Shown in pieces: positions 1 through 61,384 of a stretch of 61,384 bases of DNA. Below the pieces are notes generated by a model. That model did not search any database. It had not been told where the DNA came from and saw only the letters and a program-made list of their open reading frames with translations. How positions within the stretch are numbered: position 1 is the first letter of the stretch; each line of letters starts with the position of its first letter. The stretch is from contig JAZOQG010000011.1 of NCBI GenBank assembly GCA_045656005.1, positions 1 through 61,384 on the forward strand, read 5' to 3'. The translations under genes were made by a program, and so were the position numbers. The DNA comes from Clostridia bacterium. Lineage in GTDB: Bacteria; Bacillota; Clostridia; UMGS1883; UMGS1540.

Positions 1-1291
1 TTATGGGCATTACAGGTCCTGTTCCCAAAAGTCCGCCAAACTGGACAATGTCGCCAACCTTTTTGCCGGGGGCAGGGATAATTCTTACGGCTGTTGTTTT
101 TGTATTTACCATGCCGATTGCCGCTTCGTCTGCAATAAGACCCGAAATGGTTTCGGCAGATGTGTCACCTGGAACTACAACCATGTCAATTCCCACAGAG
201 CAAACGCAAGTCATAGCCTCAAGCTTTTCAAGAGATAATGCTCCGCATTTAACTGCTTCAATCATGCCTGCATCTTCGCTTACGGGGATAAACGCACCGC
301 TTAAACCTCCAACGTAGGAAGAAGCCATAACACCGCCTTTTTTAACTGCGTCGTTTAAAAGTGCTAATGCCGCAGTAGTGCCCGGAGCACCGCACTTCTC
401 AAGTCCCATTTCCTCTAAAATGTATGCAACGCTGTCGCCAACTGCAGGAGTGGGGGCGAGTGAAAGGTCAACAATACCAAATGGAACCCCAAGTCTTTTT
501 GAAGCCTCTGATGCTACAAGCTGACCCATTCTTGTTATTTTAAAAGCAGTTTTCTTTATTGTTTCTGCAACAGTTCCAAAATCTTTTCCTGAAACCTTTT
601 CCAAAGCACATTTAACAACACCGGGACCGCTTACCCCGACATTTATAACAGCTTCCCCTTCGCCTACACCGTGAAAAGCACCTGCCATAAAGGGATTGTC
701 TTCAACTGCATTTGCAAAAACCACCAGCTTTGCACATGCAAAACCGTCCTGCTCTTTAGAAAGCTCTGCCGCCGTCTTTATAATTCTTCCCATCTGCGCT
801 ACTGCGTCCATGTTGATACCCGCTTTTGTAGAGCCTATGTTTACGCTTCCGCAAACTCTGTTTGTGGTTGAAAGGGCTTCGGGAATTGATTCTATGAACT
901 CTCTGTCGCCTCTTGTATAACCTTTTTGTACAAGGGCACTGTATCCGCCTATGAAGTTTACTCCCGTAGTATCTGCCGCTTTATCGAGTGCACGGGCAAA
1001 TTTAATATAGTCACCGCAGCTTCCGGAAACCATTGAAATAGGAGTTACGGAAATACGCTTGTTAATTATCGGAATACCAAATTCCTTTTCAATATCTTCG
1101 CCCGTTTTAACAAGGTTTTCTGCCAAACGTGTGATTTTGTCATAAACCTTTTGGGAGCAAATAGAGGCATCGTCTCCTATGCAGTCGAGTAAGGAAATGC
1201 CCATTGTAATTGTTCTTATATCAAGATTTTCCTCTTTTATCATGTTAAGAGTTTCCATGATTTCAAAGGGATTGATAGTTTTAAAAGCCAT
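1..1291 (-). CDS. PFL-like / DUF711 (UPF0210) family protein, 3' end cut by the window edge
   Basis: Not in the ORF track because no stop lies in the window. Minus-strand ATG at 1291 with SD GGGGTG; reads [37 protein letters not shown]... to ...GPVMPI; typical partner of the upstream ACT gene. Confidence 0.85.
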
Positions 1292-1304
1292 GTTTTTTCA
1301 CCCC

Positions 1305-1574
1305 TTATATTCTGTGCATGGAATTGAATAAATCCTCATGCTTTATGGAAATCGAAACCCCAAGCTCGTCTCCGCATCTATTTAGCTCTTCAGAAATTTC
1401 TGCAACCTTTTTGGAGCTTTTTGAAAGGTCAACAAGCATTATCATGGTAAAAACATCCTGCATAATAGTCTGGGAAATATCTAAAATGTTGATACTGTTT
1501 TCTGCAAGTAGTGTGCTTACCTTTGAAATAATGCCGACTCTGTCATCACCGAGCACAGTAATTATTGCTCTCAT
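1305..1574 (-). CDS. ACT domain protein (UPF0237)
   Basis: MRAIITVLGDDRVGIISKVS...DISQTIMQDVFTMIMLVD ACT signature; upstream of DUF711 gene. Confidence 0.88.
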   Translation of the reverse strand: MRAIITVLGDDRVGIISKVSTLLAENSINILDISQTIMQDVFTMIMLVDLSKSSKKVAEISEELNRCGDELGVSISIKHEDLFNSMHRI

Positions 1575-1638
1575 TAATATCGCCTCACAATTTAATATAA
1601 TAATTCATTTTATCATAATAAGAAGAATTTGTAAACAA

Positions 1639-1667
1639 AAACTTGTTGCCATAAAGGCAACAAGTTT
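1639..1667. terminator. Intrinsic terminator hairpin after the 57-aa ORF
   Basis: AAACTTGTTGCC-ataaa-GGCAACAAGTTT perfect 12-bp inverted repeat. Confidence 0.7.
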
Positions 1668-1839
1668 ATTCTTCCTCTTCGATATTTTGTAGTGCAACAC
1701 GCACTGCCTCGATAACAAATGCACTAAATGTGCAGGTGGTTCCTGTTATAGCTTTTTCTACATCTTCTATAACATCATTTGGAAACCTTATACTTTTATT
1801 GGTTGTTGGCGGAATTGCTGGTATTTTAAATTTTCTCAT
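1666..1839 (-). CDS. 57-aa small protein, probable ribbon-helix-helix-like DNA-binding protein (not in ORF track)
   Basis: SD GAGGTGA, ATG 1839, TAA 1668-1666; MRKFKIPAIPPTTNKSIRFPNDVIEDVEKAITGTTCTFSAFVIEAVRVALQNIEEEE; the KSIRFP strand followed by two helices fits RHH; own terminator. Confidence 0.75.
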   Translation of the reverse strand: MRKFKIPAIPPTTNKSIRFPNDVIEDVEKAITGTTCTFSAFVIEAVRVALQNIEEEE

Positions 1840-1903
1840 AAATAATCACCTCTGTAATACAATTATATGTATTTTTACACACATTGTATGTGCAACAAAT
1901 GTG

Positions 1904-1932
1904 TTGCAATATATTCCGGAATGTGCTATAAT
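1904..1932 (+). promoter_or_regulatory. sigma-A promoter of the 68-aa gene, with an overlapping inverted repeat
   Basis: TTGCAA-17 bp-TATAAT with TG extension; TGCAACA-aatg-TGTTGCA (1891-1908) overlaps the -35. Confidence 0.65.
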
Positions 1933-1963
1933 AACATCACAAGATTACATATGAGGTGGAAAT

Positions 1964-2170
1964 ATGATTATAAAAAATGAAGACGGATTTATTTTGACAC
2001 CAAGTTTAAACGGGAAAGAGTGTAGGCATGACGGAGAGCATTTCGATGAGAGTGGAAATCTTTTTGACTGTCATTGCGGAGAATGCAGTTATTACTTAAA
2101 CTGTTTTGGTCATGAGGTAGAAGACTATTTTAAAAATGAAATTAATAAAAGATTAATAAACAAAAAATAA
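1964..2170 (+). CDS. 68-aa Cys/His-rich hypothetical protein (possible metal binding)
   Basis: SD GAGGTGG; promoter and terminator present; C-x-H, CHCGEC-x4-C motifs. Confidence 0.65.
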   Translation: MIIKNEDGFILTPSLNGKECRHDGEHFDESGNLFDCHCGECSYYLNCFGHEVEDYFKNEINKRLINKK

Positions 2171-2198
2171 TCCGAACTCAAAGTTCGGATTATTTTTT
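2162..2198 (+). terminator. Intrinsic terminator
   Basis: 17-bp perfect inverted repeat AAAAAATAATCCGAACT-caa-AGTTCGGATTATTTTTT. Confidence 0.8.
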
Positions 2199-2200
2199 CT

Positions 2201-2419
2201 AGGGAATAGGAAAAAATGTTTCAGAACGGACAGACTGCGACGAAGTTGTATATAGATACTACGATGGAGCAGTCTGTCCGTAGCAAAAAGGCGTAAAAAT
2301 ATAGGGAAATCTCAATTGATGAGATTTCCCTACTGAATAAGTTAATTTAATGTTTTAAAAAACACTATATTATTATAAAATCTTGCCTTTTTGCGTTCTG
2401 GACTTTTTTAACATTCCCT
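2201..2419 (-). mobile_element. MITE-like dispersed structured repeat, copy 1
   Basis: Homologous to 28328-28561 in the opposite orientation; imperfect TIRs AGGGAATnnnAAAAAA; internal hairpins CGGACAGACTGC/GCAGTCTGTCCG and AGGGAAATCTCA/TGAGATTTCCCT. Confidence 0.7.
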
Positions 2420-2420
2420 A

Positions 2421-4064
<1,644 letters not shown>

Positions 4065-4069
4065 CTAAA

Positions 4070-4360
<291 letters not shown>

Positions 4361-4375
4361 TTACCTCCTATCATT

Positions 4376-4402
4376 TTAGCACTCAACACCCCTGAGTGCT
4401 AA
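4376..4402. promoter_or_regulatory. CIRCE element (HrcA operator)
   Basis: Perfect TTAGCACTC-N9-GAGTGCTAA upstream of groES. Confidence 0.97.
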
Positions 4403-4410
4403 CAATGGAT

Positions 4411-4438
4411 ATAATACCACATTTTACCTTATATTCAA
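4411..4438 (-). promoter_or_regulatory. sigma-A promoter of groESL
   Basis: Minus strand TTGAAT-16 bp-TATTAT with TG extension, directly upstream of CIRCE. Confidence 0.6.
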
Positions 4439-4617
4439 AACGCGATTTTGGCACAAAAAATAAAGTTTTCTAAATAATACTTCTGTTTTCTTCTGTTTCC
4501 TTTTGATTTCTAAATATTTGTGTTTTCTCGGAATTTAAAATTTATTCATATTTACCTCTTGATGTGAACATTTTGTAAATTTACATTTAATATAGAATAA
4601 AATGAACATTTTTAATA

Positions 4618-4646
4618 TTGACAAATAAAAAATATAACTGTAAACT
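4618..4646 (+). promoter_or_regulatory. sigma-A promoter of the ABC/SLH operon
   Basis: TTGACA-17 bp-TAAACT; 12-bp palindrome TGTAAATTTACA upstream at 4573-4584. Confidence 0.55.
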
Positions 4647-4675
4647 GAAAACACTTGATATTTGGAGGTAGCTTT

Positions 4676-6355
4676 ATGGAGCGAAGAATTTTGGTGGTGA
4701 AGGAAAAATTTAAAAAGCCTTCCCGAAAAACAATAATTATAGCTATAATATGTTTGGTTTTGGCAGTAGCCCTTGCAGTAGGATTTGCCCTTAAGAAAAA
4801 GGATAAGCCTGTTGACAACATAAAGCAGATGATAGTTAAAGTGACAAAAGGAAATATTTTAAATGTTGTTGAGGGAAGCGGAGTTTTGGAGGCTAATGAG
4901 CAATATGACATCACAAGTTTGGTGTCAGGTGATATTATTGCCGATTATTTCGCTGAAGGTGACATGGTAGAAAAAGATATGGTGCTTTATCAGATAGATT
5001 CCAAATCCATTGAGAAAAATATAGATAAATCGCAAAATCAGATTACACAATCGCAACTTTCGTATAACGAAGCAATAAAAAATCTTGAAGATTTAAATTG
5101 TCCATCGCCTTGCGGTGGTACTATTACAAATATGTATGTGAAAAAGGGTGACAAAATTTCAAACGGCACAAAAATATGCGATATAGTTAATAATGAAACA
5201 ATGACTCTTACACTTCCGTTTATCGCATCTCAGGCAGATACACTCTACATAGGGCAAAATGCAAGGGTTGAAATCCTTGGTGACAGCGGAATGTACAGCG
5301 GAACCGTTGTGGGAATATCAGGCGGAAGTCAGACAAATTCCTTTGGCGTCGCAATTAAAAAGGTAGAAATAAGTGTTCAAAACCCAGGAGGTATATCAGA
5401 AAACGATACTGCAACCGCGGTAGTTGGAGGTGTTGCATGTAATGCTCCGGGGAATTTTGAATATGCAGAAAATCAGACAGTTTTGGCAGAGGTTTCAGGG
5501 ACAGTTGAAAGACTTAACTTTATGGAAGGCGACAAAGTTTATAAAGGTAATTCCATTATAAAAATAAATAATGACAGTATAGAAAATCAGGTAACAAACG
5601 CAGGTCTTGCACTTAATAATGCCCAACTTTCACTCGGTGACCTTAAAGACGATTTGGAGCAGTACGCAATTAAAGCACCGATTTCAGGAAAAATAATTCA
5701 GAAAAATTCCAAAGCAGGAGATAAACTCGGGGCAGGCTCACAAAACAACAGTAATGTAATGGCAGTAGTTGCAGACCTTTCGCAGTTTAAACTTACTATT
5801 AATATAGACGAGCTTGAGGTCTCATCTCTTTCGGTAGGGCAGAAGGCTATGGTAACTGTTGATGCACTTGATGGCAGAACATTTGAAGGCACAGTAAATA
5901 ACATAAGTATTATAGGAACATCTTCAAACGGTGTTACAACATATCCTGTTGAAATCGTTATTCCTGCAATGCCCGATGCTAATCTTATTCCCGGAATGAA
6001 TGTTGATGCTACAATAATTATAGAAGAAAAACGTGATATTCTCCTCTTGCCCGCGGCAGCAGTAAGCCGTGGTAACACAGTTTTGAAAGACGGAGAAAAA
6101 GTAGAAGTTAAGATAGGAATTACAGACGGAAAGATGGTTGAAATTTTAAGCGGACTCAAAGAAGGAGACGAAGTAACCATAGAAAGCGTTCGTCAGATGT
6201 CGGGAGAAAATCCGATGGGCGGCATGATGGGCGGAGGAATGCCCTCTATGGGAGGTTCGATGCCAAGAATGGGAGGCTCAATGCCATCAGGAATGGGTGG
6301 TATGGGTTCAGGCAGAAGCATGGGTTCAATGCCCGGCGGAGGCATGATGCGATGA
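4676..6355 (+). CDS. MacA/YknX-like membrane fusion (periplasmic adaptor) protein with Met/Gly-rich tail
   Basis: SD GGAGG then ATG 4676; N-terminal TM; lipoyl-like IKAPISGKI motifs; coiled coil; upstream of ABC ATPase and permease. Confidence 0.9.
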   Translation: MERRILVVKEKFKKPSRKTIIIAIICLVLAVALAVGFALKKKDKPVDNIKQMIVKVTKGNILNVVEGSGVLEANEQYDITSLVSGDIIADYFAEGDMVEKDMVLYQIDSKSIEKNIDKSQNQITQSQLSYNEAIKNLEDLNCPSPCGGTITNMYVKKGDKISNGTKICDIVNNETMTLTLPFIASQADTLYIGQNARVEILGDSGMYSGTVVGISGGSQTNSFGVAIKKVEISVQNPGGISENDTATAVVGGVACNAPGNFEYAENQTVLAEVSGTVERLNFMEGDKVYKGNSIIKINNDSIENQVTNAGLALNNAQLSLGDLKDDLEQYAIKAPISGKIIQKNSKAGDKLGAGSQNNSNVMAVVADLSQFKLTINIDELEVSSLSVGQKAMVTVDALDGRTFEGTVNNISIIGTSSNGVTTYPVEIVIPAMPDANLIPGMNVDATIIIEEKRDILLLPAAAVSRGNTVLKDGEKVEVKIGITDGKMVEILSGLKEGDEVTIESVRQMSGENPMGGMMGGGMPSMGGSMPRMGGSMPSGMGGMGSGRSMGSMPGGGMMR

Positions 6356-7038
6356 TAGAATTTCGTGACATATATAAAATTTATGGCGAAGGAGAAGGCG
6401 AAAGCGAAGTAAGAGCAGTTGACGGAGTTTCGTTTTTTATAGACCGTGGCGAATTCGTTGGAATTGTAGGCGCATCAGGCTCAGGAAAAAGTACCTGCAT
6501 GAATATTATAGGGTGCCTTGATACTCCGACAAGAGGAACATATCTTCTAAATGGAACAGATGTAAGCACTATGAACCCAAAAGAGCTTGCACATGTTCGT
6601 AACCGTGAACTCGGCTTTATCTTTCAGCAGTATAATCTTATTCCAAAACTTACGATACTTGAAAATGTTGAATTACCTTTGCTTTATAAAGGACTTTCAC
6701 AAAGTGAACAGAGACGCCTTGCACTTGATGCCCTTGAAAGAGTAGGTCTTGCGGACAGGATAAAAAAATTTCCGTCTCAGCTTTCGGGCGGTCAGCAACA
6801 GAGGGTTTCTATTGCCCGTGCCCTTGCGGGAAAACCTCCCGTAATACTTGCGGATGAGCCGACTGGTGCTCTCGACTCTAAAACAGGCAGAGAAGTTTTA
6901 GATTTTATTAAAAAACTAAATGATGACGGAACAACCATAGTTTTAATTACCCATGATAATTCCATTGCCGCACAGTGCCCAAGAGTTATGCGAATTCATG
7001 ACGGCAAAATTATAGAGGATATAAGGAGGCAGAAATGA
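6352..7038 (+). CDS. MacB-type ABC transporter ATP-binding protein
   Basis: Walker A GASGSGKS, LSGGQQQRV, ILADEPTGALD. Confidence 0.95.
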   Translation: MIEFRDIYKIYGEGEGESEVRAVDGVSFFIDRGEFVGIVGASGSGKSTCMNIIGCLDTPTRGTYLLNGTDVSTMNPKELAHVRNRELGFIFQQYNLIPKLTILENVELPLLYKGLSQSEQRRLALDALERVGLADRIKKFPSQLSGGQQQRVSIARALAGKPPVILADEPTGALDSKTGREVLDFIKKLNDDGTTIVLITHDNSIAAQCPRVMRIHDGKIIEDIRRQK

Positions 7039-8210
7039 GTATTTTTCAGTCATTTAAACTTGCAGTAAAAAGCCTTGCCTCCAGTAAAATGCGTGCGTTT
7101 TTAACGATGCTCGGCATAATTATAGGTATTGCGGCTGTAATATCTCTCGTATCTCTGATGAGCGGAATGACAAATGAGATTGTTTCTTCTTTTGAAAGCA
7201 TGGGTGTTACAAACCTTACCGTAAACGTTATAGGCAGAGGCGGAAATATTCAGGTATCAACGAGTGACTTGCAGGAATTTGTTGATGAAAATGCCGAACT
7301 TTTTTCAGGCATGACCCCGACCGTAACAGTGCCCGCAACAGTTAAAAAAGGAGCAGAGTCTTTAACTTCAACCTCTGTTTCAGGTGTAAGCGATGCTTAC
7401 GACGAAATAAATTCGAAAGAGGTTACAAGAGGAAACTTTTTAACTTATATTGATGTTGAAAGAAGTCAGCGAAACTGTGTTATAGGCACCTATGTTGCAA
7501 GAAGCTTTTTTGGTATGAAAAATCCTCTGGGCGAGAAAATCAAAATAAATGGTAACGGTTTTACAGTTGTGGGAGTGCTTAAGGAAACTGCCGAAAGCGA
7601 AGAGGGAAGCGATGATGATAAAATCTTAATCCCATACACAACCGCACAGAAAATTGCCTATACAAGAGCTAATACATACACGGTTTCCGCAATGACAAAG
7701 GATGATGTGTCGGCGGCAAAAGAAAAACTGGAAGGGTTTCTTTATGAAAAACTTGGAAATGATAAACTCTATACAGTTATTGCCTTAAGTGAAATTACCG
7801 ATACTTTAAATGATATGCTCGGCAAAATGTCTCTCCTGCTTGCAGGGATTGCGGCAATTTCCCTTCTTGTAGGAGGAATTGGCATTATGAACATAATGCT
7901 CGTGTCCGTTACGGAGAGAACAAGGGAAATAGGCATAAGAAAAGCACTTGGCGCAACCCCTTGGGATATACTTAGTCAGTTCGTGGTAGAAGCACTTACT
8001 ACAAGTGCCATAGGCGGAATAATAGGCATTTTTGTCGGAATATTTATGGCAAATGCCATGGGCAACATGATAGGAATAAAAGCGGCAATTTCTGTATCGG
8101 CAATAGTAATTTCTGTTTCCGTTTCCGCAGGAATAGGTGTAATATTCGGCTACCTTCCTGCAAAGAAAGCCGCAAAACTTAACCCAATCGATGCACTTCG
8201 TTACGATTGA
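7035..8210 (+). CDS. MacB/FtsX-type ABC permease
   Basis: RAFLTMLGIIIGIA, GGIGIMNIMLVSVTERTREIGIRKALGA, LNPIDALRY. Confidence 0.95.
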   Translation: MSIFQSFKLAVKSLASSKMRAFLTMLGIIIGIAAVISLVSLMSGMTNEIVSSFESMGVTNLTVNVIGRGGNIQVSTSDLQEFVDENAELFSGMTPTVTVPATVKKGAESLTSTSVSGVSDAYDEINSKEVTRGNFLTYIDVERSQRNCVIGTYVARSFFGMKNPLGEKIKINGNGFTVVGVLKETAESEEGSDDDKILIPYTTAQKIAYTRANTYTVSAMTKDDVSAAKEKLEGFLYEKLGNDKLYTVIALSEITDTLNDMLGKMSLLLAGIAAISLLVGGIGIMNIMLVSVTERTREIGIRKALGATPWDILSQFVVEALTTSAIGGIIGIFVGIFMANAMGNMIGIKAAISVSAIVISVSVSAGIGVIFGYLPAKKAAKLNPIDALRYD

Positions 8211-8224
8211 TTTTAGGAGGAATT

Positions 8225-10459
8225 ATGAAAAAGATTATTTCATTGATTTTAGTTTTTTCCATGCTTTTTATAGGCACTTTTGTCTATGCTGATGAGGCTG
8301 ACACGCGTTTTGGTGTTTTAAAAGCATTTGGAATAATGGAAGGTGACGGCATGGGTAACTTAAATCTTGAAAGACCCGTTACACGTGCCGAATTCACAAA
8401 AATGGCAATAGCCGCATCAACACTTAGAAACAGTGTGACAAGCTCGCTTTCTGTTTCGCCTTTTCCTGATGTAAGCTATGATAAGTGGTATGCGTCTTAT
8501 ATTTATCTTGGCGTTTCAAACGGATTTTTAGCAGGTTATAAGGACGGAACATTTAAACCTGATAATGAAGTTTTGTACGAAGAAGGCGTTGCCATAATTT
8601 TAAGACTTTTAGGCTATCAGGACAGTGAGTTTGCATACTCGTGGCCTCAGGGTCAAATTTCAATGGGCGAAAGGATAGGACTTTGTGATGGTGTAAATTC
8701 TTATCAGGGTCAGCCTCTTACAAGAAATCAGGTTTCATATCTTTTCTATAACCTTCTCTCATGCACAAATAAAAGCGGCGGAGAATATACTGCTTCTTTA
8801 GACCATTCAATAGTAAGCGACATAATGATAAATTCTTCTTATTTGCAGGATGACACTATAAAAAAAGGATATGTTCTTACAAGTGCAGGAACCTATGAGG
8901 TTTTAGATAGCTTTGACTATTCACTTGTAGGCTACAGAGGCGATGCAGTTGTAAAAGATAAAAAAATAGTGTCTTTTATTCCTGAAAGCACCAATAAAAC
9001 AGTTTATAATGTCTTTTCTGTTTCAGGGCAGAATCTCGTTTTGTCAAAGGACGGAAAAGTTTCCGACTATAAACTTGACGGTGACGAAATTTTATATGCA
9101 GACGGCACAAAAACAACAGTTTCGCAGATGCTTTCAAAATTTGCACCCGGCGATGTTTTGGAACTTCACCATGATAAAGACTGGGAGCTTCAATATGTTG
9201 CTTACAGCAAAAATGCACTCGAAGGTCCCCTCGTTATAAAAAGCTCTGCATGGTACCAAAGTGCAGGGGTTTCACCAAATGCCTTTGTGGTAAGAAATGG
9301 CAAAATTTCAAATCTTGATAATCTGGAGATGTACGATGTGGTGTACTATTCCAGAGAGCTTCAAAGTGTTTGGGCAAGTGATAAAAGAGCCTTCGGCATA
9401 TATGAAGATGCCCTTCCGAACACCGACCAGATTGAAAGCATTGTGCTTTCAGGTGTAACATATAAAATAAATTCCGTTGATGCCTTTATAAAACTTTCCT
9501 CAGGCGGTCAGTTTAAAGAGGGAGATAATGTGACATTGCTTTTGGACCGTGACGGAAATGTGTGCGACGTTATAAGCCCCGACCAGACTGAAAACATCAT
9601 TGGCTTTATGATTTCAGGAGGCTCAAAAAATTACACTCAGGCAGACGGGGGAACATATTCTTCAAATTATGTAACCTTAATTACTGAAGATGGCGAAGAA
9701 GTAGAGTATGAAAGCATAAGGGATTATTCAAACTATTATAAGAATATGCCCGTAAGTGTTTCTTTTAAAAACGGAAAGGCAACACTTTCAAAACTTGAAA
9801 CCGCTTTTTCAGTTTTTGGAAAGGTGTCTCAAAGTGCGAAAAGCATAGGAAGTCTAATGCTCGATGATGATATTAAAATTGTTGACATAGTAAAAGGTGA
9901 TTTAAGCCTTGATGCCATTTATAAAAAAGTGTATCTTCAGAGAATTGACGGAGTTTCCATATCACAAAGCGACATAATTTATGCGGGGAAAAATTCCAAA
10001 GGAAAAATTGACATTCTTTTCTTAAATGATGTTACTGGCGATGCGTATTCATACGGAATTATAACAAAAGCCGTAAATGAATCAAGAGGTATGAATGTTT
10101 CAGGCAGTTACACGTATTTTGACCGCAGTCAGAAAGCTACTGTAAACACAAACAGAACGACATTTTCAGTCTATTCTGGAAATCCTGTTAAAATCCGCTA
10201 TTCTAAAAACGGTGTTGACAGCATGATAAAACTTTCCGAAATCGGAAAGGTGACGCAAATAGAAAATGGTACGGCGACAATAAAAGGCACATCATATTTT
10301 CTTGATGCAAATATTTCAATGTATAGTAAAGAAGGAAATGAATATCAGGCAATAACTCTCGATGAACTTAAAGAGCTTTTAAAAAGTAAAACAGTTACTG
10401 CTTATTCTGAAAGCACAAATCTTTTAAGAGGAAGAATAAGAGTGCTTTTAGTGAAATAA
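8225..10459 (+). CDS. Secreted S-layer homology (SLH) domain protein
   Basis: SD AGGAGG; signal peptide MKKIISLILVFSMLFIGTFVYA; SLH motifs VTRAEF and GYKDGTFKPDNEV. Confidence 0.88.
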   Translation: MKKIISLILVFSMLFIGTFVYADEADTRFGVLKAFGIMEGDGMGNLNLERPVTRAEFTKMAIAASTLRNSVTSSLSVSPFPDVSYDKWYASYIYLGVSNGFLAGYKDGTFKPDNEVLYEEGVAIILRLLGYQDSEFAYSWPQGQISMGERIGLCDGVNSYQGQPLTRNQVSYLFYNLLSCTNKSGGEYTASLDHSIVSDIMINSSYLQDDTIKKGYVLTSAGTYEVLDSFDYSLVGYRGDAVVKDKKIVSFIPESTNKTVYNVFSVSGQNLVLSKDGKVSDYKLDGDEILYADGTKTTVSQMLSKFAPGDVLELHHDKDWELQYVAYSKNALEGPLVIKSSAWYQSAGVSPNAFVVRNGKISNLDNLEMYDVVYYSRELQSVWASDKRAFGIYEDALPNTDQIESIVLSGVTYKINSVDAFIKLSSGGQFKEGDNVTLLLDRDGNVCDVISPDQTENIIGFMISGGSKNYTQADGGTYSSNYVTLITEDGEEVEYESIRDYSNYYKNMPVSVSFKNGKATLSKLETAFSVFGKVSQSAKSIGSLMLDDDIKIVDIVKGDLSLDAIYKKVYLQRIDGVSISQSDIIYAGKNSKGKIDILFLNDVTGDAYSYGIITKAVNESRGMNVSGSYTYFDRSQKATVNTNRTTFSVYSGNPVKIRYSKNGVDSMIKLSEIGKVTQIENGTATIKGTSYFLDANISMYSKEGNEYQAITLDELKELLKSKTVTAYSESTNLLRGRIRVLLVK

Positions 10460-10484
10460 TATTAAATTCCTTTAAATATTGTGC

Positions 10485-10513
10485 TTTACATTTTGGATAA
10501 ACTATGTTATAAT
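10485..10513 (+). promoter_or_regulatory. sigma-A promoter of pfp
   Basis: TTTACA-17 bp-TATAAT with TG extension. Confidence 0.65.
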
Positions 10514-10549
10514 ATCGAAAGTATGAATAATAAACGGAGGAGTAAAATT

Positions 10550-12208
10550 ATGGAAATTTCAGCATTACAAAAAGCAAGATATGAATATCAGCCAAAACTT
10601 CCCAAAATGCTCAGAAACGGCATTTCGGAAATCGCTGTTAAAGAGGGGGAGGCTACAAAAAGCGTTGCCGACTGTGAAAAAATAGAGGCACTTTTCCCGA
10701 ATACCTATGGTAAATGTGAAATCGTTTTTGAAAAAGGTACCAACACATCTGTTTCAAAAAAACAGGTAGTAGGTGTAATTCTTTCAGGCGGTCAGGCACC
10801 TGGCGGACATAACGTAATCTGCGGTCTTTACGACGCACTTAAATCCACAAATTCCGAAAACGTGCTTTATGGATTTAAAAATGGTCCTATCGGTCTTATC
10901 GAAGATAATTACATCATTTTTGATGATGAGTATATAAATGAATATAGAAATACAGGCGGATTTGATATTATCGGCTCAGGCAGAACAAAGCTCGAAACTG
11001 AGGAACAGTTTAAAATAGTTTCCGAAGTTTGCAAAAAGCATGGTATTACTGCTATTGTAATTATCGGCGGTGACGATTCAAATACAAACGCCGCAGTACT
11101 TGCAGAATATTTTGCAGCTAATAACACAGGTGTTCAGGTAATCGGTTGCCCAAAAACTATTGACGGTGACCTTAAAAACGAAGATATCGATTGTTCTTTC
11201 GGTTTTGATACAGCTACAAAAACATATAGCGAACTTATAGGAAACATCGGCAGAGATGCAAACTCCGCTAAAAAATACTGGCACTTTGTAAAGGTTATGG
11301 GACGTAGTGCATCACACGTAGCACTCGAATGCGCTCTCCAGACACAGCCTAATGTCTGCCTCATTTCCGAAGAAGTTGCAGAAAAGAAAATGTCACTTTC
11401 CGAAATCGCAGATTATATAGCAGACTCCGTATCTATGAGAGCGGCAAACGGCAACAATTTCGGTGTTGCAATCATTCCTGAAGGTGTTGTTGAATTTGTT
11501 CCTGAATTTTCAGTTTTAATTGCTGAAATAAACGAACTTTTGGCAGGCAACCGCGCAGATGCATTTAATGCACTCCCGACATGGGAAGATAAATATGAAT
11601 TTATTAAAAACGGTCTCACAAAAGAATCTATGGCAGTATTTGCTATTTTGCCACAGGGCATTCAGCAGCAGCTCTTCCTCGAAAGAGACCCGCATGGTAA
11701 CGTTCAGGTTTCCCTTATTGAATCTGAAAAACTTTTCTCAGCACTTGTAGCTGATAAGCTCGCAGAGAGAAAGAAAAACGGCACATACAGCGGAAAATTC
11801 TCACCAATTCATCACTTCTTTGGTTACGAAGGCAGATGTGCTTTCCCGTCAAACTTTGATGCTGACTACTGCTATTCTTTGGGATATAATGCGTTTATGC
11901 TTATTCAGTATGGTTATAACGGATATCTTTCCAAGGTTTCAAATCTTTCAAAACCTGCTGCAGAGTGGGTTGCAGGCGGAATGCCCATCACAAAGATGAT
12001 GAATATTGAAAGAAGACATGGTGAAGATAAACCTGTTATCAAAAAAGCACTCGTTGAACTTGACGGTGCACCGTTTAAATATTTTGAAGCGCACAGAAAA
12101 GAATGGGCAGTTGAAACTGCATATGTAAATCCGGGTGCAATTCAGTACTACGGTCCTTCCGAAGTATGTGACACTACTACAAGAACACTTGCACTTGAAA
12201 AAGAATAA
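10550..12208 (+). CDS. pfp: Pyrophosphate-dependent phosphofructokinase, long type
   Basis: [17 protein letters not shown] (Asp of the PPi-specific GGDD), [15 protein letters not shown]; SD GGAGG before ATG 10550. Confidence 0.93.
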
Positions 12209-12258
12209 ATTTTAAAATCACCTCATATATTTTGATATAAGTAAAATATATGGGGTGA
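12203..12258 (+). promoter_or_regulatory. sigma-E-type promoter of spoIIID inside an SD-occluding hairpin
   Basis: GAATAAA-14 bp-CATATATT; 16-bp stem 12218-12233/12243-12258 whose 3' arm contains GGGGTG. Confidence 0.65.
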
Positions 12259-12262
12259 AATT

Positions 12263-12526
12263 GTGAAAGATTACATTTCAGAGAGAGCGTTGTCTCTTGC
12301 TCATTTTATTGTTGATAATAAAGCAACAGTAAGATGCGCCGCCAAACATTTTGGTGTCTCAAAATCTACAGTACATAAAGACATAGTAGAGCGCCTGCCT
12401 GAAATTAATAAAGGTATGGCGGCAGAAATAAAAGAAATTTTAGAGGAAAATAAGGCAGAACGCCACATAAGAGGCGGAATTGCCACCAGAGAGAAGTATA
12501 AAAAATTAAAGAGCAGTGACAAATGA
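12263..12526 (+). CDS. spoIIID: Sporulation transcriptional regulator SpoIIID
   Basis: MKDYISER...ATVRCAAKHFGVSKSTVHKD...ERHIRGGIATREKY. Confidence 0.96.
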   Translation: MKDYISERALSLAHFIVDNKATVRCAAKHFGVSKSTVHKDIVERLPEINKGMAAEIKEILEENKAERHIRGGIATREKYKKLKSSDK

Positions 12527-12544
12527 TTTTTGTCACTGCTCTTT
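12508..12544. terminator. Bidirectional terminator between spoIIID and clpC
   Basis: AAAGAGCAGTGACAAA / TTTGTCACTGCTCTTT 16-bp inverted repeat. Confidence 0.8.
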
Positions 12545-12548
12545 TAAA

Positions 12549-14972
12549 CTACTGTTTTTCTATGCTCCACTTATCGTCTTTAAATACGATTTTTATGCTG
12601 TCGCCTTCCGAAACATTGCCTTCAAGCATTTCATTTGCAAGCATATCTTCTATTTTTGAAGATATAGCCCTTCGAAGAGGTCTTGCACCATAAGTGATGT
12701 CAAAACCTACTTCTGAAATTTTTTCAATAGCACTGTCGTCAAACTCTGCCGTGATGCCATTTTGAAAAAGTCTTTCTTTAAGAGAGGAGAGCATAAGTGA
12801 TGCAATTTCCTTTATATCATCTTTTCCCAGACGGCTAAAAACAATAATATCGTCAATTCTGTTTAAGAATTCAGGACGGAAAGTGCGTTTAAGCTCTGCT
12901 AAAACATCATTTTTTATTGCTTCCTGCTGCTCGCCTTGAGAAGACTCGCCAAAGCCTAAGTGCTTTCGGCTTGTAATGTCTCGGGCTCCTACATTTGATG
13001 TCATAATTATAATTGTGTTTCGAAAATCCACACGTTTTCCCTGCGAATCAGTCAGGATACCATCGTCAAGTATCTGCAAAAGAATGTTAAATACGTCAGG
13101 ATGAGCCTTTTCAATTTCGTCAAAGAGGAGTACTGAGTAAGGCTTCCTTCTTACTTTTTCAGTAAGTTGTCCACCCTCATCAAAACCCACATATCCCGGA
13201 GGTGAGCCTACAAGTCTTGAAACAGAATGTTTTTCCATGTATTCTGACATGTCAATTCTTATCATAGCATCATCGTCACCAAAAAGTGCAGATGCTATAG
13301 CCTTTGAAAGCTCTGTCTTACCAACACCTGTGGGACCCAAGAAAATAAATGAGCCTATTGGGCGCTTGGGGTCACGCAGTCCCACTCTTCCGCGTCTTAT
13401 CGCTCTTGATACAGAGGATACTGCCTCGTGTTGACCTATTACACGCTCGTGCAAAATGTTTTCAAGATTTAAAAGCCTTTCGCCTTCTTCCTGACAAAGA
13501 CGCTGAGCGGGAACTCCTGTCCAGGATGAAACGATTGCTGCAATATCCTCTTCTGAGATTTCAGATTTTGTAACTGCACGTTCTTTTTGCCACTGTTCAT
13601 TAAGCGAGGAAAGAGTTTCTGTAAGATTTTTTTCTTCGTCACGAAGTTTTGCCGCTTTTTCAAATTCCTGATTTTCTACCGCACTGTCCTTTTCCTTTTT
13701 GAGGGTTGCAATTTTTTCTTCCGTTTCCTTGATTGATGGGGGAGCGGTAAGGGTCGTAAGACGTGCACGCGATGCCGCTTCGTCAATTAAATCAATCGCT
13801 TTGTCAGGGAGAAAACGGTCCGTGATATATCTTTGTGAGAGCTTTACTGCGGAAGAAATTGCCGCATCAGTAATTTTTATTCCGTGATGAGCTTCGTATT
13901 TGTCTCTTATGCCCTTTAAAATTTCAATAGCCTCTTCCTCTGTTGGCTCGTTTACATTAACGGGCTGAAATCTTCTTTCCAAAGCCGCATCTTTTTCTAT
14001 ATATTTTCTGTATTCAGAAATTGTTGTAGCACCTATAACCTGCATTTCGCCTCTTGCAAGGGATGGTTTTAAAATGTTGGAAGCGTCAATAGCACCTTCT
14101 GCCGCACCTGCACCGACTATTGTATGCATTTCGTCAATAAAAAGGATAACATTTCCCGATGCAGTTACCTCATCCATTGCTTTTTTGAGGCGGTCTTCAA
14201 ATTCGCCACGGTATTTTGCACCTGCAACCATTGATGAAAGGTCAAGTGCAAATACTCGTTTGTTCTTTAAAACTTCAGGAATGTCGCCCGCCACAATTCT
14301 CTGTGCAAGTCCTTCAACAACTGCGGTTTTTCCGACACCCGGCTCACCTATAAGACAGGGATTATTTTTTGTTCTTCTCGATAAAATCTGAACAACTCGT
14401 TCAATTTCTTTATCTCTGCCGATAACAGGGTCAAACTTGCCGTCTGCGGCACTTTTTGTAAGGTCGCGTCCGAATTGATTTAATGTGGGAGTGTCTTTTC
14501 CGCCTTCGCTTTTTTGTGAAGCGGTACCCTTTGATGAAATGTGCTTTAAAATTTCTTCGTAAAGAGCCTGACTGCTTATGCCAAGCTCTGATAAAACTGC
14601 AACTGCAACAGAACTTCCCTCTTTGATTATTGCAAGGAGAAGATGCTCTGTTCCAATAAGTGAGCTTCCGCTTTTCCCGGCTTCAAGTAATGCAATCTCT
14701 AAAATTTTCTTGCTTCTTGGGGTAAATCCTGTCAATGTAACTAAGGCACCTTCGTTTGTTTCAACAAGCTGACGCACCTTTTCCAAAACTTTATCTTCTG
14801 TAACACCAAACCCTGATAAAACCTCAGCGGCAACTCCGCTTTCTTCTCTTATGAGTCCTAAAAGCAGATGCTCTGTTCCTATATAATTGTGACCAAGCTC
14901 CATAGCCGAGCTTTGAGAAAGCCTTAAGGCAGTAGCTGCTTTGTCAGTAAATCTTTCTTCAAAGTTGTTCAT
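12549..14972 (-). CDS. clpC: ATP-dependent Clp protease ATPase ClpC
   Basis: Clp N repeats, two AAA+ modules ([16 protein letters not shown]), UVR coiled coil; in the ctsR operon. Confidence 0.97.
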
Positions 14973-15961
14973 TTTATCACTCCTTTAATAATTTCTGCCC
15001 TTTTTATGTCACGCTTTTCAGCATTGTTTTCCTTTAAATGACAGGGTGAAGTTTCAATCCATAATTTTTTAAGTTTTAATAAATCTGTTTCCAAAAGACC
15101 GAGATAGTGCCCAAGCCTTACAAGGGATTGTAAACTCAAAAATTCACTTGTGCTTATCATGAAAGCTGAGCTTATTATCCCGTTGGCTCTTAAAATTTTG
15201 TCTTTAAGCTGAGAAGAAATGTTTTCCTTCATTTTTTCTCTTAAATTTCCTTCTGCACTTATTATCATATCCATAATCTGGGAAAATTTATCAAGAATAT
15301 CTTTTGCGTTTACACCCAAAGTTATCTGGTTTGAAATCTGAAAAATATTTCCCGGTGCATCACTGCCCTCACCATAAAAGCCTCGAACAGTCATTCCCTC
15401 GTTTGCACATTCTCTTAAAAGCTGGGGGATAGCTCCCGAAAGGGAAAGTGCAGGCAAATGCATCATTGCAGAGATACGCATTGCAGTTCCGCAGTTCGTG
15501 GGGCAGGAGGTTAAATATCCATATTTTTCGTGGTATGCAAATTTAAGGCGTTCTCTTAAAAGAGCATCGATTTTTCCGGCGGTGTCAAGCGTTTTTTCGC
15601 TGTCAAGTCCTGCAGCAAAGCATTGAATTCTTATGTGGTCCTCCTCATTTATCATAATAGAAACCGACATGTCCTTTGACACTAATGCAATCCTTTTAAG
15701 GTGAGAAGGCTTAAATGCAGGCGAAATCAGATGCTTTTCTATAAGGCTTCCAATAGTAGCCTCATCAGTTTTTTCAAGGTCATAAATGTCGTAGTCGGAT
15801 ATAATTGGCTTTATAGCATCGAGCACCATGTCCGAAACAGCAACACTTTGTTCACGGCTCATAGAAGACGGGAAATTAATTCCCGCTATGTTTCTTGCAA
15901 GACGGACCCTTGTGGAAAAAACATATTCGTCTAAAGTCCCCTTTTCCTGATACCAGCTCAT
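14969..15961 (-). CDS. mcsB: Protein arginine kinase McsB
   Basis: [27 protein letters not shown]; operon position. Confidence 0.93.
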
Positions 15962-16398
15962 TGTGATCCTCCTTCCAAAGAACGTATTTCGTCGCGAAGC
16001 TCAGCTGCTTTTTCAAAGTTTTCGCACTCTATTGCATCACGAAGCTCTATTTTTAATTTGTCAAGCTTTGAAGGAACAGAAGTCATGTCACCTTTGTGGC
16101 TTGAGGTTTTATGAATTTTTTTAAGAATACTTTCAACAGAATCTGAGAAAGCGCCATAACAGTCAGGACATGCAAATCTTCCCGTTTTCCTGTAAAAGTC
16201 AAAATCGTGTTTGCATGTAGGGCACACGGCTTTTTGAGTACTCTTTGATGGAGGAGCGAAGAACGAGAAAAAGTTCCCGCTTACAATTCCTTCTTCTCCT
16301 GCACAAATAGGGCAGAGAAATATTTCTTTCACACTTCCGTTTATGTTTTGTTTAAAGTGAACAGTTGCAGTATTTTTTTTGCATTTTTCACAAAGCAT
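15958..16398 (-). CDS. mcsA: McsA (UvrB/C motif zinc protein)
   Basis: MLCEKC...LCPICA...CPTC...CPDCY and C-terminal ENFEKAAELRDEI; start placed at 16398 by SD. Confidence 0.92.
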   Translation of the reverse strand: MLCEKCKKNTATVHFKQNINGSVKEIFLCPICAGEEGIVSGNFFSFFAPPSKSTQKAVCPTCKHDFDFYRKTGRFACPDCYGAFSDSVESILKKIHKTSSHKGDMTSVPSKLDKLKIELRDAIECENFEKAAELRDEIRSLEGGSQ

Positions 16399-16412
16399 TA
16401 ATATCATCCTTT

Positions 16413-16859
16413 CTAAATTAAGTTTGCGAGCATGTTTTTGAAAATAACAGCTCTTATAGTGTCGCATACATTTCTTGGAAACGGCAGAGATTTTGAAGAT
16501 ACTGCCGCCAGCATTATTTTAAGTTCGCGTTCTGTTATGTGACCGTACTCGTACATGTTTGAGGCTATTGCCTTTGCAGACTGAAAATCAAGTGTGTTTC
16601 CAATACTGTTTATAACGTGCATAATATATTCGTTTTCAGGAACGGATATGCGTGAAATTCTTACAAATCCGCCGCCGCCACGTCTGCTTTCAACAATGTA
16701 TCCGCGCTCCGTTGTAAAACGGGTTGAGATAACATAGTTTATCTGGGAGGGGACGCACCCGAAATATTGAGCCAAATCGTTTCTTCCTATTTCAACTTCT
16801 CCGCTTTCTTCTTCAAGTAGTTTTATTATAAATTTTTCTATTCCGTCACTTAGTTTCAT
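16413..16859 (-). CDS. ctsR: Class III stress gene repressor CtsR
   Basis: LSDGIEKFI...FGCVPSQINYVISTRF...ESRRGGGGFVRI. Confidence 0.95.
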   Translation of the reverse strand: MKLSDGIEKFIIKLLEEESGEVEIGRNDLAQYFGCVPSQINYVISTRFTTERGYIVESRRGGGGFVRISRISVPENEYIMHVINSIGNTLDFQSAKAIASNMYEYGHITERELKIMLAAVSSKSLPFPRNVCDTIRAVIFKNMLANLI

Positions 16860-16890
16860 AATGACCTCCTTTTTACAAAATTAAATAAAA

Positions 16891-16914
16891 TTGACTTTGA
16901 CTTTCTTTGACTTT
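16891..16914 (-). promoter_or_regulatory. CtsR operator (tandem heptads)
   Basis: Minus strand AGTCAAA-GAA-AGTCAAA-GTCAA matches RGTCAAA-NAN-RGTCAAA. Confidence 0.85.
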
Positions 16915-16928
16915 AACTTTGTAACCAT

Positions 16929-16957
16929 AGTATAACACCTGTTTTTTCCTTTGTCAA
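16929..16957 (-). promoter_or_regulatory. sigma-A promoter of the ctsR operon
   Basis: TTGACA-17 bp-TATACT on the minus strand. Confidence 0.8.
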
Positions 16958-16975
16958 TACTTTTTTATAAAAAAA

Positions 16976-16993
16976 TTGACTTTCTTTGACTTT
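16976..16993 (-). promoter_or_regulatory. Second CtsR box upstream of the -35
   Basis: Minus strand AGTCAAA-GAA-AGTCAAT. Confidence 0.7.
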
Positions 16994-17024
16994 TGTTTAA
17001 ATAATGAAAAAAGCTACAGTAAAA

Positions 17025-17969
17025 TTACTGTAGCTCTAATAGTTCTTTTTGCTTTTTGGGGGCAAATTTCGGTAATACCAGCCTGAATGCATCAGGTATA
17101 ACCTCAAATTCTGTTTTGCCTGCATCAAAAATTTCTCCGTCAACGCATATGCGCATATCTCCGTTAAGTGGAGTTATTGTAGCTTTTTTTGCATTTTGCG
17201 AAGAAATTATATTTTGTATGTTTTTAAGTTTTGTGTGAGTACCCTTCATGTAAAAAGGGAGCAGGCTTATAAATTTAAGCCTTGAAATGTTTCTTATAAT
17301 ATTTATATTCATCACACCGTCCGAAACATTTGAAAGGGGATTGCTTTTTATTCCGCCCCCGCAATATGAACCGTTGGCAAGAGAGGTCAAAAGAAGTTTT
17401 CCATGATGTACGGCTTTTCCGTCAATCTCTATAAAAAGATTTGCACCTTTCTTTTTTATGAGCATAATGAGGATAGAAATAAAATATGCAAAGGACCCTC
17501 GCAGGAAAGTGTTTTTTTTAATGCGGGAAGTTTTGTACGCAACATTGCAGTCAAAACCGATGTTAAACATGTTGGCACAGTAACCCGATTTGTCAGAGGT
17601 TTTATACATTATTGCATCGCAAGTCATGGTTTCGCCCAGAAACTGTGCCTGAACGCTTTCAAAGTAACAACCTTTGAAATTTCGGCAAAAATCGTTGCCC
17701 GTGCCTATGGGCATAACACCTGCCTCGCTGCCTGATTTATTTATAACTGCATTTAAAACTTCCGAAAAAGTTCCGTCACCGCCACAGGCAATAAATCTTG
17801 CACTGCCCGCATATTCTTTAACAAAACGTGTGGCATCGCCCTGACATTTTGTAACGTAACATTCTGTCTCTTTTCCAAGTTGTTCAGCTGCAGAATAAAT
17901 GTCGCTTATTAATTTTTTGGTTTTTTTGCCTTTTCCTGCCGTGGGATTTATAACGAATACTGTTTTCAT
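17025..17969 (-). CDS. Diacylglycerol/lipid kinase family protein (YegS/BmrU-like)
   Basis: INPTAGKG, ACGGDGTFSEV, GTGNDF, VDGE. Confidence 0.9.
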   Translation of the reverse strand: MKTVFVINPTAGKGKKTKKLISDIYSAAEQLGKETECYVTKCQGDATRFVKEYAGSARFIACGGDGTFSEVLNAVINKSGSEAGVMPIGTGNDFCRNFKGCYFESVQAQFLGETMTCDAIMYKTSDKSGYCANMFNIGFDCNVAYKTSRIKKNTFLRGSFAYFISILIMLIKKKGANLFIEIDGKAVHHGKLLLTSLANGSYCGGGIKSNPLSNVSDGVMNINIIRNISRLKFISLLPFYMKGTHTKLKNIQNIISSQNAKKATITPLNGDMRICVDGEIFDAGKTEFEVIPDAFRLVLPKFAPKKQKELLELQ

Positions 17970-18030
17970 AAAATCCTCCCTAGCTTTTCCTTATCCCTAT
18001 ATAAATCTAAAATAACGTCAATATGCTTAA

Positions 18031-18095
18031 ATTCTAGCATAATAGTGACAAAACGTCAATAATTTGTTGACAAAACAAAATTAAAATGGTATTAT
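18031..18095. promoter_or_regulatory. Back-to-back sigma-A promoters
   Basis: Minus TTGACG-17-TAGAAT (18059-18031); plus TTGACA-17-TATTAT (18067-18095). Confidence 0.65.
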
Positions 18096-18118
18096 TTCGG
18101 TTGAAGGGAGTGTTTTTA

Positions 18119-19618
18119 ATGTTTGAAAAGGTAACCCCCGAAAGGGTGGGTGTTTCATCGGAACACGTTAAAAAATATATAGAGCTTTTGGAAAAAGCAA
18201 ATCTTTCAACACATAATGTGGTAATGATAAGACATGGTAAAATTTTTTATGAGGCTTACTGGAAGCCTTTTCATAAAGATTTTTTACATAGAATGTACTC
18301 TGTTTCAAAAAGTTTTGTGTCAATTGCGATAGGACTTTTGGCAGGAGACGGTCTTATAGACCTTGATGCACCCATGGTTTCATATATTGACGAGTCTTAT
18401 ATAAAAAACGCAAATAAATATGTAAAAAAGCAAACAATCCGTGATATGCTTATGATGTGTACGGGTTATCCAAAAGAACAGGTGGCATTTTTCCGCCGTA
18501 AACCTGAGGACAGACTTTTGGATTATTTCGACAGCTCATCTTCTGATGGTTATGTAGCGAGTTACCCTGGCTCGATTTTTTCTTATGACAGTCACGGCTC
18601 TTTTGTACTTGGCGCAATAGTGGAAATTGTTACGGGCAAAAAACTTATGGACTTTTTGAGAGAACGTATATTTGATAAAATCGGAGTTTCCAAAGAGGCT
18701 TATTGTCTTACATGCCCCGGCGGTCATTCATGGGGCGACAGTGCAGTTTTGTGTAAGGCACGCGACCTTGCAAAAATGTGTCAGTTTATGCTCCGGCAAG
18801 GTGAGTGGGAAGGCGAGCAGCTTCTTGATAAGAATTATGCAGAGAAAGCCACCTCAAATCTCGTTTCAACCGATCAGGTCGGTCACCTCATTCCAGGAGC
18901 TTATGGTTATGGTTATCAGTTCTGGAGAACAAGAAACAATAGCTTTTACTTCAATGGCATGGGCTCGCAGTATGGCATATGTATCCCCGATAAGGATATG
19001 ATATTTGTAGTAAATTCCGATAATCAGGGGCATCCAAGACCTGATATGGTAATTATCGACCGCTTTTTTGAAGAAATAGTTGAAAAAGCGAAGGATGAGC
19101 CATTGCCGGAAAATAAAGAAGCTTATGATGCAATATGTGAAATGGCAGAAAACCTTGAGCTTTTTTCGCTTAAAAATGAGATAACTCAAAATTTTTCAGA
19201 TAAAATAAACGGCAAAGAATATAGACTTGAAGAAAACCCGATGGGTATTACGAAAATGAAGTTTACATTTGAAAATAATGAAGGAAAGCTTGAATATACA
19301 AATGCACAGGGAGATAAAACTATTTATTTCGGAATAGGAAAAAATGTTTTCGGAAAATTTCCGCAGGAAGGGTATGCAGATGATGTTGCAACAAAGTTTG
19401 CACCCGGAAATTATTATGATTGTGCCGCATCCGCTTTCTGGAGTCACGAAGACTGCCTTACAATGCTTGTTCAGATTATTGATAAGTATTTCGGCAGACT
19501 TCATGTCCGCTTTGCGTTTAAAGAAAACGGCGAAAAAATAGTTTTGTTTATGGATAAGATAGCAGAAGATTTTCTTTCGGAATATGAAGGATATGCAGAA
19601 GGCATTGCTGTAAATTAA
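18119..19618 (+). CDS. Serine hydrolase, beta-lactamase/PBP-like fold
   Basis: YSVSKS (SxxK), FSYDS, YGYGYQFW, GMGSQ; no signal peptide. Confidence 0.85.
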   Translation: MFEKVTPERVGVSSEHVKKYIELLEKANLSTHNVVMIRHGKIFYEAYWKPFHKDFLHRMYSVSKSFVSIAIGLLAGDGLIDLDAPMVSYIDESYIKNANKYVKKQTIRDMLMMCTGYPKEQVAFFRRKPEDRLLDYFDSSSSDGYVASYPGSIFSYDSHGSFVLGAIVEIVTGKKLMDFLRERIFDKIGVSKEAYCLTCPGGHSWGDSAVLCKARDLAKMCQFMLRQGEWEGEQLLDKNYAEKATSNLVSTDQVGHLIPGAYGYGYQFWRTRNNSFYFNGMGSQYGICIPDKDMIFVVNSDNQGHPRPDMVIIDRFFEEIVEKAKDEPLPENKEAYDAICEMAENLELFSLKNEITQNFSDKINGKEYRLEENPMGITKMKFTFENNEGKLEYTNAQGDKTIYFGIGKNVFGKFPQEGYADDVATKFAPGNYYDCAASAFWSHEDCLTMLVQIIDKYFGRLHVRFAFKENGEKIVLFMDKIAEDFLSEYEGYAEGIAVN

Positions 19619-19623
19619 AATAT

Positions 19624-19652
19624 ATGGGCTGTGATAAAAAATCACAGCCCAT
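19624..19652. terminator. Bidirectional terminator
   Basis: ATGGGCTGTGAT-aaaaa-ATCACAGCCCAT. Confidence 0.75.
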
Positions 19653-20817
19653 TATTATTTTTAGAAATAATCTTATCTCCATATTTGTGCTTAATATCAT
19701 CAATGCAGTTTTCAAGTTTTAAAAGTTTTTCAGTTTCTTCGGTGCTCTGAAAGAGAGAAGTTTGAATATGTGTGTCCGAATGAATCAGGTTTACCGCAGT
19801 AACGGTAACGGCTCTTATATCATTTTCCCATTTATATCTTGCTTCAAAAAGCTCTGCTGCAGCGCGTGCCAAAAGGGTGCTGCTTTGAGTGGGAGAATCG
19901 AGTGTGGTGCGAAATTCTCGTGATGAAAAAAGGCAGTCTTTTATGGTTACCGATACTCCGCACGCTAAAAGTGAGCGCCTTTTAAGTTTTGCTGAAATTT
20001 CTTCTGTAAGAAAATTTATGAGCCTTGTAACTTCCTCAGAGGATTTTAAGTCATGAGGGGTGGTGGCACCGTGCCCAACGCTTTTTACTTCCTCCTGGTT
20101 TTCCACAGAAACCACAGGAGATAAGTCGAGCCCGTTTGCATATTGCCACAAAACTTCTCCGTTTTTTCCGAGCCAGCTTTTAAGACATGTTATATCTGAA
20201 AGCGCAATGTCACCGATTGTGTTGATGTTGTGCTTTTTTAAAATATTGTTCGTAGCCCTTCCAACCCCAAGTAAATCAGATGCAGGGAGAGACCATATTT
20301 TTTTAAAATTATCTTTTGATATAACTGTCACGGCATCAGGTTTTTTCATATCTGATGCCAGTTTTGCAAAAATTTTGTTAAACGAAACTCCCACCGATAC
20401 AGTAAGCCCGGTTTCGCTTTTGACCTTTTTCCTTATTTTGTGTGCAATTTCTTCTCCGCTTCCGAAAAGTGATGTGCTTCCCGTTACATCAAGCCAACAT
20501 TCGTCAATTCCGAAAGGCTCTATCATATCCGTAAAAGAATAATAAATCTTTCTCACAATTTCTGAGTATCTGTAATATGAAGGAAAATCAGGCTCTACTA
20601 TTATAAGCTGGGGACATTTAGCCTTTGCCTGCCATATAACATCTCCTGTTTTTATGCCATATTTTTTAGCATTTTGATTTTTTGCAAGCACTATTCCGTG
20701 GCGGTTTGCACCTGAGCCGCAAACTGCAAGGCAGGAATTTTTAAGCTCAGGATTTTTAACACATTCAACGCTTGCATAAAAATTATTTAAATCGCTGTGA
20801 AGAATAATTCTTTCCAT
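19642..20817 (-). CDS. dinB: Y-family DNA polymerase IV
   Basis: ILHSDLNNFYASVE, GIDECWLD, SVGVSFNKIFAKLASDMKKPD. Confidence 0.93.
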   Translation of the reverse strand: MERIILHSDLNNFYASVECVKNPELKNSCLAVCGSGANRHGIVLAKNQNAKKYGIKTGDVIWQAKAKCPQLIIVEPDFPSYYRYSEIVRKIYYSFTDMIEPFGIDECWLDVTGSTSLFGSGEEIAHKIRKKVKSETGLTVSVGVSFNKIFAKLASDMKKPDAVTVISKDNFKKIWSLPASDLLGVGRATNNILKKHNINTIGDIALSDITCLKSWLGKNGEVLWQYANGLDLSPVVSVENQEEVKSVGHGATTPHDLKSSEEVTRLINFLTEEISAKLKRRSLLACGVSVTIKDCLFSSREFRTTLDSPTQSSTLLARAAAELFEARYKWENDIRAVTVTAVNLIHSDTHIQTSLFQSTEETEKLLKLENCIDDIKHKYGDKIISKNNNGL

Positions 20818-20843
20818 TTTTTTCAGTTTCCTTTAAAAAAGTG

Positions 20844-20930
20844 TTGACAAATTTAAAAAGTTATTGTAATATAAAGGCGAAAGATACTTTCGTCTTTATT
20901 AATTATAATGTAAATGTGTTGCGTTGTCAA
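20844..20930. promoter_or_regulatory. Face-to-face promoters of xre and dinB with a central palindromic operator candidate
   Basis: Plus TTGACA(20844)-17-TAATAT; minus TTGACA(20930)-17-TATAAT; palindrome ATAAAGGCGAAAG-ata-CTTTCGTCTTTAT at 20871-20899. Confidence 0.7.
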
Positions 20931-20958
20931 CAATAATTTTCAAAAGGAGAAATATGTT

Positions 20959-21354
20959 ATGAAATTTTGCGACAAGGTAAAAAATCTTCGTAAGGAGATT
21001 GGAATAAGTCAGGAACTGCTTGCAGAAAAAATCGGTGTTTCAAAGAGGACTGTACAAAATTATGAAACAGCTGATATGTATCCTAAAAGCCGCGAAATAT
21101 ATAAAAAACTGGCAGATACATTTTCTGTTGATGTAAATTATCTTCTTACTGAGGATGAAAAGTTTATTTCTGAGGCAAAAAACCGCTATGGCAGAAGTGG
21201 GGAAATTGATGCGAAGGAGCTTGTGGGAAGTATATCGGCACTTTTCTCGGGCGGTCAGCTTCCCGAGGAAGATAAGGATGCCGTAATGCGGGCAATCAGC
21301 GATGCTTACTGGACTGCGAAAGAAGAAAATAAGAAATACGCTTCAAGAAAATAA
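20959..21354 (+). CDS. XRE-family HTH repressor (ImmR-like)
   Basis: KVKNLRKEIGISQELLAEKIGVSKRTVQNYET; SD AGGAG. Confidence 0.9.
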   Translation: MKFCDKVKNLRKEIGISQELLAEKIGVSKRTVQNYETADMYPKSREIYKKLADTFSVDVNYLLTEDEKFISEAKNRYGRSGEIDAKELVGSISALFSGGQLPEEDKDAVMRAISDAYWTAKEENKKYASRK

Positions 21355-21377
21355 GGGGAGCGGGAAGAAGGTTAAAT

Positions 21378-21887
21378 TTGAATTGCGAAAGAATTAAAAA
21401 AATGGCAGATGCCCTCGTTAAAAAAACAGGGAGCAGAAATCCTTTTGTTATAGCAGATGAAAATTCTATATTTATAAGATATATAAATGATTTTAAAACG
21501 CTTAAAGGTATGTACACGGTGATAAAAAGATGCCGTTTCATATTTATAAATGCAAATTTGCCCGAAGAAGTTCAGAGGGTTGTGTGTGCCCATGAAATAG
21601 GACATGATATGATTCACAGAGAAATGGCACAAATGGGTGCAATTTCAGAAACCTCGCTTTTTGATACAAAAAATTCATTTGAATTTGAGGCAAATGTGTT
21701 TGCTGCAGAACTTTTGATTGATGATAATATGATAGTTTCCATGGCAAAGGAAGGAATGAGTATAGGAAATATTGCATCAAGCCTTTCTCTCGATCCTGGA
21801 ATTGTCGAAATAAAATTTTTGTCTCTTGGAAGGCGCGGACATAAAATAGGAAAAACCCCATTTGGAGTCAAACAGGTTCTATCCTGA
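21378..21887 (+). CDS. ImmA/IrrE family metallopeptidase
   Basis: AHEIGH (HExxH) and EFEANVFAAELL; follows the XRE gene. Confidence 0.9.
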   Translation: MNCERIKKMADALVKKTGSRNPFVIADENSIFIRYINDFKTLKGMYTVIKRCRFIFINANLPEEVQRVVCAHEIGHDMIHREMAQMGAISETSLFDTKNSFEFEANVFAAELLIDDNMIVSMAKEGMSIGNIASSLSLDPGIVEIKFLSLGRRGHKIGKTPFGVKQVLS

Positions 21888-21906
21888 TAATTTTAAGGGA
21901 GAAATT

Positions 21907-22788
21907 ATGAAGAGGAAGAAAAAACAAAAATTTTTATATGTACTTATAGCTGCACTCTTAATGTTTGCATCAACATATATTGCAAATTTTATCGAAGGTT
22001 TTGAAAAAGATAAAATGCAGTTTCCGAAAGATGGAGAACTTTATGTTCACTTTATGGACGTAGGGCAGGCAGACAGCATACTTGTAAATTTCCCAAACGG
22101 GGAAAATATGCTTATTGATGCAGGGAATAATATTGACGGGGAGAGAGTTTCAGCTTATATAAAAGAATATGGTATAGAAAAAATTGATTATCTTGTCGGA
22201 ACACACCCTCATGCTGACCATATTGGCGGAATGGATGATGTTTTAAGAAATTTTGACATAGGCAGAATATATATGCCGAAAGCCACTGCAAATACTGTTA
22301 CATATGAAGATGTCCTTGTCGAAATAAAGAATAAGGGTCTCAAAATAACAGAGGCTAAAGAAGGAGTAGTAATTTCTGACGGAGACGTAAAGTGTGAGAT
22401 TTTGTCACCCTGTCGCAATTTTTATGAGGAACTTAATGACTATTCAGCAGTTGTGCGTTTGACATATGGCGAAACCTCGTTTTTGTTTACAGGAGATGCA
22501 GAAGAAGGTGTTGAAAGAGAGCTTTTAAGAAAATATAATCTTAAATCTGATGTTCTAAAGGTTTCCCACCATGGTTCGAACACTTCTTCCTGCTCTGAAT
22601 TTATAAATAATGTAAAGCCTCAGTTTGCAATAATATCCGTAGGTACAGGAAATGATTACGGACATCCTTCAGAAAAGGTTATAAAAAGACTTCAGAAGGC
22701 AGGGTGCGAAATTTTCAGAACAGATACAGATGGCGATATAATTCTTAGAAGCGACGGCTTGGATGTTTACTATGAAGGGGTGAGATAA
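21907..22788 (+). CDS. ComEC/Rec2-type metallo-beta-lactamase fold protein, N-terminally anchored
   Basis: DVGQADS, LIDAG, HPHADHIGG, FLFTGDAE, KVSHHGS, YGHP. Confidence 0.9.
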   Translation: MKRKKKQKFLYVLIAALLMFASTYIANFIEGFEKDKMQFPKDGELYVHFMDVGQADSILVNFPNGENMLIDAGNNIDGERVSAYIKEYGIEKIDYLVGTHPHADHIGGMDDVLRNFDIGRIYMPKATANTVTYEDVLVEIKNKGLKITEAKEGVVISDGDVKCEILSPCRNFYEELNDYSAVVRLTYGETSFLFTGDAEEGVERELLRKYNLKSDVLKVSHHGSNTSSCSEFINNVKPQFAIISVGTGNDYGHPSEKVIKRLQKAGCEIFRTDTDGDIILRSDGLDVYYEGVR

Positions 22789-22983
22789 ATGAATTTTGTT
22801 ATAGACAGATTTGAAGGAGAATGGGCAATACTTGAAGGAGAAAACAAAGAAATTTATAAATTTTCCGCATCTGCGCTTGAAGATTTTAAAGAAGGCGATG
22901 TTATTGCAATTTTAAAAGATGAGAATGAAATAAACAGAAGGAAAGATAGTATTAAAAGTCTATCTGATGAGCTTTTTGAGTAA
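22789..22983 (+). CDS. DUF3006-like small protein
   Basis: VIDRFEGEWAILE...KEGDVI; usual partner of the ComEC-like gene. Confidence 0.8.
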   Translation: MNFVIDRFEGEWAILEGENKEIYKFSASALEDFKEGDVIAILKDENEINRRKDSIKSLSDELFE

Positions 22984-23051
22984 AATCCCCCCTTTATTAA
23001 ATTTTAATATAAATTTTTTTAAAAAAATTTAATTTATTTCTACTTTGCCAC

Positions 23052-23080
23052 TTGAACTTTTATAAAAATTATGGTAAAAT
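23052..23080 (+). promoter_or_regulatory. sigma-A promoter of carAB, followed by a ~140-nt leader
   Basis: TTGAAC-17 bp-TAAAAT with TG extension. Confidence 0.6.
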
Positions 23081-23224
23081 ATAATGAAATTTGTTAAAAA
23101 ACAAGTTTTAACGTAACAAAGGTGCATTGGCTTTCGGTCTTGTCGGTGCGTTAAACATAGATGGTGGGTTTTTGGCTCATCGCTTGAAAACAGACCGTAA
23201 TATTTCAAAAAGGGGAGAATTGCT

Positions 23225-24292
23225 TTGGAAAAGGCGGCTTATTTAGTCTTGGAAAACGGTAAAATTTTTAAGGGCAAGTTTTTTGGCGTTCCTAAAAATG
23301 TGCTTGGCGAAGTTGTTTTTACTACTTCTATGAATGGTTATATTGAAACTTTGACAGACCCGAATTATTTCGGTCAGATTGTTGTTCAAACATTTCCTTT
23401 GATTGGGAACTATGGTGTTATGGAAAGTGACGTTGAAAGCAGTAGTGTTAAAGTAGCGGCTTATATTGTTAAGAGTTTGTGTGAAGTCCCCTCGAATTTC
23501 AGAAGTGAGGGCGCACTTGACACTTTTTTTAAGGAAAAAAATGTGACGTGCCTTTCGGGAATTGATACTCGTGCACTCACAAAGACCATTCGTGAATGTG
23601 GCAGCTTGAATGGCTTGATAACCGATAATATTGATAATATAGATTTCGGAAAAGTTAAATCCTATAAAATAGAAAATGTAACAGAAAGCCTTTCGACCAA
23701 GGAAATATATTCTGTAGGCGAAGGCAAAAAAAATGTTGTAGTTTATGATTTTGGTGTAAAAAACAGCATTGTAGATGTGTTTAAAAACAGAGGGTATAGA
23801 GTTTACGTAGTACCTTTTGATACACCTGCTAAGGAAGCACTTGAGCTTAATCCTTCGGGAATAGTATTTTCAAATGGTGGCGGAAACCCATGTGATAATA
23901 AAGTTTCTGCTGAAATTGTAAAAGAACTTTTTGAAAGCGGTATCCCGATGCTCGGTATCAGCCTCGGTCATGAGATTATGGCACTTGCAAACGGTTTTGA
24001 ATGTGAAAAACTTAAATATGGTCATCACGGTGCAAATATCCCCGTTAAAGATGCAGAAAGTGACAGAGTTTATATAACAAATCAGAATCACCTTTATGCA
24101 GTTTCTGCAAACAGTATTAAAAGCGATATAGCTGATGTTATTTTCTATAACGTTAACGATAAATCATGCGAAGGTCTTCGCTATAAAAATGCTCCTGCAA
24201 TTTCTGCGGAGTTTTATCCCGACAGTGCCGGTGGGCTTTGCGATACAACCTTTGTATATGACAAATTCTTTGATATGATGGAGGGAAGATAA
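23225..24292 (+). CDS. carA: Carbamoyl-phosphate synthetase small subunit with degenerate glutaminase site
   Basis: GEVVFTT, LTDP, PLIGNYG, QNH present; GISLGHE replaces GICLGHQ and EFYPD replaces QxHPE. Confidence 0.92.
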   Translation: MEKAAYLVLENGKIFKGKFFGVPKNVLGEVVFTTSMNGYIETLTDPNYFGQIVVQTFPLIGNYGVMESDVESSSVKVAAYIVKSLCEVPSNFRSEGALDTFFKEKNVTCLSGIDTRALTKTIRECGSLNGLITDNIDNIDFGKVKSYKIENVTESLSTKEIYSVGEGKKNVVVYDFGVKNSIVDVFKNRGYRVYVVPFDTPAKEALELNPSGIVFSNGGGNPCDNKVSAEIVKELFESGIPMLGISLGHEIMALANGFECEKLKYGHHGANIPVKDAESDRVYITNQNHLYAVSANSIKSDIADVIFYNVNDKSCEGLRYKNAPAISAEFYPDSAGGLCDTTFVYDKFFDMMEGR

Positions 24293-27200
24293 TGCCGCTT
24301 AATAAGAATATTAAAAAAGTTTTGGTTATAGGCTCCGGCCCTATTGTTATAGGTCAGGCGGCTGAATTTGATTTTGCTGGGACACAGGGTTGCCGAGCAA
24401 TAAGAGAAGATGGAATTGAAATCGTACTTCTCAACTCAAACCCTGCAACAATTATGACAGATAAGTCAATGGCTGACAGAATTTATATCGAGCCTATGAC
24501 TCTTACTACCGTTAAAAGAATAATCCAGAAAGAAAAACCCGATAGTATTTTGTCAGGTCTTGGCGGACAGACAGGACTTAATCTTTGTATGCAGCTTGCA
24601 AAAGAAGGTTTTCTTGAGGAAAACGGTGTAACACTTTTGGGTGTTTCTCCCGAAACTATAGATAAAGCTGAGGATAGACAGCTCTTTAAAGACACAATGG
24701 AAAGCATAAATCAGCCCTGTATTCCTTCAAAGGTTGTAACTGATGTTGAAGCTGCCTTGGAATTTGCAGAGGAGATAGGCTATCCCGTAATTGTTCGTCC
24801 TGCATTTACTTTGGGCGGTACAGGTGGCGGTATTGCAGATGATGCGGCACAGCTTTCTGAAATTGCAAGCGTAGGTCTCTCGCTTTCTCCTATTACTCAG
24901 GTACTTATTGAGAAATGTATTTCAGGCTGGAAAGAAATCGAATTTGAAGTAATGCGCGACAGTGCAGGAAACGCTATAACAGTATGCTCAATGGAAAACT
25001 TTGACCCTGTTGGTGTTCATACGGGCGACAGTATAGTTGTAGCACCAGCGGTAACACTTTCACCCAAAGAATATCAGATGCTTCGTACAGCCGCACTTGA
25101 CATAGTTTCGGCACTTGGAGTTGAAGGAGGATGTAACTGTCAGTTTGCACTTCATCCTGAGTCTTTTGAATATGCAGTTATCGAGGTAAACCCCAGAGTT
25201 TCCCGTTCTTCTGCTCTTGCATCAAAGGCAACAGGATATCCTATAGCAAAGGTTGCAACAAAGGTTGCAATAGGCTATCGCCTTGACGAAATTGTAAACT
25301 CCGTTACAGGAACCACTTATGCGGCGTTTGAGCCTGCAATAGATTATATTGCAGTTAAATTCCCGAAATGGCCGTTTGATAAATTTGTTTATGCAAAGAA
25401 AGAACTCGGCACACAGATGAAGGCAACAGGCGAGGTTATGTCTATTGATGATAACTTTGAAGGTGCACTTATGAAGGCAGTTCGTGGCGCAGAAATTGGA
25501 ATTGACACACTCAATTTCAAAGGAATGGATAAGAAAAGTGAAGAAAAACTTTTCAATATGATTAAAAAACCTACAGATTTGCGTCTTTTCGCTGTGTATG
25601 AAGCATTAAAAAGAGGTATTACACCCGAAAAAATCAATGAAATCAGTAAAATTGATAAATGGTTCCTTTATAAACTTTTGAATATTGTAAATTACGAAAA
25701 ACAACTTGGCGGTGAGGTTTCCGAGGAAATGTATTTCGAGGGTAAAAAACTCGGCTTCCTTGATAGTACAATCGGAAAAAGCTATGGTGCAAAACCAAAT
25801 TATAAAATGGTTGATACATGTGCATGTGAATATGCTGCAACAACCCCATATTTCTATGCTGCTTACGATAAGGAAGAAGCAGGCGGAATTAATGAGGCAG
25901 TTGACTTTAAGGATAAAAACGGCAAGAAAACAATTCTTGTACTCGGTTCTGGTCCTATAAGAATCGGTCAGGGAATTGAGTTTGACTACGCATCTGTTCA
26001 CTGTATTGAATCCCTTCAGAGAATGGGCTATGAGGTTGCAATCATCAATAATAATCCCGAAACCGTTTCAACAGATTTTGATACGGCTGACCGTCTTTAC
26101 TTCGAGCCACTTTGCGGTGAAGATGTAATGAACATCATAAACTTTGAAAAACCAGAGGGTGTTGTTGTTGCGTTCGGCGGCGGAACTGCAATTAAACTTA
26201 CAAAGCTTCTCAGTAAAAATAATATTCCGATTTTAGGAACATCTGCTGACAGCATTGATGCGGCAGAGGACAGAGAAAGATTTGAACAGCTTCTCGAAAG
26301 CCTTAATGTAAAAAGACCGAAAGGCTTTTCTGCAATGACTACCGAGGAAGCTCTTGCAATCGCAAATAAAATCGAATACCCCGTTTTAATCCGTCCTTCA
26401 TATGTTTTGGGCGGCCAGAACATGATTATCGCTTATGACGATAATGATATCAAAGAGTACATGGAAATTATCTTGAGACAAAAACAGGAAAATCCGATAC
26501 TCATTGATAAATATATAAACGGATATGAAATAGAAGTTGATGCAATTTGTGACGGAGAGGATATTTTAATTCCCGGTATCATGGAGCATATTGAAAGAAC
26601 AGGTATCCATTCAGGGGACTCCATTGCAGTTTATCCTCCGCAGAATATTGATGACTCTATTGCAAATGACATTTTTGAAACAACAAAGGCTATTTGCCTT
26701 GGACTTGGAGGCATCGGTCTTGTAAATATCCAGTATATCGTAAAAGATGGCGAGATTTATGTAATCGAGGTAAATCCTAGAGCATCAAGAACAGTTCCAT
26801 ATATGAGCAAAATCACAGGTATTCCAATGTGTGATATTGCAATGCTTGTTTCCCTCGGCACAAAGCTTCGTGATACAGAGTATGGTATCGGCCTTTATAA
26901 AACCTCTGCATATACAGCCGTTAAAGTGCCTGTGTTCTCTTTTGAGAAACTTACAGACGTTGATACTCAGCTCGGTCCTGAAATGAAATCAACAGGTGAG
27001 GTTTTGGGTATCGGCAAAAATCTTGAAGAAGCACTTTATAAAGGGCTTCTAGGTGCAGGCTATAAGATGTCAAAAACAGGCGGTGTGTTCTTAACTGTTC
27101 GTGACAGTGATAAAGATGAAATCGGTGATATTGCCGAGAAATTCAGCCAGATGGGATTTTTGCTTTATGCAACTGCAGGAACTGCAAGAGTTCTTGAAAA

Positions 27201-28320
27201 AATGGGACTTCGTGTAAAGGTTGTAAATAAAATTCACGAAAGTGAAGATAATTCAATGACACTTCTTGATAGCGGAAGTATCAAATATATTGTTTCAACC
27301 TCCAAAAAGGGAAGAGACCCGGTTCGTGACAGTGTTAAGATAAGAAGAAAAGCAAGCCTTCTCGGAATACCATGCCTTACTTCTATTGATACTGCAAATG
27401 CTCTTGCAAATACTCTTATGAGTAAATACAGTGAAATTAACACAGAGCTTGTTGATATAACTCACCTTCGTGCAGAAAAAATAAATCTTAAATTTACAAA
27501 GATGCAGGGCTGCGGAAACGATTATATTTATATTGATTGCTTTAAGCAGACAGTAAATTCACCTGAAAATCTCTCAGTATTTCTCACAGACCGTCACTTC
27601 GGAATAGGCGGTGACGGAGTTGTGCTTATCTGCCCTTCGGAAGTTGCAGATGCAAAAATGAGAGTGTTCAATGTTGACGGAAGCGAAGGAGAAATGGCAG
27701 GAACTTCCATAAGATGTGTCGCAAAATATCTTTATGATAATAAAATGGTGAATAAAGATACAGTAACGGTTGAAACTAAAAGCGGGGTTAAAACCTTAAA
27801 GCTTAAAACCGTTGGCGGACTTGTTTCAAGCGCACAGGTCAATATGGGACTTCCAACATTCAGCCCCAAATCTATTCCGATGAATGTTGAAGGGGAAACA
27901 GTTATAAATAAAAAAATTGAAGTTTGCGGAAAAGAATATGAAGTAACCGCACTTTCCTTTGGAAATCCTCATGCAGTAGTGTTTATGGATAACTCTGAAA
28001 AAATTGAAGTTTCAAAAATCGGACCGCAGTTTGAAAACTGCCCCATTTTCCCTGAAAAGGTTAATGCGGAATTTGTTCAGGTTCTCGATAATAAGACACT
28101 TCGCGTATCCGTATGGGAGAGAGGAAACGGGGAGACACTCGCCTGCGGAACAGGAGCATGCGCAGCAGTAGTTGCGGCAGTAATGTGCGGACATTGCGAG
28201 AAAAACAGCGATATTAAGGTTATGCTTTTGGGCGGAGAACTTACAATCCGCTACACAGACGAGGGAGTGTTTATGACAGGACCTTGCGAAAAAGTATTTG
28301 AAGGTATTGTAACAATCTAA
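24292..28320 (+). CDS. carB: Carbamoyl-phosphate synthetase large subunit fused to a C-terminal DapF-fold domain
   Basis: GSGPIVIGQAAEFD, two ATP-grasp units, MGS domain, then in frame LKFTKMQGCGNDY...GIGGDG...GNPH...WERGNGETLACGTG from ~27481. Confidence 0.93.
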   Translation: MPLNKNIKKVLVIGSGPIVIGQAAEFDFAGTQGCRAIREDGIEIVLLNSNPATIMTDKSMADRIYIEPMTLTTVKRIIQKEKPDSILSGLGGQTGLNLCMQLAKEGFLEENGVTLLGVSPETIDKAEDRQLFKDTMESINQPCIPSKVVTDVEAALEFAEEIGYPVIVRPAFTLGGTGGGIADDAAQLSEIASVGLSLSPITQVLIEKCISGWKEIEFEVMRDSAGNAITVCSMENFDPVGVHTGDSIVVAPAVTLSPKEYQMLRTAALDIVSALGVEGGCNCQFALHPESFEYAVIEVNPRVSRSSALASKATGYPIAKVATKVAIGYRLDEIVNSVTGTTYAAFEPAIDYIAVKFPKWPFDKFVYAKKELGTQMKATGEVMSIDDNFEGALMKAVRGAEIGIDTLNFKGMDKKSEEKLFNMIKKPTDLRLFAVYEALKRGITPEKINEISKIDKWFLYKLLNIVNYEKQLGGEVSEEMYFEGKKLGFLDSTIGKSYGAKPNYKMVDTCACEYAATTPYFYAAYDKEEAGGINEAVDFKDKNGKKTILVLGSGPIRIGQGIEFDYASVHCIESLQRMGYEVAIINNNPETVSTDFDTADRLYFEPLCGEDVMNIINFEKPEGVVVAFGGGTAIKLTKLLSKNNIPILGTSADSIDAAEDRERFEQLLESLNVKRPKGFSAMTTEEALAIANKIEYPVLIRPSYVLGGQNMIIAYDDNDIKEYMEIILRQKQENPILIDKYINGYEIEVDAICDGEDILIPGIMEHIERTGIHSGDSIAVYPPQNIDDSIANDIFETTKAICLGLGGIGLVNIQYIVKDGEIYVIEVNPRASRTVPYMSKITGIPMCDIAMLVSLGTKLRDTEYGIGLYKTSAYTAVKVPVFSFEKLTDVDTQLGPEMKSTGEVLGIGKNLEEALYKGLLGAGYKMSKTGGVFLTVRDSDKDEIGDIAEKFSQMGFLLYATAGTARVLEKMGLRVKVVNKIHESEDNSMTLLDSGSIKYIVSTSKKGRDPVRDSVKIRRKASLLGIPCLTSIDTANALANTLMSKYSEINTELVDITHLRAEKINLKFTKMQGCGNDYIYIDCFKQTVNSPENLSVFLTDRHFGIGGDGVVLICPSEVADAKMRVFNVDGSEGEMAGTSIRCVAKYLYDNKMVNKDTVTVETKSGVKTLKLKTVGGLVSSAQVNMGLPTFSPKSIPMNVEGETVINKKIEVCGKEYEVTALSFGNPHAVVFMDNSEKIEVSKIGPQFENCPIFPEKVNAEFVQVLDNKTLRVSVWERGNGETLACGTGACAAVVAAVMCGHCEKNSDIKVMLLGGELTIRYTDEGVFMTGPCEKVFEGIVTI

Positions 28321-28327
28321 AACAATC

Positions 28328-28561
28328 AGGGGATGTTAAAAATTCCCAGAGCACAAAAAGGCAATAGTTTTTATTGGCATTGTAAATTTAAAAAACATTA
28401 AAGTAACTACATTTTGTAGGGAAATCTCATAGCATGAGATTTCCCTGAATTTTTAAGCCTTTTTGCTACGAACAAACTTCACCTCTCGCTGTATAACATA
28501 CAGCTTCGGGTAACCCCTGCGGGTTCAGTTTGTCCGTTCTGAAACTTTTTTCCTATCCCCT
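28328..28561 (+). mobile_element. MITE-like dispersed structured repeat, copy 2
   Basis: Homologous to 2201-2419; TIRs AGGGGATnnnAAAAA; same AGGGAAATCTCA/TGAGATTTCCCT hairpin. Confidence 0.7.
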
Positions 28562-28579
28562 CTGTAATGGAGGTTTATT

Positions 28580-29320
28580 ATGTTGCGCAATTATAAAGAA
28601 GAAACCGAAAAAAGAGTAAAATTTATAAAAGACACACTTGAAAGTGCTCACGCAAAAGGAATTGTTTTCGGCAACAGCGGTGGAAAAGACTGTGCACTCG
28701 TGGGAATACTTTGCAAAATGGCATGCGAGGATACGGTGGGAGTAATTATGCCCTGCTCTTCAAGACGAAACTATGAAGAGGACATGCGTGACGGTATGGA
28801 GGTTGCAGAAAAATTCGGCATCGAAACAAGAGTTGTTGATATAACGGATGTGAAGGAAAAATTCCGAAGGATACTTGAAGGTAAGACCATGCTTTCTAAG
28901 ATGGCAGACACAAATATAAATCCACGTCTTCGTATGACTGTGCTTTATGCCATAGGTGCATCGGAAGGTAAACTTGTAGCAGGAACAGGTAACAGAAGTG
29001 AGCGATATATGGGCTACTTTACAAAGTGGGGTGACGGAGCTTGTGATTTAAATCCCATTTCCGACCTTACAGTTAAGGAGGTTTATGAATTTTTAGAATA
29101 CCTTGGAGCACCCGAGGCTATTATGACAAAAGCCCCTTCTGCCGCGCTTTTTGAAGGACAGAGTGACGAAGAGGATATGGGAATAAAATATGCCGATATT
29201 GATAAATTTTTGCTTACAGGCGAAATATCCGATGAAAATCGTGAGATTATAGAAAGATATAATAAAGGAAGCCGTCACAAGGTCAGAATGCCTGCGGTGT
29301 ATAGAGAAATTAATGAATAA
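28580..29320 (+). CDS. nadE: NH3-dependent NAD+ synthetase (no glutaminase domain)
   Basis: SGGKDC, NINPRLRM, GTGNRSE, GYFTKWGDG, PSAAL...DEEDMG; 246 aa. Confidence 0.92.
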   Translation: MLRNYKEETEKRVKFIKDTLESAHAKGIVFGNSGGKDCALVGILCKMACEDTVGVIMPCSSRRNYEEDMRDGMEVAEKFGIETRVVDITDVKEKFRRILEGKTMLSKMADTNINPRLRMTVLYAIGASEGKLVAGTGNRSERYMGYFTKWGDGACDLNPISDLTVKEVYEFLEYLGAPEAIMTKAPSAALFEGQSDEEDMGIKYADIDKFLLTGEISDENREIIERYNKGSRHKVRMPAVYREINE

Positions 29321-29342
29321 TTTTTAATTTGAAGCGGACACG

Positions 29343-29393
29343 CACAAAATACCCCCCCTCTCATATAATTAATTATATTGATTTATGGGAGGG
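29343..29393 (+). promoter_or_regulatory. sigma-E/K-type promoter of sigK inside an SD-occluding hairpin
   Basis: CACA-15 bp-CATATAAT; stem CCCTCTCATA/TATGGGAGGG. Confidence 0.55.
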
Positions 29394-29400
29394 CATTTTT

Positions 29401-30090
29401 ATGCTTATGGAGCTTATCTGCTTCTTGTTTAAAAATATTTTTATGGTGTCATTTGTAAGCGGAGGAAACTCATTTCCAAGGCAGCTTTCACAGGAAGAGG
29501 AAGAAGAGCTTTTAAAAAGGTATCAGGAAGGTGACATTGATGCCAAGAATATTTTAATTGAACATAATCTCCGCCTTGTAGCACACGTTGTAAAAAAATA
29601 TCAGGGAAGCGGAATTGAGAGCGACGATTTGATTTCCATAGGAACAATAGGACTTATAAAAGCAATATCTACATATAACTTAGATAAAAAAATAAGAATA
29701 GCAACTTATGCCGCAAGATGTATTGAAAATGAAGTTTTAATGGTTTTAAGGTCAAATCGCAAATTGCAAAACGAAGTATCGCTAAATGACCCTATTGGAT
29801 TTGATAAGGAAGGGAACGAAGTAAATCTCCTCGATATTTTAAGATGTGAGGACGATGACGTAATAGAAAAGATTGAAACAAGAAACACCGTGTCAAAACT
29901 TTATGACGGAATAAAAAAATGCCTTAAAGAGAGAGAGGCGCAGATACTTAAAAAAAGATATGGACTTTGCGGATATAAAGAAAAAACACAGCGTGAAATT
30001 GCGGAAGAAATGGGTATTTCCCGTTCTTATGTCAGTCGTATAGAAAAAAGGGCACTTTTAAAACTTAAATCTTGCTTTGAAAATAAATAA
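29401..30090 (+). CDS. sigK: Sporulation sigma factor pro-sigma-K, uninterrupted
   Basis: Hydrophobic pro-sequence then NSFPRQLS, LIEHNLRLVAHVVKKY, DDLISIGTIGLIKA, TYAARCIENEVLM, SRSYVSRIEK. Confidence 0.9.
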   Translation: MLMELICFLFKNIFMVSFVSGGNSFPRQLSQEEEEELLKRYQEGDIDAKNILIEHNLRLVAHVVKKYQGSGIESDDLISIGTIGLIKAISTYNLDKKIRIATYAARCIENEVLMVLRSNRKLQNEVSLNDPIGFDKEGNEVNLLDILRCEDDDVIEKIETRNTVSKLYDGIKKCLKEREAQILKKRYGLCGYKEKTQREIAEEMGISRSYVSRIEKRALLKLKSCFENK

Positions 30091-30152
30091 AAGTATTTCA
30101 TTTTTTAAAAAAATGTGATAAAATATGTAAAAATGCTAAAGAGGTAAAAAAG

Positions 30153-30794
30153 ATGACAACTTTAATAATTGTAAGACATGGTCAGAGCATGGCAAATTTG
30201 GAGGATTTGTTTGCGGGACATACCGATACGCCCCTTTCACCGCTTGGTGAAAAGCAGGCAGGGATGACGGCAGAATATATCCTTAAAAACTATAAAATTG
30301 ATAAAATATATGCGAGTGATTTAAAAAGAGCGTACTCTACTGCAAAACCTGTGGCAGACGCACTCAGACTTCCTGTTACTGAAATGCCTGATTTAAGAGA
30401 AATAAACGGTGGTCTTTGGGAAAAAGTCCCTTTCAAAAGCCTTGCAGAGGAGTATCCCGCAGAGTATAAAATATGGTGTGATGATATAGGAAATTCAGTA
30501 TGTCCCGAGGGTGAATCTGTAAAAGAAGTCAAGGAGAGAGTTAGACGTGCGGCAGAAAAAATAGTTTCTGAAAATGATGGGAAAACGGTTCTCATTGCTA
30601 CTCACGCAACAGTTGTAAAGATATTTCAGTTAATAGCACATGATGTTCCTCTTTCGCACCTTCACAGTATCCCCTGGGTTTCAAATGCATCTGTAACAGA
30701 GATAGAATATAAAGATGGAAAATATAAAATTATAAAAGAAGGTTATCATGAGCATCTTTCTGGATTTACAAGTAAACTGCCCGATGAAATTTAA
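30153..30794 (+). CDS. Histidine phosphatase (phosphoglycerate mutase) family protein
   Basis: IVRHGQS, SDLKRA, LREINGG, GES, ATHA. Confidence 0.9.
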   Translation: MTTLIIVRHGQSMANLEDLFAGHTDTPLSPLGEKQAGMTAEYILKNYKIDKIYASDLKRAYSTAKPVADALRLPVTEMPDLREINGGLWEKVPFKSLAEEYPAEYKIWCDDIGNSVCPEGESVKEVKERVRRAAEKIVSENDGKTVLIATHATVVKIFQLIAHDVPLSHLHSIPWVSNASVTEIEYKDGKYKIIKEGYHEHLSGFTSKLPDEI

Positions 30795-30860
30795 AATGTT
30801 GACTCGGAAAAATTATTGTGGTATACTTTATATAATGTACTGATTTTGGAGGTTTACAAA

Positions 30861-32264
30861 ATGAAAAAATTTATGGACAAAGATTTCATGCTTCATAATA
30901 AAACTGCAAAAAAACTTTATCACGATTTTGCAGCAAAAATGCCTATTATTGATTATCACTGCCACTTAAGTCCAAAAGAAATCTGTGAGGACAGAAGGTT
31001 TGAAAGCATAACAGAAATTATGCTTGGCGGTGACCATTATAAATGGAGAGCAATGCGTTCAAACGGCTTCGATGAAAGCTTTATGACAGGGGATAAGAGT
31101 GATTTTGAAAAGTTTGAAGCTTTTGCAAAAACGCTTAAATATGCAATAGGAAATCCTCTTTATCATTGGACACACCTTGAACTTCAGCGATTTTTCGGAA
31201 TTTATGATATTTTAAATGAGAAAAACGCAAAAATGATTTATGATAAAGCAAACGAGATGATTCGTGGCGAAGGCTTTTCTGCAAGAGCACTTATAGAAAA
31301 ATCAAATGTAGAGGTTATCTGCACAACTGATGACCCTGCCGATGACTTGCAGTACCACATTAAAATCAGAGAAGAAGGAAAGATGAAAACAAAAGTTTTC
31401 CCGACATTCCGTCCGGATAAAATAGTTGAAATAGGTATTGAAACTTTTATTCCTTACATAAAACTTCTTGAAGAAAAATTTGATGTAAAGATTTCATCCA
31501 TAAGCGATGTTATATCTCTTATGAAAGAAAGAATTGACTTTTTTGCATCAGTAGGCTGCCGACTTTCAGACCATGCATTAGGCGGAGTGCCTTATGCTGC
31601 ATGTGACGAAGATGAGGCTGACAAAATACTTAAAATGGCACTTGCAGGTGAAACACTTACAAACCTTGATATTGATAAATATAAAACATTTATGTATTCT
31701 TTCTTTGCGGCAGAGTATCATAAACGTGACTGGTGTATGCAGCTTCATATCGGTGCACTTCGTAATAATAACAGAAGAATGTATGAAAAACTCGGTCCCG
31801 ACACAGGCTTTGACTCAATAAATGACCTCTCTATTGCAGAGCCTTTGGCGGCACTTTTAAATTCATTTAACGTAAATGATAAACTTCCTAAAACTATTCT
31901 TTATACATTAAATCCCAAGGATAATTATGTTCTCGGAACAATGCTCGGTAACTTCCAGGGAACAGAGGCGCCTTCGAAAATTCAGTTCGGTTCAGGCTGG
32001 TGGTTTAATGACCAGAGAGACGGCATGGTAGAGCAGATGAAATCTCTCGCAAATCTCGGTCTTTTGGGTAGATTTGTGGGAATGCTTACAGACTCACGTA
32101 GCTTTATGTCCTACCCAAGACATGAATATTTCAGAAGGATTATGTGTAACCTTTTGGGTACTTGGGTTGAAAACGGCGAATATCCTGCCGATATGGATGC
32201 CCTTCGTGATATAGTTGAAGGAATTTCCTATAAGAACGCAAAGAATTATTTTAAATTTCAATAG
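30861..32264 (+). CDS. uxaC: Glucuronate isomerase
   Basis: PIIDYHCHL, GDHYKWRAMR, CTTDDP, GWWFNDQ, MLTDSRSFMSYPRHEYFRR. Confidence 0.96.
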   Translation: MKKFMDKDFMLHNKTAKKLYHDFAAKMPIIDYHCHLSPKEICEDRRFESITEIMLGGDHYKWRAMRSNGFDESFMTGDKSDFEKFEAFAKTLKYAIGNPLYHWTHLELQRFFGIYDILNEKNAKMIYDKANEMIRGEGFSARALIEKSNVEVICTTDDPADDLQYHIKIREEGKMKTKVFPTFRPDKIVEIGIETFIPYIKLLEEKFDVKISSISDVISLMKERIDFFASVGCRLSDHALGGVPYAACDEDEADKILKMALAGETLTNLDIDKYKTFMYSFFAAEYHKRDWCMQLHIGALRNNNRRMYEKLGPDTGFDSINDLSIAEPLAALLNSFNVNDKLPKTILYTLNPKDNYVLGTMLGNFQGTEAPSKIQFGSGWWFNDQRDGMVEQMKSLANLGLLGRFVGMLTDSRSFMSYPRHEYFRRIMCNLLGTWVENGEYPADMDALRDIVEGISYKNAKNYFKFQ

Positions 32265-32268
32265 TATA

Positions 32269-32292
32269 AAAAAGCCTCGCATGAGGCTTTTT
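32269..32292. terminator. Bidirectional terminator
   Basis: AAAAAGCCTC-gcat-GAGGCTTTTT. Confidence 0.75.
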
Positions 32293-33124
32293 ACATGTTT
32301 GCTTTTTTTCTAAATTGTACAGGAGTAAGTAAAAACTTCTCTTTAAACTTTCTGTAAAACCAGCTTAAATTCTGAAAACCACATTCATAGCATATATCAA
32401 TTACAGAAAGATTAGTGTTAAGCAGGAGGTTTGCACTATAATTTAAGCGCTTAGCCGTCATAAATTCTGAAACAGTAAGTCCAAAATATTTTTTAAAGCT
32501 GCGGGAAATATGCTCGCGGCTTTTTTTTGTAAGATGTGACATGTCACTTAAAGTCATATTTATATTTTCGCTTTTTTGAAGAAGTTGGGTAAGATGCGAA
32601 AGCCAGAGTGGAATTTGAGACTCTTCTCTGTGCACGTCACCTTCTATAAAAAACGCTAAAATTTCCGATAGGATAAATTTCATTTTAACCGTCATAATCT
32701 TTTTATCATCAATACTTACCGTGTTAAGCTCGTTAAGCTTTGACATTATTTTTGAAAAATCATCCTCGGACAAAACAACTGCGGGAGGCATACTGCGGTT
32801 TAAAATATCTCTTGCCGCATCGCCTATAAAATCCAATAGGAGATGCATGGTTTCCTTTGTAAATGTCAGATTTGCAAAGGAAAATTCACCTTCTTTTATA
32901 TATGTATGCTCATCCCCTGGGCGTATCAACTGCAGACTGTGCTTCGGGAGCATTTGACGTTTCCCGTTTATCACATGCAAAACATTTCCGCTTATTGTGA
33001 GAAAAAACTCGTAATAGTTGTGATAATGCAGTTCAAAATTTTCGCTAGTACTGAAATTCAGTCGCATAGTATAGCCAACATCAGAATTTACATATGTTTT
33101 ACTGTCGTAAAGCTTTGCTTTCAT
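32291..33124 (-). CDS. AraC family transcriptional regulator
   Basis: N-terminal cupin (LHYHNYYE); C-terminal HISRSFKKYFG...CYECGFQNLSWFYRKFK. Confidence 0.92.
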   Translation of the reverse strand: MKAKLYDSKTYVNSDVGYTMRLNFSTSENFELHYHNYYEFFLTISGNVLHVINGKRQMLPKHSLQLIRPGDEHTYIKEGEFSFANLTFTKETMHLLLDFIGDAARDILNRSMPPAVVLSEDDFSKIMSKLNELNTVSIDDKKIMTVKMKFILSEILAFFIEGDVHREESQIPLWLSHLTQLLQKSENINMTLSDMSHLTKKSREHISRSFKKYFGLTVSEFMTAKRLNYSANLLLNTNLSVIDICYECGFQNLSWFYRKFKEKFLLTPVQFRKKANM

Positions 33125-33216
33125 AAAATCACCAATATCAATATAGTATAATAATTTTATCACTTCAAAGGAAGAAAGTCAATCACTTTAAATGATATTA
33201 TTAAAATATAAATTAA

Positions 33217-33780
<564 letters not shown>

Positions 33781-33794
33781 GGAAGGATTAAGTT

Positions 33795-34733
33795 ATGAAA
33801 AAGTTTGATGTAGTGGCGCTTGGCGAAATTTTGATTGATATGACTTTTGCAGGAAAAAGCAAAAGCGGACAAACTTTGTTTGAACAAAATCCGGGCGGTG
33901 CTCCTGCAAATGTTTTGTCGGCTGTAAAAAGACTTGGCGGAGAGGTGGCTTTTATAGGCAAAGTGGGAGATGATATGCACGGCAGATTTCTCCTTGAAAC
34001 TTTGAAAAAAGAGAATATTTGCACTGATGGCGTAATAGTGGATAACAGCGTTTTCACAACCCTTGCATTTGTAAATATAGATGAAAAAGGCGACCGTAGT
34101 TTTTCCTTTGCGAGAAAACCCGGTGCTGATACATGTCTATCATTTGATGAAGTTAAAAAAGAGCTTATAGAAAACACAAAGATATTTCATGTAGGCTCTC
34201 TTTCCCTTACGGATGAACCCGTAAAAAGTGCAACACTTAAGGCACTTGACATGGCAAAAAGCCTTGGGAAAATTATTTCTTATGATCCTAACTGGAGAGC
34301 ACCTCTCTGGAAGAGTGAGGAAGAGGGCAAAAAAGAAATGCGTATGGTTATCCCTTATGTTGATATAATAAAGATTTCAGATGAAGAAACCAAACTTTTA
34401 ACGGACTTTGAAAGTCCTCAGGACGCATCTGCCGCTCTTATTAAGCAAGGCATCAAAACTGTAATTGTTACAATGGGTGAAAAGGGCGCTCTTGTGAGAA
34501 CTAAAGAAGGTTTTATAACATGCAGTGCACAAAACGTAAAGGCAGTAGATACAACAGGTGCAGGTGATGCATTTATGGGCTCGTTTTTGTGGAATGTGGC
34601 AAAGTGCGGCAAAAGTGAAATTTCGCTTTTGCAAGCGAAAGAATTTGCCACTTTTTCAAATAAAGTTGCCGCATGGTGTGTAGGAAGACGCGGGGCAATA
34701 AATGCCATGCCGCATTTATACGAAATAGAGTAA
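33795..34733 (+). CDS. PfkB family carbohydrate kinase (fructokinase-like)
   Basis: GGAPANV, GKVGDD, YDPNWR, DTTGAGDAF. Confidence 0.9.
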   Translation: MKKFDVVALGEILIDMTFAGKSKSGQTLFEQNPGGAPANVLSAVKRLGGEVAFIGKVGDDMHGRFLLETLKKENICTDGVIVDNSVFTTLAFVNIDEKGDRSFSFARKPGADTCLSFDEVKKELIENTKIFHVGSLSLTDEPVKSATLKALDMAKSLGKIISYDPNWRAPLWKSEEEGKKEMRMVIPYVDIIKISDEETKLLTDFESPQDASAALIKQGIKTVIVTMGEKGALVRTKEGFITCSAQNVKAVDTTGAGDAFMGSFLWNVAKCGKSEISLLQAKEFATFSNKVAAWCVGRRGAINAMPHLYEIE

Positions 34734-34802
34734 ATCTTGGTTGACACTTTTGTAAATTAGTGGTAAAATAGTTTTCATGAAAACTAGAAAGGAAAGAAAA
34801 AC

Positions 34803-35432
34803 ATGAAAACAATACTATTTCAGGGTGACTCTATAACAGATGCAGGCAGACCAAGAGAACATGATGATTCTGCAGGCTATGGTTATGCTACAATGGTTAT
34901 GGGTGAACTGGGTGCAGAGTTTCCCGGAGAATATAAAATTTATAACAGAGGTGTCAGTGGCAACAGAGTTGTTGACCTTTATGCAAGAATAAAGAGAGAT
35001 ATCATCAATTTAAAACCTGATGTTATGAGTATTTTAATAGGTGTTAATGACGTTTGGCACGAGTTTGGTTTTGGTGGCGGAAATGGTGTTGACGCAGAAA
35101 AATATATTAAAATTTATTCAATGCTTATTGAAGAAGTAAAAGAGGCTTTGCCTGATATAAAGATAATGATTTTAGAGCCTTTTACACTTCCAGGAACAGG
35201 CAACGCGGAATACTACGAAGATTTTCGCATGGAAGTTGAAAAAAGAGCAGAAAAGGCAAAGGCAGTTGCAGAGAAATTCTCACTTCCCTTTGTTGAGCTT
35301 CAAAAATATTTTGATGAAGTGGCAAAAAATGCTCCTGCCGATATGTGGCTTCATGACGGAGTTCACCCGACAGCCGCAGGTCATGGAATAATAAAAAGAG
35401 AATGGATGAAGTGCTTTTCGGGCATAAAATAA
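34803..35432 (+). CDS. SGNH/GDSL hydrolase (probable carbohydrate acetylesterase)
   Basis: FQGDSITD, RGVSG, GVND, DGVHP. Confidence 0.9.
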   Translation: MKTILFQGDSITDAGRPREHDDSAGYGYATMVMGELGAEFPGEYKIYNRGVSGNRVVDLYARIKRDIINLKPDVMSILIGVNDVWHEFGFGGGNGVDAEKYIKIYSMLIEEVKEALPDIKIMILEPFTLPGTGNAEYYEDFRMEVEKRAEKAKAVAEKFSLPFVELQKYFDEVAKNAPADMWLHDGVHPTAAGHGIIKREWMKCFSGIK

Positions 35433-35447
35433 TTAAAGGTGAATAAT

Positions 35448-36365
35448 ATGCTTGGAAACATTTTGACTGTTGGAAATTACGTTTTAATTTTATTTATTCT
35501 TATAGGTGTCGGTTTTGTGTCGGCAAAAACAAGGCTGCTTACAAATAAATCAGTGAAAGAGATAACTGATTTTGTTTTGTATATCGTAACGCCATGCGTT
35601 ATTATTAATTCTTATTGCAGAGAATTTGACAGAGCAATGCTTTCAGGGTTTATAATAACAATGATTGCGGCAGTAATTTCTTTTGCGATAAACATATTGC
35701 TCTCTCACCTTCTTATAAGAGATAAAGATACTGCAAGAGAAAAAACATTGCGCTTTGGGTCAGTTTTTTCAAACTGCGGATACATGTCTTTGCCGCTTCA
35801 AAGTGCACTGCTCGGTGAAGAAGGTGTGTTTTACGGAGCCACCTATATTGCGGTTTTTCAGGTTGTATTGTGGACATATGGGGTAATACTTATGAGCGGA
35901 AGTATAAAAAATGTTTCCCTCAAAAAAATTTTTGTAAATCCGGGTGTAATAGGAACTGCAATAGGGCTTATAGTATTTATTTTCTCTGTTCCGATTCCGT
36001 TTACGGTTTTGGAGCCTATAAAATACCTTGCGGCACTAAATACCCCTATCCCAATGGTTATTGTAGGGTTTCACCTTGCAAATGCATCTCTTAAGGTAAC
36101 AGGGTTTTCCGCATGGAGTGCAATTGTCTTCAGACTTATTGTGTCCCCTCTTTTAATGCTTTTTGGGCTTTACGCATTTGGAATAACCGGAGTAGTGCTT
36201 ACCGCCTGCACAATTGCTGCAGCGGCACCGTTTGCGGCGGCAACCACAATGTTTTCCGAAAAATTTGGTGCCGATACCGCACTTTCTGCAACCGGTGTTT
36301 CTCTTACAACATTGCTTTCTATAATTACAATGCCAATAATAGTAGGCATAGCAAGTATTCTATAA
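35448..36365 (+). CDS. AEC (auxin efflux carrier) family transporter
   Basis: Multi-TM; FSNCGYMSLPL, TTLLSIITMP; start could alternatively be GTG 35439. Confidence 0.85.
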   Translation: MLGNILTVGNYVLILFILIGVGFVSAKTRLLTNKSVKEITDFVLYIVTPCVIINSYCREFDRAMLSGFIITMIAAVISFAINILLSHLLIRDKDTAREKTLRFGSVFSNCGYMSLPLQSALLGEEGVFYGATYIAVFQVVLWTYGVILMSGSIKNVSLKKIFVNPGVIGTAIGLIVFIFSVPIPFTVLEPIKYLAALNTPIPMVIVGFHLANASLKVTGFSAWSAIVFRLIVSPLLMLFGLYAFGITGVVLTACTIAAAAPFAAATTMFSEKFGADTALSATGVSLTTLLSIITMPIIVGIASIL

Positions 36366-36369
36366 TATA

Positions 36370-36406
36370 AAAAATCCATTTGCATCTATCGTGCAAATGG
36401 ATTTTT
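36370..36406. terminator. Bidirectional terminator
   Basis: AAAAATCCATTTGCA / TGCAAATGGATTTTT. Confidence 0.8.
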
Positions 36407-36414
36407 GTATTATC

Positions 36415-37671
36415 TTACGATATTTTTAAAATGTTGTCACATGCCTTCATAACAGCCATTTTTCCGCTTTCATAAGTTAAACCGCCCTGCATATAAACTG
36501 CATACGGAGGTCTTATGGGTGCATCAGCACTTATTTCTATTGAAGAGCCCTGATTAAATGCACCCGCCGCCATTATAACCTCGTCACTATAACCGGGCAT
36601 TGCCCACGGAACAGGGGTTACGAAAGAGTCTACCGGTGAACAGGACTGAATTCCTTCGCAAAAGGCAATAACCTTTTTAGAGTCACCAAGTAAAACTGCC
36701 TCTATAATGTCGGAACGCTCCTCGTCTTTTAAAGGGGAAACCTCATAACCTAAAAGTGAGAAAAGTGCACCGCAAAATGCGGCTGTTTTAATGCTCTGGG
36801 AAACTGTGTGCGGAGCGAGATAAAATCCTTGGAAAAGGCTTTTTATCATTCCGAAATTGCATCCGCATTCCATTCCAATGCCGGGAGCAGTCAAAGCATC
36901 GGCAGCCAGTGCGACATATTCTTCTTTTCCTGCAATATATCCTCCAGTTGGAGCAAGTCCCCCTCCTGGATTTTTTATAAGTGAGCCTGCCATAATGTCA
37001 GCACCAACGCCCACAGGCTCTTCTTTTTCAACAAATTCACCGTAGCAGTTGTCAACTGCAATAATTACGTCATCCCTCTCTGCCTTTATAAAAGAGCAGA
37101 GCTTTCCGATTTCGGAAACAGTAAGTGATGGTCTTATTGAATATCCCTTTGAACGCTGAAGCATAACTACTTTAATGGCTTTGTCAGAAAGCACCGCTTT
37201 TATGCCATCATAATCAGGTGTACCATTTTCTTTAAGAGAAACTTCACCGTAGGAAATGCCAAAACTTTCAAGTGAGCTTTTTCCGCCTTTTATAACACCT
37301 TCCAAAGTGTCATAAGGCTTGCCCGTTGCCGCCAGGAGTTTGTCGCCAGGGCGAAGAAGAGCAAAAAGCATGGTGGAAAGAGCATGAGTGCCCGATATAA
37401 TGTTTGCACGGACTAATGCCGCCTCACATCCGAAAACCTCTGCATAAACTTTGTCGAGCGCCTCTCTCCCTTCATCATCATAACCGTAGCCCGAAGTGGG
37501 TGTAAAGTGAGAGGTGCTTATTCTGGCGTTTTGGAAAGCCTTTTGTACTTTAAGCTGGTTGTAAAATGCAATTTCCTCAATTTTTTCAAATTCTTTTTTC
37601 GATATTTCCTCCGCTTTCTTTGAAAGCTCATATGTTTTTTTGGAAATATCAAGTATTTTACAAATATCCAT
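36415..37671 (-). CDS. YnbB-like PLP enzyme (methionine gamma-lyase family)
   Basis: GYGYDDEGR, SGTHA, DNCYGEF, GSLIKNPGGG, QGGLT; start at 37671 by SD. Confidence 0.88.
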   Translation of the reverse strand: MDICKILDISKKTYELSKKAEEISKKEFEKIEEIAFYNQLKVQKAFQNARISTSHFTPTSGYGYDDEGREALDKVYAEVFGCEAALVRANIISGTHALSTMLFALLRPGDKLLAATGKPYDTLEGVIKGGKSSLESFGISYGEVSLKENGTPDYDGIKAVLSDKAIKVVMLQRSKGYSIRPSLTVSEIGKLCSFIKAERDDVIIAVDNCYGEFVEKEEPVGVGADIMAGSLIKNPGGGLAPTGGYIAGKEEYVALAADALTAPGIGMECGCNFGMIKSLFQGFYLAPHTVSQSIKTAAFCGALFSLLGYEVSPLKDEERSDIIEAVLLGDSKKVIAFCEGIQSCSPVDSFVTPVPWAMPGYSDEVIMAAGAFNQGSSIEISADAPIRPPYAVYMQGGLTYESGKMAVMKACDNILKIS

Positions 37672-37691
37672 TTTTATCCTCGCATAAATAT

Positions 37692-37717
37692 AGGGGTCGA
37701 TGTGGTCATCGACCCCT
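37692..37717 (-). terminator. Hairpin/terminator after the ACT gene
   Basis: AGGGGTCGATG-tggt-CATCGACCCCT. Confidence 0.55.
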
Positions 37718-37726
37718 TTAAATTTT

Positions 37727-38158
37727 TTATAAGCTATATAGTTTTTCTGCGTCAACAACACCTATTCCGTTTTGGGAAAGTATTTTTTCTGCCGCACTGT
37801 TATCCTCAACACGTAAAATAACAAGTGCGTGGTCAAGAGTTTTTTCAGTAAATGCGTACATATATTCTATTGCAACATTTTCTTTTTCCAAAACAGATAA
37901 AACCTTGTGAAGTCCGCCGGGGGTATCGTCTATAGCAACTGCTAAAACCTCTGTTTCCTTAATTGTAAAGTGGTTTTCCGAGAGCACAAGTTTTGCTTTT
38001 GCGGGGTCATTTACAATAAGCCTTAAAATGCCGAAATCAGTTGTGTCGGCAAGTGAAAGTGCCTGAAGGTCAATATTATTTTCAGAAAGAACTTTTGTAA
38101 TTTTTGCAAGTGTTCCTGATTTGTTTTCTACAAAAACCGAAATTTGTTTTACGCTCAT
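37727..38158 (-). CDS. Tandem ACT domain protein
   Basis: QISVFVENKSG...LADTTDFGILRLIV...DTPGGL...IEYMYAF. Confidence 0.88.
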   Translation of the reverse strand: MSVKQISVFVENKSGTLAKITKVLSENNIDLQALSLADTTDFGILRLIVNDPAKAKLVLSENHFTIKETEVLAVAIDDTPGGLHKVLSVLEKENVAIEYMYAFTEKTLDHALVILRVEDNSAAEKILSQNGIGVVDAEKLYSL

Positions 38159-38174
38159 AATGAAATCCTCCTAA

Positions 38175-39479
38175 TTAATCGTGAAGTTTTCTCTTGTCGA
38201 TAACTCTTACTGCCTTGCCTTCGCTTCGCTGGATGCTCTTTGCAGGAACAAGATGAACTTTGGGATTTATACCAAGCATTGTTTTAATTGCACCTGCCAG
38301 TTCTTTTTCTTTTTTCTCAAGCTCACGAACTGTGTCGGAAAGCTGCTCTGATGTAATTTCAACATTAATATCAAGAGTATCTGTGTTGTTAACACGGTCT
38401 ACTTCAATCTGATAATTTGGAGTATATCCCTGCTCCAGGAGAACGGTTTCAATCTGTGACGGGAATACGTTAACACCACGGATAATCATCATGTCATCAC
38501 TTCTTCCGAGAGGCTTTGTCATTTTAACTAAAGTTCTTCCGCATGAGCATTTTTCTCTTGATAAAATGCAGATATCTCTCGTTCTGTAACGAAGAAGAGG
38601 GAATGCTTCTTTTGTAATGCTTGTAAATACAAGCTCACCTTTTGAGCCTTCTGGCAACACTTCACCTGTTTCAGGGTCTATAATTTCAGCAATAAAGTGG
38701 TCTTCGTTTATGTGCATACCGCTTTGGTCTGAACATTCAAACGCAACACCCGGACCGCTTGTTTCAGTAAGCCCGTAAATATCATAGGCCTTTATGCCAA
38801 GTGATGCTTCGATGTCACGACGCATTGCCTCTGTCCAAGGCTCTGCTCCGAAAATACCAGCCTTAAGACTGATATCTTCTGGAGTAAGTCCCATTTCTTT
38901 TAAGGTTTCGCCTATGTAAGCCGCATAAGAGGGTGTGCAGCAAAGTATTGTGGAGCCTAAATCCTGCATAAACTGAATTTGACGCTCAGTGTTACCTGAG
39001 GACATTGGCAAGGTAAGGCAGCCTACCTTATGTGATCCGCCGTTAAGACCTGCACCGCCGGTAAAAAGACCAAAACCGTAAGCTACATGGCAAACATCGT
39101 CTTTTGTACCGCCTGCGGCAACAATAGCTCTTGCACAGCAATCGTCCCAAAGGTCAATATCGTGCTGAGTGTAAAATGCAACTACTCGCTTTCCTGTTGT
39201 ACCCGAAGTGGAGTGAATTCTCACACACTCGGAAAGAGGTTTCCCCAAAAGTCCGTAAGGATAAGCCTCTCGCAAATCCGCTTTTGTTAAAAACGGGAGC
39301 TTGTGAAGGTCGTCAACAGATTTTATGTCGTCAGGAGTAACACCTTTTTCGTCCATGAGATTTTTATAGTATGGTACATTTTCGTAAACATGCTTTACCT
39401 GTGCGATAAGTCTTTCACTTTGGAGTGTGCGCATTTCTTCCCTTGAGGCGCACTCCATTTTTTCGTTCCAATAATTCAT
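38175..39479 (-). CDS. paaK: Phenylacetate-CoA ligase family protein
   Basis: HSTSGTTG, YGLFTGG, GAEPW, YGLTE, RYRTRD, GRSDDM, GVNVFPSQIE. Confidence 0.92.
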   Translation of the reverse strand: MNYWNEKMECASREEMRTLQSERLIAQVKHVYENVPYYKNLMDEKGVTPDDIKSVDDLHKLPFLTKADLREAYPYGLLGKPLSECVRIHSTSGTTGKRVVAFYTQHDIDLWDDCCARAIVAAGGTKDDVCHVAYGFGLFTGGAGLNGGSHKVGCLTLPMSSGNTERQIQFMQDLGSTILCCTPSYAAYIGETLKEMGLTPEDISLKAGIFGAEPWTEAMRRDIEASLGIKAYDIYGLTETSGPGVAFECSDQSGMHINEDHFIAEIIDPETGEVLPEGSKGELVFTSITKEAFPLLRYRTRDICILSREKCSCGRTLVKMTKPLGRSDDMMIIRGVNVFPSQIETVLLEQGYTPNYQIEVDRVNNTDTLDINVEITSEQLSDTVRELEKKEKELAGAIKTMLGINPKVHLVPAKSIQRSEGKAVRVIDKRKLHD

Positions 39480-39496
39480 TTTAATACTTCCTTCCT

Positions 39497-40063
39497 TCAA
39501 CTTCTGTAACCAAGTTCAAATGCCTTAAGGTTTACCTCTAAAAATTTAGGGGGAACAGTTTTCTGAATAGCTTCAATAAATGCATCTTTTGGAATATCGC
39601 TGTTTGCAGCGAGTGCACCGATTAAAACAACGTTTACAGCCTTTTCGTTTCCTGCCTCTCTTGCAAGTGATAAAGCATCAATAGCATTAAGAGAAATTCC
39701 CATACCCTCGATTTTTTCCAGAATATTTTCAGGGTACTCCATAGCGCCTGTGATTACGGGCATGGGGTCGGTTTTTTGTGTGTTTACAAGGAGTTTTCCG
39801 CCTTTTTTAAGATATGAAAGTGAACGGTATGCTTCAAGCTGTTCAAAGGCGAGCAAAATATCAGCATCGCCTATGGAAACTATTGGAGAATTTACTTTTT
39901 CTCCGTACTTAACATATGTTACAACACTTCCGCCTCGCTGACTCATTCCGTGAACTTCTGAAACTTTAACATCAAAACCCTGTGCGGTTGCAACAGCACC
40001 GAGGATACGGCTGGCAAGCAAGGTACCCTGACCGCCAACACCAACAATAACTATATTACTCAT
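39497..40063 (-). CDS. iorB: Indolepyruvate:ferredoxin oxidoreductase beta subunit
   Basis: GVGGQG, SEVHGMSQRGGSV. Confidence 0.92.
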   Translation of the reverse strand: MSNIVIVGVGGQGTLLASRILGAVATAQGFDVKVSEVHGMSQRGGSVVTYVKYGEKVNSPIVSIGDADILLAFEQLEAYRSLSYLKKGGKLLVNTQKTDPMPVITGAMEYPENILEKIEGMGISLNAIDALSLAREAGNEKAVNVVLIGALAANSDIPKDAFIEAIQKTVPPKFLEVNLKAFELGYRS

Positions 40064-41799
40064 TATTTCTCCTCCTTTGATATTGCACCGAATTTGCAGA
40101 TGTTCATGCAAAGTCCGCAACCGTTGCAAAGTGTAGAGTCAACTAAAACTTGGCCTTCACGGAAACTTAAAGCGGGACATCCTATCTTCATGCACATTTT
40201 GCATTTTTTACATTTTTCGTTGTCTATTACCGCAAGACCCGTAAGTTTAACGCTTTTTAAGAGTGCACATGGGCGCTGTGCAATAATAACGGAGGGCTCG
40301 TCTTTTGAAACTGCCTCTTTTACAACCTTTTCAAACTCGTCAACATCAAATGGGTCTGCAACTTTGATGTGGTCAATTCCGCACGCACGGCAAAGCGCCT
40401 CGAGGTCAACCTGACGTGTTGCTTCTCCCTTTAGTGTTTTGCCCGTTGTGGGGTTATCCTGATGTCCTGTCATACCCGTGATTGAGTTGTCAAGAATGAT
40501 AACAGTTGATGTACCTTTGTTATATACTATGTCAATAAGACCTGTAATTCCCGAATGCATAAATGTGGAGTCGCCTATAATTGCAACAGTTTTGCCTGCA
40601 ATCTCTCTTCCACCTGCCATTTCCATACCGTGTGCCATGGAAACACTTCCGCCCATGCAAAGACATGTGTCAAGGCTCTGCAAGGGAGCTAAGGCGCCAA
40701 GAGTGTAGCAACCGATGTCACCGCAAACCCTGAGACCGAGTTTCTTAAGAACATAGTGCATACCTCTGTGAGGACAACCGGGGCAAAGTACAGGGGGACG
40801 CATTGGAGTTTCCTCGTCAGCCTTGTCAAAAGGCTCAACTTCTTTTCCGAAAATCTTTTCCGCAATCATTTCGGAACTATATTCTCCTAAAAGTGAAAGT
40901 TTATCTTTTCCGTGAACTTCAATGCCAAGTGCTTTTACATGGTTTTCAATAATCGGGTCAAGCTCTTCTATTACATAAAGCTCGTCGACATTTTTTGAAA
41001 ATTCAATTATTAAGTCTGTGGGGAGAGGGAACACCATACCGAGCTTTAAAAAACTTGCACAGGGACATGCCTCTTTCGCATACTGATAGCAGTCACCTGC
41101 GGCAATAATACCAATTTTCTTGTCGCCGTATTCAATTTTGTTAATCTCGTTTGTGTTTGCAATAGCAATAAGGTCATCTGTGCGTTTTTCAACGAGTACG
41201 TGTCTGCCTCTTGCCATTGCAGGCATCATAACATATTTCATTGCATCTTTTTTGTATTCTTTTAAAGATGCATCCTGTCTTTCGCATTCCTCGACAAGGC
41301 TCTGTGAGTGAGCAATTCTTGTTGTAAGACGAATAAGTACAGGAGTGTCAAATTTTTCGCTTATTTCGTAAGCCTTCTTAACATAATCCTTACATTCGCT
41401 GCTGTCAGAAGGCTCGAGCATCGGGATTTTTGAAGCACGCGCATAGTGACGGCTGTCCTGCTCGTTTTGTGATGAGTGCATACCGGGGTCATCTGCAACA
41501 CAAATTACAAGCCCTCCGTTTACACCAGTATATGAAGCAGTAAAAAGTGGGTCTGCGGCAACGTTTAATCCAACGTGCTTCATGCAGCTCATACTTTTTG
41601 CACCTGCAACAGATGCACCAACTGCAACCTCAAGCGCAACCTTTTCGTTTGGTGCCCATTCAGCATATATTTCGTCATATTTTGCGGCAAACTCGGTAAT
41701 TTCCGTGCTGGGGGTACCGGGATAAGACGCCATGACAGTAGCCCCTGCTTCGAAAGCACCCCTTGCTATGGCCTCGTTGCCAAGCATAAGTCTTTTCAT
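40063..41799 (-). CDS. iorA: Indolepyruvate:ferredoxin oxidoreductase alpha subunit
   Basis: GNEAIARG, YPGTPSTE, MKHVGLNVAAD, CPGCPH, GDIGCY, GDSTF, C-terminal ferredoxin. Confidence 0.93.
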   Translation of the reverse strand: MKRLMLGNEAIARGAFEAGATVMASYPGTPSTEITEFAAKYDEIYAEWAPNEKVALEVAVGASVAGAKSMSCMKHVGLNVAADPLFTASYTGVNGGLVICVADDPGMHSSQNEQDSRHYARASKIPMLEPSDSSECKDYVKKAYEISEKFDTPVLIRLTTRIAHSQSLVEECERQDASLKEYKKDAMKYVMMPAMARGRHVLVEKRTDDLIAIANTNEINKIEYGDKKIGIIAAGDCYQYAKEACPCASFLKLGMVFPLPTDLIIEFSKNVDELYVIEELDPIIENHVKALGIEVHGKDKLSLLGEYSSEMIAEKIFGKEVEPFDKADEETPMRPPVLCPGCPHRGMHYVLKKLGLRVCGDIGCYTLGALAPLQSLDTCLCMGGSVSMAHGMEMAGGREIAGKTVAIIGDSTFMHSGITGLIDIVYNKGTSTVIILDNSITGMTGHQDNPTTGKTLKGEATRQVDLEALCRACGIDHIKVADPFDVDEFEKVVKEAVSKDEPSVIIAQRPCALLKSVKLTGLAVIDNEKCKKCKMCMKIGCPALSFREGQVLVDSTLCNGCGLCMNICKFGAISKEEK

Positions 41800-41894
41800 C
41801 CATAACACCTCTGGTTTCTTAAGTATTGTATAACTACTATATTATATCACTGTTTTTTTGCCTTGTAAAGAAAAAACTAAAAAAAGCGGGAAAA

Positions 41895-41924
41895 TGTATT
41901 TTTCAGGCTTTATGGGGAAAAATA
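41895..41924 (+). promoter_or_regulatory. Possible forespore sigma-F/G-type promoter of the ger operon
   Basis: GTATT-~14 bp-GGGAAAAATA resembles GYATA-N15-GGnnAnAHTR. Confidence 0.35.
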
Positions 41925-41942
41925 TCCACGGAGCTGATTTTT

Positions 41943-43496
41943 ATGTTTGAAAAACTTATTAAAAAAATAAATGGATATAATGAAAGACGAAAAGAGGAGG
42001 TTTTTCCGCAGGAGATTGGGGAAAACGTAAAAATAAGTAAAAAACTTTCGGAAAACAATAAGATACTGGAGCCACTTCTCAAAAAGAATAACGATATGGT
42101 AATAAGGCACTTTTGTGCAGGTAACAGAAAAGCCACACTTTATTATGTCGATGGACTTACCTCGCGTGACACTATAAGCGATTTTATTATGCGCGGTCTT
42201 ATGGATGGAAATGAGGATACAAAAAACTTTAAAAACATTGAGGATATTCTTGACTTTGTGCTTGTCTGCGGAGAAGTTTCAAGGGTAAAAACATTAAAAG
42301 AGGCAACAGAAGGCTTTTTAAAAGCAGATCTCACACTTTTTATTGACGGATTTTCAGAGGCGCTTGTAATTAACGCAAAAGGATTTGAAAGACGAAGTAT
42401 ATCAGACCCTCAGACAGACTCCGTTGTAAGAGGACCGAGAGAAGCGTTTGTTGAAAGTATGAGAAGCAACACGGCGCTTCTGCGCAGAAGAATAAGAAGT
42501 ACATCTTTTATAATGGAAAGCATGAAAGCAGGACGAAACACGAAAACGGATATAACACTCGCATACCTTAAAAACGTAGCAGATGAGTCTCTTTTGGAGA
42601 GCATAAGGCAAAGAATTTCAAAAATAGATATAGACGCCATTGTAGATTCAGGCTATATCGAGCAGTTTATTTCCGATAATCCTCTTTCTCCTTTCCCAAC
42701 CATGGGCTTTACTGAAAAACCTGATATTGCCGCGGCAAAAATACTTGAGGGAAGGGTTGCCATAATAGTTGACGGCTCGCCCTTTGTTCTGACTGCACCC
42801 ATGCTTTTTGCAGAAAGTTTTCAGTCACCTGAGGATTATTACACGTCACCCATTTATGGAAGTATAATGCGAATAATAAGATATATCTCGTTCTTTTTGA
42901 GTATATTCGCGCTTCCGATTTATGTTGCAATAACAACATTTCACAGAGAAATACTTCCTCTGCCAACGCTACTCAGTATTGCCGCCGCAGAGGAAGGAAC
43001 ACCTTTTAAAACGAGTACCGAAGCATTTATCATGATTTTAATTTTCGAAATACTTAAAGAGGCTGGTGTCAGAATGCCAAAACCCGTGGGTCAGGCAGTA
43101 AGCATTGTCGGAGCGCTCGTAATAGGTGAAACCGCGGTGTCGGCAGGAATAATAGGTGCGCCAATGGTCATTGCTGTGGCACTGACTGCCCTTACTGCAT
43201 TTGTAGTACCCACTCAGATGAACGCGGTAGTGTTTTTCAGATATTTAATGCTTTTTATGGCAAGTTTTATGGGCGGAGTGGGACTTACCTTAGGAGCCGT
43301 ATTTATAGTAGTTTATCTTTCTAAACTTAAATCTTTCGGAGCGGATTACCTTTCTCCGCTTGCACCTTTTTCACTTGCAGGTATGAAGGATATGTTTGTA
43401 AGAGCACCAATCCGTACGCTTTTGACACGACCGAGGGAAACTTCAAGAAAAAATCCCGTAAGACAGATTTTTTACAGGAAGGGGAATGAAAAATGA
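41943..43496 (+). CDS. Spore germination receptor A subunit (GerKA/GerA family)
   Basis: RGPREAFVES, EKPDIAAAKILEGRVAIIVDGSP, EAGVRMP, VGALVIGE. Confidence 0.92.
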   Translation: MFEKLIKKINGYNERRKEEVFPQEIGENVKISKKLSENNKILEPLLKKNNDMVIRHFCAGNRKATLYYVDGLTSRDTISDFIMRGLMDGNEDTKNFKNIEDILDFVLVCGEVSRVKTLKEATEGFLKADLTLFIDGFSEALVINAKGFERRSISDPQTDSVVRGPREAFVESMRSNTALLRRRIRSTSFIMESMKAGRNTKTDITLAYLKNVADESLLESIRQRISKIDIDAIVDSGYIEQFISDNPLSPFPTMGFTEKPDIAAAKILEGRVAIIVDGSPFVLTAPMLFAESFQSPEDYYTSPIYGSIMRIIRYISFFLSIFALPIYVAITTFHREILPLPTLLSIAAAEEGTPFKTSTEAFIMILIFEILKEAGVRMPKPVGQAVSIVGALVIGETAVSAGIIGAPMVIAVALTALTAFVVPTQMNAVVFFRYLMLFMASFMGGVGLTLGAVFIVVYLSKLKSFGADYLSPLAPFSLAGMKDMFVRAPIRTLLTRPRETSRKNPVRQIFYRKGNEK

Positions 43497-44545
43497 AAAA
43501 AGTCACTTTGTGTATTATGGTTTTCCTTGTACTTCCTCTTTGCGGATGCTTTGGCGCAGAGGATATAAATGACACGGCAATCGTAATGGGTGTAGGCTTT
43601 GACAGCGGGGAAGGAGAGTATTATAAAAGTATAGTTCAGACAGTAGTTCCCGGGGCACTTTCAGATGGTGGCGGAAAAACCTATTCAAATTTTGAGGGGG
43701 ACGGAAAAAGTATAGGAGAGAGTATTTTAAACTCATCTCTTAAATGCGGAAAATATATGAATATGTCCCACACATCTGCCCTTTTGATAAATGAGAAAAT
43801 AGCAGAAAAAGGGGTCAATGAAATATTTGATTACTTTATGCGTGATAAGGAATTTCACTCAACAATAACAGTTGCAGTTTCGGAAGAAAGCGCAGGAAAA
43901 ATACTTGATTGCGAAAGTAAAATTGAAAAAGTTCCTGCATCTAATATCATAAGCCTCGGCAGAAGGTTTCGTGAAAATCCCGTTGGTGAAGAAATAAACG
44001 TTTTCGATTTTGTTTCAAAAAGTCTTGAGAAAAATTCTGCCATAATGGTGCCGATAGTAAAAAGTGCTGGTGATGATATTTCGGTTTCAGCAAACGCAGT
44101 TTTTAAAGACGGAAAGATGGTCGCGAAAATCAGTAACAATGAGGCAAGAGGCATATTGTGGCTCAAAAACAAAATAGAAAAAGCGGATATTACTGCACAA
44201 ATGGAAGGCGCAACTTTTGACGTGAGAATAGAAAAATCCCGCACTAAACTTACTCTTTCTGAAGATGAAGAAATTTATTTTACCGCGGATATAGATACAG
44301 ATGTTTCAATTAAAAGAGATGATAAGGGTGTTTTGAATGCATGGGGGGAAGAAAAAGTCTTGGCAAAAATAAGTGATACCATTAAAAGTGAGATTTTGAC
44401 ATCACTTCACAAAATGCAGGAAATGGGGCTTGATGTCTATAGCTTTGAGGAAAAAATATCCAGAAAATATCCTGATAAAACAAATAATGAAACTTTTAAA
44501 AATTTAAAGGTTTATGTTAATGTAAACAGCAAATTGAGGGATTAG
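43493..44545 (+). CDS. Spore germination receptor C subunit, Ger(x)C lipoprotein
   Basis: Lipobox LPLCGC, VMGVGFD, A-C-B gene order. Confidence 0.85.
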   Translation: MKKVTLCIMVFLVLPLCGCFGAEDINDTAIVMGVGFDSGEGEYYKSIVQTVVPGALSDGGGKTYSNFEGDGKSIGESILNSSLKCGKYMNMSHTSALLINEKIAEKGVNEIFDYFMRDKEFHSTITVAVSEESAGKILDCESKIEKVPASNIISLGRRFRENPVGEEINVFDFVSKSLEKNSAIMVPIVKSAGDDISVSANAVFKDGKMVAKISNNEARGILWLKNKIEKADITAQMEGATFDVRIEKSRTKLTLSEDEEIYFTADIDTDVSIKRDDKGVLNAWGEEKVLAKISDTIKSEILTSLHKMQEMGLDVYSFEEKISRKYPDKTNNETFKNLKVYVNVNSKLRD

Positions 44546-44548
44546 ATT

Positions 44549-45580
44549 ATGAAAAAAATAAGTTCTTTTGAATATGCAGTAACACTTGCAACTGTTTTTC
44601 TGGGTTCATACATTCTGGCAAACGGATTTATTGCAGAAAACGGGCAAAGCTCTCCGCTTATGTCCATGTTTTTGTGTGCTCTTTTGGTGCCTTGCCTGTT
44701 TCTATATTTAAAAGCATTCCGCTATGCTACACTCTTTGATTTTAAAAATAAAAAAGGCGAAAAAATAATTTTGTGGCTTTATGTACTTTTTTTCGTCTTT
44801 CTTGCAGCATATAACGTAAATACTATGGCATCTTTTATAAAAACTTATATACTTCCCCAGACACCAAAATATCTTTTTGTACTTCTTTTTACTTTGCTTT
44901 GTGCCTTCATGGCAAGCGGAGAAGGAAAGGGAGTTTTAAAACTTGCGGCAGTTTTCTTTCTTATTGGTGCAGTAAGCGAAATTGTAAGCACATTTATGCT
45001 TCGTGAAAAGTTTATGTGGGATACGGTGTTAACCTTCAGGGAAGGCAACAACCTTTCCGCATGGAGAAATGTTTTGTCAGGTACCTTGATGCTTTCGGGA
45101 GAAATCGTAGCCGTAAATGCATTTGTTTCTTTTAATGAAAAGAAACGAAAAAAAGCCTTGTGGCTAGGATGTGCTGTAGGAGCATTTTTTGTGCTTTTGC
45201 TCATTTTCAGAAGCGTTGCCGCTTTGGGAAACACAAGCAAAATTTTCACGTGGCCAACCTTTGAAGCACTTAGAATGGTCGATTCAAGAAATAACCTTTC
45301 CAGAATAGAAACAACATCTGCGTTTGTAATTTTAAGCATAGTAATTTTTAAAGTCGGTTTGTTTTTTGCTTCTGCTGCAGAAGGAATTAAAAAACTTTGC
45401 CCAAACGTTAAGAATACACTATTCCTTTTCGCAATTTCGGTGCTGGTGTTTTCTCTTGGCTGTCCCGATTTTCTTTCGGGAGAGGCACTTCTTTCGTCTA
45501 CCATGAAATGGGGTGCGCTTGTCACGCTGCCGTTTGTCCTGATTTTTCCCATTTATTTTTGCTTAAAGAAAAGAAAGTGA
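44549..45580 (+). CDS. Spore germination receptor B subunit (GerAB-like)
   Basis: Multi-TM, LPQTP, SRIE; third gene of the ger operon. Confidence 0.75.
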   Translation: MKKISSFEYAVTLATVFLGSYILANGFIAENGQSSPLMSMFLCALLVPCLFLYLKAFRYATLFDFKNKKGEKIILWLYVLFFVFLAAYNVNTMASFIKTYILPQTPKYLFVLLFTLLCAFMASGEGKGVLKLAAVFFLIGAVSEIVSTFMLREKFMWDTVLTFREGNNLSAWRNVLSGTLMLSGEIVAVNAFVSFNEKKRKKALWLGCAVGAFFVLLLIFRSVAALGNTSKIFTWPTFEALRMVDSRNNLSRIETTSAFVILSIVIFKVGLFFASAAEGIKKLCPNVKNTLFLFAISVLVFSLGCPDFLSGEALLSSTMKWGALVTLPFVLIFPIYFCLKKRK

Positions 45581-45619
45581 TTTAGTTTTATTTTTTAATT
45601 CAACTCTTTAAAATTTTAC

Positions 45620-45648
45620 TTGTATTTAAAAAAATAATGTGATATAAT
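45620..45648 (+). promoter_or_regulatory. sigma-A promoter of metA
   Basis: TTGTAT-17 bp-TATAAT with TG extension. Confidence 0.6.
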
Positions 45649-45677
45649 TTTTTTACTATGATAAAAGGGGGAGTAGT

Positions 45678-46604
45678 ATGCCCATAAAAATTCAGGATAA
45701 ATTACCTGCGGCAAAGGTACTTCGCAGTGAAAATATATTTGTTATGACAGAGAAAAGGGCACAGGGGCAGGATATCCGTCCCTTAAAGATTGCAATTTTT
45801 AATCTTATGCCTACAAAAATCACAACAGAAACGCAGATAATGCGAGCACTTTCAAATTCGCCGTTGCAGGTTGAAATAGTGCTTTTACATACAGCATCAC
45901 ATACATCGAAAAATACCCCGATTGAACATCTTAAGTCCTTTTATAAAACCTTTGATGATGTTAAAGAAGAAAAGTTTGACGGACTTATTATAACGGGCGC
46001 ACCGGTTGAACTTATGAATTTTGAAGAAGTTGATTATTGGGATGAACTTAAGGCAGTAATGGATTGGAGTAAAACTCATGTAACTTCAACATTTCATATT
46101 TGCTGGGCGGCACAGGCAGGACTTTATTATCATTATGGTGTTCCAAAATACACTTTGTCCGAGAAAATGTTTGGTGTTTTCAAACATAAAGTAAACAGAA
46201 AGAAAAATAAACTTGTCCGTGGCTTTGACGATGTGTTTTATGCACCACACTCAAGGCATACGGAGATAAAAAGCGAGGACATAAAAAAGGTAAGCGACCT
46301 TGAAATCATAGCAACTTCAAAAGAGGCAGGAGTTTATATGGTAGCCTCTAAAAACGGAAAGCATGTTTTCGTTACGGGACACTCGGAATATGATGCAGAA
46401 ACCTTGCACCTTGAGTATGTAAGAGATAAAGGAAAGAGGGACGATGTGCCAATTCCCTGCAATTATTATAAAGAAGATAATCCTTCAAATTCCCCCATTG
46501 TTTCATGGCGGGCACATTCAACACTTCTTTTTACAAACTGGCTTAATTACTGCGTATATCAGATAACGCCATATGATTTAAATGAAATAGGTGCCGAAAA
46601 TTGA
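45678..46604 (+). CDS. metA: Homoserine O-acyltransferase MetA, probably acetyl-CoA specific
   Basis: MPIKI, NLMP, TGAPVE (Glu at the specificity position), [18 protein letters not shown]. Confidence 0.95.
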
Positions 46605-47101
46605 GTAAAATAAATCCTGAGAAATTTTATGAAAAAGCTTATGAAATTGTGAGTGCAACACCACTTTTAACAAACTGCGGCAGACTTTGCCAGTGTCTTT
46701 GTTGCAGTGATACTGATGTCGGCGAAGGAATGTATCTTTATCCTTTTGAAGAAATAATGTTTAAAGAAACGTCATTTGCGAAAATTTCCTCCTGTGATTT
46801 TAAGGCAGGCGGAAGAACGGTTTTATTTATGACATGTGAAGGGTTTTGCGAGAGAGATAAAAGACCTCTTGCGTGCAGAATTTTCCCGCTTGTGCCATAC
46901 ATAGGAGTAGACGGAGAGGTACAGGTCATATTTGACCCCAGGGCGGTTGATTTTTGCCCCCTTGAACATAAAAAAATTACAAGGAAATTTAAAAGGCAGG
47001 TAATGGAGGTTACAAATCTGCTTTTAAAAGTTTCGGAAACACGTGACTTTTTAATTGCACAATCAAGATTAATTGACGATTATATGAAAATCGGATTATA
47101 A
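46601..47101 (+). CDS. Cys-cluster hypothetical protein (YkgJ-like motif)
   Basis: [10 protein letters not shown]...CEGFC...RPLACRIFP; TTGA overlap with metA. Confidence 0.65.
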
Positions 47102-47118
47102 AAGAGAGGAAGAATAAA

Positions 47119-49410
47119 ATGAAAAAGTATTTGTGTTTTTTACTCAGCATTACCCTTGTTTTTACTATGGCAGTACCCGCATTTTCCGCAGGGATAGAAG
47201 AAAGAGATTTGCTCGATTATATGTTCATTAAAAATGTTATTCCTGACCGATACAGCGTGGTATTAATGTCATTATTGTCGAATGACAGTGATGACGGCAT
47301 TTATACTTTGCGCAGTGCTGATGAGATAGACAGTATTGTTGAAGACGTTGAGTTTTATTTGTATCAGTATGGGGTTACAGCGGAAGAACTCAGACCATAT
47401 GTTACTCACCTTTACGAATTTTTCGTTGAAAAGCCTGACCTTTTTACAGTGTTTTGTGGATTTATGCTTAATGAAGAAAATGTACTCATGCCTATGGCGG
47501 ACCAGGACCGATTTGAACAAGAACTTCCCAACATCAACAGTCTTATCCGCGAAAATTTTTATTGTGAAACATTTTTCTTAAATCTTTTGTCAAGAGTTCA
47601 TGATGAGTATTATTCAGAGAAAAACGACGCAGCATTCATATATTATAATGATGAAATCAGAATGAAAAGCGATGCAATGGACTATGTGGATTTTTTTGAA
47701 AATAATGACAGTATTGTAATATCGTGCGCACAAAATCAGATAGAGAATATGCTCTCTGTTATAAACGGCACCGACTTTGCGGAGAAGAGTGCTTTTGTGG
47801 AGTATATGATTTTGATGGGAATTATGTCACCCAATATGGATGAAGGTTCGGCAGAGGAAGAACCTGTGGTAGATACTGTGTATGATGATATGGCAAAAAG
47901 TTATGCTTTGGGAACAGAGGACATAAAAGCATTTTATACTATAGACAGTATAATTGCAGAATATGTTCCGCTTATAAATGCTCAAAAGACCCAAAGTGCA
48001 AAAAATAAAATTATATATGAAGCAATGTCTAAAGCGGCAACATTGAAAGTAGTTGAAGGGAAAGATACATTAAGTATAACAGACAGTGAGCTTGTGTTTT
48101 TTGCGGCTTTGTCAGCGCAGAGGGTAAGAAATAAGCTTGTAGAAAACAATATAAATGTGTCAAGAATCCAGCCGTTTTCTGTAAAGGTTTTGTTTGAAGA
48201 TGAGGATAACATAAAACTTTCCATTGCAAAAGGCGGTGTAAGTGCGGCAAAAGAGGAATGTGCAGATAAACTTTCTGTTGTAACTCCAAACGGAAGTGTT
48301 GTAGTAAATTTATCAAAAGCTTTGGAAAATGATGCATTTGGAAGCAGTATGATATTTGAAATTCTTTATGGCGATGCAGAAACTGTAATTCCTTCACTTT
48401 CGAAATATGCTCAGGGAAATAAAGTGTATAAGATAAAGGCGGGAAATGGTAATTTAGACTATGATACTGCATACTTTGAAAAAGATGTTACCGACGCCGA
48501 GAACCTGTGGGAAGATAATAAGGTTTATAAGTTGGGTAATGATGGAGAGAGAGAGCTTGTTAATAACTATATTTTAGAAGGCAGTAAGGTGTCTTTTGAG
48601 ATAGGTGACGGACAGTATTTTACCCGAATAGACGGAGAATTGGATAATTTTGAAGAAGCGGTACCGACACCTACTCCCACAGTAACCCCAACTCCTGTAA
48701 CACCGCCATCTGATGGAGATAATACAGGAAGTGAAGGCGGTAACGGGAATAATGATTACGAAGATGAAGAAGGCGGAACACCGGTAACCAAGCCATCTGA
48801 TAAAGAACCGTCAACACCTACACCAACACCCGGTGTATCTGTAACACCTTCGCCTGCTTTGAAAGTGTCCTTCAGCGATGTAACAGATTCTCACTGGGCA
48901 AAAAGCTATATTGAAGAGCTTGCGTCAAAGGGAATTTTAAGCGGTGTTGGAAATAATATGTTTAAACCCGATGATTTTGTAACCCGCGAGCAGTTTGCAA
49001 AAATACTGGCAGAAGCATTTGGTATTGTAAATGATAATGCAGAAAGCGATTTTGCTGATGTGGAAAAAGGAAGCTGGTATGAAAAATATGTAGCGACCGT
49101 ATATGCTAAAGGAATAGCAACCGGTATAGGTGAAAATATGTTCGGTATAGGACAGAATATGACAAGACAGGATATGGCGGTTATGATAGTAAGAGCCGCA
49201 AAAGCTCTTGGAATTAACCTTGCAGAACCATCAACACATTCTTTTAATGATGATGGAAAAATAGCTGATTATGCTAAAGAAGCGGTAAGTATTCTGATAA
49301 GTGCAAATGTAGTTTCCGGGTTTGAGGATAACACTTTCAGACCCACAGAAAACTGTACAAGAGCACAGGTTGCAAAAATTGTAAGCGCCGTGCTGGCAAA
49401 AGGAAAATAA
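47119..49410 (+). CDS. Secreted protein with Pro/Thr linker and three C-terminal SLH domains
   Basis: Signal peptide; PTPTPTVTPTP; FSDVTDSHWA...FKPDDFVTREQF, MTRQDMA, FRPTENCTRAQ. Confidence 0.88.
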   Translation: MKKYLCFLLSITLVFTMAVPAFSAGIEERDLLDYMFIKNVIPDRYSVVLMSLLSNDSDDGIYTLRSADEIDSIVEDVEFYLYQYGVTAEELRPYVTHLYEFFVEKPDLFTVFCGFMLNEENVLMPMADQDRFEQELPNINSLIRENFYCETFFLNLLSRVHDEYYSEKNDAAFIYYNDEIRMKSDAMDYVDFFENNDSIVISCAQNQIENMLSVINGTDFAEKSAFVEYMILMGIMSPNMDEGSAEEEPVVDTVYDDMAKSYALGTEDIKAFYTIDSIIAEYVPLINAQKTQSAKNKIIYEAMSKAATLKVVEGKDTLSITDSELVFFAALSAQRVRNKLVENNINVSRIQPFSVKVLFEDEDNIKLSIAKGGVSAAKEECADKLSVVTPNGSVVVNLSKALENDAFGSSMIFEILYGDAETVIPSLSKYAQGNKVYKIKAGNGNLDYDTAYFEKDVTDAENLWEDNKVYKLGNDGERELVNNYILEGSKVSFEIGDGQYFTRIDGELDNFEEAVPTPTPTVTPTPVTPPSDGDNTGSEGGNGNNDYEDEEGGTPVTKPSDKEPSTPTPTPGVSVTPSPALKVSFSDVTDSHWAKSYIEELASKGILSGVGNNMFKPDDFVTREQFAKILAEAFGIVNDNAESDFADVEKGSWYEKYVATVYAKGIATGIGENMFGIGQNMTRQDMAVMIVRAAKALGINLAEPSTHSFNDDGKIADYAKEAVSILISANVVSGFEDNTFRPTENCTRAQVAKIVSAVLAKGK

Positions 49411-49413
49411 GAT

Positions 49414-49980
49414 ATGAAATATATTTTGGCAACACAAAACAAAGGAAAAGTAAAAGAGCTTTGCAAAATCCTTTCAGAGGATGAAATAGTTACAATGAGC
49501 GAAGCGGGTTTCGTGGGTGACATCGTTGAAGATGGTAACTCTTTTGAAGAAAATGCTCTTATAAAGGCAAGGGCAGTTTGCGAAAAAATGGGTGTGCCCA
49601 CAATAGCTGATGATTCGGGACTTGAGGTTTATGCCCTTGATATGCGTCCAGGCATATACTCCGCAAGATATGCTGGCGAAGATGCCACAGATGAGGAAAG
49701 AGTTTTGAAAATTCTTTCCGAACTTGAAGGTAAAGAAGACAGACGCGGAAGATTTGTCTGCGCTGCCGCCGCATGTTTTCCTGATGGGAGAGAGATAGTT
49801 TGCAAAGGTATTGTTGAGGGTGTGATGTTGGATAGCCCAAAGGGTAATGGCGGTTTTGGTTACGACCCCATTTTTAAACCCAATGGCTTTGATAAAACTA
49901 TGTCAGAAATGACTGAGGAAGAAAAAAATGCAATAAGTCACAGAAAAATTGCGTTTGAAAAATTAAAGAAAGAAATATAA
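49414..49980 (+). CDS. rdgB: Non-canonical purine NTP pyrophosphatase
   Basis: ATQNKGK, DDSGL, PGIYSARY, GFGYDPIF, ISHR. Confidence 0.95.
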   Translation: MKYILATQNKGKVKELCKILSEDEIVTMSEAGFVGDIVEDGNSFEENALIKARAVCEKMGVPTIADDSGLEVYALDMRPGIYSARYAGEDATDEERVLKILSELEGKEDRRGRFVCAAAACFPDGREIVCKGIVEGVMLDSPKGNGGFGYDPIFKPNGFDKTMSEMTEEEKNAISHRKIAFEKLKKEI

Positions 49981-49983
49981 GTA

Positions 49984-50008
49984 TGGGGAGCAAGAAACTT
50001 GCTCCCCA
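49984..50008. terminator. Bidirectional terminator
   Basis: TGGGGAGCAAG-aaa-CTTGCTCCCCA. Confidence 0.8.
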
Positions 50009-50017
50009 GTATGGCTT

Positions 50018-50149
50018 TTAGCAGCGAGCGCCACAACTATTGGAACTATAGCTTCCGCAGCCGCCATCGCAGCAGCTCCAGAGCACTAAAAGGATTAAAA
50101 CTACCCAGAAACAGTCATTTTTAACTATGTTACAAATATTACAACACAT
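50018..50149 (-). CDS. 43-aa Cys-rich peptide with hydrophobic segment (not in ORF track)
   Basis: SD AGGAGG; MCCNICNIVKNDCFWVVLILLVLWSCCDGGCGSYSSNSCGARC. Confidence 0.75.
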   Translation of the reverse strand: MCCNICNIVKNDCFWVVLILLVLWSCCDGGCGSYSSNSCGARC

Positions 50150-50169
50150 AAAATTACCCTCCTATCAAA

Positions 50170-50316
50170 TCAGCATCCGCAGTCGCAGTTGTTATCATTG
50201 TGGCAGCCGCATCCGCAACTGTTGTTGTTAGCTGAACCGTTGCAGGAACAGCAGAACAATACGATAAGGATAATAATCCAGAGGAAGTCGTTTCCTTCAC
50301 AATTAAAAAGTCTCAT
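50170..50316 (-). CDS. 48-aa Cys-rich peptide with hydrophobic segment (not in ORF track)
   Basis: SD GGAG; MRLFNCEGNDFLWIIILIVLFCCSCNGSANNNSCGCGCHNDNNCDCGC. Confidence 0.75.
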   Translation of the reverse strand: MRLFNCEGNDFLWIIILIVLFCCSCNGSANNNSCGCGCHNDNNCDCGC

Positions 50317-50384
50317 ATAAAACTCCATTCCGTCGCATATGGCGACAAATAATTTTTTAAAACTGCATCGGCAGTTTCAATTAC

Positions 50385-50412
50385 ATACTATGAATAAGAC
50401 TGTTTTTTTGTT
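50385..50412 (-). promoter_or_regulatory. sigma-K-type promoter of the Cys-rich peptide pair
   Basis: Minus strand AACA-16 bp-CATAGTAT matches mACm-N16-CATAnnnT. Confidence 0.5.
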
Positions 50413-50451
50413 ACAAAATAAATATATTAATTTTTTTGGAGGAACCAAAAA

Positions 50452-51555
50452 ATGAAAGCATTAATTCTGACAGTTGCAACAGGTCAGGGACATATACAAA
50501 CAGGTAAAGCTATTGCCGAATGTTTTGATGAGAGGGGAGCAGAGTGCATAGTGCTCGATGCCTATAAATATATAAGCCCGCATCTTAGCGACTCGCTTGA
50601 AAAAGGATATCTTTTTACAACTCAATATACACCAAAAGCATATGGTAAAATATATGGATATCTTGACAGTAAAAAGCACAAAGAAGGCAGACGGTCAGTT
50701 TTGAGCATGATAAATAATGCAATAACTGCATCAAAACTTGAAAAATATATTATGGATATGAAGCCTGATGTTATAATTTCAACGCATATTTTTTGTGCGA
50801 CAGTGATGACGCATATAAAAAAGAGTCAACCTCATCTTTTTAATGTGGGAATTGTAACAGATTTTACAATTCATCCCTTCTGGGAGGAAACGGATATGGA
50901 TTATTACATAACCGCGAGCCACCTTTTAAATCACCAATGTTCAAAAAAGGGTATACCACTTGAAAAGGTTTTACCAATAGGGATTCCCATAAATAAAAAA
51001 TTCGGGAAGAAAATGGATAAGTCACATGCGAGAGAAATATTGGGAATTGAAGAGAATAATACAGTAATGTTTATGATGGGCAGTATGGGTTTTGGAAATA
51101 TGCCCCGTCTTGTAAAACAGATAGATTCTCTCGATATAGATTTTCAGATTTTGTGCGTGTGCGGACGAAATGATGTGGCAAGGGAGAAAATCGCATCTAT
51201 GAAATCAAGACATACAATTTATTCATACGGATATGTAGATAATGTAGATGTTATGATGGATGCTTCGGATTTTATTATAACAAAACCCGGGGGACTTTCC
51301 ATGAGTGAAAGCCTTGCAAAAGGACTTCCCACAATTCTTTTAAATCCCATTCCTGGGCACGAGAACAGAAACATGGAGTTTTTCCTTAATAACGGAGTGT
51401 CTATGGCAGTTACTAAAACATTTCCCATTGAGGAGGCAGTTTTTCAGATGCTTACAAACGAATGGAAAATGAAAAACGGTTCAGGTGCAGTTAAATATAT
51501 AGGAAAACCAAATTCCGCAGATGACCTTTATGATATAATTGAAAGTGTGATATAG
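50452..51555 (+). CDS. MGDG-synthase/UgtP-like glycosyltransferase (GT28)
   Basis: GQGHIQ, ISTH, VTDF, GIPI, ITKPGGLS, PGHENRN. Confidence 0.88.
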   Translation: MKALILTVATGQGHIQTGKAIAECFDERGAECIVLDAYKYISPHLSDSLEKGYLFTTQYTPKAYGKIYGYLDSKKHKEGRRSVLSMINNAITASKLEKYIMDMKPDVIISTHIFCATVMTHIKKSQPHLFNVGIVTDFTIHPFWEETDMDYYITASHLLNHQCSKKGIPLEKVLPIGIPINKKFGKKMDKSHAREILGIEENNTVMFMMGSMGFGNMPRLVKQIDSLDIDFQILCVCGRNDVAREKIASMKSRHTIYSYGYVDNVDVMMDASDFIITKPGGLSMSESLAKGLPTILLNPIPGHENRNMEFFLNNGVSMAVTKTFPIEEAVFQMLTNEWKMKNGSGAVKYIGKPNSADDLYDIIESVI

Positions 51556-51564
51556 GAGCGAAAG

Positions 51565-52818
51565 ATGTTAAAACAAATTGGAAACAATAAAATTTTATTT
51601 GTAAAAGACGATAAGTTTAAAAATTTCAAGGTTACAGTAAGTTTCAAAACACCACTTGATAAAAAAACTGCAACTTTAAATGCCCTTTTGGTTAAGGTGC
51701 TTTTAGACGGCTCGGAAAAATATAAAACCAAAAAGGAAATTTCAATGGCACTTAAAAAACTTTATGGTATGAGCCTTGCGGCAAACTGCATAAAGAAAGA
51801 TTTTGCAATTTGTCCGACTTTTGAGTTTGATGTGATAAGTGAGAAGTTTTCCGAAAAAGGAATTATATCAAAAGCCGTGTCTATGTTTCGTGATATTTTT
51901 CTTTCTCCGCTTTTGATTGACGGGGTGTTTAAAGAAGAATATGTTGAAAGAGAGAAAAAGGTTTTAAAAAATGACATTGAGAGTGCAAGTAATGACAAAA
52001 GAAAATATGCGTCAAGAAGATGTATGGAGATTGCCTGCGGAGAAAATTCTTACAGTGTTTTTGAACTTGGTGATATTGAAACTTGCGACAGCATAACACC
52101 CGAAAAACTCTATGAACATTATAAATATATAATCTCTTCCTGTAATTTCAGCATTGTGGTTTTGGGAAACTTTGATGAAGCAGAAATGGAAAGCGAAATT
52201 TCTGCACTTTGTAAAAACTTTGGAGAAGGCAAGGAATTTGAGGGTACCTCCCTTAAGTTTTCAGGAGAGTGTACGGAAATAAAGGAAGAGTGCGATATTA
52301 CTCAGGGCAAGCTTTCTATGGCATTTACCACAGAGGAAATAAAAGAAGAAGACAGATATGCATGGCAGGTTTTAAACGGACTTTTTGGTGGCGGGGTAAG
52401 CTCAAAACTTTTTAATAATGTAAGGGAAAAAATGAGCCTTTGCTACTATGCTTCAAGTGCCCTTTATAAAAACATAGGTCTTATTATAGCTAATGCAGGA
52501 ATAGATTTTGAGAATTTTGAAAAAACACGCGATGCAATTTCAAAACAGCTTGAAGATATAAAAAAGAACGATTTTACCGATACAGAACTTGAAAATGTAA
52601 AAATCGGAATTGTAAATAATTTAAAAATGGCAGGAGATGATATTGACACGCTGTCAAACTATTATCTTTTTGCCCTTTCCGATGATAAGGTGATATCTCC
52701 CGATGAAAAGGCAGAAAAAATAAAATCTGTTAAAAGAGAAGAGATAACAAGACTTTCGCTTTTGGTAAATGCAGATGTGGTTTATTTTCTCTGCGGCAGA
52801 GAGGAGTGTGCAAAATGA
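51565..52818 (+). CDS. M16 peptidase-like protein, non-catalytic subunit (YmfF-like)
   Basis: SKLFNNVREKMSLCYYASS; no HXXEH; paired with a YmfH-like gene. Confidence 0.85.
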   Translation: MLKQIGNNKILFVKDDKFKNFKVTVSFKTPLDKKTATLNALLVKVLLDGSEKYKTKKEISMALKKLYGMSLAANCIKKDFAICPTFEFDVISEKFSEKGIISKAVSMFRDIFLSPLLIDGVFKEEYVEREKKVLKNDIESASNDKRKYASRRCMEIACGENSYSVFELGDIETCDSITPEKLYEHYKYIISSCNFSIVVLGNFDEAEMESEISALCKNFGEGKEFEGTSLKFSGECTEIKEECDITQGKLSMAFTTEEIKEEDRYAWQVLNGLFGGGVSSKLFNNVREKMSLCYYASSALYKNIGLIIANAGIDFENFEKTRDAISKQLEDIKKNDFTDTELENVKIGIVNNLKMAGDDIDTLSNYYLFALSDDKVISPDEKAEKIKSVKREEITRLSLLVNADVVYFLCGREECAK

Positions 52819-54086
52819 AAAAAGTGTTTTATGAGAATATAGGGGAAACTTTATATACAAAGGTTTGTGACTGCGGACTTCGTGTATGCGTAATTCCTAA
52901 AGAAGGATATCAGAAAACCTACGCACTTTTAGCTACAGATTTCGGCTCGGTTGACAGACACTTTTTGCGCTTTGGTGAAGAAGTAACTGTTCCTGACGGA
53001 ATTGCACATTTCCTTGAACATAAAATGTTCGAGCAGGAAGACGGAAGCAATGCTTTTGATGAGTTTGCAAAATATGGCGCAAATGCCAATGCATATACAT
53101 CTTTTGAAATGACAGGGTATCTTTTCTCGACTGCACAAAATTTTGAAAAGTGCCTCACTCATCTGCTTTCCTATGTTTATTCCCCTTATTTTACTGATGA
53201 AAATGTAGAAAAAGAACAGGGAATAATCGGTCAGGAAATTAAAATGTATGATGATAACCCGGGTTGGAGTGTATTTTTTAATATGCTGCGGGGACTTTAT
53301 AAAAACCACCCCATAAACATAGATATTGCGGGCGACTGCGAAGAAATTGCAAAAATCACTAAAGAAACTCTCTATACCTGCTATAATTCATACTACCATC
53401 CAAAGAACATGATGCTCTGCGTTGTGGGAGCGGCAGATGTAGATGAGGTTTTGAAAATTGTTGATAATGTAGTTCCTCAAAAACCATATCCTAAAGCCGA
53501 AACAATACTCCCTCAAGAGCCCAAGGAAGTAAACCGTGAATTTACAGAGAGAAAAATGAGTGTTGCAAACCCGATTTTCTCAATTGGTTTTAAAGAAGAT
53601 TATCCTGAAAATACTCTGGAGAGTCAGGCAGCATATACTCTTTTGCTCGAGTATATGTTCGGAAAAACTTCTATGCTTTATAACAGACTTTATGAAAACG
53701 GCGATATTTTCGATATGACAGCTGCATTTAATATAAGCAGGGAATGTGCTTTTTCTGAGATTTCAGGTGAGTGCGAAAATCCCAAAAAGGTTTATAAAGA
53801 AATTCTTGGTGAAATTTCAAGAATAAAAAAAGAAGGCATTGATGAGGAAACAGTAACAGTTTTAAAAAATGCGTTATACGGAAAGTATCTCAGAAAATTC
53901 AATGATGTTGAAAGTATTGCAGGTTCATTCGTTTCTTATGCTTTACTTGATGCTGATTATATGAAATATGGCGATGCAATTTTGGAGCTTTCGGCAGAAA
54001 AACTTCAAAATTTACTTATGACAAGTTTTGAAAGAGGTGCACTTTCTGAAGTGTTGCCGATAGATATGGGAGGGGAAAAACAGTGA
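52815..54086 (+). CDS. M16 zinc peptidase (YmfH-like)
   Basis: PDGIAHFLEHKMF, NAYTS, EKEQGIIGQEIKMYDD. Confidence 0.9.
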   Translation: MKKVFYENIGETLYTKVCDCGLRVCVIPKEGYQKTYALLATDFGSVDRHFLRFGEEVTVPDGIAHFLEHKMFEQEDGSNAFDEFAKYGANANAYTSFEMTGYLFSTAQNFEKCLTHLLSYVYSPYFTDENVEKEQGIIGQEIKMYDDNPGWSVFFNMLRGLYKNHPINIDIAGDCEEIAKITKETLYTCYNSYYHPKNMMLCVVGAADVDEVLKIVDNVVPQKPYPKAETILPQEPKEVNREFTERKMSVANPIFSIGFKEDYPENTLESQAAYTLLLEYMFGKTSMLYNRLYENGDIFDMTAAFNISRECAFSEISGECENPKKVYKEILGEISRIKKEGIDEETVTVLKNALYGKYLRKFNDVESIAGSFVSYALLDADYMKYGDAILELSAEKLQNLLMTSFERGALSEVLPIDMGGEKQ

Positions 54087-54871
54087 ACGTAATAGAATTT
54101 CCCTCTTTGGGGCTTATGTTTAATATAGACCCCATAGCCTTAAAAATTCCTTTCCTCGGTGGGGGTATAAGATGGTATGCAATTATTATACTTTGCGGAA
54201 TTTTGGCAGGAAGTTATTTCGGATTTAAAGAATATAAACGCCTCGGTGGAAACAGCGATAATCTATATGATATGTTGATATGGGCATTACCCATATCAAT
54301 TATATCGGCAAGAGCCTATTACATAATTTTTTCACCATATAAATATGAAAGCTTTTTTGAGATGATAAAGATATGGGAAGGCGGCATTGCGATTTACGGC
54401 GCGGTTATTGGTGCGGCGACTGTGGTTATTGTTTATTGCAGGAAACATAAGTTGTCACTTCCCCTTCATTTTGATATCGGAGCATATGGCTTTATGATTG
54501 GACAGGCTATAGGAAGATGGGGAAATTTCGTAAATGGAGAAGCATATGGCGCACCAACGGATTTACCATGGGAAATGGTTGTAAACGGAGTTTCGGCGCA
54601 TCCAACATTTCTTTATGAGTCACTCTGGCTTTTTCTTGGATTTGTTGTTATATGGAACACGAGAAAAATAAAAAGTTTTCCTGGCAGGAGCGGATGCTTT
54701 TATCTTATGTGGTATGGAGTAGAAAGGGCATTTGTAGAACTTTTGCGAACAGATTCCCTGATGCTTGGAGGTATTAGAGTTTCGTCACTTTTATCACTTG
54801 TTTTGGTGCTTTTGGGCATGGTTTTATATTACAAATTAAAAAAGACAGGTGACAAAAGTATTAAATTATGA
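54083..54871 (+). CDS. lgt: Prolipoprotein diacylglyceryl transferase
   Basis: IRWYA, GGIAIYG, QAIGRWGNFVN, HPTFLYES. Confidence 0.95.
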   Translation: MNVIEFPSLGLMFNIDPIALKIPFLGGGIRWYAIIILCGILAGSYFGFKEYKRLGGNSDNLYDMLIWALPISIISARAYYIIFSPYKYESFFEMIKIWEGGIAIYGAVIGAATVVIVYCRKHKLSLPLHFDIGAYGFMIGQAIGRWGNFVNGEAYGAPTDLPWEMVVNGVSAHPTFLYESLWLFLGFVVIWNTRKIKSFPGRSGCFYLMWYGVERAFVELLRTDSLMLGGIRVSSLLSLVLVLLGMVLYYKLKKTGDKSIKL

Positions 54872-54890
54872 TGACAAAAAATACTTTCTA

Positions 54891-54920
54891 TTGACGAAAT
54901 GCACAATTTAATGTTATAAT
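54891..54920 (+). promoter_or_regulatory. sigma-A promoter of the large SLH gene
   Basis: TTGACG-18 bp-TATAAT with TG extension; SD AGGAG downstream. Confidence 0.65.
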
Positions 54921-54954
54921 TAAGCTGAACTTAAACACTAGGAGGAGATTTAAG

Positions 54955-57900
54955 ATGCTAAAGTTTAAAAAATATCTTTCCGTTTTACTGGCTGTAGCCA
55001 TGATTTTAAGCTCGGTTTCAGTTTTTGCGGAAGGCGAAAACACTAAGTCTGTAACTTTTTCTGACCTTGATGCTAATACTACAGTAGGCAAGGCAGTTGC
55101 AGAACTGGTTCCTTATGGAATTATTTCGGGATATCCTGACGGTACATTCGGTCAGGACAAAACAATTACCCGTGCAGAATTTGCGAAAATAATTGTTACG
55201 TTCTTAAACCTTCAGAATATCGGAACAGAAGGTCTTTCCACAGGCTTTGCTGATGTTGACCAGAATAGTCACTGGGGGCAGCCATATATCCGTACTGCTA
55301 TTGACAGAGGAATAATTTTAGGTTATCCTGATGGTACATTCAAACCCGACAACCCCGTTAAATACTGCGAAGCTGTTAAAATGATGGTTTGCGCACTTAA
55401 CTATGGAGAGGTTGCCGCAAGCCGTACACAGCCCGGTGCACTCTGGTACACAGGTTACATTGCTCAGGCAGCTGACATTGGTATTTTGAAAAATATTTCA
55501 ATAGGTGCTGCTGAGGATCCGGCATCCCGTGGTCTTGTTGCAATTCTTACTTCAAATTCACTTGACGCAGAGGTTGCACAAACTACAGTGGGCGGAAGCG
55601 GTACAACTGCAGGTGGTACTACTGCAAGAGAAGAGTTTTTGAAGACCACCAAAATTACAGGTATTGTTGTATCCTGCCAGCAGACAAATATTGAGGGCGG
55701 CACTGCAACAGGAAAATTAAGACTTATAGAAGTTGATACAGGCGATGGTGCTGAAACCTACATGGTACCTGTAGGAACTGATACTTTAAGCTTGCTCGGT
55801 TATAAAATTGATGCAACAATCAGTGAAGACTCTTCAGGAGATTACCCGGTTATTGCCACAATTACAAAAACAAAAGCAAACAAAGTTGTTACAGTTGATG
55901 CTGATGATATAGACAGTATCAGCACATCTTCTGTGGAGTACTGGGAATCTGACGTTTCAACCTCAACTGAGGCTGTAGGAATCGAAAACGATGCAAGCTT
56001 TATTTATAATGGTAAAGTCCTTGACGAAGTTTTAGATACTGATCTTGAGATTAAAGCAGGTAACATAGTACTCCTTTCAAACGATGGTGATAAACAGGCA
56101 GATGTTGTATTTATAAATGATTGCGAAGTTTACGCAGTAAAGAGCAGCAGCGTAGATACTGCAACAAAACTTAAGAAAATTTATACTCTTTATACAGAGG
56201 GTGATGAAGGAACAATTATAGTTCCACAGAAATCAAAATATGTTACGGTTAACAATAAAGGGACAGAGGTTGAAGATACTACAAGCTTCTCTGTTTCAAA
56301 ATATGATATTATTAACCTTTACCGTTCTAAAGACGGCGAAGTGTTTAATATGGTTGTAACAAGGAATCAGAAGTCTGGTTCAGTTACAGAGATTTCTGCG
56401 AATACTGTTTCAATCAAAAATGTTGAATACAAATTTGCGTATAACTTTAAAGAATATGATGGCACAGATAAGCCCGTGTTTATAAGCGGAAACAATGCAA
56501 GGGTTTACCTTGATGCCTATGGCAAAATTGCTGCAGCGGAGAATATGTCAAGTGCAGAAGATTCAAGCGTTTACCTCGGTTACATTTTGGGTGCAGAAGC
56601 AGGCGAGGGCATAAATGGTAAAAATCAGGTAAGAATGTATGGAATGTCCTCAGGCAAAACGGGCGAGCGTAATTATGAGCTTGCTGAAAATGTGAGAGTT
56701 GATGGCACACTTGCAAGCGGAGAGGAGGCTGTCGGTGTTCTTGAAACTGCAGCTGCAAAGGCAAATGCAAACAAAGGTAATATGTATCTTGATGATGATT
56801 ATACAAAATCTTTAAGCCTTGGAAAATATGCTCAGTTTATAAGATACACACTTGATTCTGATGGTAAAATTGACACAATTGATACTGTTTCTGAAAATGC
56901 AGCAGTAGCGGATGATGATTTGGAACAAGGGCTTCCGTTTCCAAATGTAAACGATGACAGATATGGAAAGGATATAACTGAGGAAGACTACTGGGCAGGT
57001 AAGTATAAGTTTACAACAGGTAATATATTTGTAGATGGCGATGCGGGTACAATAATGGGTATTAATTCCAATACAAGAGTTTTGGTAGTTCCCATTGATA
57101 ATACAAATATCAGTGCTTACAAACAGTATACAGGAACTTCTTACTTTAATAAGGGTACAAGCTACAGAGTAGAGGGATATTGCCTTAATGAAACAAACAT
57201 TGCTAAGTATGTTATAGTATATGCGGGCAAGGATGAGGCTGAGATTACTTCAAATGCCAATATTGCAATTGCAGGAAGCATTAAGCAGGTAACATCTCAG
57301 ATTCCCGACCTTCAGCATCAGGATGCGTTAATTGGCTGGAACTTTAAATCTGGTGCAGCTATAACCGAGCAGTCTCCCCTTCTAGCTTCTGAACCAAATC
57401 TCTTTTACGGAAAAATCCGTGCAGGTGAAATATTCAGATATGCACTTGATGATAAGTACGCAAGCAAAACAGAAATGGTTCTTGATATTGAAGTTGATGA
57501 AGATGGAGTAAGGAAACCTGTTCTTTTCAAACAACAGCTTGTTGAAGAAGAAGTTGCAAATGCACTTGCGCCTGTAACAAAGAAGGCTGATGCGATACGT
57601 TACCGTGATATTCAGTTTGATGCTGAAACAGCTACAAAGCAAGGTTCATCAAATAGAATAATTTATGGTACGGTTGTATCAAAGAGTCAGGATGATGATG
57701 GTAAAAACAGAACAATTACACTTACAAATACAATTGCAGAAGATGGTGAAGTATTCACTAAAAGCGGTGCAGGAATTTTCACACTCGCATCAAATGCAAA
57801 GATTTTTGTAATTGACCTTACTGCAACAGATGAAAGCAAAGTGGTAATCGAAGAAGATAAAGAAAATGGTTATGATTACTTTGCAGATATCGTAACAGTT

Positions 57901-58020
57901 ACAGATGTTGAGAAATCAACAAACGATATTTACGATGCAACACAGGTGCTTATGTTCTATGCGTCACCTAATGTAAGGACAATGTTCATTATTAAAAAAC
58001 CAAAACCGTCAGCAAACTAA
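54955..58020 (+). CDS. 1021-aa N-terminal SLH protein, candidate main S-layer protein
   Basis: Signal peptide; GIISGYPDGTF, ITRAEF, FADV, GYPDGTFKPDNP; monocistronic; acidic, Thr-rich body. Confidence 0.85.
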   Translation: MLKFKKYLSVLLAVAMILSSVSVFAEGENTKSVTFSDLDANTTVGKAVAELVPYGIISGYPDGTFGQDKTITRAEFAKIIVTFLNLQNIGTEGLSTGFADVDQNSHWGQPYIRTAIDRGIILGYPDGTFKPDNPVKYCEAVKMMVCALNYGEVAASRTQPGALWYTGYIAQAADIGILKNISIGAAEDPASRGLVAILTSNSLDAEVAQTTVGGSGTTAGGTTAREEFLKTTKITGIVVSCQQTNIEGGTATGKLRLIEVDTGDGAETYMVPVGTDTLSLLGYKIDATISEDSSGDYPVIATITKTKANKVVTVDADDIDSISTSSVEYWESDVSTSTEAVGIENDASFIYNGKVLDEVLDTDLEIKAGNIVLLSNDGDKQADVVFINDCEVYAVKSSSVDTATKLKKIYTLYTEGDEGTIIVPQKSKYVTVNNKGTEVEDTTSFSVSKYDIINLYRSKDGEVFNMVVTRNQKSGSVTEISANTVSIKNVEYKFAYNFKEYDGTDKPVFISGNNARVYLDAYGKIAAAENMSSAEDSSVYLGYILGAEAGEGINGKNQVRMYGMSSGKTGERNYELAENVRVDGTLASGEEAVGVLETAAAKANANKGNMYLDDDYTKSLSLGKYAQFIRYTLDSDGKIDTIDTVSENAAVADDDLEQGLPFPNVNDDRYGKDITEEDYWAGKYKFTTGNIFVDGDAGTIMGINSNTRVLVVPIDNTNISAYKQYTGTSYFNKGTSYRVEGYCLNETNIAKYVIVYAGKDEAEITSNANIAIAGSIKQVTSQIPDLQHQDALIGWNFKSGAAITEQSPLLASEPNLFYGKIRAGEIFRYALDDKYASKTEMVLDIEVDEDGVRKPVLFKQQLVEEEVANALAPVTKKADAIRYRDIQFDAETATKQGSSNRIIYGTVVSKSQDDDGKNRTITLTNTIAEDGEVFTKSGAGIFTLASNAKIFVIDLTATDESKVVIEEDKENGYDYFADIVTVTDVEKSTNDIYDATQVLMFYASPNVRTMFIIKKPKPSAN

Positions 58021-58031
58021 AACTTTAATGA

Positions 58032-58060
58032 GGGATGTTAAAACTCAGTTTTAACATCCC
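58032..58060 (+). terminator. Terminator hairpin whose arms resemble the end of the MITE-like element
   Basis: GGGATGTTAAAAC-tca-GTTTTAACATCCC. Confidence 0.65.
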
Positions 58061-58079
58061 CTAACTTTAGGAGTAAAAA

Positions 58080-58577
58080 ATGAGCTTTAATATAGTATTA
58101 CATCAGCCTGAAATTCCCCAAAATACAGGAAATATTGCAAGAACATGTGCAGCAACAGGCAGTGCGCTTCATATAATAAAACCGATGGGATTTGAAATTG
58201 ACGACAAAAAACTTAAAAGAGCAGGACTTGATTACTGGCATCTTTTAGGGGTTAAATATTATGATAGCCTTGAGCATTTTTTTGAGGTTCATAAAAATCC
58301 CAGAATACACCTTGCAAGCACAAAGGCGGGTAAAATACATTCGGAGGCAGAGTATAAAGACGGAGATTTTATATTTTTCGGCAAAGAAACAAAAGGACTT
58401 CCCGAGGATTTTATAAAGGAAAATATAGAAAGTGCCATAAGAATACCAATGATAGAAGAAGCGAGAAGTTTAAATCTTTCAAATTCCGTTGCGATAGTAA
58501 TTTATGAGGCGCTTCGGCAGACTGGCTACAATCAGCTTCTTACAAAGGGGATTTTTGCAGATTTAGATATTGACTGA
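58080..58577 (+). CDS. trmL: tRNA (cytidine/uridine-34-2'-O)-methyltransferase
   Basis: PEIPQNTGNIARTC, KRAGLDYW, FGKETKGLP, RSLNLSNS. Confidence 0.95.
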   Translation: MSFNIVLHQPEIPQNTGNIARTCAATGSALHIIKPMGFEIDDKKLKRAGLDYWHLLGVKYYDSLEHFFEVHKNPRIHLASTKAGKIHSEAEYKDGDFIFFGKETKGLPEDFIKENIESAIRIPMIEEARSLNLSNSVAIVIYEALRQTGYNQLLTKGIFADLDID

Positions 58578-58650
58578 TTTGTAAATTTGTGGTAATATAT
58601 TAAATGTGACTGTAACTATAATATAAAGTCACGGCGAAAGGAGATTTTTT

Positions 58651-58878
58651 ATGAAAACATTTGAAGTATTGCTCGATTCAATCGGCGACGTTAAAGACTT
58701 TGTTAATATGGTAAACAGATATAGCTGTGATATTGACCTTGTATCAGGCAGATATGTTGTAGATGCAAAATCAATTATGGGTATTTTCAGTCTTGACCTT
58801 TCAAAACCAATTAAAGTTGAGGTTCACTGTGATGACTGTGCTGAAATTGAGAAAGATATGGCAAAGTTTATAAAGTAA
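58651..58878 (+). CDS. HPr-family protein lacking the His15 site
   Basis: VDAKSIMGIFSL (Ser46 motif); no GLHARP motif. Confidence 0.85.
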   Translation: MKTFEVLLDSIGDVKDFVNMVNRYSCDIDLVSGRYVVDAKSIMGIFSLDLSKPIKVEVHCDDCAEIEKDMAKFIK

Positions 58879-58888
58879 TTTAATGTGA

Positions 58889-58942
58889 GAATAAAAACCT
58901 TCCTGCAAGCATACATTTTAGTATAATTGCAGGGAGGTTTTT
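58889..58942 (+). promoter_or_regulatory. sigma-E promoter of yabP inside a terminator/SD-occluding hairpin
   Basis: GAATAAA-14 bp-CATACATT; 16-bp stem 58893-58908/58927-58942 containing GGAGG. Confidence 0.7.
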
Positions 58943-58944
58943 TA

Positions 58945-59244
58945 ATGGACGAAAAAAGATTTTTAAAAACTGTTACAAAAGAACTCAATCAGAATATCAT
59001 TATGGAAAACAGAAAGAAAATGAGTATATCGGGAGTTGTGGATGTGGAAAGTTTTGATGAGGACAACATTTCTCTTTACACCGAGGCGGGAATGCTTAAT
59101 ATAAGAGGAGAGAAAATGAGAATAAATAAACTTTCTGTTGAAAGCGGAGATGTAACTGTTGAAGGGGAGATAAATTCCCTTGCATATACAGACGAAGAGC
59201 ATAGTGCAAAGGGCGGTTCAATATTTAAAAAACTTTTTAAATAA
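58945..59244 (+). CDS. yabP: Sporulation protein YabP
   Basis: NRKKMSISGVVDVESFDE...GEINSLAY...FKKLFK. Confidence 0.92.
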   Translation: MDEKRFLKTVTKELNQNIIMENRKKMSISGVVDVESFDEDNISLYTEAGMLNIRGEKMRINKLSVESGDVTVEGEINSLAYTDEEHSAKGGSIFKKLFK

Positions 59245-59246
59245 TT

Positions 59247-59699
59247 ATGAGCGAAACAGTAAAAAATGAGCTTTTTGTTTTTGGGGTTTCTCTGCTAACG
59301 GGACTTTTGGCAGGGCTGATTTTTGATTTATTCAGAGCGATGCGCCGCATGGGAGAAAAAAGCGGCGCGCGCGTTATGGCGGAGGACATTTTTTTATGGA
59401 TAAGTGAGGCGTGCCTCGTTTTTGCTGCCATATATTCTTTTAACAGCGGTCAATTGAGATTTTATTTTTTTCTGGGAATGGGAATAGGTTTTGTGCTTTA
59501 CCTTCTCACAGTAAGTTTTCTTTTTATAAAACTTTGGGTGTTTTTATTAGAAATTCTGCACTTTTTGTGCCGAAAAACGCTTCTTTTGTGCCGCTTTGTG
59601 CTCAAACCTGTCACGTTTTTGACCAGATTTACCCAGAAAATTTTTGTAAAAATTAAAAAAAGAGGAAAAAAATTAAAAAAACAATTAAAAATGTACTAA
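59247..59699 (+). CDS. yabQ: Spore cortex biosynthesis protein YabQ
   Basis: GLIFDLFR...EDIFLW...GQLRFYFFLG; follows yabP. Confidence 0.88.
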   Translation: MSETVKNELFVFGVSLLTGLLAGLIFDLFRAMRRMGEKSGARVMAEDIFLWISEACLVFAAIYSFNSGQLRFYFFLGMGIGFVLYLLTVSFLFIKLWVFLLEILHFLCRKTLLLCRFVLKPVTFLTRFTQKIFVKIKKRGKKLKKQLKMY

Positions 59700-59809
59700 A
59701 TAATACTTTACAAATTTTCAAAAATGTTATATAATGTAACTCGGTATATAGTATCTATAAGATTACACATAAATAAGATTGGTTTTAATTTGATTTGGAG
59801 AAGATTTCT

Positions 59810-60109
59810 ATGAGGAAGAGCGATAAAAAGATGCACAAACCCCATTTTAAAATTAAGACATGCTTTGCTTTGGTTTTGATTTTGTATTTTGCAATATCTA
59901 TTGTAGGTCAGCAGTCAAAACTCAACGATTTAAATAGTGTGATAGCCGAATATAATGTAAAGATTGAAGAAAAACAGAGTGAACTTGAGGCTATTGAAGA
60001 TAAGAAAAAGAAGAGCACGTCTGATGAAACAATTGAACATATTGCCAGAGAGAGACTGGGTCTTGTAAGAAATGACGAGACGGTATTTGTTGATATAACA
60101 GGCAAATAA
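59810..60109 (+). CDS. Septum formation initiator (DivIC/FtsB family)
   Basis: TM, coiled coil, IEHIARERLGLV; conserved position after yabQ. Confidence 0.85.
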   Translation: MRKSDKKMHKPHFKIKTCFALVLILYFAISIVGQQSKLNDLNSVIAEYNVKIEEKQSELEAIEDKKKKSTSDETIEHIARERLGLVRNDETVFVDITGK

Positions 60110-60227
60110 TAAGGCTCTTTTGATGGTGTGCAGAAGGTCATAGTGCACCGGGCAAAAAGATAATACGTTTTAAAATTTAATTTACATACATTTTTAACTT
60201 GATATCCAAAGGAGGAATTTTTTCCGT

Positions 60228-60656
60228 ATGTCGTTAGAGGTAGGAAAAATAGTTGACGGAAAGGTAACGGGTGTTACAAACTTCGGAGCGTTTGTTGATA
60301 TTGGCGAAGGCAAGCGCGGACTTGTACATATTTCGGAAGTTGCAAGAGAATATGTTGAAAAGATTGGTGATTATGTAAAAGAAGGCGACCGCGTTCGTGT
60401 AATGGTAGTTTCAATTGAGCCTTCAGGAAAAATCAGTTTATCAATCAAAAAGGCGCTTGAGAAAGAAAGCCGTGAAAATAAAAAGGCAGAGTCTGCACGT
60501 CCCGCAGTTTTTGACTGGCCTCAAAAAGAGGAGAATTTGTCCTTTGAAGATAAAATGCTGAAATTTAAGCAGGCTAGTGACGAGAAAATGCATGACATAA
60601 AGAGAAATGTTGAATCAAAGAGAGGCGGATACAGAAGAGGTTCCGGCTCTTATTAG
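60228..60656 (+). CDS. S1 RNA-binding domain protein (YabR-like)
   Basis: GKVTGVTNFGAFV, GLVHISEV, SFEDKMLKF. Confidence 0.9.
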   Translation: MSLEVGKIVDGKVTGVTNFGAFVDIGEGKRGLVHISEVAREYVEKIGDYVKEGDRVRVMVVSIEPSGKISLSIKKALEKESRENKKAESARPAVFDWPQKEENLSFEDKMLKFKQASDEKMHDIKRNVESKRGGYRRGSGSY

Positions 60657-60664
60657 GAGTTTTT

Positions 60665-60687
60665 CACCTCCCTGTAAAAGGGGAGGT
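60665..60687 (+). terminator. Terminator hairpin
   Basis: CACCTCCCT-gtaaa-AGGGAGGTG followed by TTT. Confidence 0.65.
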
Positions 60688-60728
60688 GTTTGTGTGAAAT
60701 AAAGGGTAAGTTTTTTGGAGGTACTAAA

Positions 60729-61384
60729 GTGGATTTTGCATTAAAAGGTAATGTTTTTATAAATGGCAAATTTGAGAAAAGGGATATTTTTGTTTCAGGT
60801 GGAGTAGTATCTTTTGAAGGAAATTCTGAATTTATTTTTAAAGATTATGATAATTTATATATATTCCCGGGTCTTATTGACGTTCACGTTCATTTAAGAG
60901 AGCCGGGTTTTTCGTATAAAGAAACCATTAAAAGCGGAACGAGTGCGGCGGTGGCAGGCGGATTTACTGATGTGTTATCAATGCCGAATTTAAATCCTGT
61001 GCCTGATAGTGCTGAAAACTTAAAGGTACAGACAGATATAATAGACCGCGATGCACTTTGTCACGTTTATCCTATTGGGGCTATAACATGCGGACAGATG
61101 GGAGAAAAGCTTTCGGATTTTGAAAAAATGGAAAGAGCCATTGCGTTTTCTGATGACGGGAAGGGCGTTCAAAGTGATGCTTTAATGGCAGAGGCTATGG
61201 AAAAATGCAAGGCCTTAGGAAAAATTCTTGTTGCACATTGCGAGGACAATTCGCTTCTTTTCGGCGGATATATTCACGATGGTGAATATGCGAAAATAAA
61301 CGGACACCGCGGAATTTGTTCTGAAAGTGAATGGAGGCAGGTTGAAAGAGATTTAAACCTTGTTTCAAAAATAGGCTGCAAGTA
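60729..61384 (+). CDS. pyrC: Dihydroorotase, cut by the window edge
   Basis: SD GGAGG, GTG 60729; PGLIDVHVHLREPG, AAVAGGFT, MPNLNP, FSDDG, AHCED; absent from the ORF track (no stop in window). Confidence 0.9.
   Translation, partial: MDFALKGNVFINGKFEKRDIFVSGGVVSFEGNSEFIFKDYDNLYIFPGLIDVHVHLREPGFSYKETIKSGTSAAVAGGFTDVLSMPNLNPVPDSAENLKVQTDIIDRDALCHVYPIGAITCGQMGEKLSDFEKMERAIAFSDDGKGVQSDALMAEAMEKCKALGKILVAHCEDNSLLFGGYIHDGEYAKINGHRGICSESEWRQVERDLNLVSKIGCK

Follow-up and report, generated by a model that had tools for sequence, protein, structure and literature searches.

Two inverted copies of a non-coding element in the window

The 61,384-nt stretch of DNA analysed here (the window) carries groEL on its minus strand and, on its plus strand, a carB-dapF fusion gene followed by nadE (NAD synthase), and the 3'-ends of groEL and carB-dapF each adjoin a copy of the same non-coding element (Table 1). 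The forward sense of copy 1 (2201-2419) lies on the minus strand and that of copy 2 (28328-28561) on the plus strand, and the two are thus mutually inverted. An initial annotation, made from the letters of the sequence, had proposed two diverged copies at these places, and they are real: they align over their full length with a mean column identity of 84%, and the shared blocks GTCCGTTCTGAAAC, GCCTTTTTGCTACG and AGGGAAATCTCA-loop-TGAGATTTCCCT are exact in both and are present at no other site in the window (the chance expectation for the hairpin pattern AGGGAAATCTCA-loop-TGAGATTTCCCT is 0.00 matches). Folding of each copy, on either strand, gave z values of -6.3 to -11.5 relative to dinucleotide shuffles. 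Neither copy contains an ORF, as the annotation had also said, and its “TA flanks” of copy 1 are one added pair (T...A) that extends the inverted repeat and not a direct duplication, in agreement with its statement that there is no consistent target duplication. Searches of the window with nhmmer and the family profile (below), and with the covariance model with its filters off, found no third copy. A marginal match to the right half of the covariance model at 19329-19399 on the minus strand (21 bits, rough E 0.03) is probably due to chance; it lies within a 510-aa beta-lactamase-family ORF.

The left end of copy 1 is 1 nt past the groEL stop codon, and the copy fills the space between that stop codon and a bidirectional terminator hairpin. 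Copy 2 begins 7-8 nt past the carB-dapF stop codon and stops 19 nt short of the nadE start codon, so that it occupies the entire spacer between these genes. The inner hairpin of each copy, called T_in here, is followed by a run of Ts (ATTTTT at 2293-2302 in copy 1 and AATTTTT at 28447-28456 in copy 2).

Table 1. Positions of the two element copies, their parts and the adjacent genes in the window.
Feature	Position	Strand	Basis
Copy 1, whole element	2201..2419	-	nhmmer 2420-2200, E 9e-45; covariance model 86 bits
Copy 1, P1 5' arm (left terminal inverted repeat), AGGGAATGTTAAAAAAGTCCAGAA	2396..2418	-	family alignment, covariation count
Copy 1, P3 5' strand, GCAAAAAGGC	2385..2393	-	covariation count
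Copy 1, inner hairpin T_in, terminator-like stem-loop toward groEL	2303..2331	-	terminator-like site called 2333->2301
Copy 1, P3 3' strand, GCCTTTTTG	2284..2292	-	covariation count
Copy 1, P2 domain: perfect 12-bp lower stem CGGACAGACTGC/GCAGTCTGTCCG, degenerate apex	2227..2280	-	fold, family alignment, covariation count
Copy 1, P1 3' arm (right terminal inverted repeat), GTTCTGAAACATTTTTTCCTATTCCCT	2202..2226	-	family alignment, covariation count
External bidirectional terminator hairpin after copy 1, common to groEL and the small ORF 1964-2170	2162..2198	.	terminator call
Copy 2, whole element	28328..28561	+	nhmmer E 1.4e-55; covariance model 115 bits
Copy 2, P1 5' arm	28329..28351	+	family alignment, covariation count
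Copy 2, P3 5' strand	28354..28362	+	covariation count
Copy 2, T_in, terminator-like stem-loop toward carB-dapF	28418..28446	+	terminator-like site called 28417-28447
Copy 2, P3 3' strand	28457..28465	+	covariation count
Copy 2, P2 domain: lower stem, upper stem, P2a (GCTGTAT/ATACAGC), P2b (ACCC/GGGT)	28469..28536	+	fold, covariance model
Copy 2, P1 3' arm	28537..28560	+	family alignment, covariation count
groEL, 3'-end adjoins copy 1	2421..4049	-	
carB-dapF fusion gene, 3'-end adjoins copy 2	24292..28320	+	
nadE (NAD synthase), next gene past copy 2	28580..29320	+	

Two of the neighboring reading frames deserve a brief description. The carB-dapF gene is a single ORF of 1342 aa with carbamoyl-phosphate synthase large subunit domains, an MGS domain and a C-terminal diaminopimelate epimerase domain (aa 1220-1334), and the same fusion (1345 aa) is present in the relative represented by locus L003. 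The plus-strand ORF at 1964-2170, which is convergent with groEL, encodes a 68-aa Cys/His-rich protein without a Pfam match; the near-identical strain L092 retains its counterpart (66 aa, ~78% nt identity), with a different C-terminus.

Fold, compensatory changes and modular forms

Fold and covariation were measured on an alignment (A3) of 39 non-redundant full copies of the family. The two ends of the element (GGGGATGTAAAAAAAGTCCAGA... and ...GTTCTGAAACATTTTTTCCTATCCCC) pair with one another over ~24 positions to form P1; the arms have 19 aligned pairing positions at which ~90% of the cells are paired in the 39 copies, and the pairing is visible in both window copies. Within P3 (GCAAAAAGGC/GCCTTTTTGC) lie T_in and an AT-rich spacer of low conservation, and P2, the best-conserved part, is a three-way junction with a lower stem (CGAACAAACT/AGTTTGTCCG), an upper stem, P2a and a P2b of variable length. 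In the resulting nine-helix structure 89.8% of the cells are paired (83.1% in shuffles), both sides have changed in 34 of the 66 pairs (177 cells) and all nine helices contain compensatory changes; none of 500 shuffles matched the observed pairing and covariation, and slid controls pair at only 32-52%. The T_in stem itself covaries in 11 of its 12 pairs.

The covariations that had been noticed between the two window copies hold among the 39 members: the outer-stem difference CAGACT/AGTCTG versus CAAACT/AGTTTG is pair 177-304 (AU in 35 copies, GC in 4), that at the ends, AGGGAAT/ATTCCCT versus AGGGGAT/ATCCCCT, is pair 9-331 (GC in 23, AU in 12), and the inner GTAT/ATAC hairpin is helix P2a. Such strong covariation supports the initial annotation's proposal that the structure is under selection. 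Each genome has one version of the outer P1 stem, and this version varies from genome to genome. Conserved unpaired motifs include GTCCGTTCTGAAAC, GCTAC and CTTCGGGTAACC, where the invariance of GTCCGTTCTGAAAC comes from how the copies were collected.

Members of the family have a G+C content of ~35-46% and fall into short forms of ~180-270 nt, long forms of ~440 nt and stubs of ~50 nt. The long forms, at ~13 loci, carry an extra conserved multi-helix domain of ~200 nt that is inserted at P2a, is always found within an element and adds ~5 helices to the nine of the short forms; it contains no conserved small ORF, and by eye its reading frames differ between members. Other variants are copies with a short P3, four stubs that consist of P1 only and four solo right ends. 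The progression from long to short forms and on to stubs and solo ends looks like a series of internal deletions. These modular long and minimal forms, the adjacency to stop codons and the internal terminator-like hairpin (below) are features that the initial annotation had not recorded.

An uncatalogued family in uncultured gut Clostridia

Further copies were collected with a right-end pattern made of GTCCGTTCTGAAAC, an optional base and a T-run, ending in ...TTTTTTCC for the metagenome scan and in ...TTTTTT for the genome scan. This 20-22-mer is present at 14 metagenome loci and at 69 loci in ~30 MAGs, with up to 13 exact 20-mer matches per MAG, and in all the family has ~90 members in ~30 gut Clostridia MAGs. 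Loci around the copies were taken as pieces of up to 8 kb, and a covariance model of the right half found 90 copies in the 620 kb of fetched loci and none in the empty-site loci (below); in the window it found the two known copies only. The carrier MAGs were recovered from the guts of ruminants and of Hadza people, under the labels Clostridia, Oscillospiraceae or Eubacteriales, and the window region itself is contained in sequencing runs of sheep and bovine gut metagenomes. Among named organisms, Congzhengia and Qingrenia have the GroEL proteins nearest to that of the window (80% identity), the former filed by NCBI under Oscillospiraceae; a look-up of the exact GroEL sequence gave no record. 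Right-end matches in one Bacillus and one Rhodospirillales genome lie inside unrelated sequence and were set aside as chance.

The copies are dispersed over non-homologous loci in many genomes, where their neighbors are housekeeping genes such as groEL, carB-dapF, nadE, valS and luxS. Since copies on different contigs of one MAG can be more than 93% alike, the family has multiplied recently. No similarity to the element was seen in plasmids, phages or viral contigs, and a GCCTTTTTGCTACG...GTCCGTTCTGAAAC pattern had no match in viral contigs. A pattern built from the window's own inner hairpin had no match in viral contigs or in 185,579 species genomes, since that hairpin varies between subfamilies. 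Comparison with Rfam gave no match at the gathering score in the whole window and no credible family: around copy 1 permissive E-values gave nothing above chance level, and three long-form loci had no match at E<=0.1. Copies 1 and 2 are confirmed as members of an uncatalogued non-coding, modular, palindromic repeat family in the chromosomes of uncultured gut Clostridia (Oscillospiraceae-like). The element is not limited to two copies without empty sites, and the ORFs and loci examined gave no sign that it is the end of a known IS.

In relatives, metagenome contigs are broken exactly at the element or within it (L004 at its position 1; L088 at its end, 18 nt past the groEL stop codon), and at many MAG loci the family match is <300 nt from a contig end, as fits a multi-copy repeat that fragments assemblies. 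At some loci (L045 2609-2638, L036 2523-2560 and L072 7374-7725) tandem or partial extra copies directly follow a full element; these include a second left end and two right halves in a row, a mosaic clustering like that of BIMEs.

Position after stop codons and terminator features

The placement of the element relative to genes is strongly polar. On its left side the neighbor is the tail of a co-oriented upstream gene in 39 of the 46 copies with a left gene call, and in 33 of these 39 the distance from stop codon to left end is -11 to +8 nt (median 3 nt), with the stop codon of the upstream gene inside the element in a few copies. To the right of the element there is a gene tail in 45 of 69 cases and a gene start in 24. 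No copy is reliably placed between divergent gene starts; the sole head-to-head call (L062) is head-to-tail in its ortholog L066. T_in scores as terminator-like in the two window copies, with the same sense as groEL in copy 1 and as carB-dapF in copy 2, and across the family its T-rich tail is found in the forward direction only. No conserved promoter-like site is present in the element. An outward-facing promoter in the AT-rich spacer was considered for the few copies that lie 25-33 nt from a divergent start codon, and was dropped when no promoter-like site was found there.

Of 82 distinct right ends, 48 have a perfect palindrome (8-21 bp) after them, within ~10 nt in 46 of the 48. Most of these bidirectional-terminator-like palindromes are built on the core CTGTAAAAAA...TTTTTTACAG, which is seen in stand-alone hairpins of the same genomes too; one arm of such hairpins matches the P1 5' arm. 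P1 looks like such a host-genome terminator hairpin split by a large insert. The idea that the outer P1 stem is the remnant of a split host terminator was prompted by L001, which has AGGGG...CCCCT in the same place; we rejected it as a general rule, since copies of one genome share their outer stem and those of different genomes do not.

In the related MAGs, an ordinary terminator is a long perfect palindrome in which a CTGTAAAAAA-loop-TTTTTTACAG core is combined with variable outer stems (for example, at L008 7966, L056 1748, L059 5309 and L062 7209); such terminators are also found downstream of most family copies (for example, at L010 1911-1960). They are a separate repeat family, reminiscent of uptake-sequence-type terminators; the window contains no terminator with this core. 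Two terminators mirror the sequence beside them: the 21-bp stem of L093 2245-2290 is a mirror of the final two codons plus the TAG of its upstream gene, and the 16-bp stem at 2162-2198 of the window is a mirror of a junction containing TAATCCGAA, a sequence found immediately after the groEL stop codon in the empty strain L092. Both palindromes look templated and not evolved base by base. The predicted 745-aa protein P0121 contains a GroEL (78% identity over 71% of the query) and may reflect read-through or a fusion at the 3'-end of groEL in a relative.

Empty and filled alleles

Empty sites in related strains were found at both window loci, and in fact conspecific strains have them at all three loci checked. 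At the copy 2 locus (carB-dapF / nadE) the window and L004 (a long form) are filled, and L001/L002 (NadE 93% identical) and L003 (81%) are empty, with a 52-61-nt spacer that holds a plain terminator hairpin. At the copy 1 locus the window is filled, and L092, L089, L090 and a bovine-gut contig that skips 2152-2419 are empty; L092, whose GroEL protein is 100% identical to that of the window (search table) and whose groEL gene is 98.8% identical in nucleotides, has a 32-nt spacer with an ordinary hairpin. At the third locus L040 is filled and four or five conspecific contigs (L093-L096) are empty, and there the 36-nt spacer is a 21-bp perfect palindrome. Every empty allele thus has an ordinary terminator hairpin in the slot. 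The filled alleles are without this native hairpin, and the gene end beside the element is locally more diverged than its surroundings: 35 of 40 positions are identical beside the element in the L040 pair compared with 711 of 713, and in the copy 1 pair the small ORF is ~78% identical compared with the 98.8% of groEL. None of the three empty/filled pairs gives a clean before/after view of an insertion. The missing native hairpin and the local divergence indicate that the alleles have been exchanged by homologous recombination and that the original insertions are older, with their junctions lost.

What kind of element is this?

Small intergenic repeats of uncultured gut bacteria are common and rarely catalogued; they break metagenome assemblies and can be mistaken for regulatory RNAs. 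The family described here, with its alignment, covariance model and clear rules of placement, is a well-defined case. We think it probable that the element is a non-autonomous, palindromic, modular mobile repeat, of the MITE/BIME/SPRITE/BOX kind, that occupies terminator slots. It fills the “terminator slot” of a gene with T_in directed toward that gene and, usually, a long bidirectional terminator after it, and transcription from the upstream gene would make the element the 3'-end of that mRNA. To judge from its sequence features, T_in may terminate transcription; a terminator-like T_in would account for tolerance of the element only there and in that polarity, and copies would persist solely in terminator slots because the element brings its own terminator. 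It apparently does so, and takes the place of the native terminator in housekeeping genes such as groEL. A point against this reading is that, if T_in terminates efficiently, P3, P2 and P1 would be unable to form in the transcript of the upstream gene. Multiplication might depend on a function supplied in trans or on hairpin-directed recombination, in either case without target duplication. If termination and spread were worked out, they would give a view of how transcription-unit boundaries are remodelled in these genomes, and might also reveal a hairpin-directed insertion route.

Could the element instead be a classical MITE, that is, a deletion derivative of a TIR-type IS whose parent transposase binds the P1 ends as double-stranded DNA and moves it by cut-and-paste? 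The initial annotation had called it MITE-like, and its imperfect terminal inverted repeats of ~24-28 bp, small size, lack of an ORF and multi-copy, dispersed distribution do agree with that. The outer stem of P1, uniform in each genome and varying between genomes, is also as expected for ends matched to one transposase, so that on this view the P1 covariation arises because both ends co-evolve with that protein. However, no fixed-length target duplication was found: direct repeats of 3-6 nt, examined at all boundary offsets, do not exceed what A-richness gives (best scores of 9/39 versus a null mean of 5.3 for k=4, explained by AAAA, and of 4/39 versus 3.1 for k=5). There is no transposase with matching terminal inverted repeats, RAYT or parent IS among the 20 window ORFs, the 10 neighbor ORFs of clustered copies or the recurrent neighbor genes, which are common paralog families only (for example, AraC regulators), and no locus examined has two P1 ends 0.7-3 kb apart around an ORF. 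Moreover, the internal helices P3, T_in, P2, P2a and P2b, which a transposase would not read, covary as strongly as P1, and the tight placement at stop codons is atypical of TIR transposons. We therefore regard a classical MITE as unlikely. The broader claim of a non-autonomous mobile element is upheld by dispersal, near-identical copies in one MAG and empty sites; the strict MITE sense is not, as no duplication, no clean insertion and, among the ORFs and loci examined, no transposase was found. Absence of a duplication is compatible with an IS200/IS605-derived palindromic element (PATE), and in that comparison the left flanks share A-richness only and no TnpA or TnpB was seen nearby.

A second alternative is that the element is primarily a functional structured RNA, either a 3'-UTR element that ends and stabilises the upstream mRNA or a small RNA from one strand, and that its spread is secondary. 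Nine helices with compensatory changes together with conserved unpaired stretches, the added ~200-nt multi-helix domain of the long forms, the polarity with the upstream gene and the forward terminator-like hairpin are all features that such an RNA might have. The element is also present in metatranscriptome contigs: one runs from the groEL 3'-end through 35 nt of the left arm of copy 1, and others, RNA-derived and from a bovine sample, contain the arms and P2 of family members; all these contigs are without strand information and may include DNA. The mismatches in the stems could in principle tell which strand is read as RNA, and at position 184-263 the forward strand does have a G.U in 18 of the 39 copies. 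At one other fixed position, however, the forward strand has an A.C in 37 of the 39, which is a G.U on the reverse strand, so the two fixed positions favor opposite strands, and mismatches outside them are about equal (38 G.T and 47 A.C). Fold energies and RNAalifold results are also nearly equal on both strands. Such strand-symmetric mismatches mean that the fold cannot be assigned to RNA; stem pairing may be kept at the DNA level, or the constraint may act on both strands, and the P1 covariation could equally be attributed to two ends matched to one protein. In addition, the element has no Rfam family and no conserved promoter-like site, close relatives are without it at all three loci, and many copies are decayed. 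T_in also lies upstream of the best-conserved domain, so a transcript terminated there would be without that domain. An RNA function as the primary role is thus improbable in our estimation, and the repeated ncRNA suggested as an option by the initial annotation is not established. This case carries a caution, in that strong compensatory covariation alone is no demonstration of RNA function.

In a third reading, a dedicated machinery would use the conserved multi-domain fold, with its invariant unpaired motifs and conserved A.C mismatch, as substrate or guide to place the element precisely at the junction of stop codon and terminator, for example as single-stranded DNA or RNA that integrates into terminator hairpins. 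It is quite unlikely in our judgment; if true, the element would be a novel hairpin-targeting mobile element or large structured nucleic acid and not a decayed IS.

Finally, template switching or quasi-palindrome correction could yield the compensatory pattern in elements that are simply overgrown terminator palindromes with an unselected fold, and the long perfect palindromes of the host terminators (one of which includes the last two codons and stop of the upstream gene, and another of which is built from junction sequence beside copy 1), the near identity of the P1 5' arm with one of their arms and the strand-symmetric mismatch spectrum would fit this, but it is very unlikely as it accounts for the covariation and not for the element, leaving unexplained the conserved unpaired motifs, the near-constant A.C and the near-identical 200-440-nt units at unrelated loci.

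Comparison with known repeat systems

A mobile repeat in terminator slots, the reading we prefer, resembles in function or placement the pneumococcal SPRITE and BOX elements, Bacillus bcr1, the Neisseria Correia elements and REP/BIMEs (PMC3184786, PMC3733652, PMC2649163). Judged by their descriptions, the element is outside all of these and is a separate family of the same broad class, since it has no target duplication, unlike bcr1, Correia and classical MITEs, differs from REPs in size and composition, matches no Rfam family and is without attC core sites. It stands out by its stop-codon adjacency, its built-in terminator, the P1 arm that it has in common with host terminator palindromes and the elaborate fold of its long forms.

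SPRITE and BOX are likewise small non-coding dispersed repeats of a Gram-positive chromosome, and BOX is modular, with end modules that pair, a variable interior and a length of 67 to 637 nt; the element here is similarly modular, with a terminator-like hairpin at gene 3'-ends. Two SPRITE features are seen in it, an inner terminator-like motif and a bias toward 3'-ends (left 39/46, right 45/69). SPRITEs are ~105 nt long, whereas the element, likened to them by description, is larger and far more structured, with a nested three-domain fold and an optional 200-nt domain. Unlike SPRITE and BOX, it starts a few nt past a stop codon and its hosts are uncultured gut Clostridia.

In the Bacillus cereus group, the bcr1 (group A bcr) repeats are MITE-like, flanked by 5-bp direct repeats and composed of two independent stem-loops (PMC3184786, citing Okstad 2004, Klevan 2007 and Kristoffersen 2011). 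They are similar in being Firmicutes repeats of ~155 nt or more with a distribution that is unconserved in close strains, compensatory changes in a cruciform-like fold and transcription. The element here differs in that it has no direct repeats and its P1 encloses P3 and P2, and an internal terminator or stop-codon adjacency is not described for bcr1. Correia elements (CREE/NEMIS) of Neisseria share inverted-repeat ends, a conserved core, presence/absence between strains, co-transcription with neighboring genes and an influence on transcript ends; they duplicate TA, carry IHF sites and create promoters, whereas no duplication and no promoter-like sites are found here (PMC2649163, PMC2229807). 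REP/BIME sequences (REPIN, RAYT) are extragenic palindromes at gene 3'-ends without target duplication that form mosaics and tandem clusters, and they have been credited with terminator or mRNA-stabiliser roles; REPs, however, are GC-rich hairpins of 20-40 nt, and the element is AT-rich, multi-domain and 180-440 nt long (PMC3733652, PMC3184786).

Two further candidates were compared and set aside. By eye the ends do not fit the 38-bp ends of the Tn3 family. Integron attC sites have the core sites R'' RYYYAAC and R' GTTRRRY; the ends CCAGAAC / GTTCTGA of the element do not fit these, and its flanks are housekeeping genes and not promoterless cassette arrays. A REP-like GTAG is present on the reverse strand just 5' of the foot of the P3 hairpin in most copies (GCTAC = GTAGC), and in one subfamily (L056/L069/L083 of MAG JAZNWH and L073 of JAGAJK) GCTAC is replaced by GCTC.

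Follow-up and report, generated by a model that had tools for sequence, protein, structure and literature searches.

The vertebrate CPS I is a single polypeptide which needs N-acetylglutamate and retains an inactive glutaminase-like domain, the His and Glu of the catalytic triad being kept, and the human enzyme, CPS1, is unable to use glutamine, as Ser takes the place of the catalytic Cys (PMC4655335). In E. coli, CarA and CarB are separate subunits encoded by translationally coupled genes. In the gut organism B. thetaiotaomicron, a dependence on NH4+ has been proposed for CarB2, an enzyme with no small subunit, and carAB lies together with dapLF in a 'high-affinity ammonium' locus that is induced at low ammonium (Liu et al. 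2021, PMC8121099). In canonical DapF, catalysis involves a pair of cysteines (Cys73 and Cys217 in E. coli numbering); replacement of the first Cys or of the Asn equivalent to Asn75 in C. glutamicum DapF (C83A and N85A, respectively) leaves the enzyme nearly inactive (PMC5296763).

The window analysed here, a stretch of 61,384 nucleotides, is derived from a spore-forming, Oscillospirales-like Clostridia bacterium. An initial annotation had combined a dead glutaminase subunit, an extra altered DapF-like domain on CarB and a downstream NadE devoid of a glutaminase domain into one candidate new system. All three features were recovered in the present analysis; their union into a single system was not supported, as the CarB-DapF fusion is lineage-wide, the losses of catalytic residues recur independently and nadE rarely lies nearby. 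The two genes carA and carB form an ordinary operon that bears two independent lineage-specific modifications.

All the features described below lie on the forward (+) strand. A likely carA promoter (TTGAAC, 17 nt, TG-TAAAAT; 23052..23080) was predicted with a consensus scan, and its hexamers are kept in the relatives L081, L083 and L084. Alignment of four related leaders delineates the carA 5' leader (23129..23205), in which two conserved blocks, GGCTTTCGGTCTTGTCG (23129-23145) and AAACAGACCGTAATATTT (23188-23205), surround a variable hairpin; the leader has no match in Rfam and does not fold better than its shuffled versions (z = -1.4). The small subunit gene, carA* (23225..24292), encodes 355 aa with the CPSase_sm_chain and GATase domains, and is followed by the carB::dapF fusion gene (24292-28320) encoding 1342 aa. 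The carB ATG overlaps the carA stop codon (TAATG), so that the two genes are translationally coupled in the two-subunit architecture known from E. coli. An intrinsic terminator with a 14-bp stem and a T run (28417..28447), also present in the MFE fold, closes the carA-carB::dapF transcription unit.

CarA has the architecture of its family (PF00988, 163 bits; PF00117, 119 bits) and matches TIGR01368 with 380 bits (cut-off 307). In the alignment with E. coli CarA, none of the residues of the Cys-His-Glu triad is retained, Cys269 being replaced by Ser246 (codon AGC, 23960-23962), His353 by Tyr331 (24215-24217) and Glu355 by Asp333 (24221-24223). The residues assigned to glutamine binding from the E. 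coli structures are altered as well: Ser47 is Asn47, Gln273 is Glu250 and the NHGF motif reads NHLY, with Leu-Tyr in place of Gly-Phe (E. coli G313/F314). These are not sequencing errors, because the same altered CarA and DapF residues are found in L081, an independent metagenome contig with 91.5% nucleotide identity over 7.5 kb, and His353 is absent in all nine of the closest CarA relatives (66-92% identity). The GATase domain is still constrained (dN/dS 0.11 against L081), and in dead CarAs it evolves faster and is relaxed in comparison with the intact relatives, with the lowest ratios of GATase to CarB-core identity observed in all 14 triad-less CarAs (0.56-0.77 versus 0.84-0.97, p=1e-8). 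As judged from these residues, the CarA glutaminase is dead, which makes the CPS most likely glutamine-independent, as the initial annotation had proposed, and a user of free ammonia.

Since CarA has neither the nucleophile nor the general base and lacks several residues that bind glutamine, the holoenzyme would have to take free NH3 instead of glutamine, as do the vertebrate CPS I and the E. coli C269S CPS. The top PDB match of CarA is, by coincidence, the small subunit of this very E. coli mutant (1c30), which mimics Ser246; CarA here additionally lacks the equivalents of His353, Glu355, Ser47 and Gln273. CarA also matches the vertebrate CPS I chains 5dot and 6uel (E=2e-53) and, like them, retains an inactive glutaminase-like domain with a Cys to Ser change. 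The likeness that is shown is this replacement alone, ammonia being the presumed substrate in the bacterium. In contrast to the vertebrate enzyme, the CPS described here consists of separate subunits, is also without the other two triad residues, His and Glu, and carries an appended DapF domain, and represents an independent bacterial loss. The dead CarA is most likely retained because it supports CarB structurally or forms part of the path by which ammonia enters.

The CarB part of the fusion (24292..27483) comprises two ATP-grasp halves, an oligomerisation domain and an MGS-like allosteric domain (Pfam), and matches the CarB equivalog NF003671 with 1445 bits over residues 1-1045 (cut-off 599) and TIGR01369 with 1416 bits. 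It corresponds to E. coli CarB over the full length, beyond which the fusion has about 280 extra C-terminal residues. These constitute the DapF* domain (27484..28320), defined by profile match and alignment and following the C-terminal tail of CarB directly, with no gap; the domain matches the DapF equivalog TIGR00652 with 272 bits over residues 1067-1340 (cut-off 115). AlphaFold predicts the two-domain DapF fold with pLDDT about 90 inside the domain. DapF* shares the fold, the family, Cys217 (Cys1285) and nearly all of the substrate-pocket residues with the canonical DapFs of B. anthracis (2otn, E=7e-77), H. influenzae (1bwz/2gke) and C. glutamicum (5h2g), from which it differs by the covalent fusion to CarB and by several substitutions. 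When aligned to solved DapFs, Cys73 is replaced by Ala1136 (GCA, 27697-27699), Asn75 by Thr1138 and Gly76 by Ser, and Asn1279 occupies the position of E. coli Ala211. The catalytic Cys73/Cys217 pair is thus incomplete, while the predicted DAP-binding positions N11, N64, N157, N190, E208, R209 and T/S219 are all kept, the exception being N75.

The pocket is conserved, as are Cys217 and the elements of domain closure, which raises the question of whether DapF* still acts as a diaminopimelate epimerase, the role of second proton donor falling to water or another group that the new Asn would position, in which case the protein would be a bifunctional CPS/DapF. The replacements of Cys73 are always small (Ala, Gly or Ser) and, together with the coupled Asn, could accommodate a water molecule; besides, no second dapF was found in the 61-kb window. 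However, the C. glutamicum C83A and N85A changes almost abolish activity and DapF* has Thr at the latter position. The gene for DapL adjoins 21 of the 50 loci that keep Cys73 and only one of the 30 that have lost it (p=9e-5), and loss of Cys73, found in 29 of 73 fusions, is unseen among about 124 stand-alone-length DapF representatives, which one would not expect of a competent epimerase. An epimerase function is improbable on this evidence, and the residues suggest that DapF* can hardly remain a canonical one.

The loss of Cys73, with the near inactivity of the equivalent C. glutamicum mutant, and the absence of an adjoining dapL could also be read as signs that DapF* has no function left and is decaying, being preserved only by its in-frame linkage to the essential CarB. 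Full decay of a fused domain does occur in L015, where a stand-alone dapF lies next door. The one-Cys domain in the present locus is not decaying: its dN/dS of 0.012 is as low as that of the CarB core (0.019), indicating purifying selection as strong as on CarB, and fused domains that have lost Cys73 show no excess divergence over those that keep it (0.806 versus 0.818, p=0.94). Cys217, N190, E208, R209 and T219 are invariant in all 29 Cys73-lost domains, N64, N75 and N157 are kept in 28 of the 29, and this conservation of Cys217 and the pocket spans at least 10 lineages in which Cys73 was lost independently. In 24 of the 29 Cys73-lost domains, from several independent lineages, the Ala211 position is occupied by Asn, versus one of the 44 Cys73-kept domains; the Ser to Asn change is convergent and accompanies the loss of Cys73. 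Ala at position 73, a replacement that takes two base changes, has at least three separate origins. A remnant is, in the light of these patterns, very improbable.

The distribution of these features was examined by a scan of genome contigs, with one genome per species, from which the best 80 loci were kept. The CarB::DapF fusion is present in all 80, in Oscillospirales-type Clostridia and some Treponema, mostly with an intact CarA and a canonical DapF. The gap-free junction (TELVDINxMR..L.FTKMxGxGNDY) is conserved, and the fusion is of single origin and was inherited by a large clade, most of whose members have an intact CarA. The triad is missing in 14 of the 66 adjacent CarAs, with at least nine changes on the CarB tree, and Cys73 loss likewise recurs independently (at least 12 changes). 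Other fates of the small subunit were observed too, the CarA N-domain alone being left as an in-frame fusion to CarB in L070, and no adjacent carA being present in L068 and L034.

The initial annotation had suggested, as one of two alternatives, that the DapF-like domain takes over from the glutaminase, releasing NH3 from a different donor such as DAP, Ser or Asn and channelling it to CarB, and had named the co-occurrence of the triad loss with the fusion and the Cys73 change across genomes as a test. One-Cys members of related cofactor-free racemase-fold families are eliminases or dehydratases, DapF* retains the DAP-binding pocket and Cys217, and both losses are found together in the present locus. 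Among the 66 species loci in which both states were readable, 34 have both CarA and Cys73 intact, 18 an intact CarA with Cys73 lost, six a dead CarA with Cys73 kept and eight have lost both; the association between the losses is positive but mild (odds ratio 2.5, Fisher p=0.14, uncorrected for phylogeny). Against such a role, an intact CarA adjoins 18 of the 26 fusions lacking Cys73, and a dead CarA accompanies a canonical two-Cys DapF in the relative L087 and in six species loci including L035, the sister of the present locus on the CarB tree. Thus, glutaminase loss needs no change in DapF. Moreover, in the AlphaFold model DapF* is attached to the C-terminal allosteric domain by a low-confidence linker (pLDDT about 55; pTM 0.65) and is not confidently placed against that domain, which in E. 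coli CPS structures is distant from the NH3-receiving carboxyphosphate site; and deamination of DAP needs a cofactor, which DapF does not have. We consider this role for DapF* extremely improbable. A weak link between the two losses may exist, most likely via shared habitat, and adaptation to an ammonia-rich habitat, the other alternative, is the better-fitting of the two.

The third feature, nadE (28580..29320), encodes a single-domain, type N NAD synthetase of 246 aa (PF02540 only; TIGR00552, 232 bits), with no fused or adjacent nitrilase-like glutaminase. Such single-domain NadEs are common and normally use ammonia (PMC3376133). The gene is preceded by a structured leader (28470..28545), a three-way junction in the MFE fold, which lies outside the CPS unit, has no match in Rfam and is present in L081 and absent in L085; the z value of -5.0 for the carB-nadE intergenic region refers to the whole region, terminator included. 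The surrounding genes are sigK, a His_Phos_1 phosphatase and uxaC. As nadE occurs within 10 kb in just two of the 80 species loci, with synteny otherwise only in the close relatives L081 and L085, and the strong terminator separates it from carB::dapF, the earlier caution that its adjacency may be coincidental proves correct. It is a separately transcribed neighbour and not a component of the CPS.

The resemblance to the Bacteroides locus includes the linkage of CPS genes to dapF and dapL, the arrangement carA-carB::dapF-dapL being found in 21 related loci. The two differ in that Bacteroides has a stand-alone dapF, while in the present locus dapF forms part of the carB gene and dapL has been lost, and in that a dead CarA is retained and coupled to carB; the orphan CarB2 pattern is seen in L068 and L034. 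Two CPSs are frequent in Bacilli-type Firmicutes. The present operon could likewise be a dedicated high-ammonium isozyme, with a second, intact glutamine-dependent carAB elsewhere serving growth at low ammonium, similar to the division of labour between CarAB and CarB2 proposed in Bacteroides (PMC8121099). Such an arrangement would fit, and refine, the main explanation, but no carA/carB paralogue was found in the 61-kb window or within 10 kb in the best 80 loci, and we regard it as rather unlikely.

The best explanation, which we hold to be probable, is an ammonia-dependent bacterial CPS, an analogue of the vertebrate CPS I, with an independently altered fused DapF and a separately transcribed nadE as neighbour. 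The DapF domain was fused head-to-tail to CarB in a common ancestor, within a nitrogen-assimilation cluster, carA-carB::dapF-dapL(-pyrG), that resembles the carAB+dapLF locus of Bacteroides and frequently has a gene for an ANTAR regulator or for glutamine synthetase in its vicinity. The one-Cys variant arose in this lineage by Cys73 to Ala (via Ser in a relative), Asn75 to Thr and Ser to Asn at the Ala211 position. The dependence on NH3 is predicted from residues alone, and the record titles of the relatives alone point to an ammonia-rich gut or rumen habitat. The replacement of glutamine/glutamate by ammonia as the nitrogen donor would be the common theme, stemming from habitat and not from physical or mechanistic coupling. 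A second intact carA/carAB, a stand-alone dapF, a dapF2 or a ddh may be present elsewhere in the genome and would change the physiological reading.

DapF* may be a ligand-binding regulatory or structural module on the allosteric domain of the CPS, which is the mechanism we prefer, the main alternative being a one-base catalytic activity. It may tentatively be suggested, at somewhat less than even odds, that the one-Cys form (Ala/Gly73, Asn at Ala211, pocket and Cys217 intact) is a new functional module confined to CPS, either a sensor or a one-base enzyme, with many convergent origins in gut Clostridia and Treponema, and that, combined with the recurrent glutaminase losses in CarA, it marks a so far unrecognised class of ammonia-dependent CPS in bacteria that has a regulation of its own. 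As a sensor, DapF* would bind DAP or an amino acid similar to ornithine, citrulline or arginine and regulate the CPS via the adjoining allosteric domain.

The locus at 23052-29320 opens with a likely promoter on the plus strand (putative; TTGAAC, 17 nt, TG-TAAAAT; 23052-23080), followed by a leader of ~150 nt and by carA (23225-24292, plus strand), which has a TTG start and a good ribosome-binding site. The ATG of the 1342-codon carB::dapF gene (24292-28320, plus strand) overlaps the carA stop (TAATG), and nadE (28580-29320, plus strand) starts 260 nt past carB::dapF, with sigK next. The window overall is typical of the chromosome of a spore-forming Clostridia bacterium (groEL, clpC/mcsB, gerA operon genes, sigK; ~38% G+C). 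The 61-kb window carries no further genes of arginine, pyrimidine or DAP metabolism or of nitrogen assimilation, and a search of the whole window for paralogues of carA, carB, dapF and nadE returned no match beyond those genes themselves.

An Rfam search of 22500-29500 (E<=1) gave no match, and hence no known riboswitch or leader ahead of carA or nadE; the carA leader folded no better than its shuffles. Two blocks of this leader (23129-23145 and 23188-23205, plus strand), kept in four related carA leaders, flank a variable hairpin and contain CGGTCT and AGACCG, which are able to pair; they have no Rfam match and may be a regulator binding site or an attenuator. Further upstream, 19642-22788 carries dinB (DNA polymerase IV, minus strand) and then, on the plus strand, an HTH_3 repressor, an IrrE/ImmA-type M78 peptidase and a ComEC-like MBL-fold hydrolase, which in relatives is followed by a small DUF3006 gene. 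This block is syntenic upstream of carA in two relatives' contigs (L083 and L089), and the HTH_3/M78 pair, of repressor/antirepressor type, resembles a remnant of a stress response or mobile element.

The extra, altered amino-acid-handling domain that the initial annotation placed on CarB is real, and is a complete DapF domain without Cys73, one of the DapF catalytic pair Cys73/Cys217 (E. coli numbering). The window large subunit matches CarB over residues 1-1045 (1445 bits) and DapF over residues 1067-1340 (TIGR00652, 272 bits; E=7e-77 to Bacillus anthracis DapF); identity to DapFs of solved structure is decisive for the fold. When proteins were searched with the allosteric-domain-plus-DapF segment, at least 120 matches came back, and MGS and DapF lie on one protein in all the matches listed. 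The fusion was further sampled in the best 80 loci, one genome per species, every locus covering the CarB/DapF junction. The titles of these records refer to Oscillospiraceae, Ruminococcus, Acutalibacter, Neglectibacter, Christensenellaceae and several Treponema, sampled from gut, rumen and termites. The fusion belongs to the lineage rather than to the window locus alone, and is widespread in gut and rumen Clostridia. The junction is gapless and highly conserved (TELVDINxMR..L.FTKMxGxGNDY): the CarB tail leads straight into the initial strand of DapF, which argues that the fusion arose once. Database labels on the fusion proteins read "carbamoyl-phosphate synthase large subunit" or "diaminopimelate epimerase, partial", and a literature search found no paper describing a CarB-DapF fusion.

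Five Treponema loci (L031, L057, L069, L078 and L079) are spirochaete MAGs that carry carB::dapF with the identical junction. L057, L069, L078 and L079 belong to a clade with Ala at position 73; L031, with Gly73, lies on a different branch among the Clostridia. The CarB tree places all five within Clostridia, which suggests that the whole fused gene was transferred horizontally.

Clustering of the neighbouring genes over the 80 loci placed dapL (LL-DAP aminotransferase) immediately 3' of the fusion in 21, pyrG (CTP synthase) near it in ~17, an ANTAR response regulator upstream in 11, type III glutamine synthetase in 10 and purF in seven. The ancestral-type neighbourhood of the fusion is a nitrogen-assimilation locus. 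It is paralleled in Bacteroides thetaiotaomicron, where a high-affinity-ammonium locus holds carAB and dapLF together, is induced at low ammonium, and gives way to CarB2 and Ddh under abundant ammonium (PMC8121099). We infer that the fusion most plausibly began as an adjacency of carB and dapF in a nitrogen-assimilation operon. Ddh was sought in the window and in every locus with an approximate Corynebacterium glutamicum Ddh query; there was no match, a result that is uninformative given that query. The ANTAR regulator (~197 aa) lies upstream of carA in L004, L009, L021, L022, L024, L025, L028, L030, L036, L040 and L051, often accompanied by a glutamine synthetase of type III or type I, ahead of carA-carB::dapF-dapL/pyrG, which suggests that nitrogen-regulated antitermination controls these loci. 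Four Neglectibacter/Acutalibacter loci (L002, L010, L015 and L020) carry another dapF 0-5 kb on the downstream side of the fusion, unfused and with the canonical two Cys; the fused domain of L015 is decayed at many active-site positions (C73S, GNPS, E208K, C217G) with its frame intact.

The small subunit of the window had been described as a dead glutaminase, and alignment to E. coli CarA bears this out. Both CarA domains are present and the score lies above the CarA equivalog cut-offs; the residues of the catalytic triad are replaced, the nucleophile Cys269 by Ser, His353 by Tyr and Glu355 by Asp, as are Ser47 (Asn), Gln273 (Glu) and Gly313-Phe314 (Leu-Tyr). Sequencing error was ruled out as the source of the substitutions at this locus: L081, an independent metagenome contig 91.5% identical across 7.5 kb, has residues identical to those of the window at the altered sites, the clade-wide pattern is concordant, and the Cys-to-Ala change takes two base changes. 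By the evidence of L081 and the nine nearest CarA relatives (66-92% identity), the substitutions are fixed clade traits. His353 is absent in all nine relatives and their Cys269 is Ser, Gly or still Cys; within this clade the histidine was the first to go.

The loss is also visible in rates of divergence. The ratio of GATase identity to that of the locus's own CarB core is 0.56-0.77 in 14 triad-less CarAs and 0.84-0.97 in intact ones (Mann-Whitney p=1e-8), the triad-less CarAs occupying all the lowest values with no exception, and Ser47 and other otherwise invariant residues drift in them as well. Between the window and L081, dN/dS is 0.11 for the GATase domain, 0.09 for the CarA N-domain and 0.019 for the CarB core; at 0.11 the GATase domain is not evolving neutrally. 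The most extreme glutaminase-less form observed is L070 (Oscillospiraceae MAG RGIG2118), where 6695-11230, as assembled, is a 1512-codon frame directly 3' of argJ-argB-argD-argF that joins the CarA N-terminal domain, CarB and a one-Cys DapF, without the GATase domain. An adjacent carA is absent in L068 (argCJBD-carB::dapF) and L034 (asd-dapA-dapB-carB::dapF). Judged by these patterns, the glutaminase loss in triad-less CarAs is real.

Orphan triad-dead CarA homologues (Gly/Ser/Asp) with no carB adjoining occur in two further contigs (L086, 9001-11419; L088, 357-2726). The next gene in both encodes a conserved protein of ~355 aa that matches no Pfam family and has an ArsR-like helix-turn-helix motif close to the C-terminal end, and a cluster of DegT aminotransferase, PylC-like ATP-grasp and PALP genes lies nearby; these dead CarAs may have been recruited to another role.

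The most likely mechanism for the window CPS is that it would be ammonia-dependent, with the pseudo-glutaminase subunit kept for structure; the residue losses are observed and the substrate is predicted from them. Published precedents show how an enzyme of this type can operate: human CPS1 cannot use glutamine because its catalytic Cys is Ser, and draws ammonia from solution (PMC4655335), and E. coli CarB by itself functions with ammonia (PMC8121099). The window enzyme is a bacterial, CPS I-like CPS with a dead glutaminase. According to the authors of a 2021 paper, all eubacterial CPSs characterised before it were glutamine-dependent, and the orphan CarB2 of B. thetaiotaomicron was proposed there as the first exception, an ammonium-dependent bacterial CPS (PMC8121099).

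In the window DapF domain, Cys73 is Ala1136, Asn75 is Thr and Gly76 is Ser, with Cys217 kept. Of the 73 full-length fusions, 29 have replaced Cys73 (by Ala in 19, Gly in nine and Ser in one); Ala, two base changes away from Cys, has at least three origins. The fused one-Cys domain is not decaying. Divergence relative to CarB is 0.818 in Cys73-kept and 0.806 in Cys73-lost domains (p=0.94), and in the lineage of the window DapF has a dN/dS of 0.012, no higher than that of CarB. Cys217, N190, E208, R209, G218 and T219 are kept in 29/29 Cys73-lost domains, and N64, N75 and N157 in 28/29. The column most strongly coupled to Cys73 is that of E. coli Ala211, which is Asn in 24/29 Cys73-lost and 1/44 Cys73-kept domains (p=2e-13); the pairing recurs in the deep Ala clade, the Treponema clade, the window lineage and several single species.

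Among the best 150 DapF representatives from a library of 1.8 billion proteins, the ~125 of stand-alone length all have Cys73 except one (P0252), which starts within the CarB tail, and every Ala/Gly73 variant is a fusion fragment. dapL adjoins 21/50 Cys73-kept loci as against 1/30 Cys73-lost loci (p=9e-5), the single exception being L015, whose fused domain is wholly degenerate and which has a canonical unfused dapF adjoining; the deep Ala73 clade has argCJBDF-carA-carB::dapF operons with the one-Cys domain. The C. glutamicum DapF mutants C83A and N85A, equivalent to C73A and N75A, are nearly inactive (PMC5296763). Taken together, the conservation, the near-absence of adjacent dapL, the fusion-only occurrence and these mutants argue that the domain no longer serves as a canonical epimerase and retains another constrained role, which would need the pocket and Cys217 and occur only in fusion with CPS. 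The main alternative for such a role is a one-base catalytic activity of the variant domain; we favour instead a ligand-binding regulatory or structural role, which the domain would play beside the allosteric domain of the CPS. DapF is known to close on its ligand, and the E. coli enzyme also moonlights as a protein-binding activator of RppH (PMC6061791). An AlphaFold model of the allosteric domain with the one-Cys DapF segment is confident for each domain and of low confidence for their mutual orientation (pTM 0.65), and so neither supports nor opposes a fixed interface. The one-Cys variant is a clear instance of catalytic-residue loss under continued strong selection.

The initial annotation had joined the dead CarA, the fusion and NadE into one system in which DapF might replace the glutaminase. 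Triad and Cys73 states were scored in the 80 loci, 66 of which, the window not among them, have an adjacent CarA and a readable DapF. The triad is intact in 34 loci with Cys73 kept and 18 with Cys73 lost, and lost in six with Cys73 kept and eight with Cys73 lost, the window being a further case of the last kind. The two losses are not tightly linked across genomes (odds ratio 2.5, Fisher p=0.14, uncorrected for phylogeny). A neighbour-joining tree of CarB requires at least nine changes of triad state and at least 12 of Cys73 state, and triad losses are split about equally between Cys73-kept and Cys73-lost backgrounds. The window's sister on this tree, L035 (CarA Gly/Asn/Asp), and a relative from the CarA protein search, L087, both combine a dead CarA with a canonical two-Cys DapF. 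From the counts, the tree and these two loci, the DapF change is neither needed for glutaminase loss nor tightly tied to it, and a single new system with DapF in place of the glutaminase is unsupported. The closest DapF relative in the window lineage (80% identity) has Ser73, which suggests a route from Cys through Ser to Ala after the death of the glutaminase. The locus holds two separate variants, a CPS I-like dead-glutaminase CPS and a lineage-wide fusion whose DapF is here a one-Cys form under strong selection.

NadE does lack a glutaminase domain, having only the NAD_synthase domain. However, it was rejected as part of a system: nadE lies within 10 kb in 2/80 species loci, one of them with intact CarA and DapF, and a terminator with a 14-bp stem (28417-28447, plus strand) separates it from carB. 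Only L081 and L085, both close relatives, share the order carB::dapF-nadE(-sigK). The pairing is a matter of local synteny, as the caveat of coincidence attached to the original proposal had allowed, and nadE has its own leader. This structured leader (28470-28545, plus strand), between the terminator and nadE, forms a three-way junction in its MFE fold without an Rfam match, is present in L081 with a few stem positions changed and absent from L085, and may represent an as yet undescribed RNA that controls NAD synthesis in cis.

No prior description of either locus variant was found in the literature searched, and both are seemingly undescribed as far as those searches reach. Automated pathway tools will call a working glutamine-dependent CPS and a working DapF in such genomes, and either call may be wrong. 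The one-Cys DapF is a good system for the passage of an enzyme domain to a pseudoenzyme or regulator. CarA is dead but retained, or truncated or absent in relatives, in about one-fifth of the fusion-bearing species, and triad loss recurs in gut Clostridia. The dead-CarA loci are natural, testable bacterial counterparts of the vertebrate step from CPS III to CPS I, and the recurrence points to gut ammonium availability as the selective force.

Follow-up and report, generated by a model that had tools for sequence, protein, structure and literature searches.

Introduction

The closest described systems are the ammonia-specific carbamoyl-phosphate synthetases (CPSs) of vertebrates. Human CPS1 (PDB 5DOT, 5DOU) is unable to use glutamine because Ser294 stands in place of the catalytic cysteine, and takes up external ammonia (PMC4655335), and the CPS I of the frog Rana catesbeiana is likewise an ammonia-specific CPS that retains a glutaminase-like domain, in this case with the whole catalytic triad kept and disabled by a neighbouring residue (PMC4655335). 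The same source explicitly restricts ammonia specificity to CPS I and assigns glutamine use to every other CPS (PMC4655335), and a review of carbamoyl-phosphate sources names bacterial CPS only as the glutamine-dependent CPS II (PMC6022934). In a table of ~600 genomes, for which active sites were not inspected, carAB never occurs without the glutaminase component (PMC3376133). Our search of the full-text literature, with subscription journals outside its reach, found no description of a bacterial CarA without the triad or of a CarB-DapF fusion.

A second point of comparison is CarAB of E. coli (CPS II), which is glutamine-dependent in vivo. As reported by Trotta et al. (1971) and by Rubino, Nyunoya and Lusty (1987), its CarB by itself can form carbamoyl phosphate from NH3, both in vitro and in vivo, and the C269S mutant still makes carbamoyl phosphate from ammonia; the ammonia affinity of E. 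coli CPS is poor. A third is short NadE, a member of an amidotransferase family for which direct ammonia use is found in many bacteria. In ammonia-dependent NadE the glutaminase domain is simply missing, whereas the CPS described here still has this component in a dead form, which escapes a presence/absence survey.

Here we analyse a carA-carB operon on a contig of 61,384 nucleotides from a Clostridia bacterium (JAZOQG010000011.1, assembly GCA_045656005.1), the whole of which we call the window. The operon probably encodes a CPS that draws its nitrogen from free ammonia, with a CarA that would be non-catalytic, a reading that we hold with moderate confidence on the basis of residue comparison and analogy. 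Like vertebrate CPS I, the CPS of the window retains a glutaminase-type domain that appears to be catalytically dead, with Cys replaced by Ser. CPS1, however, is a single mitochondrial polypeptide of 1500 residues that requires N-acetylglutamate, whereas the CPS of the window has two subunits, of which the large one bears a C-terminal DapF-like domain. In addition, only the Cys of the triad is named as replaced in CPS1 (PMC4655335) and the frog enzyme keeps all three residues, while in the window CarA the triad itself has been replaced together with several glutamine contacts. The two systems arose independently; as carA and carB are separate genes, the CPS of the window would work like CPS I while standing outside the CPS I lineage. 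With E. coli CarAB it shares the two-gene operon, the domain layout and identical catalytic and tunnel-gate residues in CarB, but the C269S mutation of E. coli (PDB 1C30) is man-made, whereas the dead site described here is natural, clade-wide and selected.

The carA-carB operon and its surroundings

The operon occupies positions 23052-28447 of the window and, like each of its features given below, lies on the + strand. A consensus scan places its promoter at 23052..23080, with the hexamers TTGAAC and TAAAAT separated by 17 nt and with an extended -10 TG (TG-n-TAAAAT); hexamers and spacing are kept in the aligned loci L006, L008 (JAZLUM01, GCA_054268875.1) and L001 (JAZNQN01), whose CarA is only 68-92% identical. 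The ribosome-binding site AAGGGGAG (23210..23217), read from the sequence, lies 7 nt before the TTG start codon and is kept in 4/4 aligned loci. The carA gene (23225..24292) encodes a CPS small subunit of 355 aa, whose glutaminase-type domain appears to be non-catalytic. The separate carB gene begins with an ATG that overlaps the carA stop codon (TAATG), an arrangement of translational coupling. Its CarB part (24292..27426, residues 1-1045), which is matched by NF003671 as a canonical CPS large subunit, is followed by a linker of ~21 residues (27427..27489) between the CarB allosteric domain and a DapF-like domain (27490..28320, residues 1067-1342 of the fusion), the first catalytic cysteine of which is gone. 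The limits of the linker are those of the NCBIfam domains, and its junction could be aligned in the window, L006, L001 and L012. A terminator-like hairpin (28417..28447), with a 14-bp stem and then a T run, closes the two-gene operon.

The next gene, at 28580-29320, was identified by profile match as nadE of the short, ammonia-type form, and the gene order carA, carB-dapF, nadE, sigK is common to the window and L006. A dihydroorotase gene on the same contig, which starts at 60729 and is interrupted by the contig end, indicates that the organism needs carbamoyl phosphate. A preliminary description of this DNA had proposed to look for a second, canonical carAB in a pyr operon starting at this position; the dihydroorotase gene is there, but no carAB is visible before the contig end, and the 61-kb contig holds no paralogue of carA, carB or dapF. 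We claim no regulatory RNA in the 140-nt carA leader, as neither the whole window at the gathering threshold nor the leader at E <= 1 gave a match in Rfam, the leader does not fold better than shuffled sequences (z = -1.2) and it is missing from L001. A look for RNA sequencing runs that contain carA listed none.

The glutamine site of CarA

By domains, profile scores and predicted fold the product of carA is a CPS small subunit. Both Pfam domains are matched (CPSase_sm_chain at 3e-48, GATase at 2e-34), and the protein passes the NCBIfam CarA models NF009475 (408 bits, cutoff 221) and TIGR01368 (380 bits, cutoff 307), the latter accepting it under the name 'glutamine-hydrolyzing' despite the absence of the triad. 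It aligns with E. coli CarA from end to end (residues 2-353) at 37% identity and with no large gaps, and its best PDB match is 1c30, the engineered E. coli C269S mutant. The AlphaFold model (pLDDT 89.7, pTM 0.90) superposes on E. coli CarA with a TM of 0.91-0.92 and on the N-terminal moiety of human CPS1 with a TM of 0.88, so that the fold is predicted to be intact; the only low-confidence stretch in the modelled GATase domain is the loop 331-340 (pLDDT 68). The N-terminal domain, which the preliminary description had called well conserved, indeed retains 31/33 of the columns that are >=93% conserved in 154 canonical CarAs.

Residues were mapped by alignment to the E. coli CarA structures 1c30, 1cs0 and 1t36 and by direct reading of the codons. 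The catalytic triad Cys269/His353/Glu355 is 100% conserved in the 154 canonical relatives, and the window CarA has 0/3 of its residues. At the nucleophile elbow (23954..23974) GICLGHQ has become GISLGHE, with Ser246 (AGC, 23960-23962) at the position of Cys269 and Glu250 at that of Gln273 (Q273E). His353 is replaced by Tyr331 (TAT, 24215-24217) and Glu355 by Asp333 (GAC, 24221-24223), both within a loop (24212..24244) that reads FYPDSAGGLCD where E. coli has GHPEASPGPHD, and in which Pro360 and His361 have also given way to Leu338 and Cys339. The SNGPGDP loop (E. coli 239-245), which we take to be the oxyanion-hole loop, is SNGGGNP (23870..23890; P242G, D244N), and QNHG (E. coli 310-313) is QNHL (24083..24094; G313L). 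L or C at this last position is found only in the sub-clade of the window, the other clade members retaining G. Finally, Ser47, which is 100% conserved in the 154 canonical CarAs and presumably contacts glutamine, is replaced by Asn47 (23363..23365) and is kept by 0/9 of the clade members having that column. Thus the glutamine-site and oxyanion residues (S47N, P242G, D244N, Q273E, G313L) are all changed. Every triad and motif substitution that the preliminary description had listed on an intact reading frame was confirmed by alignment and codons, and the changes at Ser47, Pro360 and His361 are additions to that list. Judged from these residues, glutamine hydrolysis by this CarA would be excluded on chemical grounds.

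In the remodelled loop, the clade alignment shows no variation at Asp333, Gly337, Leu338, Cys339 and Asp340, and the clade-wide invariance of the pattern [FY]-P-D-x-x-x-G-L-C-D-T-T suggests a newly selected feature and not simple decay. Positions 360 and 361 are reportedly those that Raushel's group mutated to perforate the wall of the ammonia tunnel, and the G-L-C-D-T-T loop at the same positions may have to do with an opening of the tunnel, which we regard as a lead and not as a result.

The CarB partner

CarB (residues 1-1045) scores 1445 bits against the CarB equivalog NF003671 and has a complete architecture, with two ATP-grasp halves and the oligomerisation and MGS-like allosteric domains. 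The catalytic residues examined (R129, R169, E215, H243, N283, Q285, E299, N301, R303) and the gate of its ammonia tunnel (C232, A251, A314) are as in E. coli. Compared with 13 non-redundant CarBs of canonical operons, the clade shows only 17 specific changes, mostly conservative, and none of the 17 falls on a known tunnel or active-site residue, so that no adaptation of CarB to ammonia use was found among them. Within the triad-less clade its dN/dS is 0.02-0.046, among the lowest of the genes measured; the CarB of the window and that of L006 are 98% identical at a dS of 0.33 and a dN/dS of 0.02. To judge by its sequence, CarB is fully canonical and very strongly selected.

Order of loss and selection in the clade

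A homologue search of 5.8 billion proteins gave nine clusters at 66-92% identity to the window CarA, followed by a drop to <=56%. These nine (P0001-P0009) comprise eight full-length relatives and one fragment; His353 and Glu355 are missing from 9/9, and in the alignment all replace His353 by Tyr or Phe and Glu355 by Asp, and carry the motif SNG[GA]G[NA]P. The nucleophile position, in contrast, varies: P0001 and P0002 share the Ser of the window, P0003, P0005 and P0006 still have Cys, and P0004 and P0007-P0009 have Gly. As His and Glu are missing from all of them and Cys is variably present, His and Glu were lost first and Cys then repeatedly. The window and L006 encode this Ser as AGC and L008 as TCT, two codon families that are not one mutation apart, so that the change from Cys to Ser took place at least twice. 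The substitutions recur in independent assemblies from ENA, NCBI, JGI and Logan (P0001-P0009; loci L001, L006, L008), a recurrence that excludes the sequencing error which the preliminary description had already thought unlikely.

Selection was measured as dN/dS by the Nei-Gojobori method. Among the window, L006, L008 and L001 the dN/dS of carA is 0.11-0.24 (0.11-0.29 for the GATase domain alone), and in control pairs of similar divergence, drawn from loci with an intact Cys-His-Glu triad, it is 0.14-0.19 for carA and 0.043-0.065 for carB. The dead CarA is constrained almost as strongly as live CarAs, and carA appears from these ratios to be under purifying selection and to be no pseudogene. 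The dN ratio of CarA to CarB is 4.5-6.0 in the triad-less clade versus 2.6-4.0 in canonical pairs; we withdrew the idea of a strongly relaxed constraint on CarA because canonical CarA also evolves 2.6-4 times faster than CarB. Of the columns that are >=93% conserved in the 154 canonical CarAs, the clade keeps 69/84, and the nine that are kept by <=30% of its members (S47, P242, D244, C269, T283, H353, E355, P360, F367) are found at the glutamine site and on the tunnel wall next to it. The same columns are degraded in ~99 other triad-less sequences. This loss of conserved columns seems to be targeted.

Occurrence of CarAs without the triad

The triad is missing from 22/120 of the nearest 90%-identity clusters and from ~90/150 of the representatives of the nearest 50%-identity clusters, in which the nucleophile is mostly replaced by Gly; since clustering at 50% over-represents fast-evolving sequences, the second figure is a count of lineages and not a frequency. 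In a neighbour-joining tree of CarAs from which the motif columns were left out, the clade of the window comes out as monophyletic, with the triad-less P0035 group as its sister and, next to these, a group of 107 that is mostly canonical. Mapping triad loss on a tree, a check that the preliminary description had suggested, gave ~23 state changes by parsimony and several independent losses. Among these are L012 and P0069 (Gly/Met/Asp), with a CarB 92% identical to the CarBs of canonical human-gut loci; L004 and L005 (Cys->Arg, His->Glu, Glu->Ser), with a carA dN/dS of 0.031; the P0035 group, whose carA is an orphan with no carB beside it (L009, L010); and further P0102 and L057. The triad-less clusters consist of metagenome or MAG sequences, related sequences being found in bovine-gut and other gut metagenomes, and the cultured neighbours Scatolibacter, Acutalibacter, Massiliimalia and Thermoclostridium have canonical CarA. 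In uncultured Clostridia, CarAs without the triad are widespread and go back to several independent losses.

Nitrogen source and role of CarA

With the CarA glutaminase dead and CarB intact, free ammonia would have to be the nitrogen source, except if CarB were served by a second CarA that is not in view; we infer the use of NH3 from this elimination and from the parallels to CPS I and E. coli CarB. CarB would then do all of the chemistry, namely the phosphorylation of bicarbonate, the attack of NH3 to yield carbamate and the phosphorylation of the latter. CarA would no longer hydrolyse glutamine and probably no longer binds it, and would be retained beside CarB without a catalytic role; its fold, its N-terminal domain and the greater part of its conserved surface are seemingly intact. 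The overlapping stop and start codons would hold CarA and CarB at a fixed ratio. The most likely role of CarA is to stabilise or activate CarB, and the remodelled loop of CarA, beside the former ammonia tunnel, may admit external ammonia, although both the formation of a CarA-CarB complex and the role of the loop are inferred. The habitat fits ammonia use, since the closest sequences were recovered from the metagenomes of bovine and other guts, which are rich in ammonia, and bypassing glutamine spares the ATP that glutamine synthetase would spend. Two points speak against ammonia use: the 17 clade-specific changes in CarB include no distinctive adaptation, and the affinity of E. coli CPS for ammonia is poor. 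The proposal of the preliminary description that CarA has been kept as a structural subunit agrees with the selection on the gene, but may understate its role: a constraint close to that of active CarAs and a clade-wide invariant loop leave room for a retained or new function beyond scaffolding.

One such function would be that of a ligand-sensing regulatory subunit, in which the old pocket binds glutamine or another small molecule and tunes CarB allosterically. The GATase domain is as constrained as in active CarAs, the clade shows no variation in the replaced loop residues, and the best structural match is that of the E. coli C269S protein, which still binds glutamine. Yet residues that contact glutamine are themselves replaced, S47N throughout the clade and Q273E and G313L in the window, and the nucleophile position varies between C, S and G, which is unexpected for a tuned binding site; we therefore consider this function rather improbable. 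A further, though unlikely, possibility is that the operon encodes a second, specialised CPS, for high ammonia or for one pathway, beside a canonical CarAB elsewhere in the genome. Some Firmicutes, such as Bacillus and Lactobacillus, have two CPS enzymes, only 61 kb of this genome is visible, and triad-less carA without adjacent carB does exist (P0035 in L009 and L010). Against it stand the conserved housekeeping context (carA, carB-dapF, nadE, sigK) shared with L006, a CarB that is among the most constrained genes and the lack of a paralogue on the contig. A second CPS would in any case alter the physiological role of the operon and not its mechanism.

That glutamine hydrolysis has been kept by another chemistry, for example with Ser246 as nucleophile and another residue as base, could draw on the two separate origins of Ser at this position from different codons. 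However, both His353 and Glu355 are gone, some clade members have Gly, or Cys without His, and E. coli C269S has no glutaminase activity, so that such a chemistry is highly improbable. Because the DNA was assembled from a metagenome, an assembly error and a decaying pseudogene also had to be considered; the recurrence of the same substitutions in the independent ENA, NCBI, JGI and Logan assemblies, the intact reading frame, the dN/dS of 0.11-0.24 and the conserved promoter and ribosome-binding site reduce the chance of either to a negligible one.

Beyond this operon, we put forward tentatively, and with slightly less than even confidence, that bacteria have repeatedly evolved ammonia-only CPSs as counterparts of CPS I, in which the dead glutaminase subunit is an essential non-catalytic part, to which this clade adds a dead epimerase domain, and that such enzymes are common in uncultured gut and rumen Clostridia, where they are annotated as glutamine-hydrolysing. 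If this is true, pyrimidine and arginine synthesis in such Clostridia would bypass glutamine entirely, and the ammonia tunnel would have a natural opening in the G-L-C-D-T-T loop. An ammonia-only bacterial CPS would run against the textbook view of CPS I as the sole ammonia-specific CPS, and would be an independent evolutionary replicate of the transition from CPS II to CPS I. A large, recurrent set of dead-site bacterial CarAs would alter models of nitrogen flow in gut and rumen anaerobes and reveal a systematic misannotation, as CarAs without the triad pass the 'glutamine-hydrolyzing' cutoff of TIGR01368; it would also supply natural experiments on what the small subunit gives the large one besides ammonia.

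The DapF-like domain fused to CarB

The large-subunit gene extends 297 residues past CarB, through the linker and a domain that scores 272 bits against TIGR00652 (cutoff 115) and has 2otn as its best match among solved structures (7e-77), with the two-domain fold of DapF. The catalytic cysteines of DapF are Cys73 and Cys217 in H. influenzae numbering. The first is lost, with Ala1136 (GCA, 27697-27699) for Cys73 and Thr1138 for Asn75, and the second is kept (TGC, 28144-28146). Throughout the clade, position 73 is Ala or Ser and position 75 is Thr, while 83/90 conserved columns of the domain are retained at a dN/dS of 0.012-0.068. Around a highly conserved CarB, the CPS thus seems to carry two modules that have each lost active-site residues in a targeted way.

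Loss of one or both cysteines was seen in ~19/139 fused DapF domains sampled. The CarB-DapF fusion itself is conserved in L001, L006 and L012 and is widespread in gut Clostridia; the cultured Ruminococcus bicirculans also has it, on contigs that end inside carB, short of CarA. We rejected a link between the fusion and the loss of the triad, since most fusions adjoin canonical CarAs (L015 and many of L017-L096), which makes the fusion independent of triad loss; L004 and L005 have a triad-less CarA with a plain, unfused CarB.

A carB-dapF fusion with a probable pseudo-epimerase domain

In the window, the stop codon of the triad-less carA, which itself starts with TTG (23225), as do its counterparts in L006, L008 and L001 (loci of the same clade), overlaps the ATG start of carB. 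The latter runs on in frame into a DapF-like domain, the fused gene encoding 1342 aa (24292-28320). This fusion is also kept in L001, L006 and the triad-less locus L012, and is common among gut Clostridia, including Ruminococcus bicirculans; its usual neighbour is a canonical CarA. A full-text search of the non-subscription literature found no published description of the carB-DapF fusion. The order of carA, carB and dapF is fluid among these relatives, as a stand-alone dapF directly follows carA at loci without carB in some of them (L003, L086 and L089), while L016 carries the carB-dapF fusion without an upstream carA.

The DapF-like domain (27490-28320) has lost the first of its two catalytic cysteines, with Ala replacing Cys73 (codon 27697-27699) and Thr replacing Asn75. 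The second cysteine is present, and purifying selection on the domain is strong. The same combination of first-cysteine loss, retention of the second cysteine and strong purifying selection was seen in L006, L001 and the relative P0121, and one or both catalytic cysteines are missing in about 19 of the 139 fused DapF domains in the sampled set. The domain of the window is likely a pseudo-epimerase.

Other CarA proteins with an altered triad

Triad-less carA genes are also found at 10001-11071 in both L004 and L005, from two Eubacteriales MAGs, where the nucleophile position is occupied by Arg, the His by Glu and the Glu by Ser. Both genes adjoin a plain 1065-aa CarB without DapF, and the dN/dS between them is only 0.03. 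In the P0035 group, the triad-less sister group of the window clade, carA (10001-11068 in L009 and L010) is solitary, with no adjacent carB; the gene after it is unannotated and encodes 357 aa. L012 (562-5752) combines a triad-less CarA (Gly/Met/Asp) with a CarB-DapF that shares 92% identity with the CarB-DapF of the canonical-CarA loci L018-L053, many of which derive from human-gut metagenome records. The triad loss in L012 represents a recent, independent event, and this locus and its canonical counterparts would form a good pair for comparative biochemistry. L045 (6001-11105), whose CarA keeps the Cys and His with Glu355 changed to Asp and whose fused DapF domain has Gly at the first catalytic Cys, may be an intermediate state.

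Genomic surroundings

The first gene after the operon encodes a short NAD synthetase (nadE, 246 aa, 28580-29320) of the ammonia-dependent type, without a glutaminase domain; the order carA, carB-dapF, nadE, sigK is common to the window and L006. Upstream of the operon (19642-22985) lie genes for a DinB-type polymerase, a pair of HTH and ImmA/IrrE-like proteins and a ComEC-type protein with the metallo-beta-lactamase fold, as well as a small DUF3006-like ORF, an arrangement repeated in L008.

The preliminary description placed the start of a pyr operon at 60729. A pyrC-type dihydroorotase gene does begin there (60729-61384), with a short hairpin of high GC content (CCTCCC...GGGAGG, at about 60665-60690) ahead of it, but the gene is truncated by the contig end and is the only one of such an operon in view.

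Three large S-layer homology (SLH) domain proteins (8207-10459, 47119-49410 and 54955-58020), together with mcsA-mcsB-clpC, groEL, a gerA operon, sigK and yabQ on the same contig, point to a spore former of the Clostridia, with a surface layer anchored through SLH domains, as the source.

Follow-up and report, generated by a model that had tools for sequence, protein, structure and literature searches.

The DNA analysed here, a 61,384-nucleotide stretch of a contig (the window) from a spore-forming Clostridia bacterium of gut type, carries a carB gene that runs on in frame into a domain with the fold of diaminopimelate (DAP) epimerase, DapF, in which the first of the two catalytic cysteines is replaced by alanine. 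We put at roughly 0.5 the probability that the product is a working CarB with a C-terminal DapF pseudoenzyme, its ligand probably still being bound and meso-DAP being supplied by another gene. Judged from its residues, the domain probably does not epimerise and would have another role instead; among the functions considered, a sensor or pseudoenzyme fits best.

The in-frame fusion, proposed in an earlier sequence-only reading, was confirmed as one uninterrupted open reading frame (ORF; 24292..28320, forward strand, 1,342 amino acids) without an internal stop, in which both parts are complete by profile. Against the Pfam and NCBIfam profiles, a complete CarB occupied residues 1 to 1045 (PRK05294, 1445 bits against a cut-off of 599; TIGR01369, 1416 bits), and the Pfam matches CPSase_L_D1, D2, D3, and MGS correspond to the two ATP-grasp halves, the oligomerisation domain, and the MGS-like allosteric domain. 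The assignment as CarB is given both by this full-length equivalog match and by the adjoining gene for the partner glutaminase, carA, the stop codon of which shares 1 nt with the start of carB. The DapF match was likewise complete (residues 1067 to 1340; TIGR00652, 272 to 277 bits against a cut-off of 114.65), DapFs in the PDB matched the fused domain at E=7e-77, and the motifs FTKMQGCGND, GIGGDG, GNPH, and ETLACGTG were each found in the ORF translation. By contrast, the protein falls outside the bifunctional DapF/glutamate racemase family NF038284 (110 to 115 bits against a cut-off of 350), and it had no Pfam match to the Pro_racemase family. The features of the locus are as follows.

23225..24292, forward strand: carA (carbamoyl-phosphate synthase [CPS] small subunit, glutamine amidotransferase), from the ORF list and PRK12838 (408 bits against a cut-off of 221)
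24292..27426, forward strand: CarB portion, residues 1 to 1045, from PRK05294, TIGR01369, and Pfam
27427..27489, forward strand: junction, residues 1046 to 1066, from the translation and alignments of fused homologues
27490..28320, forward strand: DapF-fold domain, residues 1067 to 1342 plus the stop codon, from TIGR00652, PDB matches, and the AF2 model
27697..27708, forward strand: altered first catalytic motif A1136-G-T1138-S1139 (canonical C-G-N-A/G), from alignment
27958..27960, forward strand: Phe1223 in SFGNPH (canonical Met), from comparison with Cys-bearing relatives
28108..28128, forward strand: S1273-V-W-E-R-G-N1279 (canonical RVWERG, with Ser at 211), from alignment
28144..28152, forward strand: retained second catalytic motif C1285-G-T (Cys217-Gly218-Ser/Thr219), from alignment
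28417..28447, forward strand: terminator-like hairpin (14-bp stem, then a T-run), preceding nadE, from the sequence
28580..29320: nadE

The junction consists of the natural CarB C-terminus (..NTELVDITHLRAE) followed by ~5 residues, and alignments of the fused homologues showed it to be conserved and to keep the reading frame; many relatives retain a vestigial dapF start Met there, and the window has Ile at that position. The hairpin at 28417..28447 closes the carA-carB::dapF' transcription unit ahead of nadE. The entire window was scanned against Rfam, and the carA leader with permissive settings; no riboswitch or leader family was detected, which left no regulatory hint toward arginine, pyrimidines, or lysine. 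No DAP-pathway genes were found in the 61-kb window, which therefore offers no genomic link to the DAP/lysine pathway.

The catalytic residues were assigned by alignment with E. coli DapF, whose numbering is identical to that of the H. influenzae enzyme. The motifs and residues named in the earlier reading proved correct in every detail, coordinates included: EMAGTS begins at residue 1134, its Ala1136 (GCA, 27697-27699) aligns with Cys73, and the second catalytic thiol is present as Cys1285 (TGC, 28144-28146), equivalent to Cys217. The first catalytic thiol is therefore absent. In addition, Asn75 is replaced by Thr1138 and residue 76 by Ser, and SVWERG begins at Ser1273 (codon 28108-28110), which replaces the Arg of RVWERG. 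Asn1279 aligns with residue 211, which is Ser in canonical relatives. With respect to the roles of DapF residues in the reactive centre (PMC8225329), the cradle is incomplete, as Asn11, Gly74, Gly218, and Thr219 are present and Asn75 is Thr1138. The distal site (Asn64, Asn157, Asn190, Glu208, and Arg209), by contrast, is complete in the window and in both of its clade relatives. Among 151 relatives bearing the first Cys, the conservation of Cys73, Gly74, Asn75, and the Arg of RVWERG was 100%, and Met occupied the Phe1223 position in 97%; that position changed 18 times on Cys-less branches versus 4 times on Cys-bearing branches. We also considered whether another thiol compensates. Cys1332 (in TGPCEKVF) was ruled out because Cys73-bearing neighbours such as P0113 have the same Cys. 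A relocated thiol, S211C, was considered for some lineages, but the window has Asn at this position, and a test of all columns showed residue 211 to be one of several relaxed positions.

The AF2 model of the DapF domain had a pLDDT of 92 and a pTM of 0.90 and adopted a closed DapF fold with a TM score of 0.93 to 9mro; the fold is thus predicted with confidence. Membership of the DapF fold is thus indicated both by the full-length family match and by the predicted two-domain DAP_epimerase fold. When the MGS and DapF segment was modelled together, each domain was confident, but pLDDT dipped at the junction and pTM was 0.63, and this two-domain model gave no evidence of a fixed MGS-DapF interface. 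Structural likeness to the dehydratases of the proline-racemase family was at the superfamily level (TM 0.69 to 0.77 and 12 to 16% identity, at ranks 31 to 40).

The earlier reading overlooked that the fusion is old and common and that most relatives keep both cysteines, with dapL adjoining. Independent assemblies with a CarB-DapF fusion number well over 100; they are from Oscillospirales-type Clostridia and Treponema and include isolates, and almost every one of the 120 best-scoring homologues listed was an MGS-DapF fusion. At least 41 full-length fused ORFs, in 13 genomes with Cys-less and 28 with Cys-bearing fusions, came from GTDB species genomes, with Yeguia hominis, Ruminococcus sp. FC2018, and Neglectibacter caecimuris among the isolates. 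A genome scan with the DapF alignment covered 80 loci, every one from a different assembly; the best match to the window domain among the scan matches listed was 62% identical. A dapL gene (TIGR03542, 514 bits) lay directly downstream of 12 of 27 Cys-bearing fused loci versus 0 of 14 Cys-less loci, which suggests that the Cys-bearing fusions are probably real bifunctional enzymes. The two-Cys fusions of Yeguia hominis NSJ-40 (L015), Ruminococcus sp. FC2018 (L020), and R. bicirculans (P0083) have an architecture and junction identical to those of the window, with 74% identity to it in CarB and 55 to 63% in the DapF domain. Like the window, they have carA upstream and a nitrogen-assimilation set with nadE, pyrG, an ANTAR regulator, and glnA nearby. 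Unlike the window, they have Cys73, Asn75, and the RVWERG Arg intact, and often dapL directly downstream, all of which the window lacks. Since the fusion is old, common, and mostly a two-Cys form beside dapL, the window protein is, as far as these comparisons indicate, a degenerate form within a truly bifunctional family and not a one-off.

We tabulated the residue at position 73 across fused and free-standing proteins, as the sequence-only reading had proposed, and its loss recurred. The first Cys was absent from 50 of 148 fused domains (34%) versus 1 of 47 free-standing DapFs (p=2e-6), and in the genome set every free-standing DapF had Cys73. Parsimony mapping on NJ trees placed the losses, at least 10 and independent of one another, on fused branches without exception. 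The replacing residue was G in 26 cases, A in 12, S in 9, F in 3, and N in 1, and some Cys-less lineages later lost Cys217 (7), Gly218 (3), or Arg209 (3). Such heterogeneous replacement with further erosion matches the expectation for lost catalysis and not that for a defined new chemistry. Residue 211 repeatedly became Asn or Cys, almost only on Cys-less branches. EMAGTS also occurs in an unrelated ENA contig (P0002/L001, 75% identical), where the homologue is free-standing and not fused, and EMSGTA occurs in another (P0001/L087); because the motif is shared and the Cys loss recurs, the suggestion that EMAGTS arose by drift in this strain alone or by misassembly does not stand. The N75T change is specific to the window clade and common to its three members. 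The clade with the AGT motif is rare, being represented by P0001 and P0002 only among the 120 best-scoring homologues listed, and a metagenome pattern scan for DGSEGEM[A/S]GT returned 0 matches. In three genomes (L025, L053, and L081), old fused and free-standing DapF paralogues coexist, and the Cys-less L034 and L078 are close kin; the fused copy in these three keeps its Cys beside the long-standing free-standing paralogue, indicating that redundancy alone does not force the loss.

Purifying selection on the domain persisted after the Cys loss. Within the window clade, dN/dS was 0.10 to 0.11, versus 0.10 for nadE, as estimated at dS values near saturation (1.5 to 1.8). The divergence of the DapF domain relative to CarB was equal in Cys-less and Cys-bearing lineages; the raised evolutionary rate expected of Cys-less domains under simple decay was not observed. 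All 11 remaining pocket residues were invariant in the window clade (chance ~0.008). At 74 near-invariant columns, Cys-less domains had a mean of 5.2 departures versus 0.64 in Cys-bearing domains, and the positions that were frozen in Cys-bearing domains and varied only after the loss were the Met shell (61, 63, 73, 161, and 210), Tyr16 and Tyr18, Asp46, and Ser211. On this alignment evidence, relaxation is limited to the catalytic shell, and the distal DAP-binding residues and the fold stay conserved. The earlier statement that this is not a normal epimerase is accordingly well supported: the equivalents of Cys73 and Asn75 are replaced, the catalytic shell varies after Cys loss, and Cys-to-Ser or Cys-to-Ala variants of DapF-type enzymes have <0.1% activity (PMC8225329).

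These observations are consistent with the following course of events. The ancestor would have been a real bifunctional CarB-DapF, generated by loss of the carB stop in a nitrogen-assimilation operon (carA-carB-dapF-dapL/pyrG/nadE). The Cys73 thiol would then have been lost from the fused domain in the window lineage and in at least nine others, with Asn75 lost here too, and with both gone LL- and meso-DAP would no longer be interconverted at a useful rate; we infer this loss of epimerase activity from the substitutions and from literature data on mutants. Purifying selection as strong as that on neighbouring enzymes holds the fold, the second Cys, His159, and the distal site. Since the distal DAP site and the fold are under selection, binding of DAP or a close analogue is most likely retained, in the service of a non-epimerase role, regulatory or structural. 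A non-catalytic, protein-binding role is on record for E. coli DapF (PMC6061791). The free-standing EMAGTS protein and the lack of confident MGS docking argue against a role that strictly requires covalent coupling to CarB. We infer a second DAP route in the window genome, and meso-DAP could come from a free-standing dapF, as in related genomes, or from Ddh or DapF2. Gut bacteria commonly use DapF-independent routes (the Ddh variant was present in 643 of 2856 genomes, and there is also DapF2; PMC9026213). Beyond the fusion, no dapF, ddh, or dapF2 was found in the 61-kb window, nor was a second dapF, ddh, or dapF2 found within ~10 kb of 13 Cys-less fused genes in GTDB genomes.

That the fusion or the Ala codon is an assembly or sequencing error can be regarded as effectively refuted by the comparisons: the in-frame junction is conserved in assemblies that are independent and include isolates, Cys to Ala takes two nucleotide substitutions and comes with three further departures, the Asn-to-Thr change and the Gly/Ala-to-Ser change beside it are independent, and two independent ENA samples carry the same motif. 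It also seems very unlikely that the domain is still the DAP epimerase of the cell, with water or another residue standing in for Cys73 or with a low but sufficient rate. The intact distal site, Cys217, and fold, and the lack of another dapF in the 61-kb window, would suit such an enzyme, and growth of E. coli without dapF is possible via a weak side activity (bioRxiv 10.1101/2024.10.14.618325), so that little activity may suffice. However, Cys73 is invariant in the 151 relatives and in every free-standing DapF of the genome set, second-shell residues frozen in active enzymes drift after the loss, and dapL never adjoins Cys-less loci. Alanine can serve as neither acid nor base, Cys-to-Ser variants of DapF-type enzymes retain <0.1% activity, and Asn75 is lost as well. 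A neutral relic, in which a redundant domain decays and persists only by its attachment to an essential gene, would explain why Cys loss is limited to fused copies and why further active-site erosion is found only in Cys-less lineages, but we consider it improbable. One stop codon at the junction would harmlessly remove the domain, yet at least 10 lineages keep it at full length; moreover, dN/dS is ~0.10, the rate relative to CarB is unchanged, near-invariant columns are 93% retained, the AF2 fold is confident, and an intact free-standing copy exists.

That Cys217, His159, and Glu208 are retained and that Ser211 repeatedly changes to Asn or Cys would be equally compatible with a one-thiol enzyme. 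Such a neofunctionalised enzyme, in which the Cys217 equivalent is the sole base and abstracts a single proton from a DAP-like substrate, is in our view unlikely, and the reactions that might be assigned to it, again doubtfully, are beta-elimination, dehydration, deamination, or isomerisation, in parallel with the Cys-to-Thr hydroxyproline dehydratases of the proline-racemase family. It would account for the invariance of Cys1285, His159, Glu208, and the whole distal site in the window clade, for a dN/dS of ~0.10, as in a real enzyme, for the N75T change in all three clade members, for the changes of residue 211 concentrated on Cys-less branches, and for the free-standing copy of the same variant, which implies that the domain can work without CarB; dehydratases of this kind also occur in the same fold superfamily. 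Koo et al. reportedly found in 2000 that the H. influenzae C73A and C217A mutants catalyse HF elimination from 3-fluoro-DAP, which also speaks for such chemistry. Against it, the replacements at position 73 (G/A/S/F/N) do not converge on a catalytic residue, Cys217 is also gone in seven Cys-less lineages, the shell shows conservative substitutions (M to I/V/L, Y to F, D to E) at scattered positions, indicating relaxation rather than redesign, and no new conserved gene neighbourhood hints at a substrate; we know of no natural beta-substituted DAP in Clostridia. More broadly, and only tentatively, the Cys-less module might constitute, rather than a passive relic, a new functional class born repeatedly from the CarB-fused epimerase, either a sensor of DAP or related diamino acids that links the status of cell-wall and lysine precursors to the supply of carbamoyl-phosphate or a one-thiol enzyme with new chemistry; as a similarly tentative part of this proposal, the module of the clade with the AGT motif and Asn211 might be autonomous enough to exist free-standing too.

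A pseudoenzyme, which remains our preferred reading, is consistent with the domain having lost an essential catalytic residue while its fold is conserved, and several known systems can be set beside it. Canonical DapFs (EC 5.1.1.7; B. anthracis 2OTN, cyanobacterial 9MRO, H. influenzae 1BWZ/2GKE, and E. coli b3809) share with the window domain the DAP_epimerase fold (TM 0.93), the second Cys, His159, Asn11, Gly74, Gly218, Thr219, and the distal Asn64, Asn157, Asn190, Glu208, and Arg209. The window domain differs from them in Ala for Cys73, Thr for Asn75, Phe for Met in SMGNPH, Ser for Arg before VWERG, and Asn at 211, as well as in being fused to the CarB C-terminus with no DAP-pathway neighbour. 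In the engineered C73S/C73A DapFs (PDB 2Q9H, at rank 9 of the structural matches; Mt-DapF, PddB Cys-to-Ser), the thiol is gone at the same position and the fold is kept, but these are laboratory variants with <0.1% activity, whereas the change in the window arose naturally, recurs, and goes along with second-shell changes under selection. In the dehydratases of the proline-racemase family, one catalytic Cys has become a conserved Thr with a catalytic role, and the function has changed. The trans-3-hydroxy-L-proline dehydratases thus resemble the window domain in fold superfamily and in the natural loss of one of two catalytic cysteines; however, identity is 12 to 16%, and Thr is fixed there, in contrast to the variable A/S/G/F/N here, and no dehydratase-type substrate is evident for the window domain. 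E. coli DapF, as a non-catalytic activator of RppH (PMC6061791; 6D13), is a precedent for the DapF fold acting by protein binding, although it retains both cysteines along with its role as an enzyme, has a Nudix hydrolase and not CPS as its partner, and is not part of a fusion.

The fusion family provides a clean natural series for the origin of pseudoenzymes after fusion, with active and disabled forms, at least 10 losses, and a defined shell that relaxes. If the domain indeed binds DAP and modulates CPS, a textbook allosteric enzyme would gain an effector input that was not expected; should it instead be a one-thiol enzyme, the chemistry of the DapF family would be wider. Nothing relevant to CarB-DapF fusions was found in the literature, though the fusions are present in databases, where annotation pipelines label the fused proteins either as the large subunit of carbamoyl-phosphate synthase or as diaminopimelate epimerase. 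Any pathway tool that takes a TIGR00652 match as DapF activity would mis-score lysine/meso-DAP prototrophy in approximately one-third of fusion carriers.

The fused gene of the window and the features adjoining it were as follows.

24292-28320, + strand: carB::dapF', an ORF of 1342 aa with zero internal stops
Residues 1-1045 of its product: complete CarB part (NCBIfam PRK05294, 1445 bits, cut-off 599; Pfam CPSase_L_D1/D2/D3 and MGS)
Residues 1067-1340: complete DapF part (TIGR00652, 272 bits, cut-off 114.65; two DAP_epimerase repeats)
23225-24292: carA, whose end overlaps the start codon of carB::dapF'
28417-28447: terminator-like hairpin with a 14-bp stem, 3' of the carB::dapF' stop codon

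Downstream of carB::dapF' lie nadE and sigK. The sequence-only reading had proposed that the DapF domain, with EMAGTS instead of EMCGNG, is not a normal epimerase, and every position that it gave was correct: EMAGTS begins at residue 1134, GCA at 27697-27699 encodes Ala1136, and TGC at 28144-28146 encodes Cys1285. SVWERG begins with Ser1273. In an alignment to E. coli DapF (numbering as in H. influenzae), Ala1136 corresponded to Cys73, Thr1138 to Asn75, and Asn1279 to residue 211, all three altered, while Cys1285 corresponded to Cys217 and Asn11, Asn64, Gly74, Asn157, His159, Asn190, Glu208, Arg209, Gly218, and Thr219 were kept. A passage of PMC8225329, citing Pillai 2006, assigns Gly74, Asn75, Gly218, and Ser219 to the carboxylate and Asn11 to the amino group of the reacting centre, Asn64, Asn157, Asn190, and Arg209 to the distal carboxylate, and Glu208 to the distal amine. 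By these roles, the window domain lacks two residues of the reactive centre and retains the entire distal recognition site. Over the 74 columns at least 95% conserved among Cys-bearing domains (those with the Cys73 equivalent), it departed at four: C73A, N75T, Met replaced by Phe in SMGNPH, and Arg by Ser in RVWERG.

The fusion was not confined to this contig. When the MGS-linker-DapF segment was used for searching, nearly all of the best 120 matches were MGS-DapF fusions; they came from assemblies of Oscillospiraceae, Ruminococcus, and other Clostridia, and of Treponema. At least 80 loci were found in GTDB species genomes; in at least 41 of them, cultured isolates included, the fused ORF was full-length (1300-1500 aa). 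The junction was in frame across relatives, and in many a vestigial dapF start Met lay just past the natural CarB C-terminus, indicating that the carB stop codon was simply lost. Among the matches listed, the closest relatives (74% domain identity) were the proteins P0002 (EMAGTS) and P0001 (EMSGTA), from two unrelated ENA samples; the P0001 contig shares the window order carB::dapF'-nadE. Because the fusion occurs in many assemblies, isolates among them, and EMAGTS recurs in P0002, neither is an artefact or strain drift, and a spurious fusion or Ala codon is extremely improbable. P0002 is free-standing on a 1086-bp contig (L001:1-1086), where MIQFTKMQG is preceded by a ribosome-binding site and 179 nt of non-coding, AT-rich DNA; this state, seen in a single weak ENA contig at ~1x coverage, implies that a Cys-less domain was secondarily split from CarB. 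At the 5' end of the P0001 contig (L087:1-90), an in-frame stop and non-CarB sequence precede PVFSFEKL, which probably reflects an artefact of the contig end or of chimeric assembly and not a truncated carB.

The Cys73 equivalent was traced through an alignment of 202 DapF domains (195 non-redundant) drawn from homologue and GTDB searches. Among the matches listed, it was absent from 50 of 148 fused domains and from 1 of 47 free-standing ones (P0002; Fisher p=2e-6), and within GTDB genomes alone from 13/41 versus 0/37, sequence counts that are not independent events. Parsimony mapping on an NJ tree with motif columns masked gave at least 10 losses, every one on fused branches, and none on free-standing branches, though these hold 40% of the at-risk branch length. 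The replacing residues were G (26), A (12), S (9), F (3), and N (1). Asn11, Asn64, Gly74, Asn75, His159, Asn190, Glu208, Arg209, Cys217, and Gly218 were invariant in the 151 Cys-bearing sequences and retained in 92-100% of the Cys-less ones, in which alone Cys217 to Ser (7), Gly218 to Glu (3), Arg209 to Pro/Ala (3), and Asn157 to Ala/Gly (3) were observed. Mean departures at the 74 near-invariant columns were 5.2 for Cys-less versus 0.64 for Cys-bearing sequences. In column-wise parsimony, the positions changing almost solely on Cys-less branches were the Met shell (61, 63, 73, 161, and 210, domain numbering), Tyr16/Tyr18 beside Asn11, Asp46, Gly162, and residue 211 (Ser to Asn/Cys). These substitutions were mostly conservative, and the pattern is characteristic of relaxed constraint on catalysis-related residues, not of a redesigned active site.

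At equal CarB divergence, DapF-domain divergence was nearly identical in pairs with a Cys-less member and in Cys-Cys pairs (0.414 vs 0.399 at CarB distance 0.25-0.30, for example). Within the window clade (the window domain, P0001, and P0002), Nei-Gojobori dN/dS of the domain was 0.10-0.11 in all three pairs; nadE gave 0.10 and the CarB C-terminus 0.03. These values are approximate, since dS of 1.5-1.8 is close to saturation. The remaining pocket residues were invariant in 11 of 11 cases in this clade, compared with 64% of all columns (chance ~0.008). AlphaFold2 predicted a confident closed DapF fold for the window domain (pLDDT 92, pTM 0.90), best fitted by the ligand-bound DapFs 9mro (TM 0.93) and 3ejx (TM 0.92). 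A two-domain model of MGS and DapF, not the full (alpha-beta)n enzyme, reached pTM 0.63, and its MGS-DapF interface was not confident.

The best-supported reading, to which we give a probability of about 50%, is that a functional CarB carries a pseudoenzyme domain derived from DapF. The carB stop codon would have been lost, giving the fusion, and epimerase chemistry would then have been disabled, to judge from the missing thiol and Asn75, the relaxed catalytic shell, and the <0.1% activity left in Cys-to-Ser variants (PMC8225329). That the domain still epimerizes at a residual level is improbable. A pure relic is also quite unlikely: a junction stop would delete the domain without cost to CarB, yet none was seen in any lineage, so the domain appears to be kept for a reason. 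The main rival, which we regard as unlikely though clearly ahead of these two, is an enzyme working with one thiol. Cys217, His159, and Glu208 are kept, N75T is common to the window clade, Asn/Cys arises repeatedly at residue 211, and a free-standing version exists in P0002; however, the Cys73 replacements are heterogeneous, Cys217 is secondarily lost in other lineages, and no new gene context was found.

In the pseudoenzyme reading, the domain probably binds a DAP-like ligand in a regulatory or structural role, as suggested by the fold and distal ligand site held by selection. meso-DAP would be supplied from elsewhere. Clostridium thermocellum reportedly has both DapL and Ddh. Alternative meso-DAP routes are common in gut bacteria (Ddh pathway in 643/2856 genomes), DapF2 also exists (PMC9026213), and E. 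coli tolerates dapF loss (bioRxiv 10.1101/2024.10.14.618325). A precedent for non-catalytic work by DapF is the activation of RppH by E. coli DapF via protein binding (PMC6061791). CarB-DapF fusions are already in public databases under inconsistent names; our literature search turned up neither a paper on them nor any description of the first catalytic cysteine being lost repeatedly, and specifically in fusions, while purifying selection continued. The protein draws on known kinds (DapF family, pseudoenzymes, Rosetta-stone fusions) and is no new category.

Among the matches listed, dapL (LL-diaminopimelate aminotransferase; TIGR03542, 514 bits, cut-off 365) lay directly 3' of the fusion in 12/27 Cys-bearing loci and adjoined 0/14 Cys-less fused loci, counts that are not phylogenetically independent. 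Since the adjoining DapL makes the substrate of DapF, these Cys-bearing fusions are very likely to be genuine bifunctional enzymes. Two Cys-less fusions (L052 and L072, ~4000-10000) lie within arginine operons argD-argF-carA-carB::dapF', which ties CPS in those genomes to arginine synthesis, not to DAP or the nitrogen-assimilation cluster. Three related Oscillospirales genomes carry fused carB-dapF and free-standing dapF 0-6 kb apart.

L025:7329-10819: Neglectibacter caecimuris, fused and free-standing dapF
L053:10001-11725: Acutalibacter MAG, fused and free-standing dapF, gap 28 nt
L081:3965-10831: Oscillospiraceae MAG, fused and free-standing dapF

The duplication is old, since the fused and free-standing copies fall in separate orthologous groups. 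Both copies have both cysteines, showing that redundancy does not force Cys loss. The Cys-less fusions L034 and L078 are close kin of these genomes, which shows a route in which a genome first has two copies and the fused copy then loses catalysis.

The free-standing relatives P0113 and P0115 lie in clusters for nitrogen assimilation, beside genes for an ANTAR regulator and an aminotransferase and glnA, gltBD, purF, pyrG, nadE, and asnB; the same genes reappear in fused loci. In relatives (L002:6855-16447, L006:3035-14012, and 5' of carA in many of the loci L007-L086), dapF or carB-dapF is part of such a cluster, whose members are glnA of types I and III, gltBD, purF, carA, pyrG, guaA, nadE, dapL, asnB, and the gene for an ANTAR response regulator. 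Almost every member is an enzyme that uses glutamine or ammonia, suggesting a shared ANTAR-controlled regulon.

Upstream of carA in the window (22790-23225), a small ORF (MNFVIDRFEGEWAIL..., 22790-22984) is followed by an AT-rich stretch. The carA leader, ~145 nt from a promoter-like site (23052-23080) to the carA start, had no Rfam match even at E<=1. A class III stress operon occupies 12549-16859 on the - strand.

16413-16859: 148-aa upstream ORF that may be ctsR
15958-16467, - strand: mcsA-like (UVR and zinc ribbon)
14969-15961, - strand: mcsB (ATP:guanido phosphotransferase)
12549-14972, - strand: clpC

The GerA receptor, McsB/ClpC, SLH proteins, and 38% GC mark the window as a spore-forming Clostridia chromosome. 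Three large proteins of 750, 763, and 1021 aa (8207-10459, 47119-49410, and 54955-58020) matched Pfam only in their S-layer homology repeats, with no match in the remainder. At 18086-19618, a 510-aa beta-lactamase-fold serine hydrolase had 3-succinylated cholic acid synthase as its top NCBIfam match, at 169 bits, far under the cut-off of 800 and thus only a family-level resemblance. The region 38175-41808 (- strand) encodes an indolepyruvate-type 2-oxoacid:ferredoxin oxidoreductase (TPP/POR subunits and a 4Fe-4S domain) and then a PaaK-like AMP-forming ligase, suggesting an aromatic amino-acid fermentation module.
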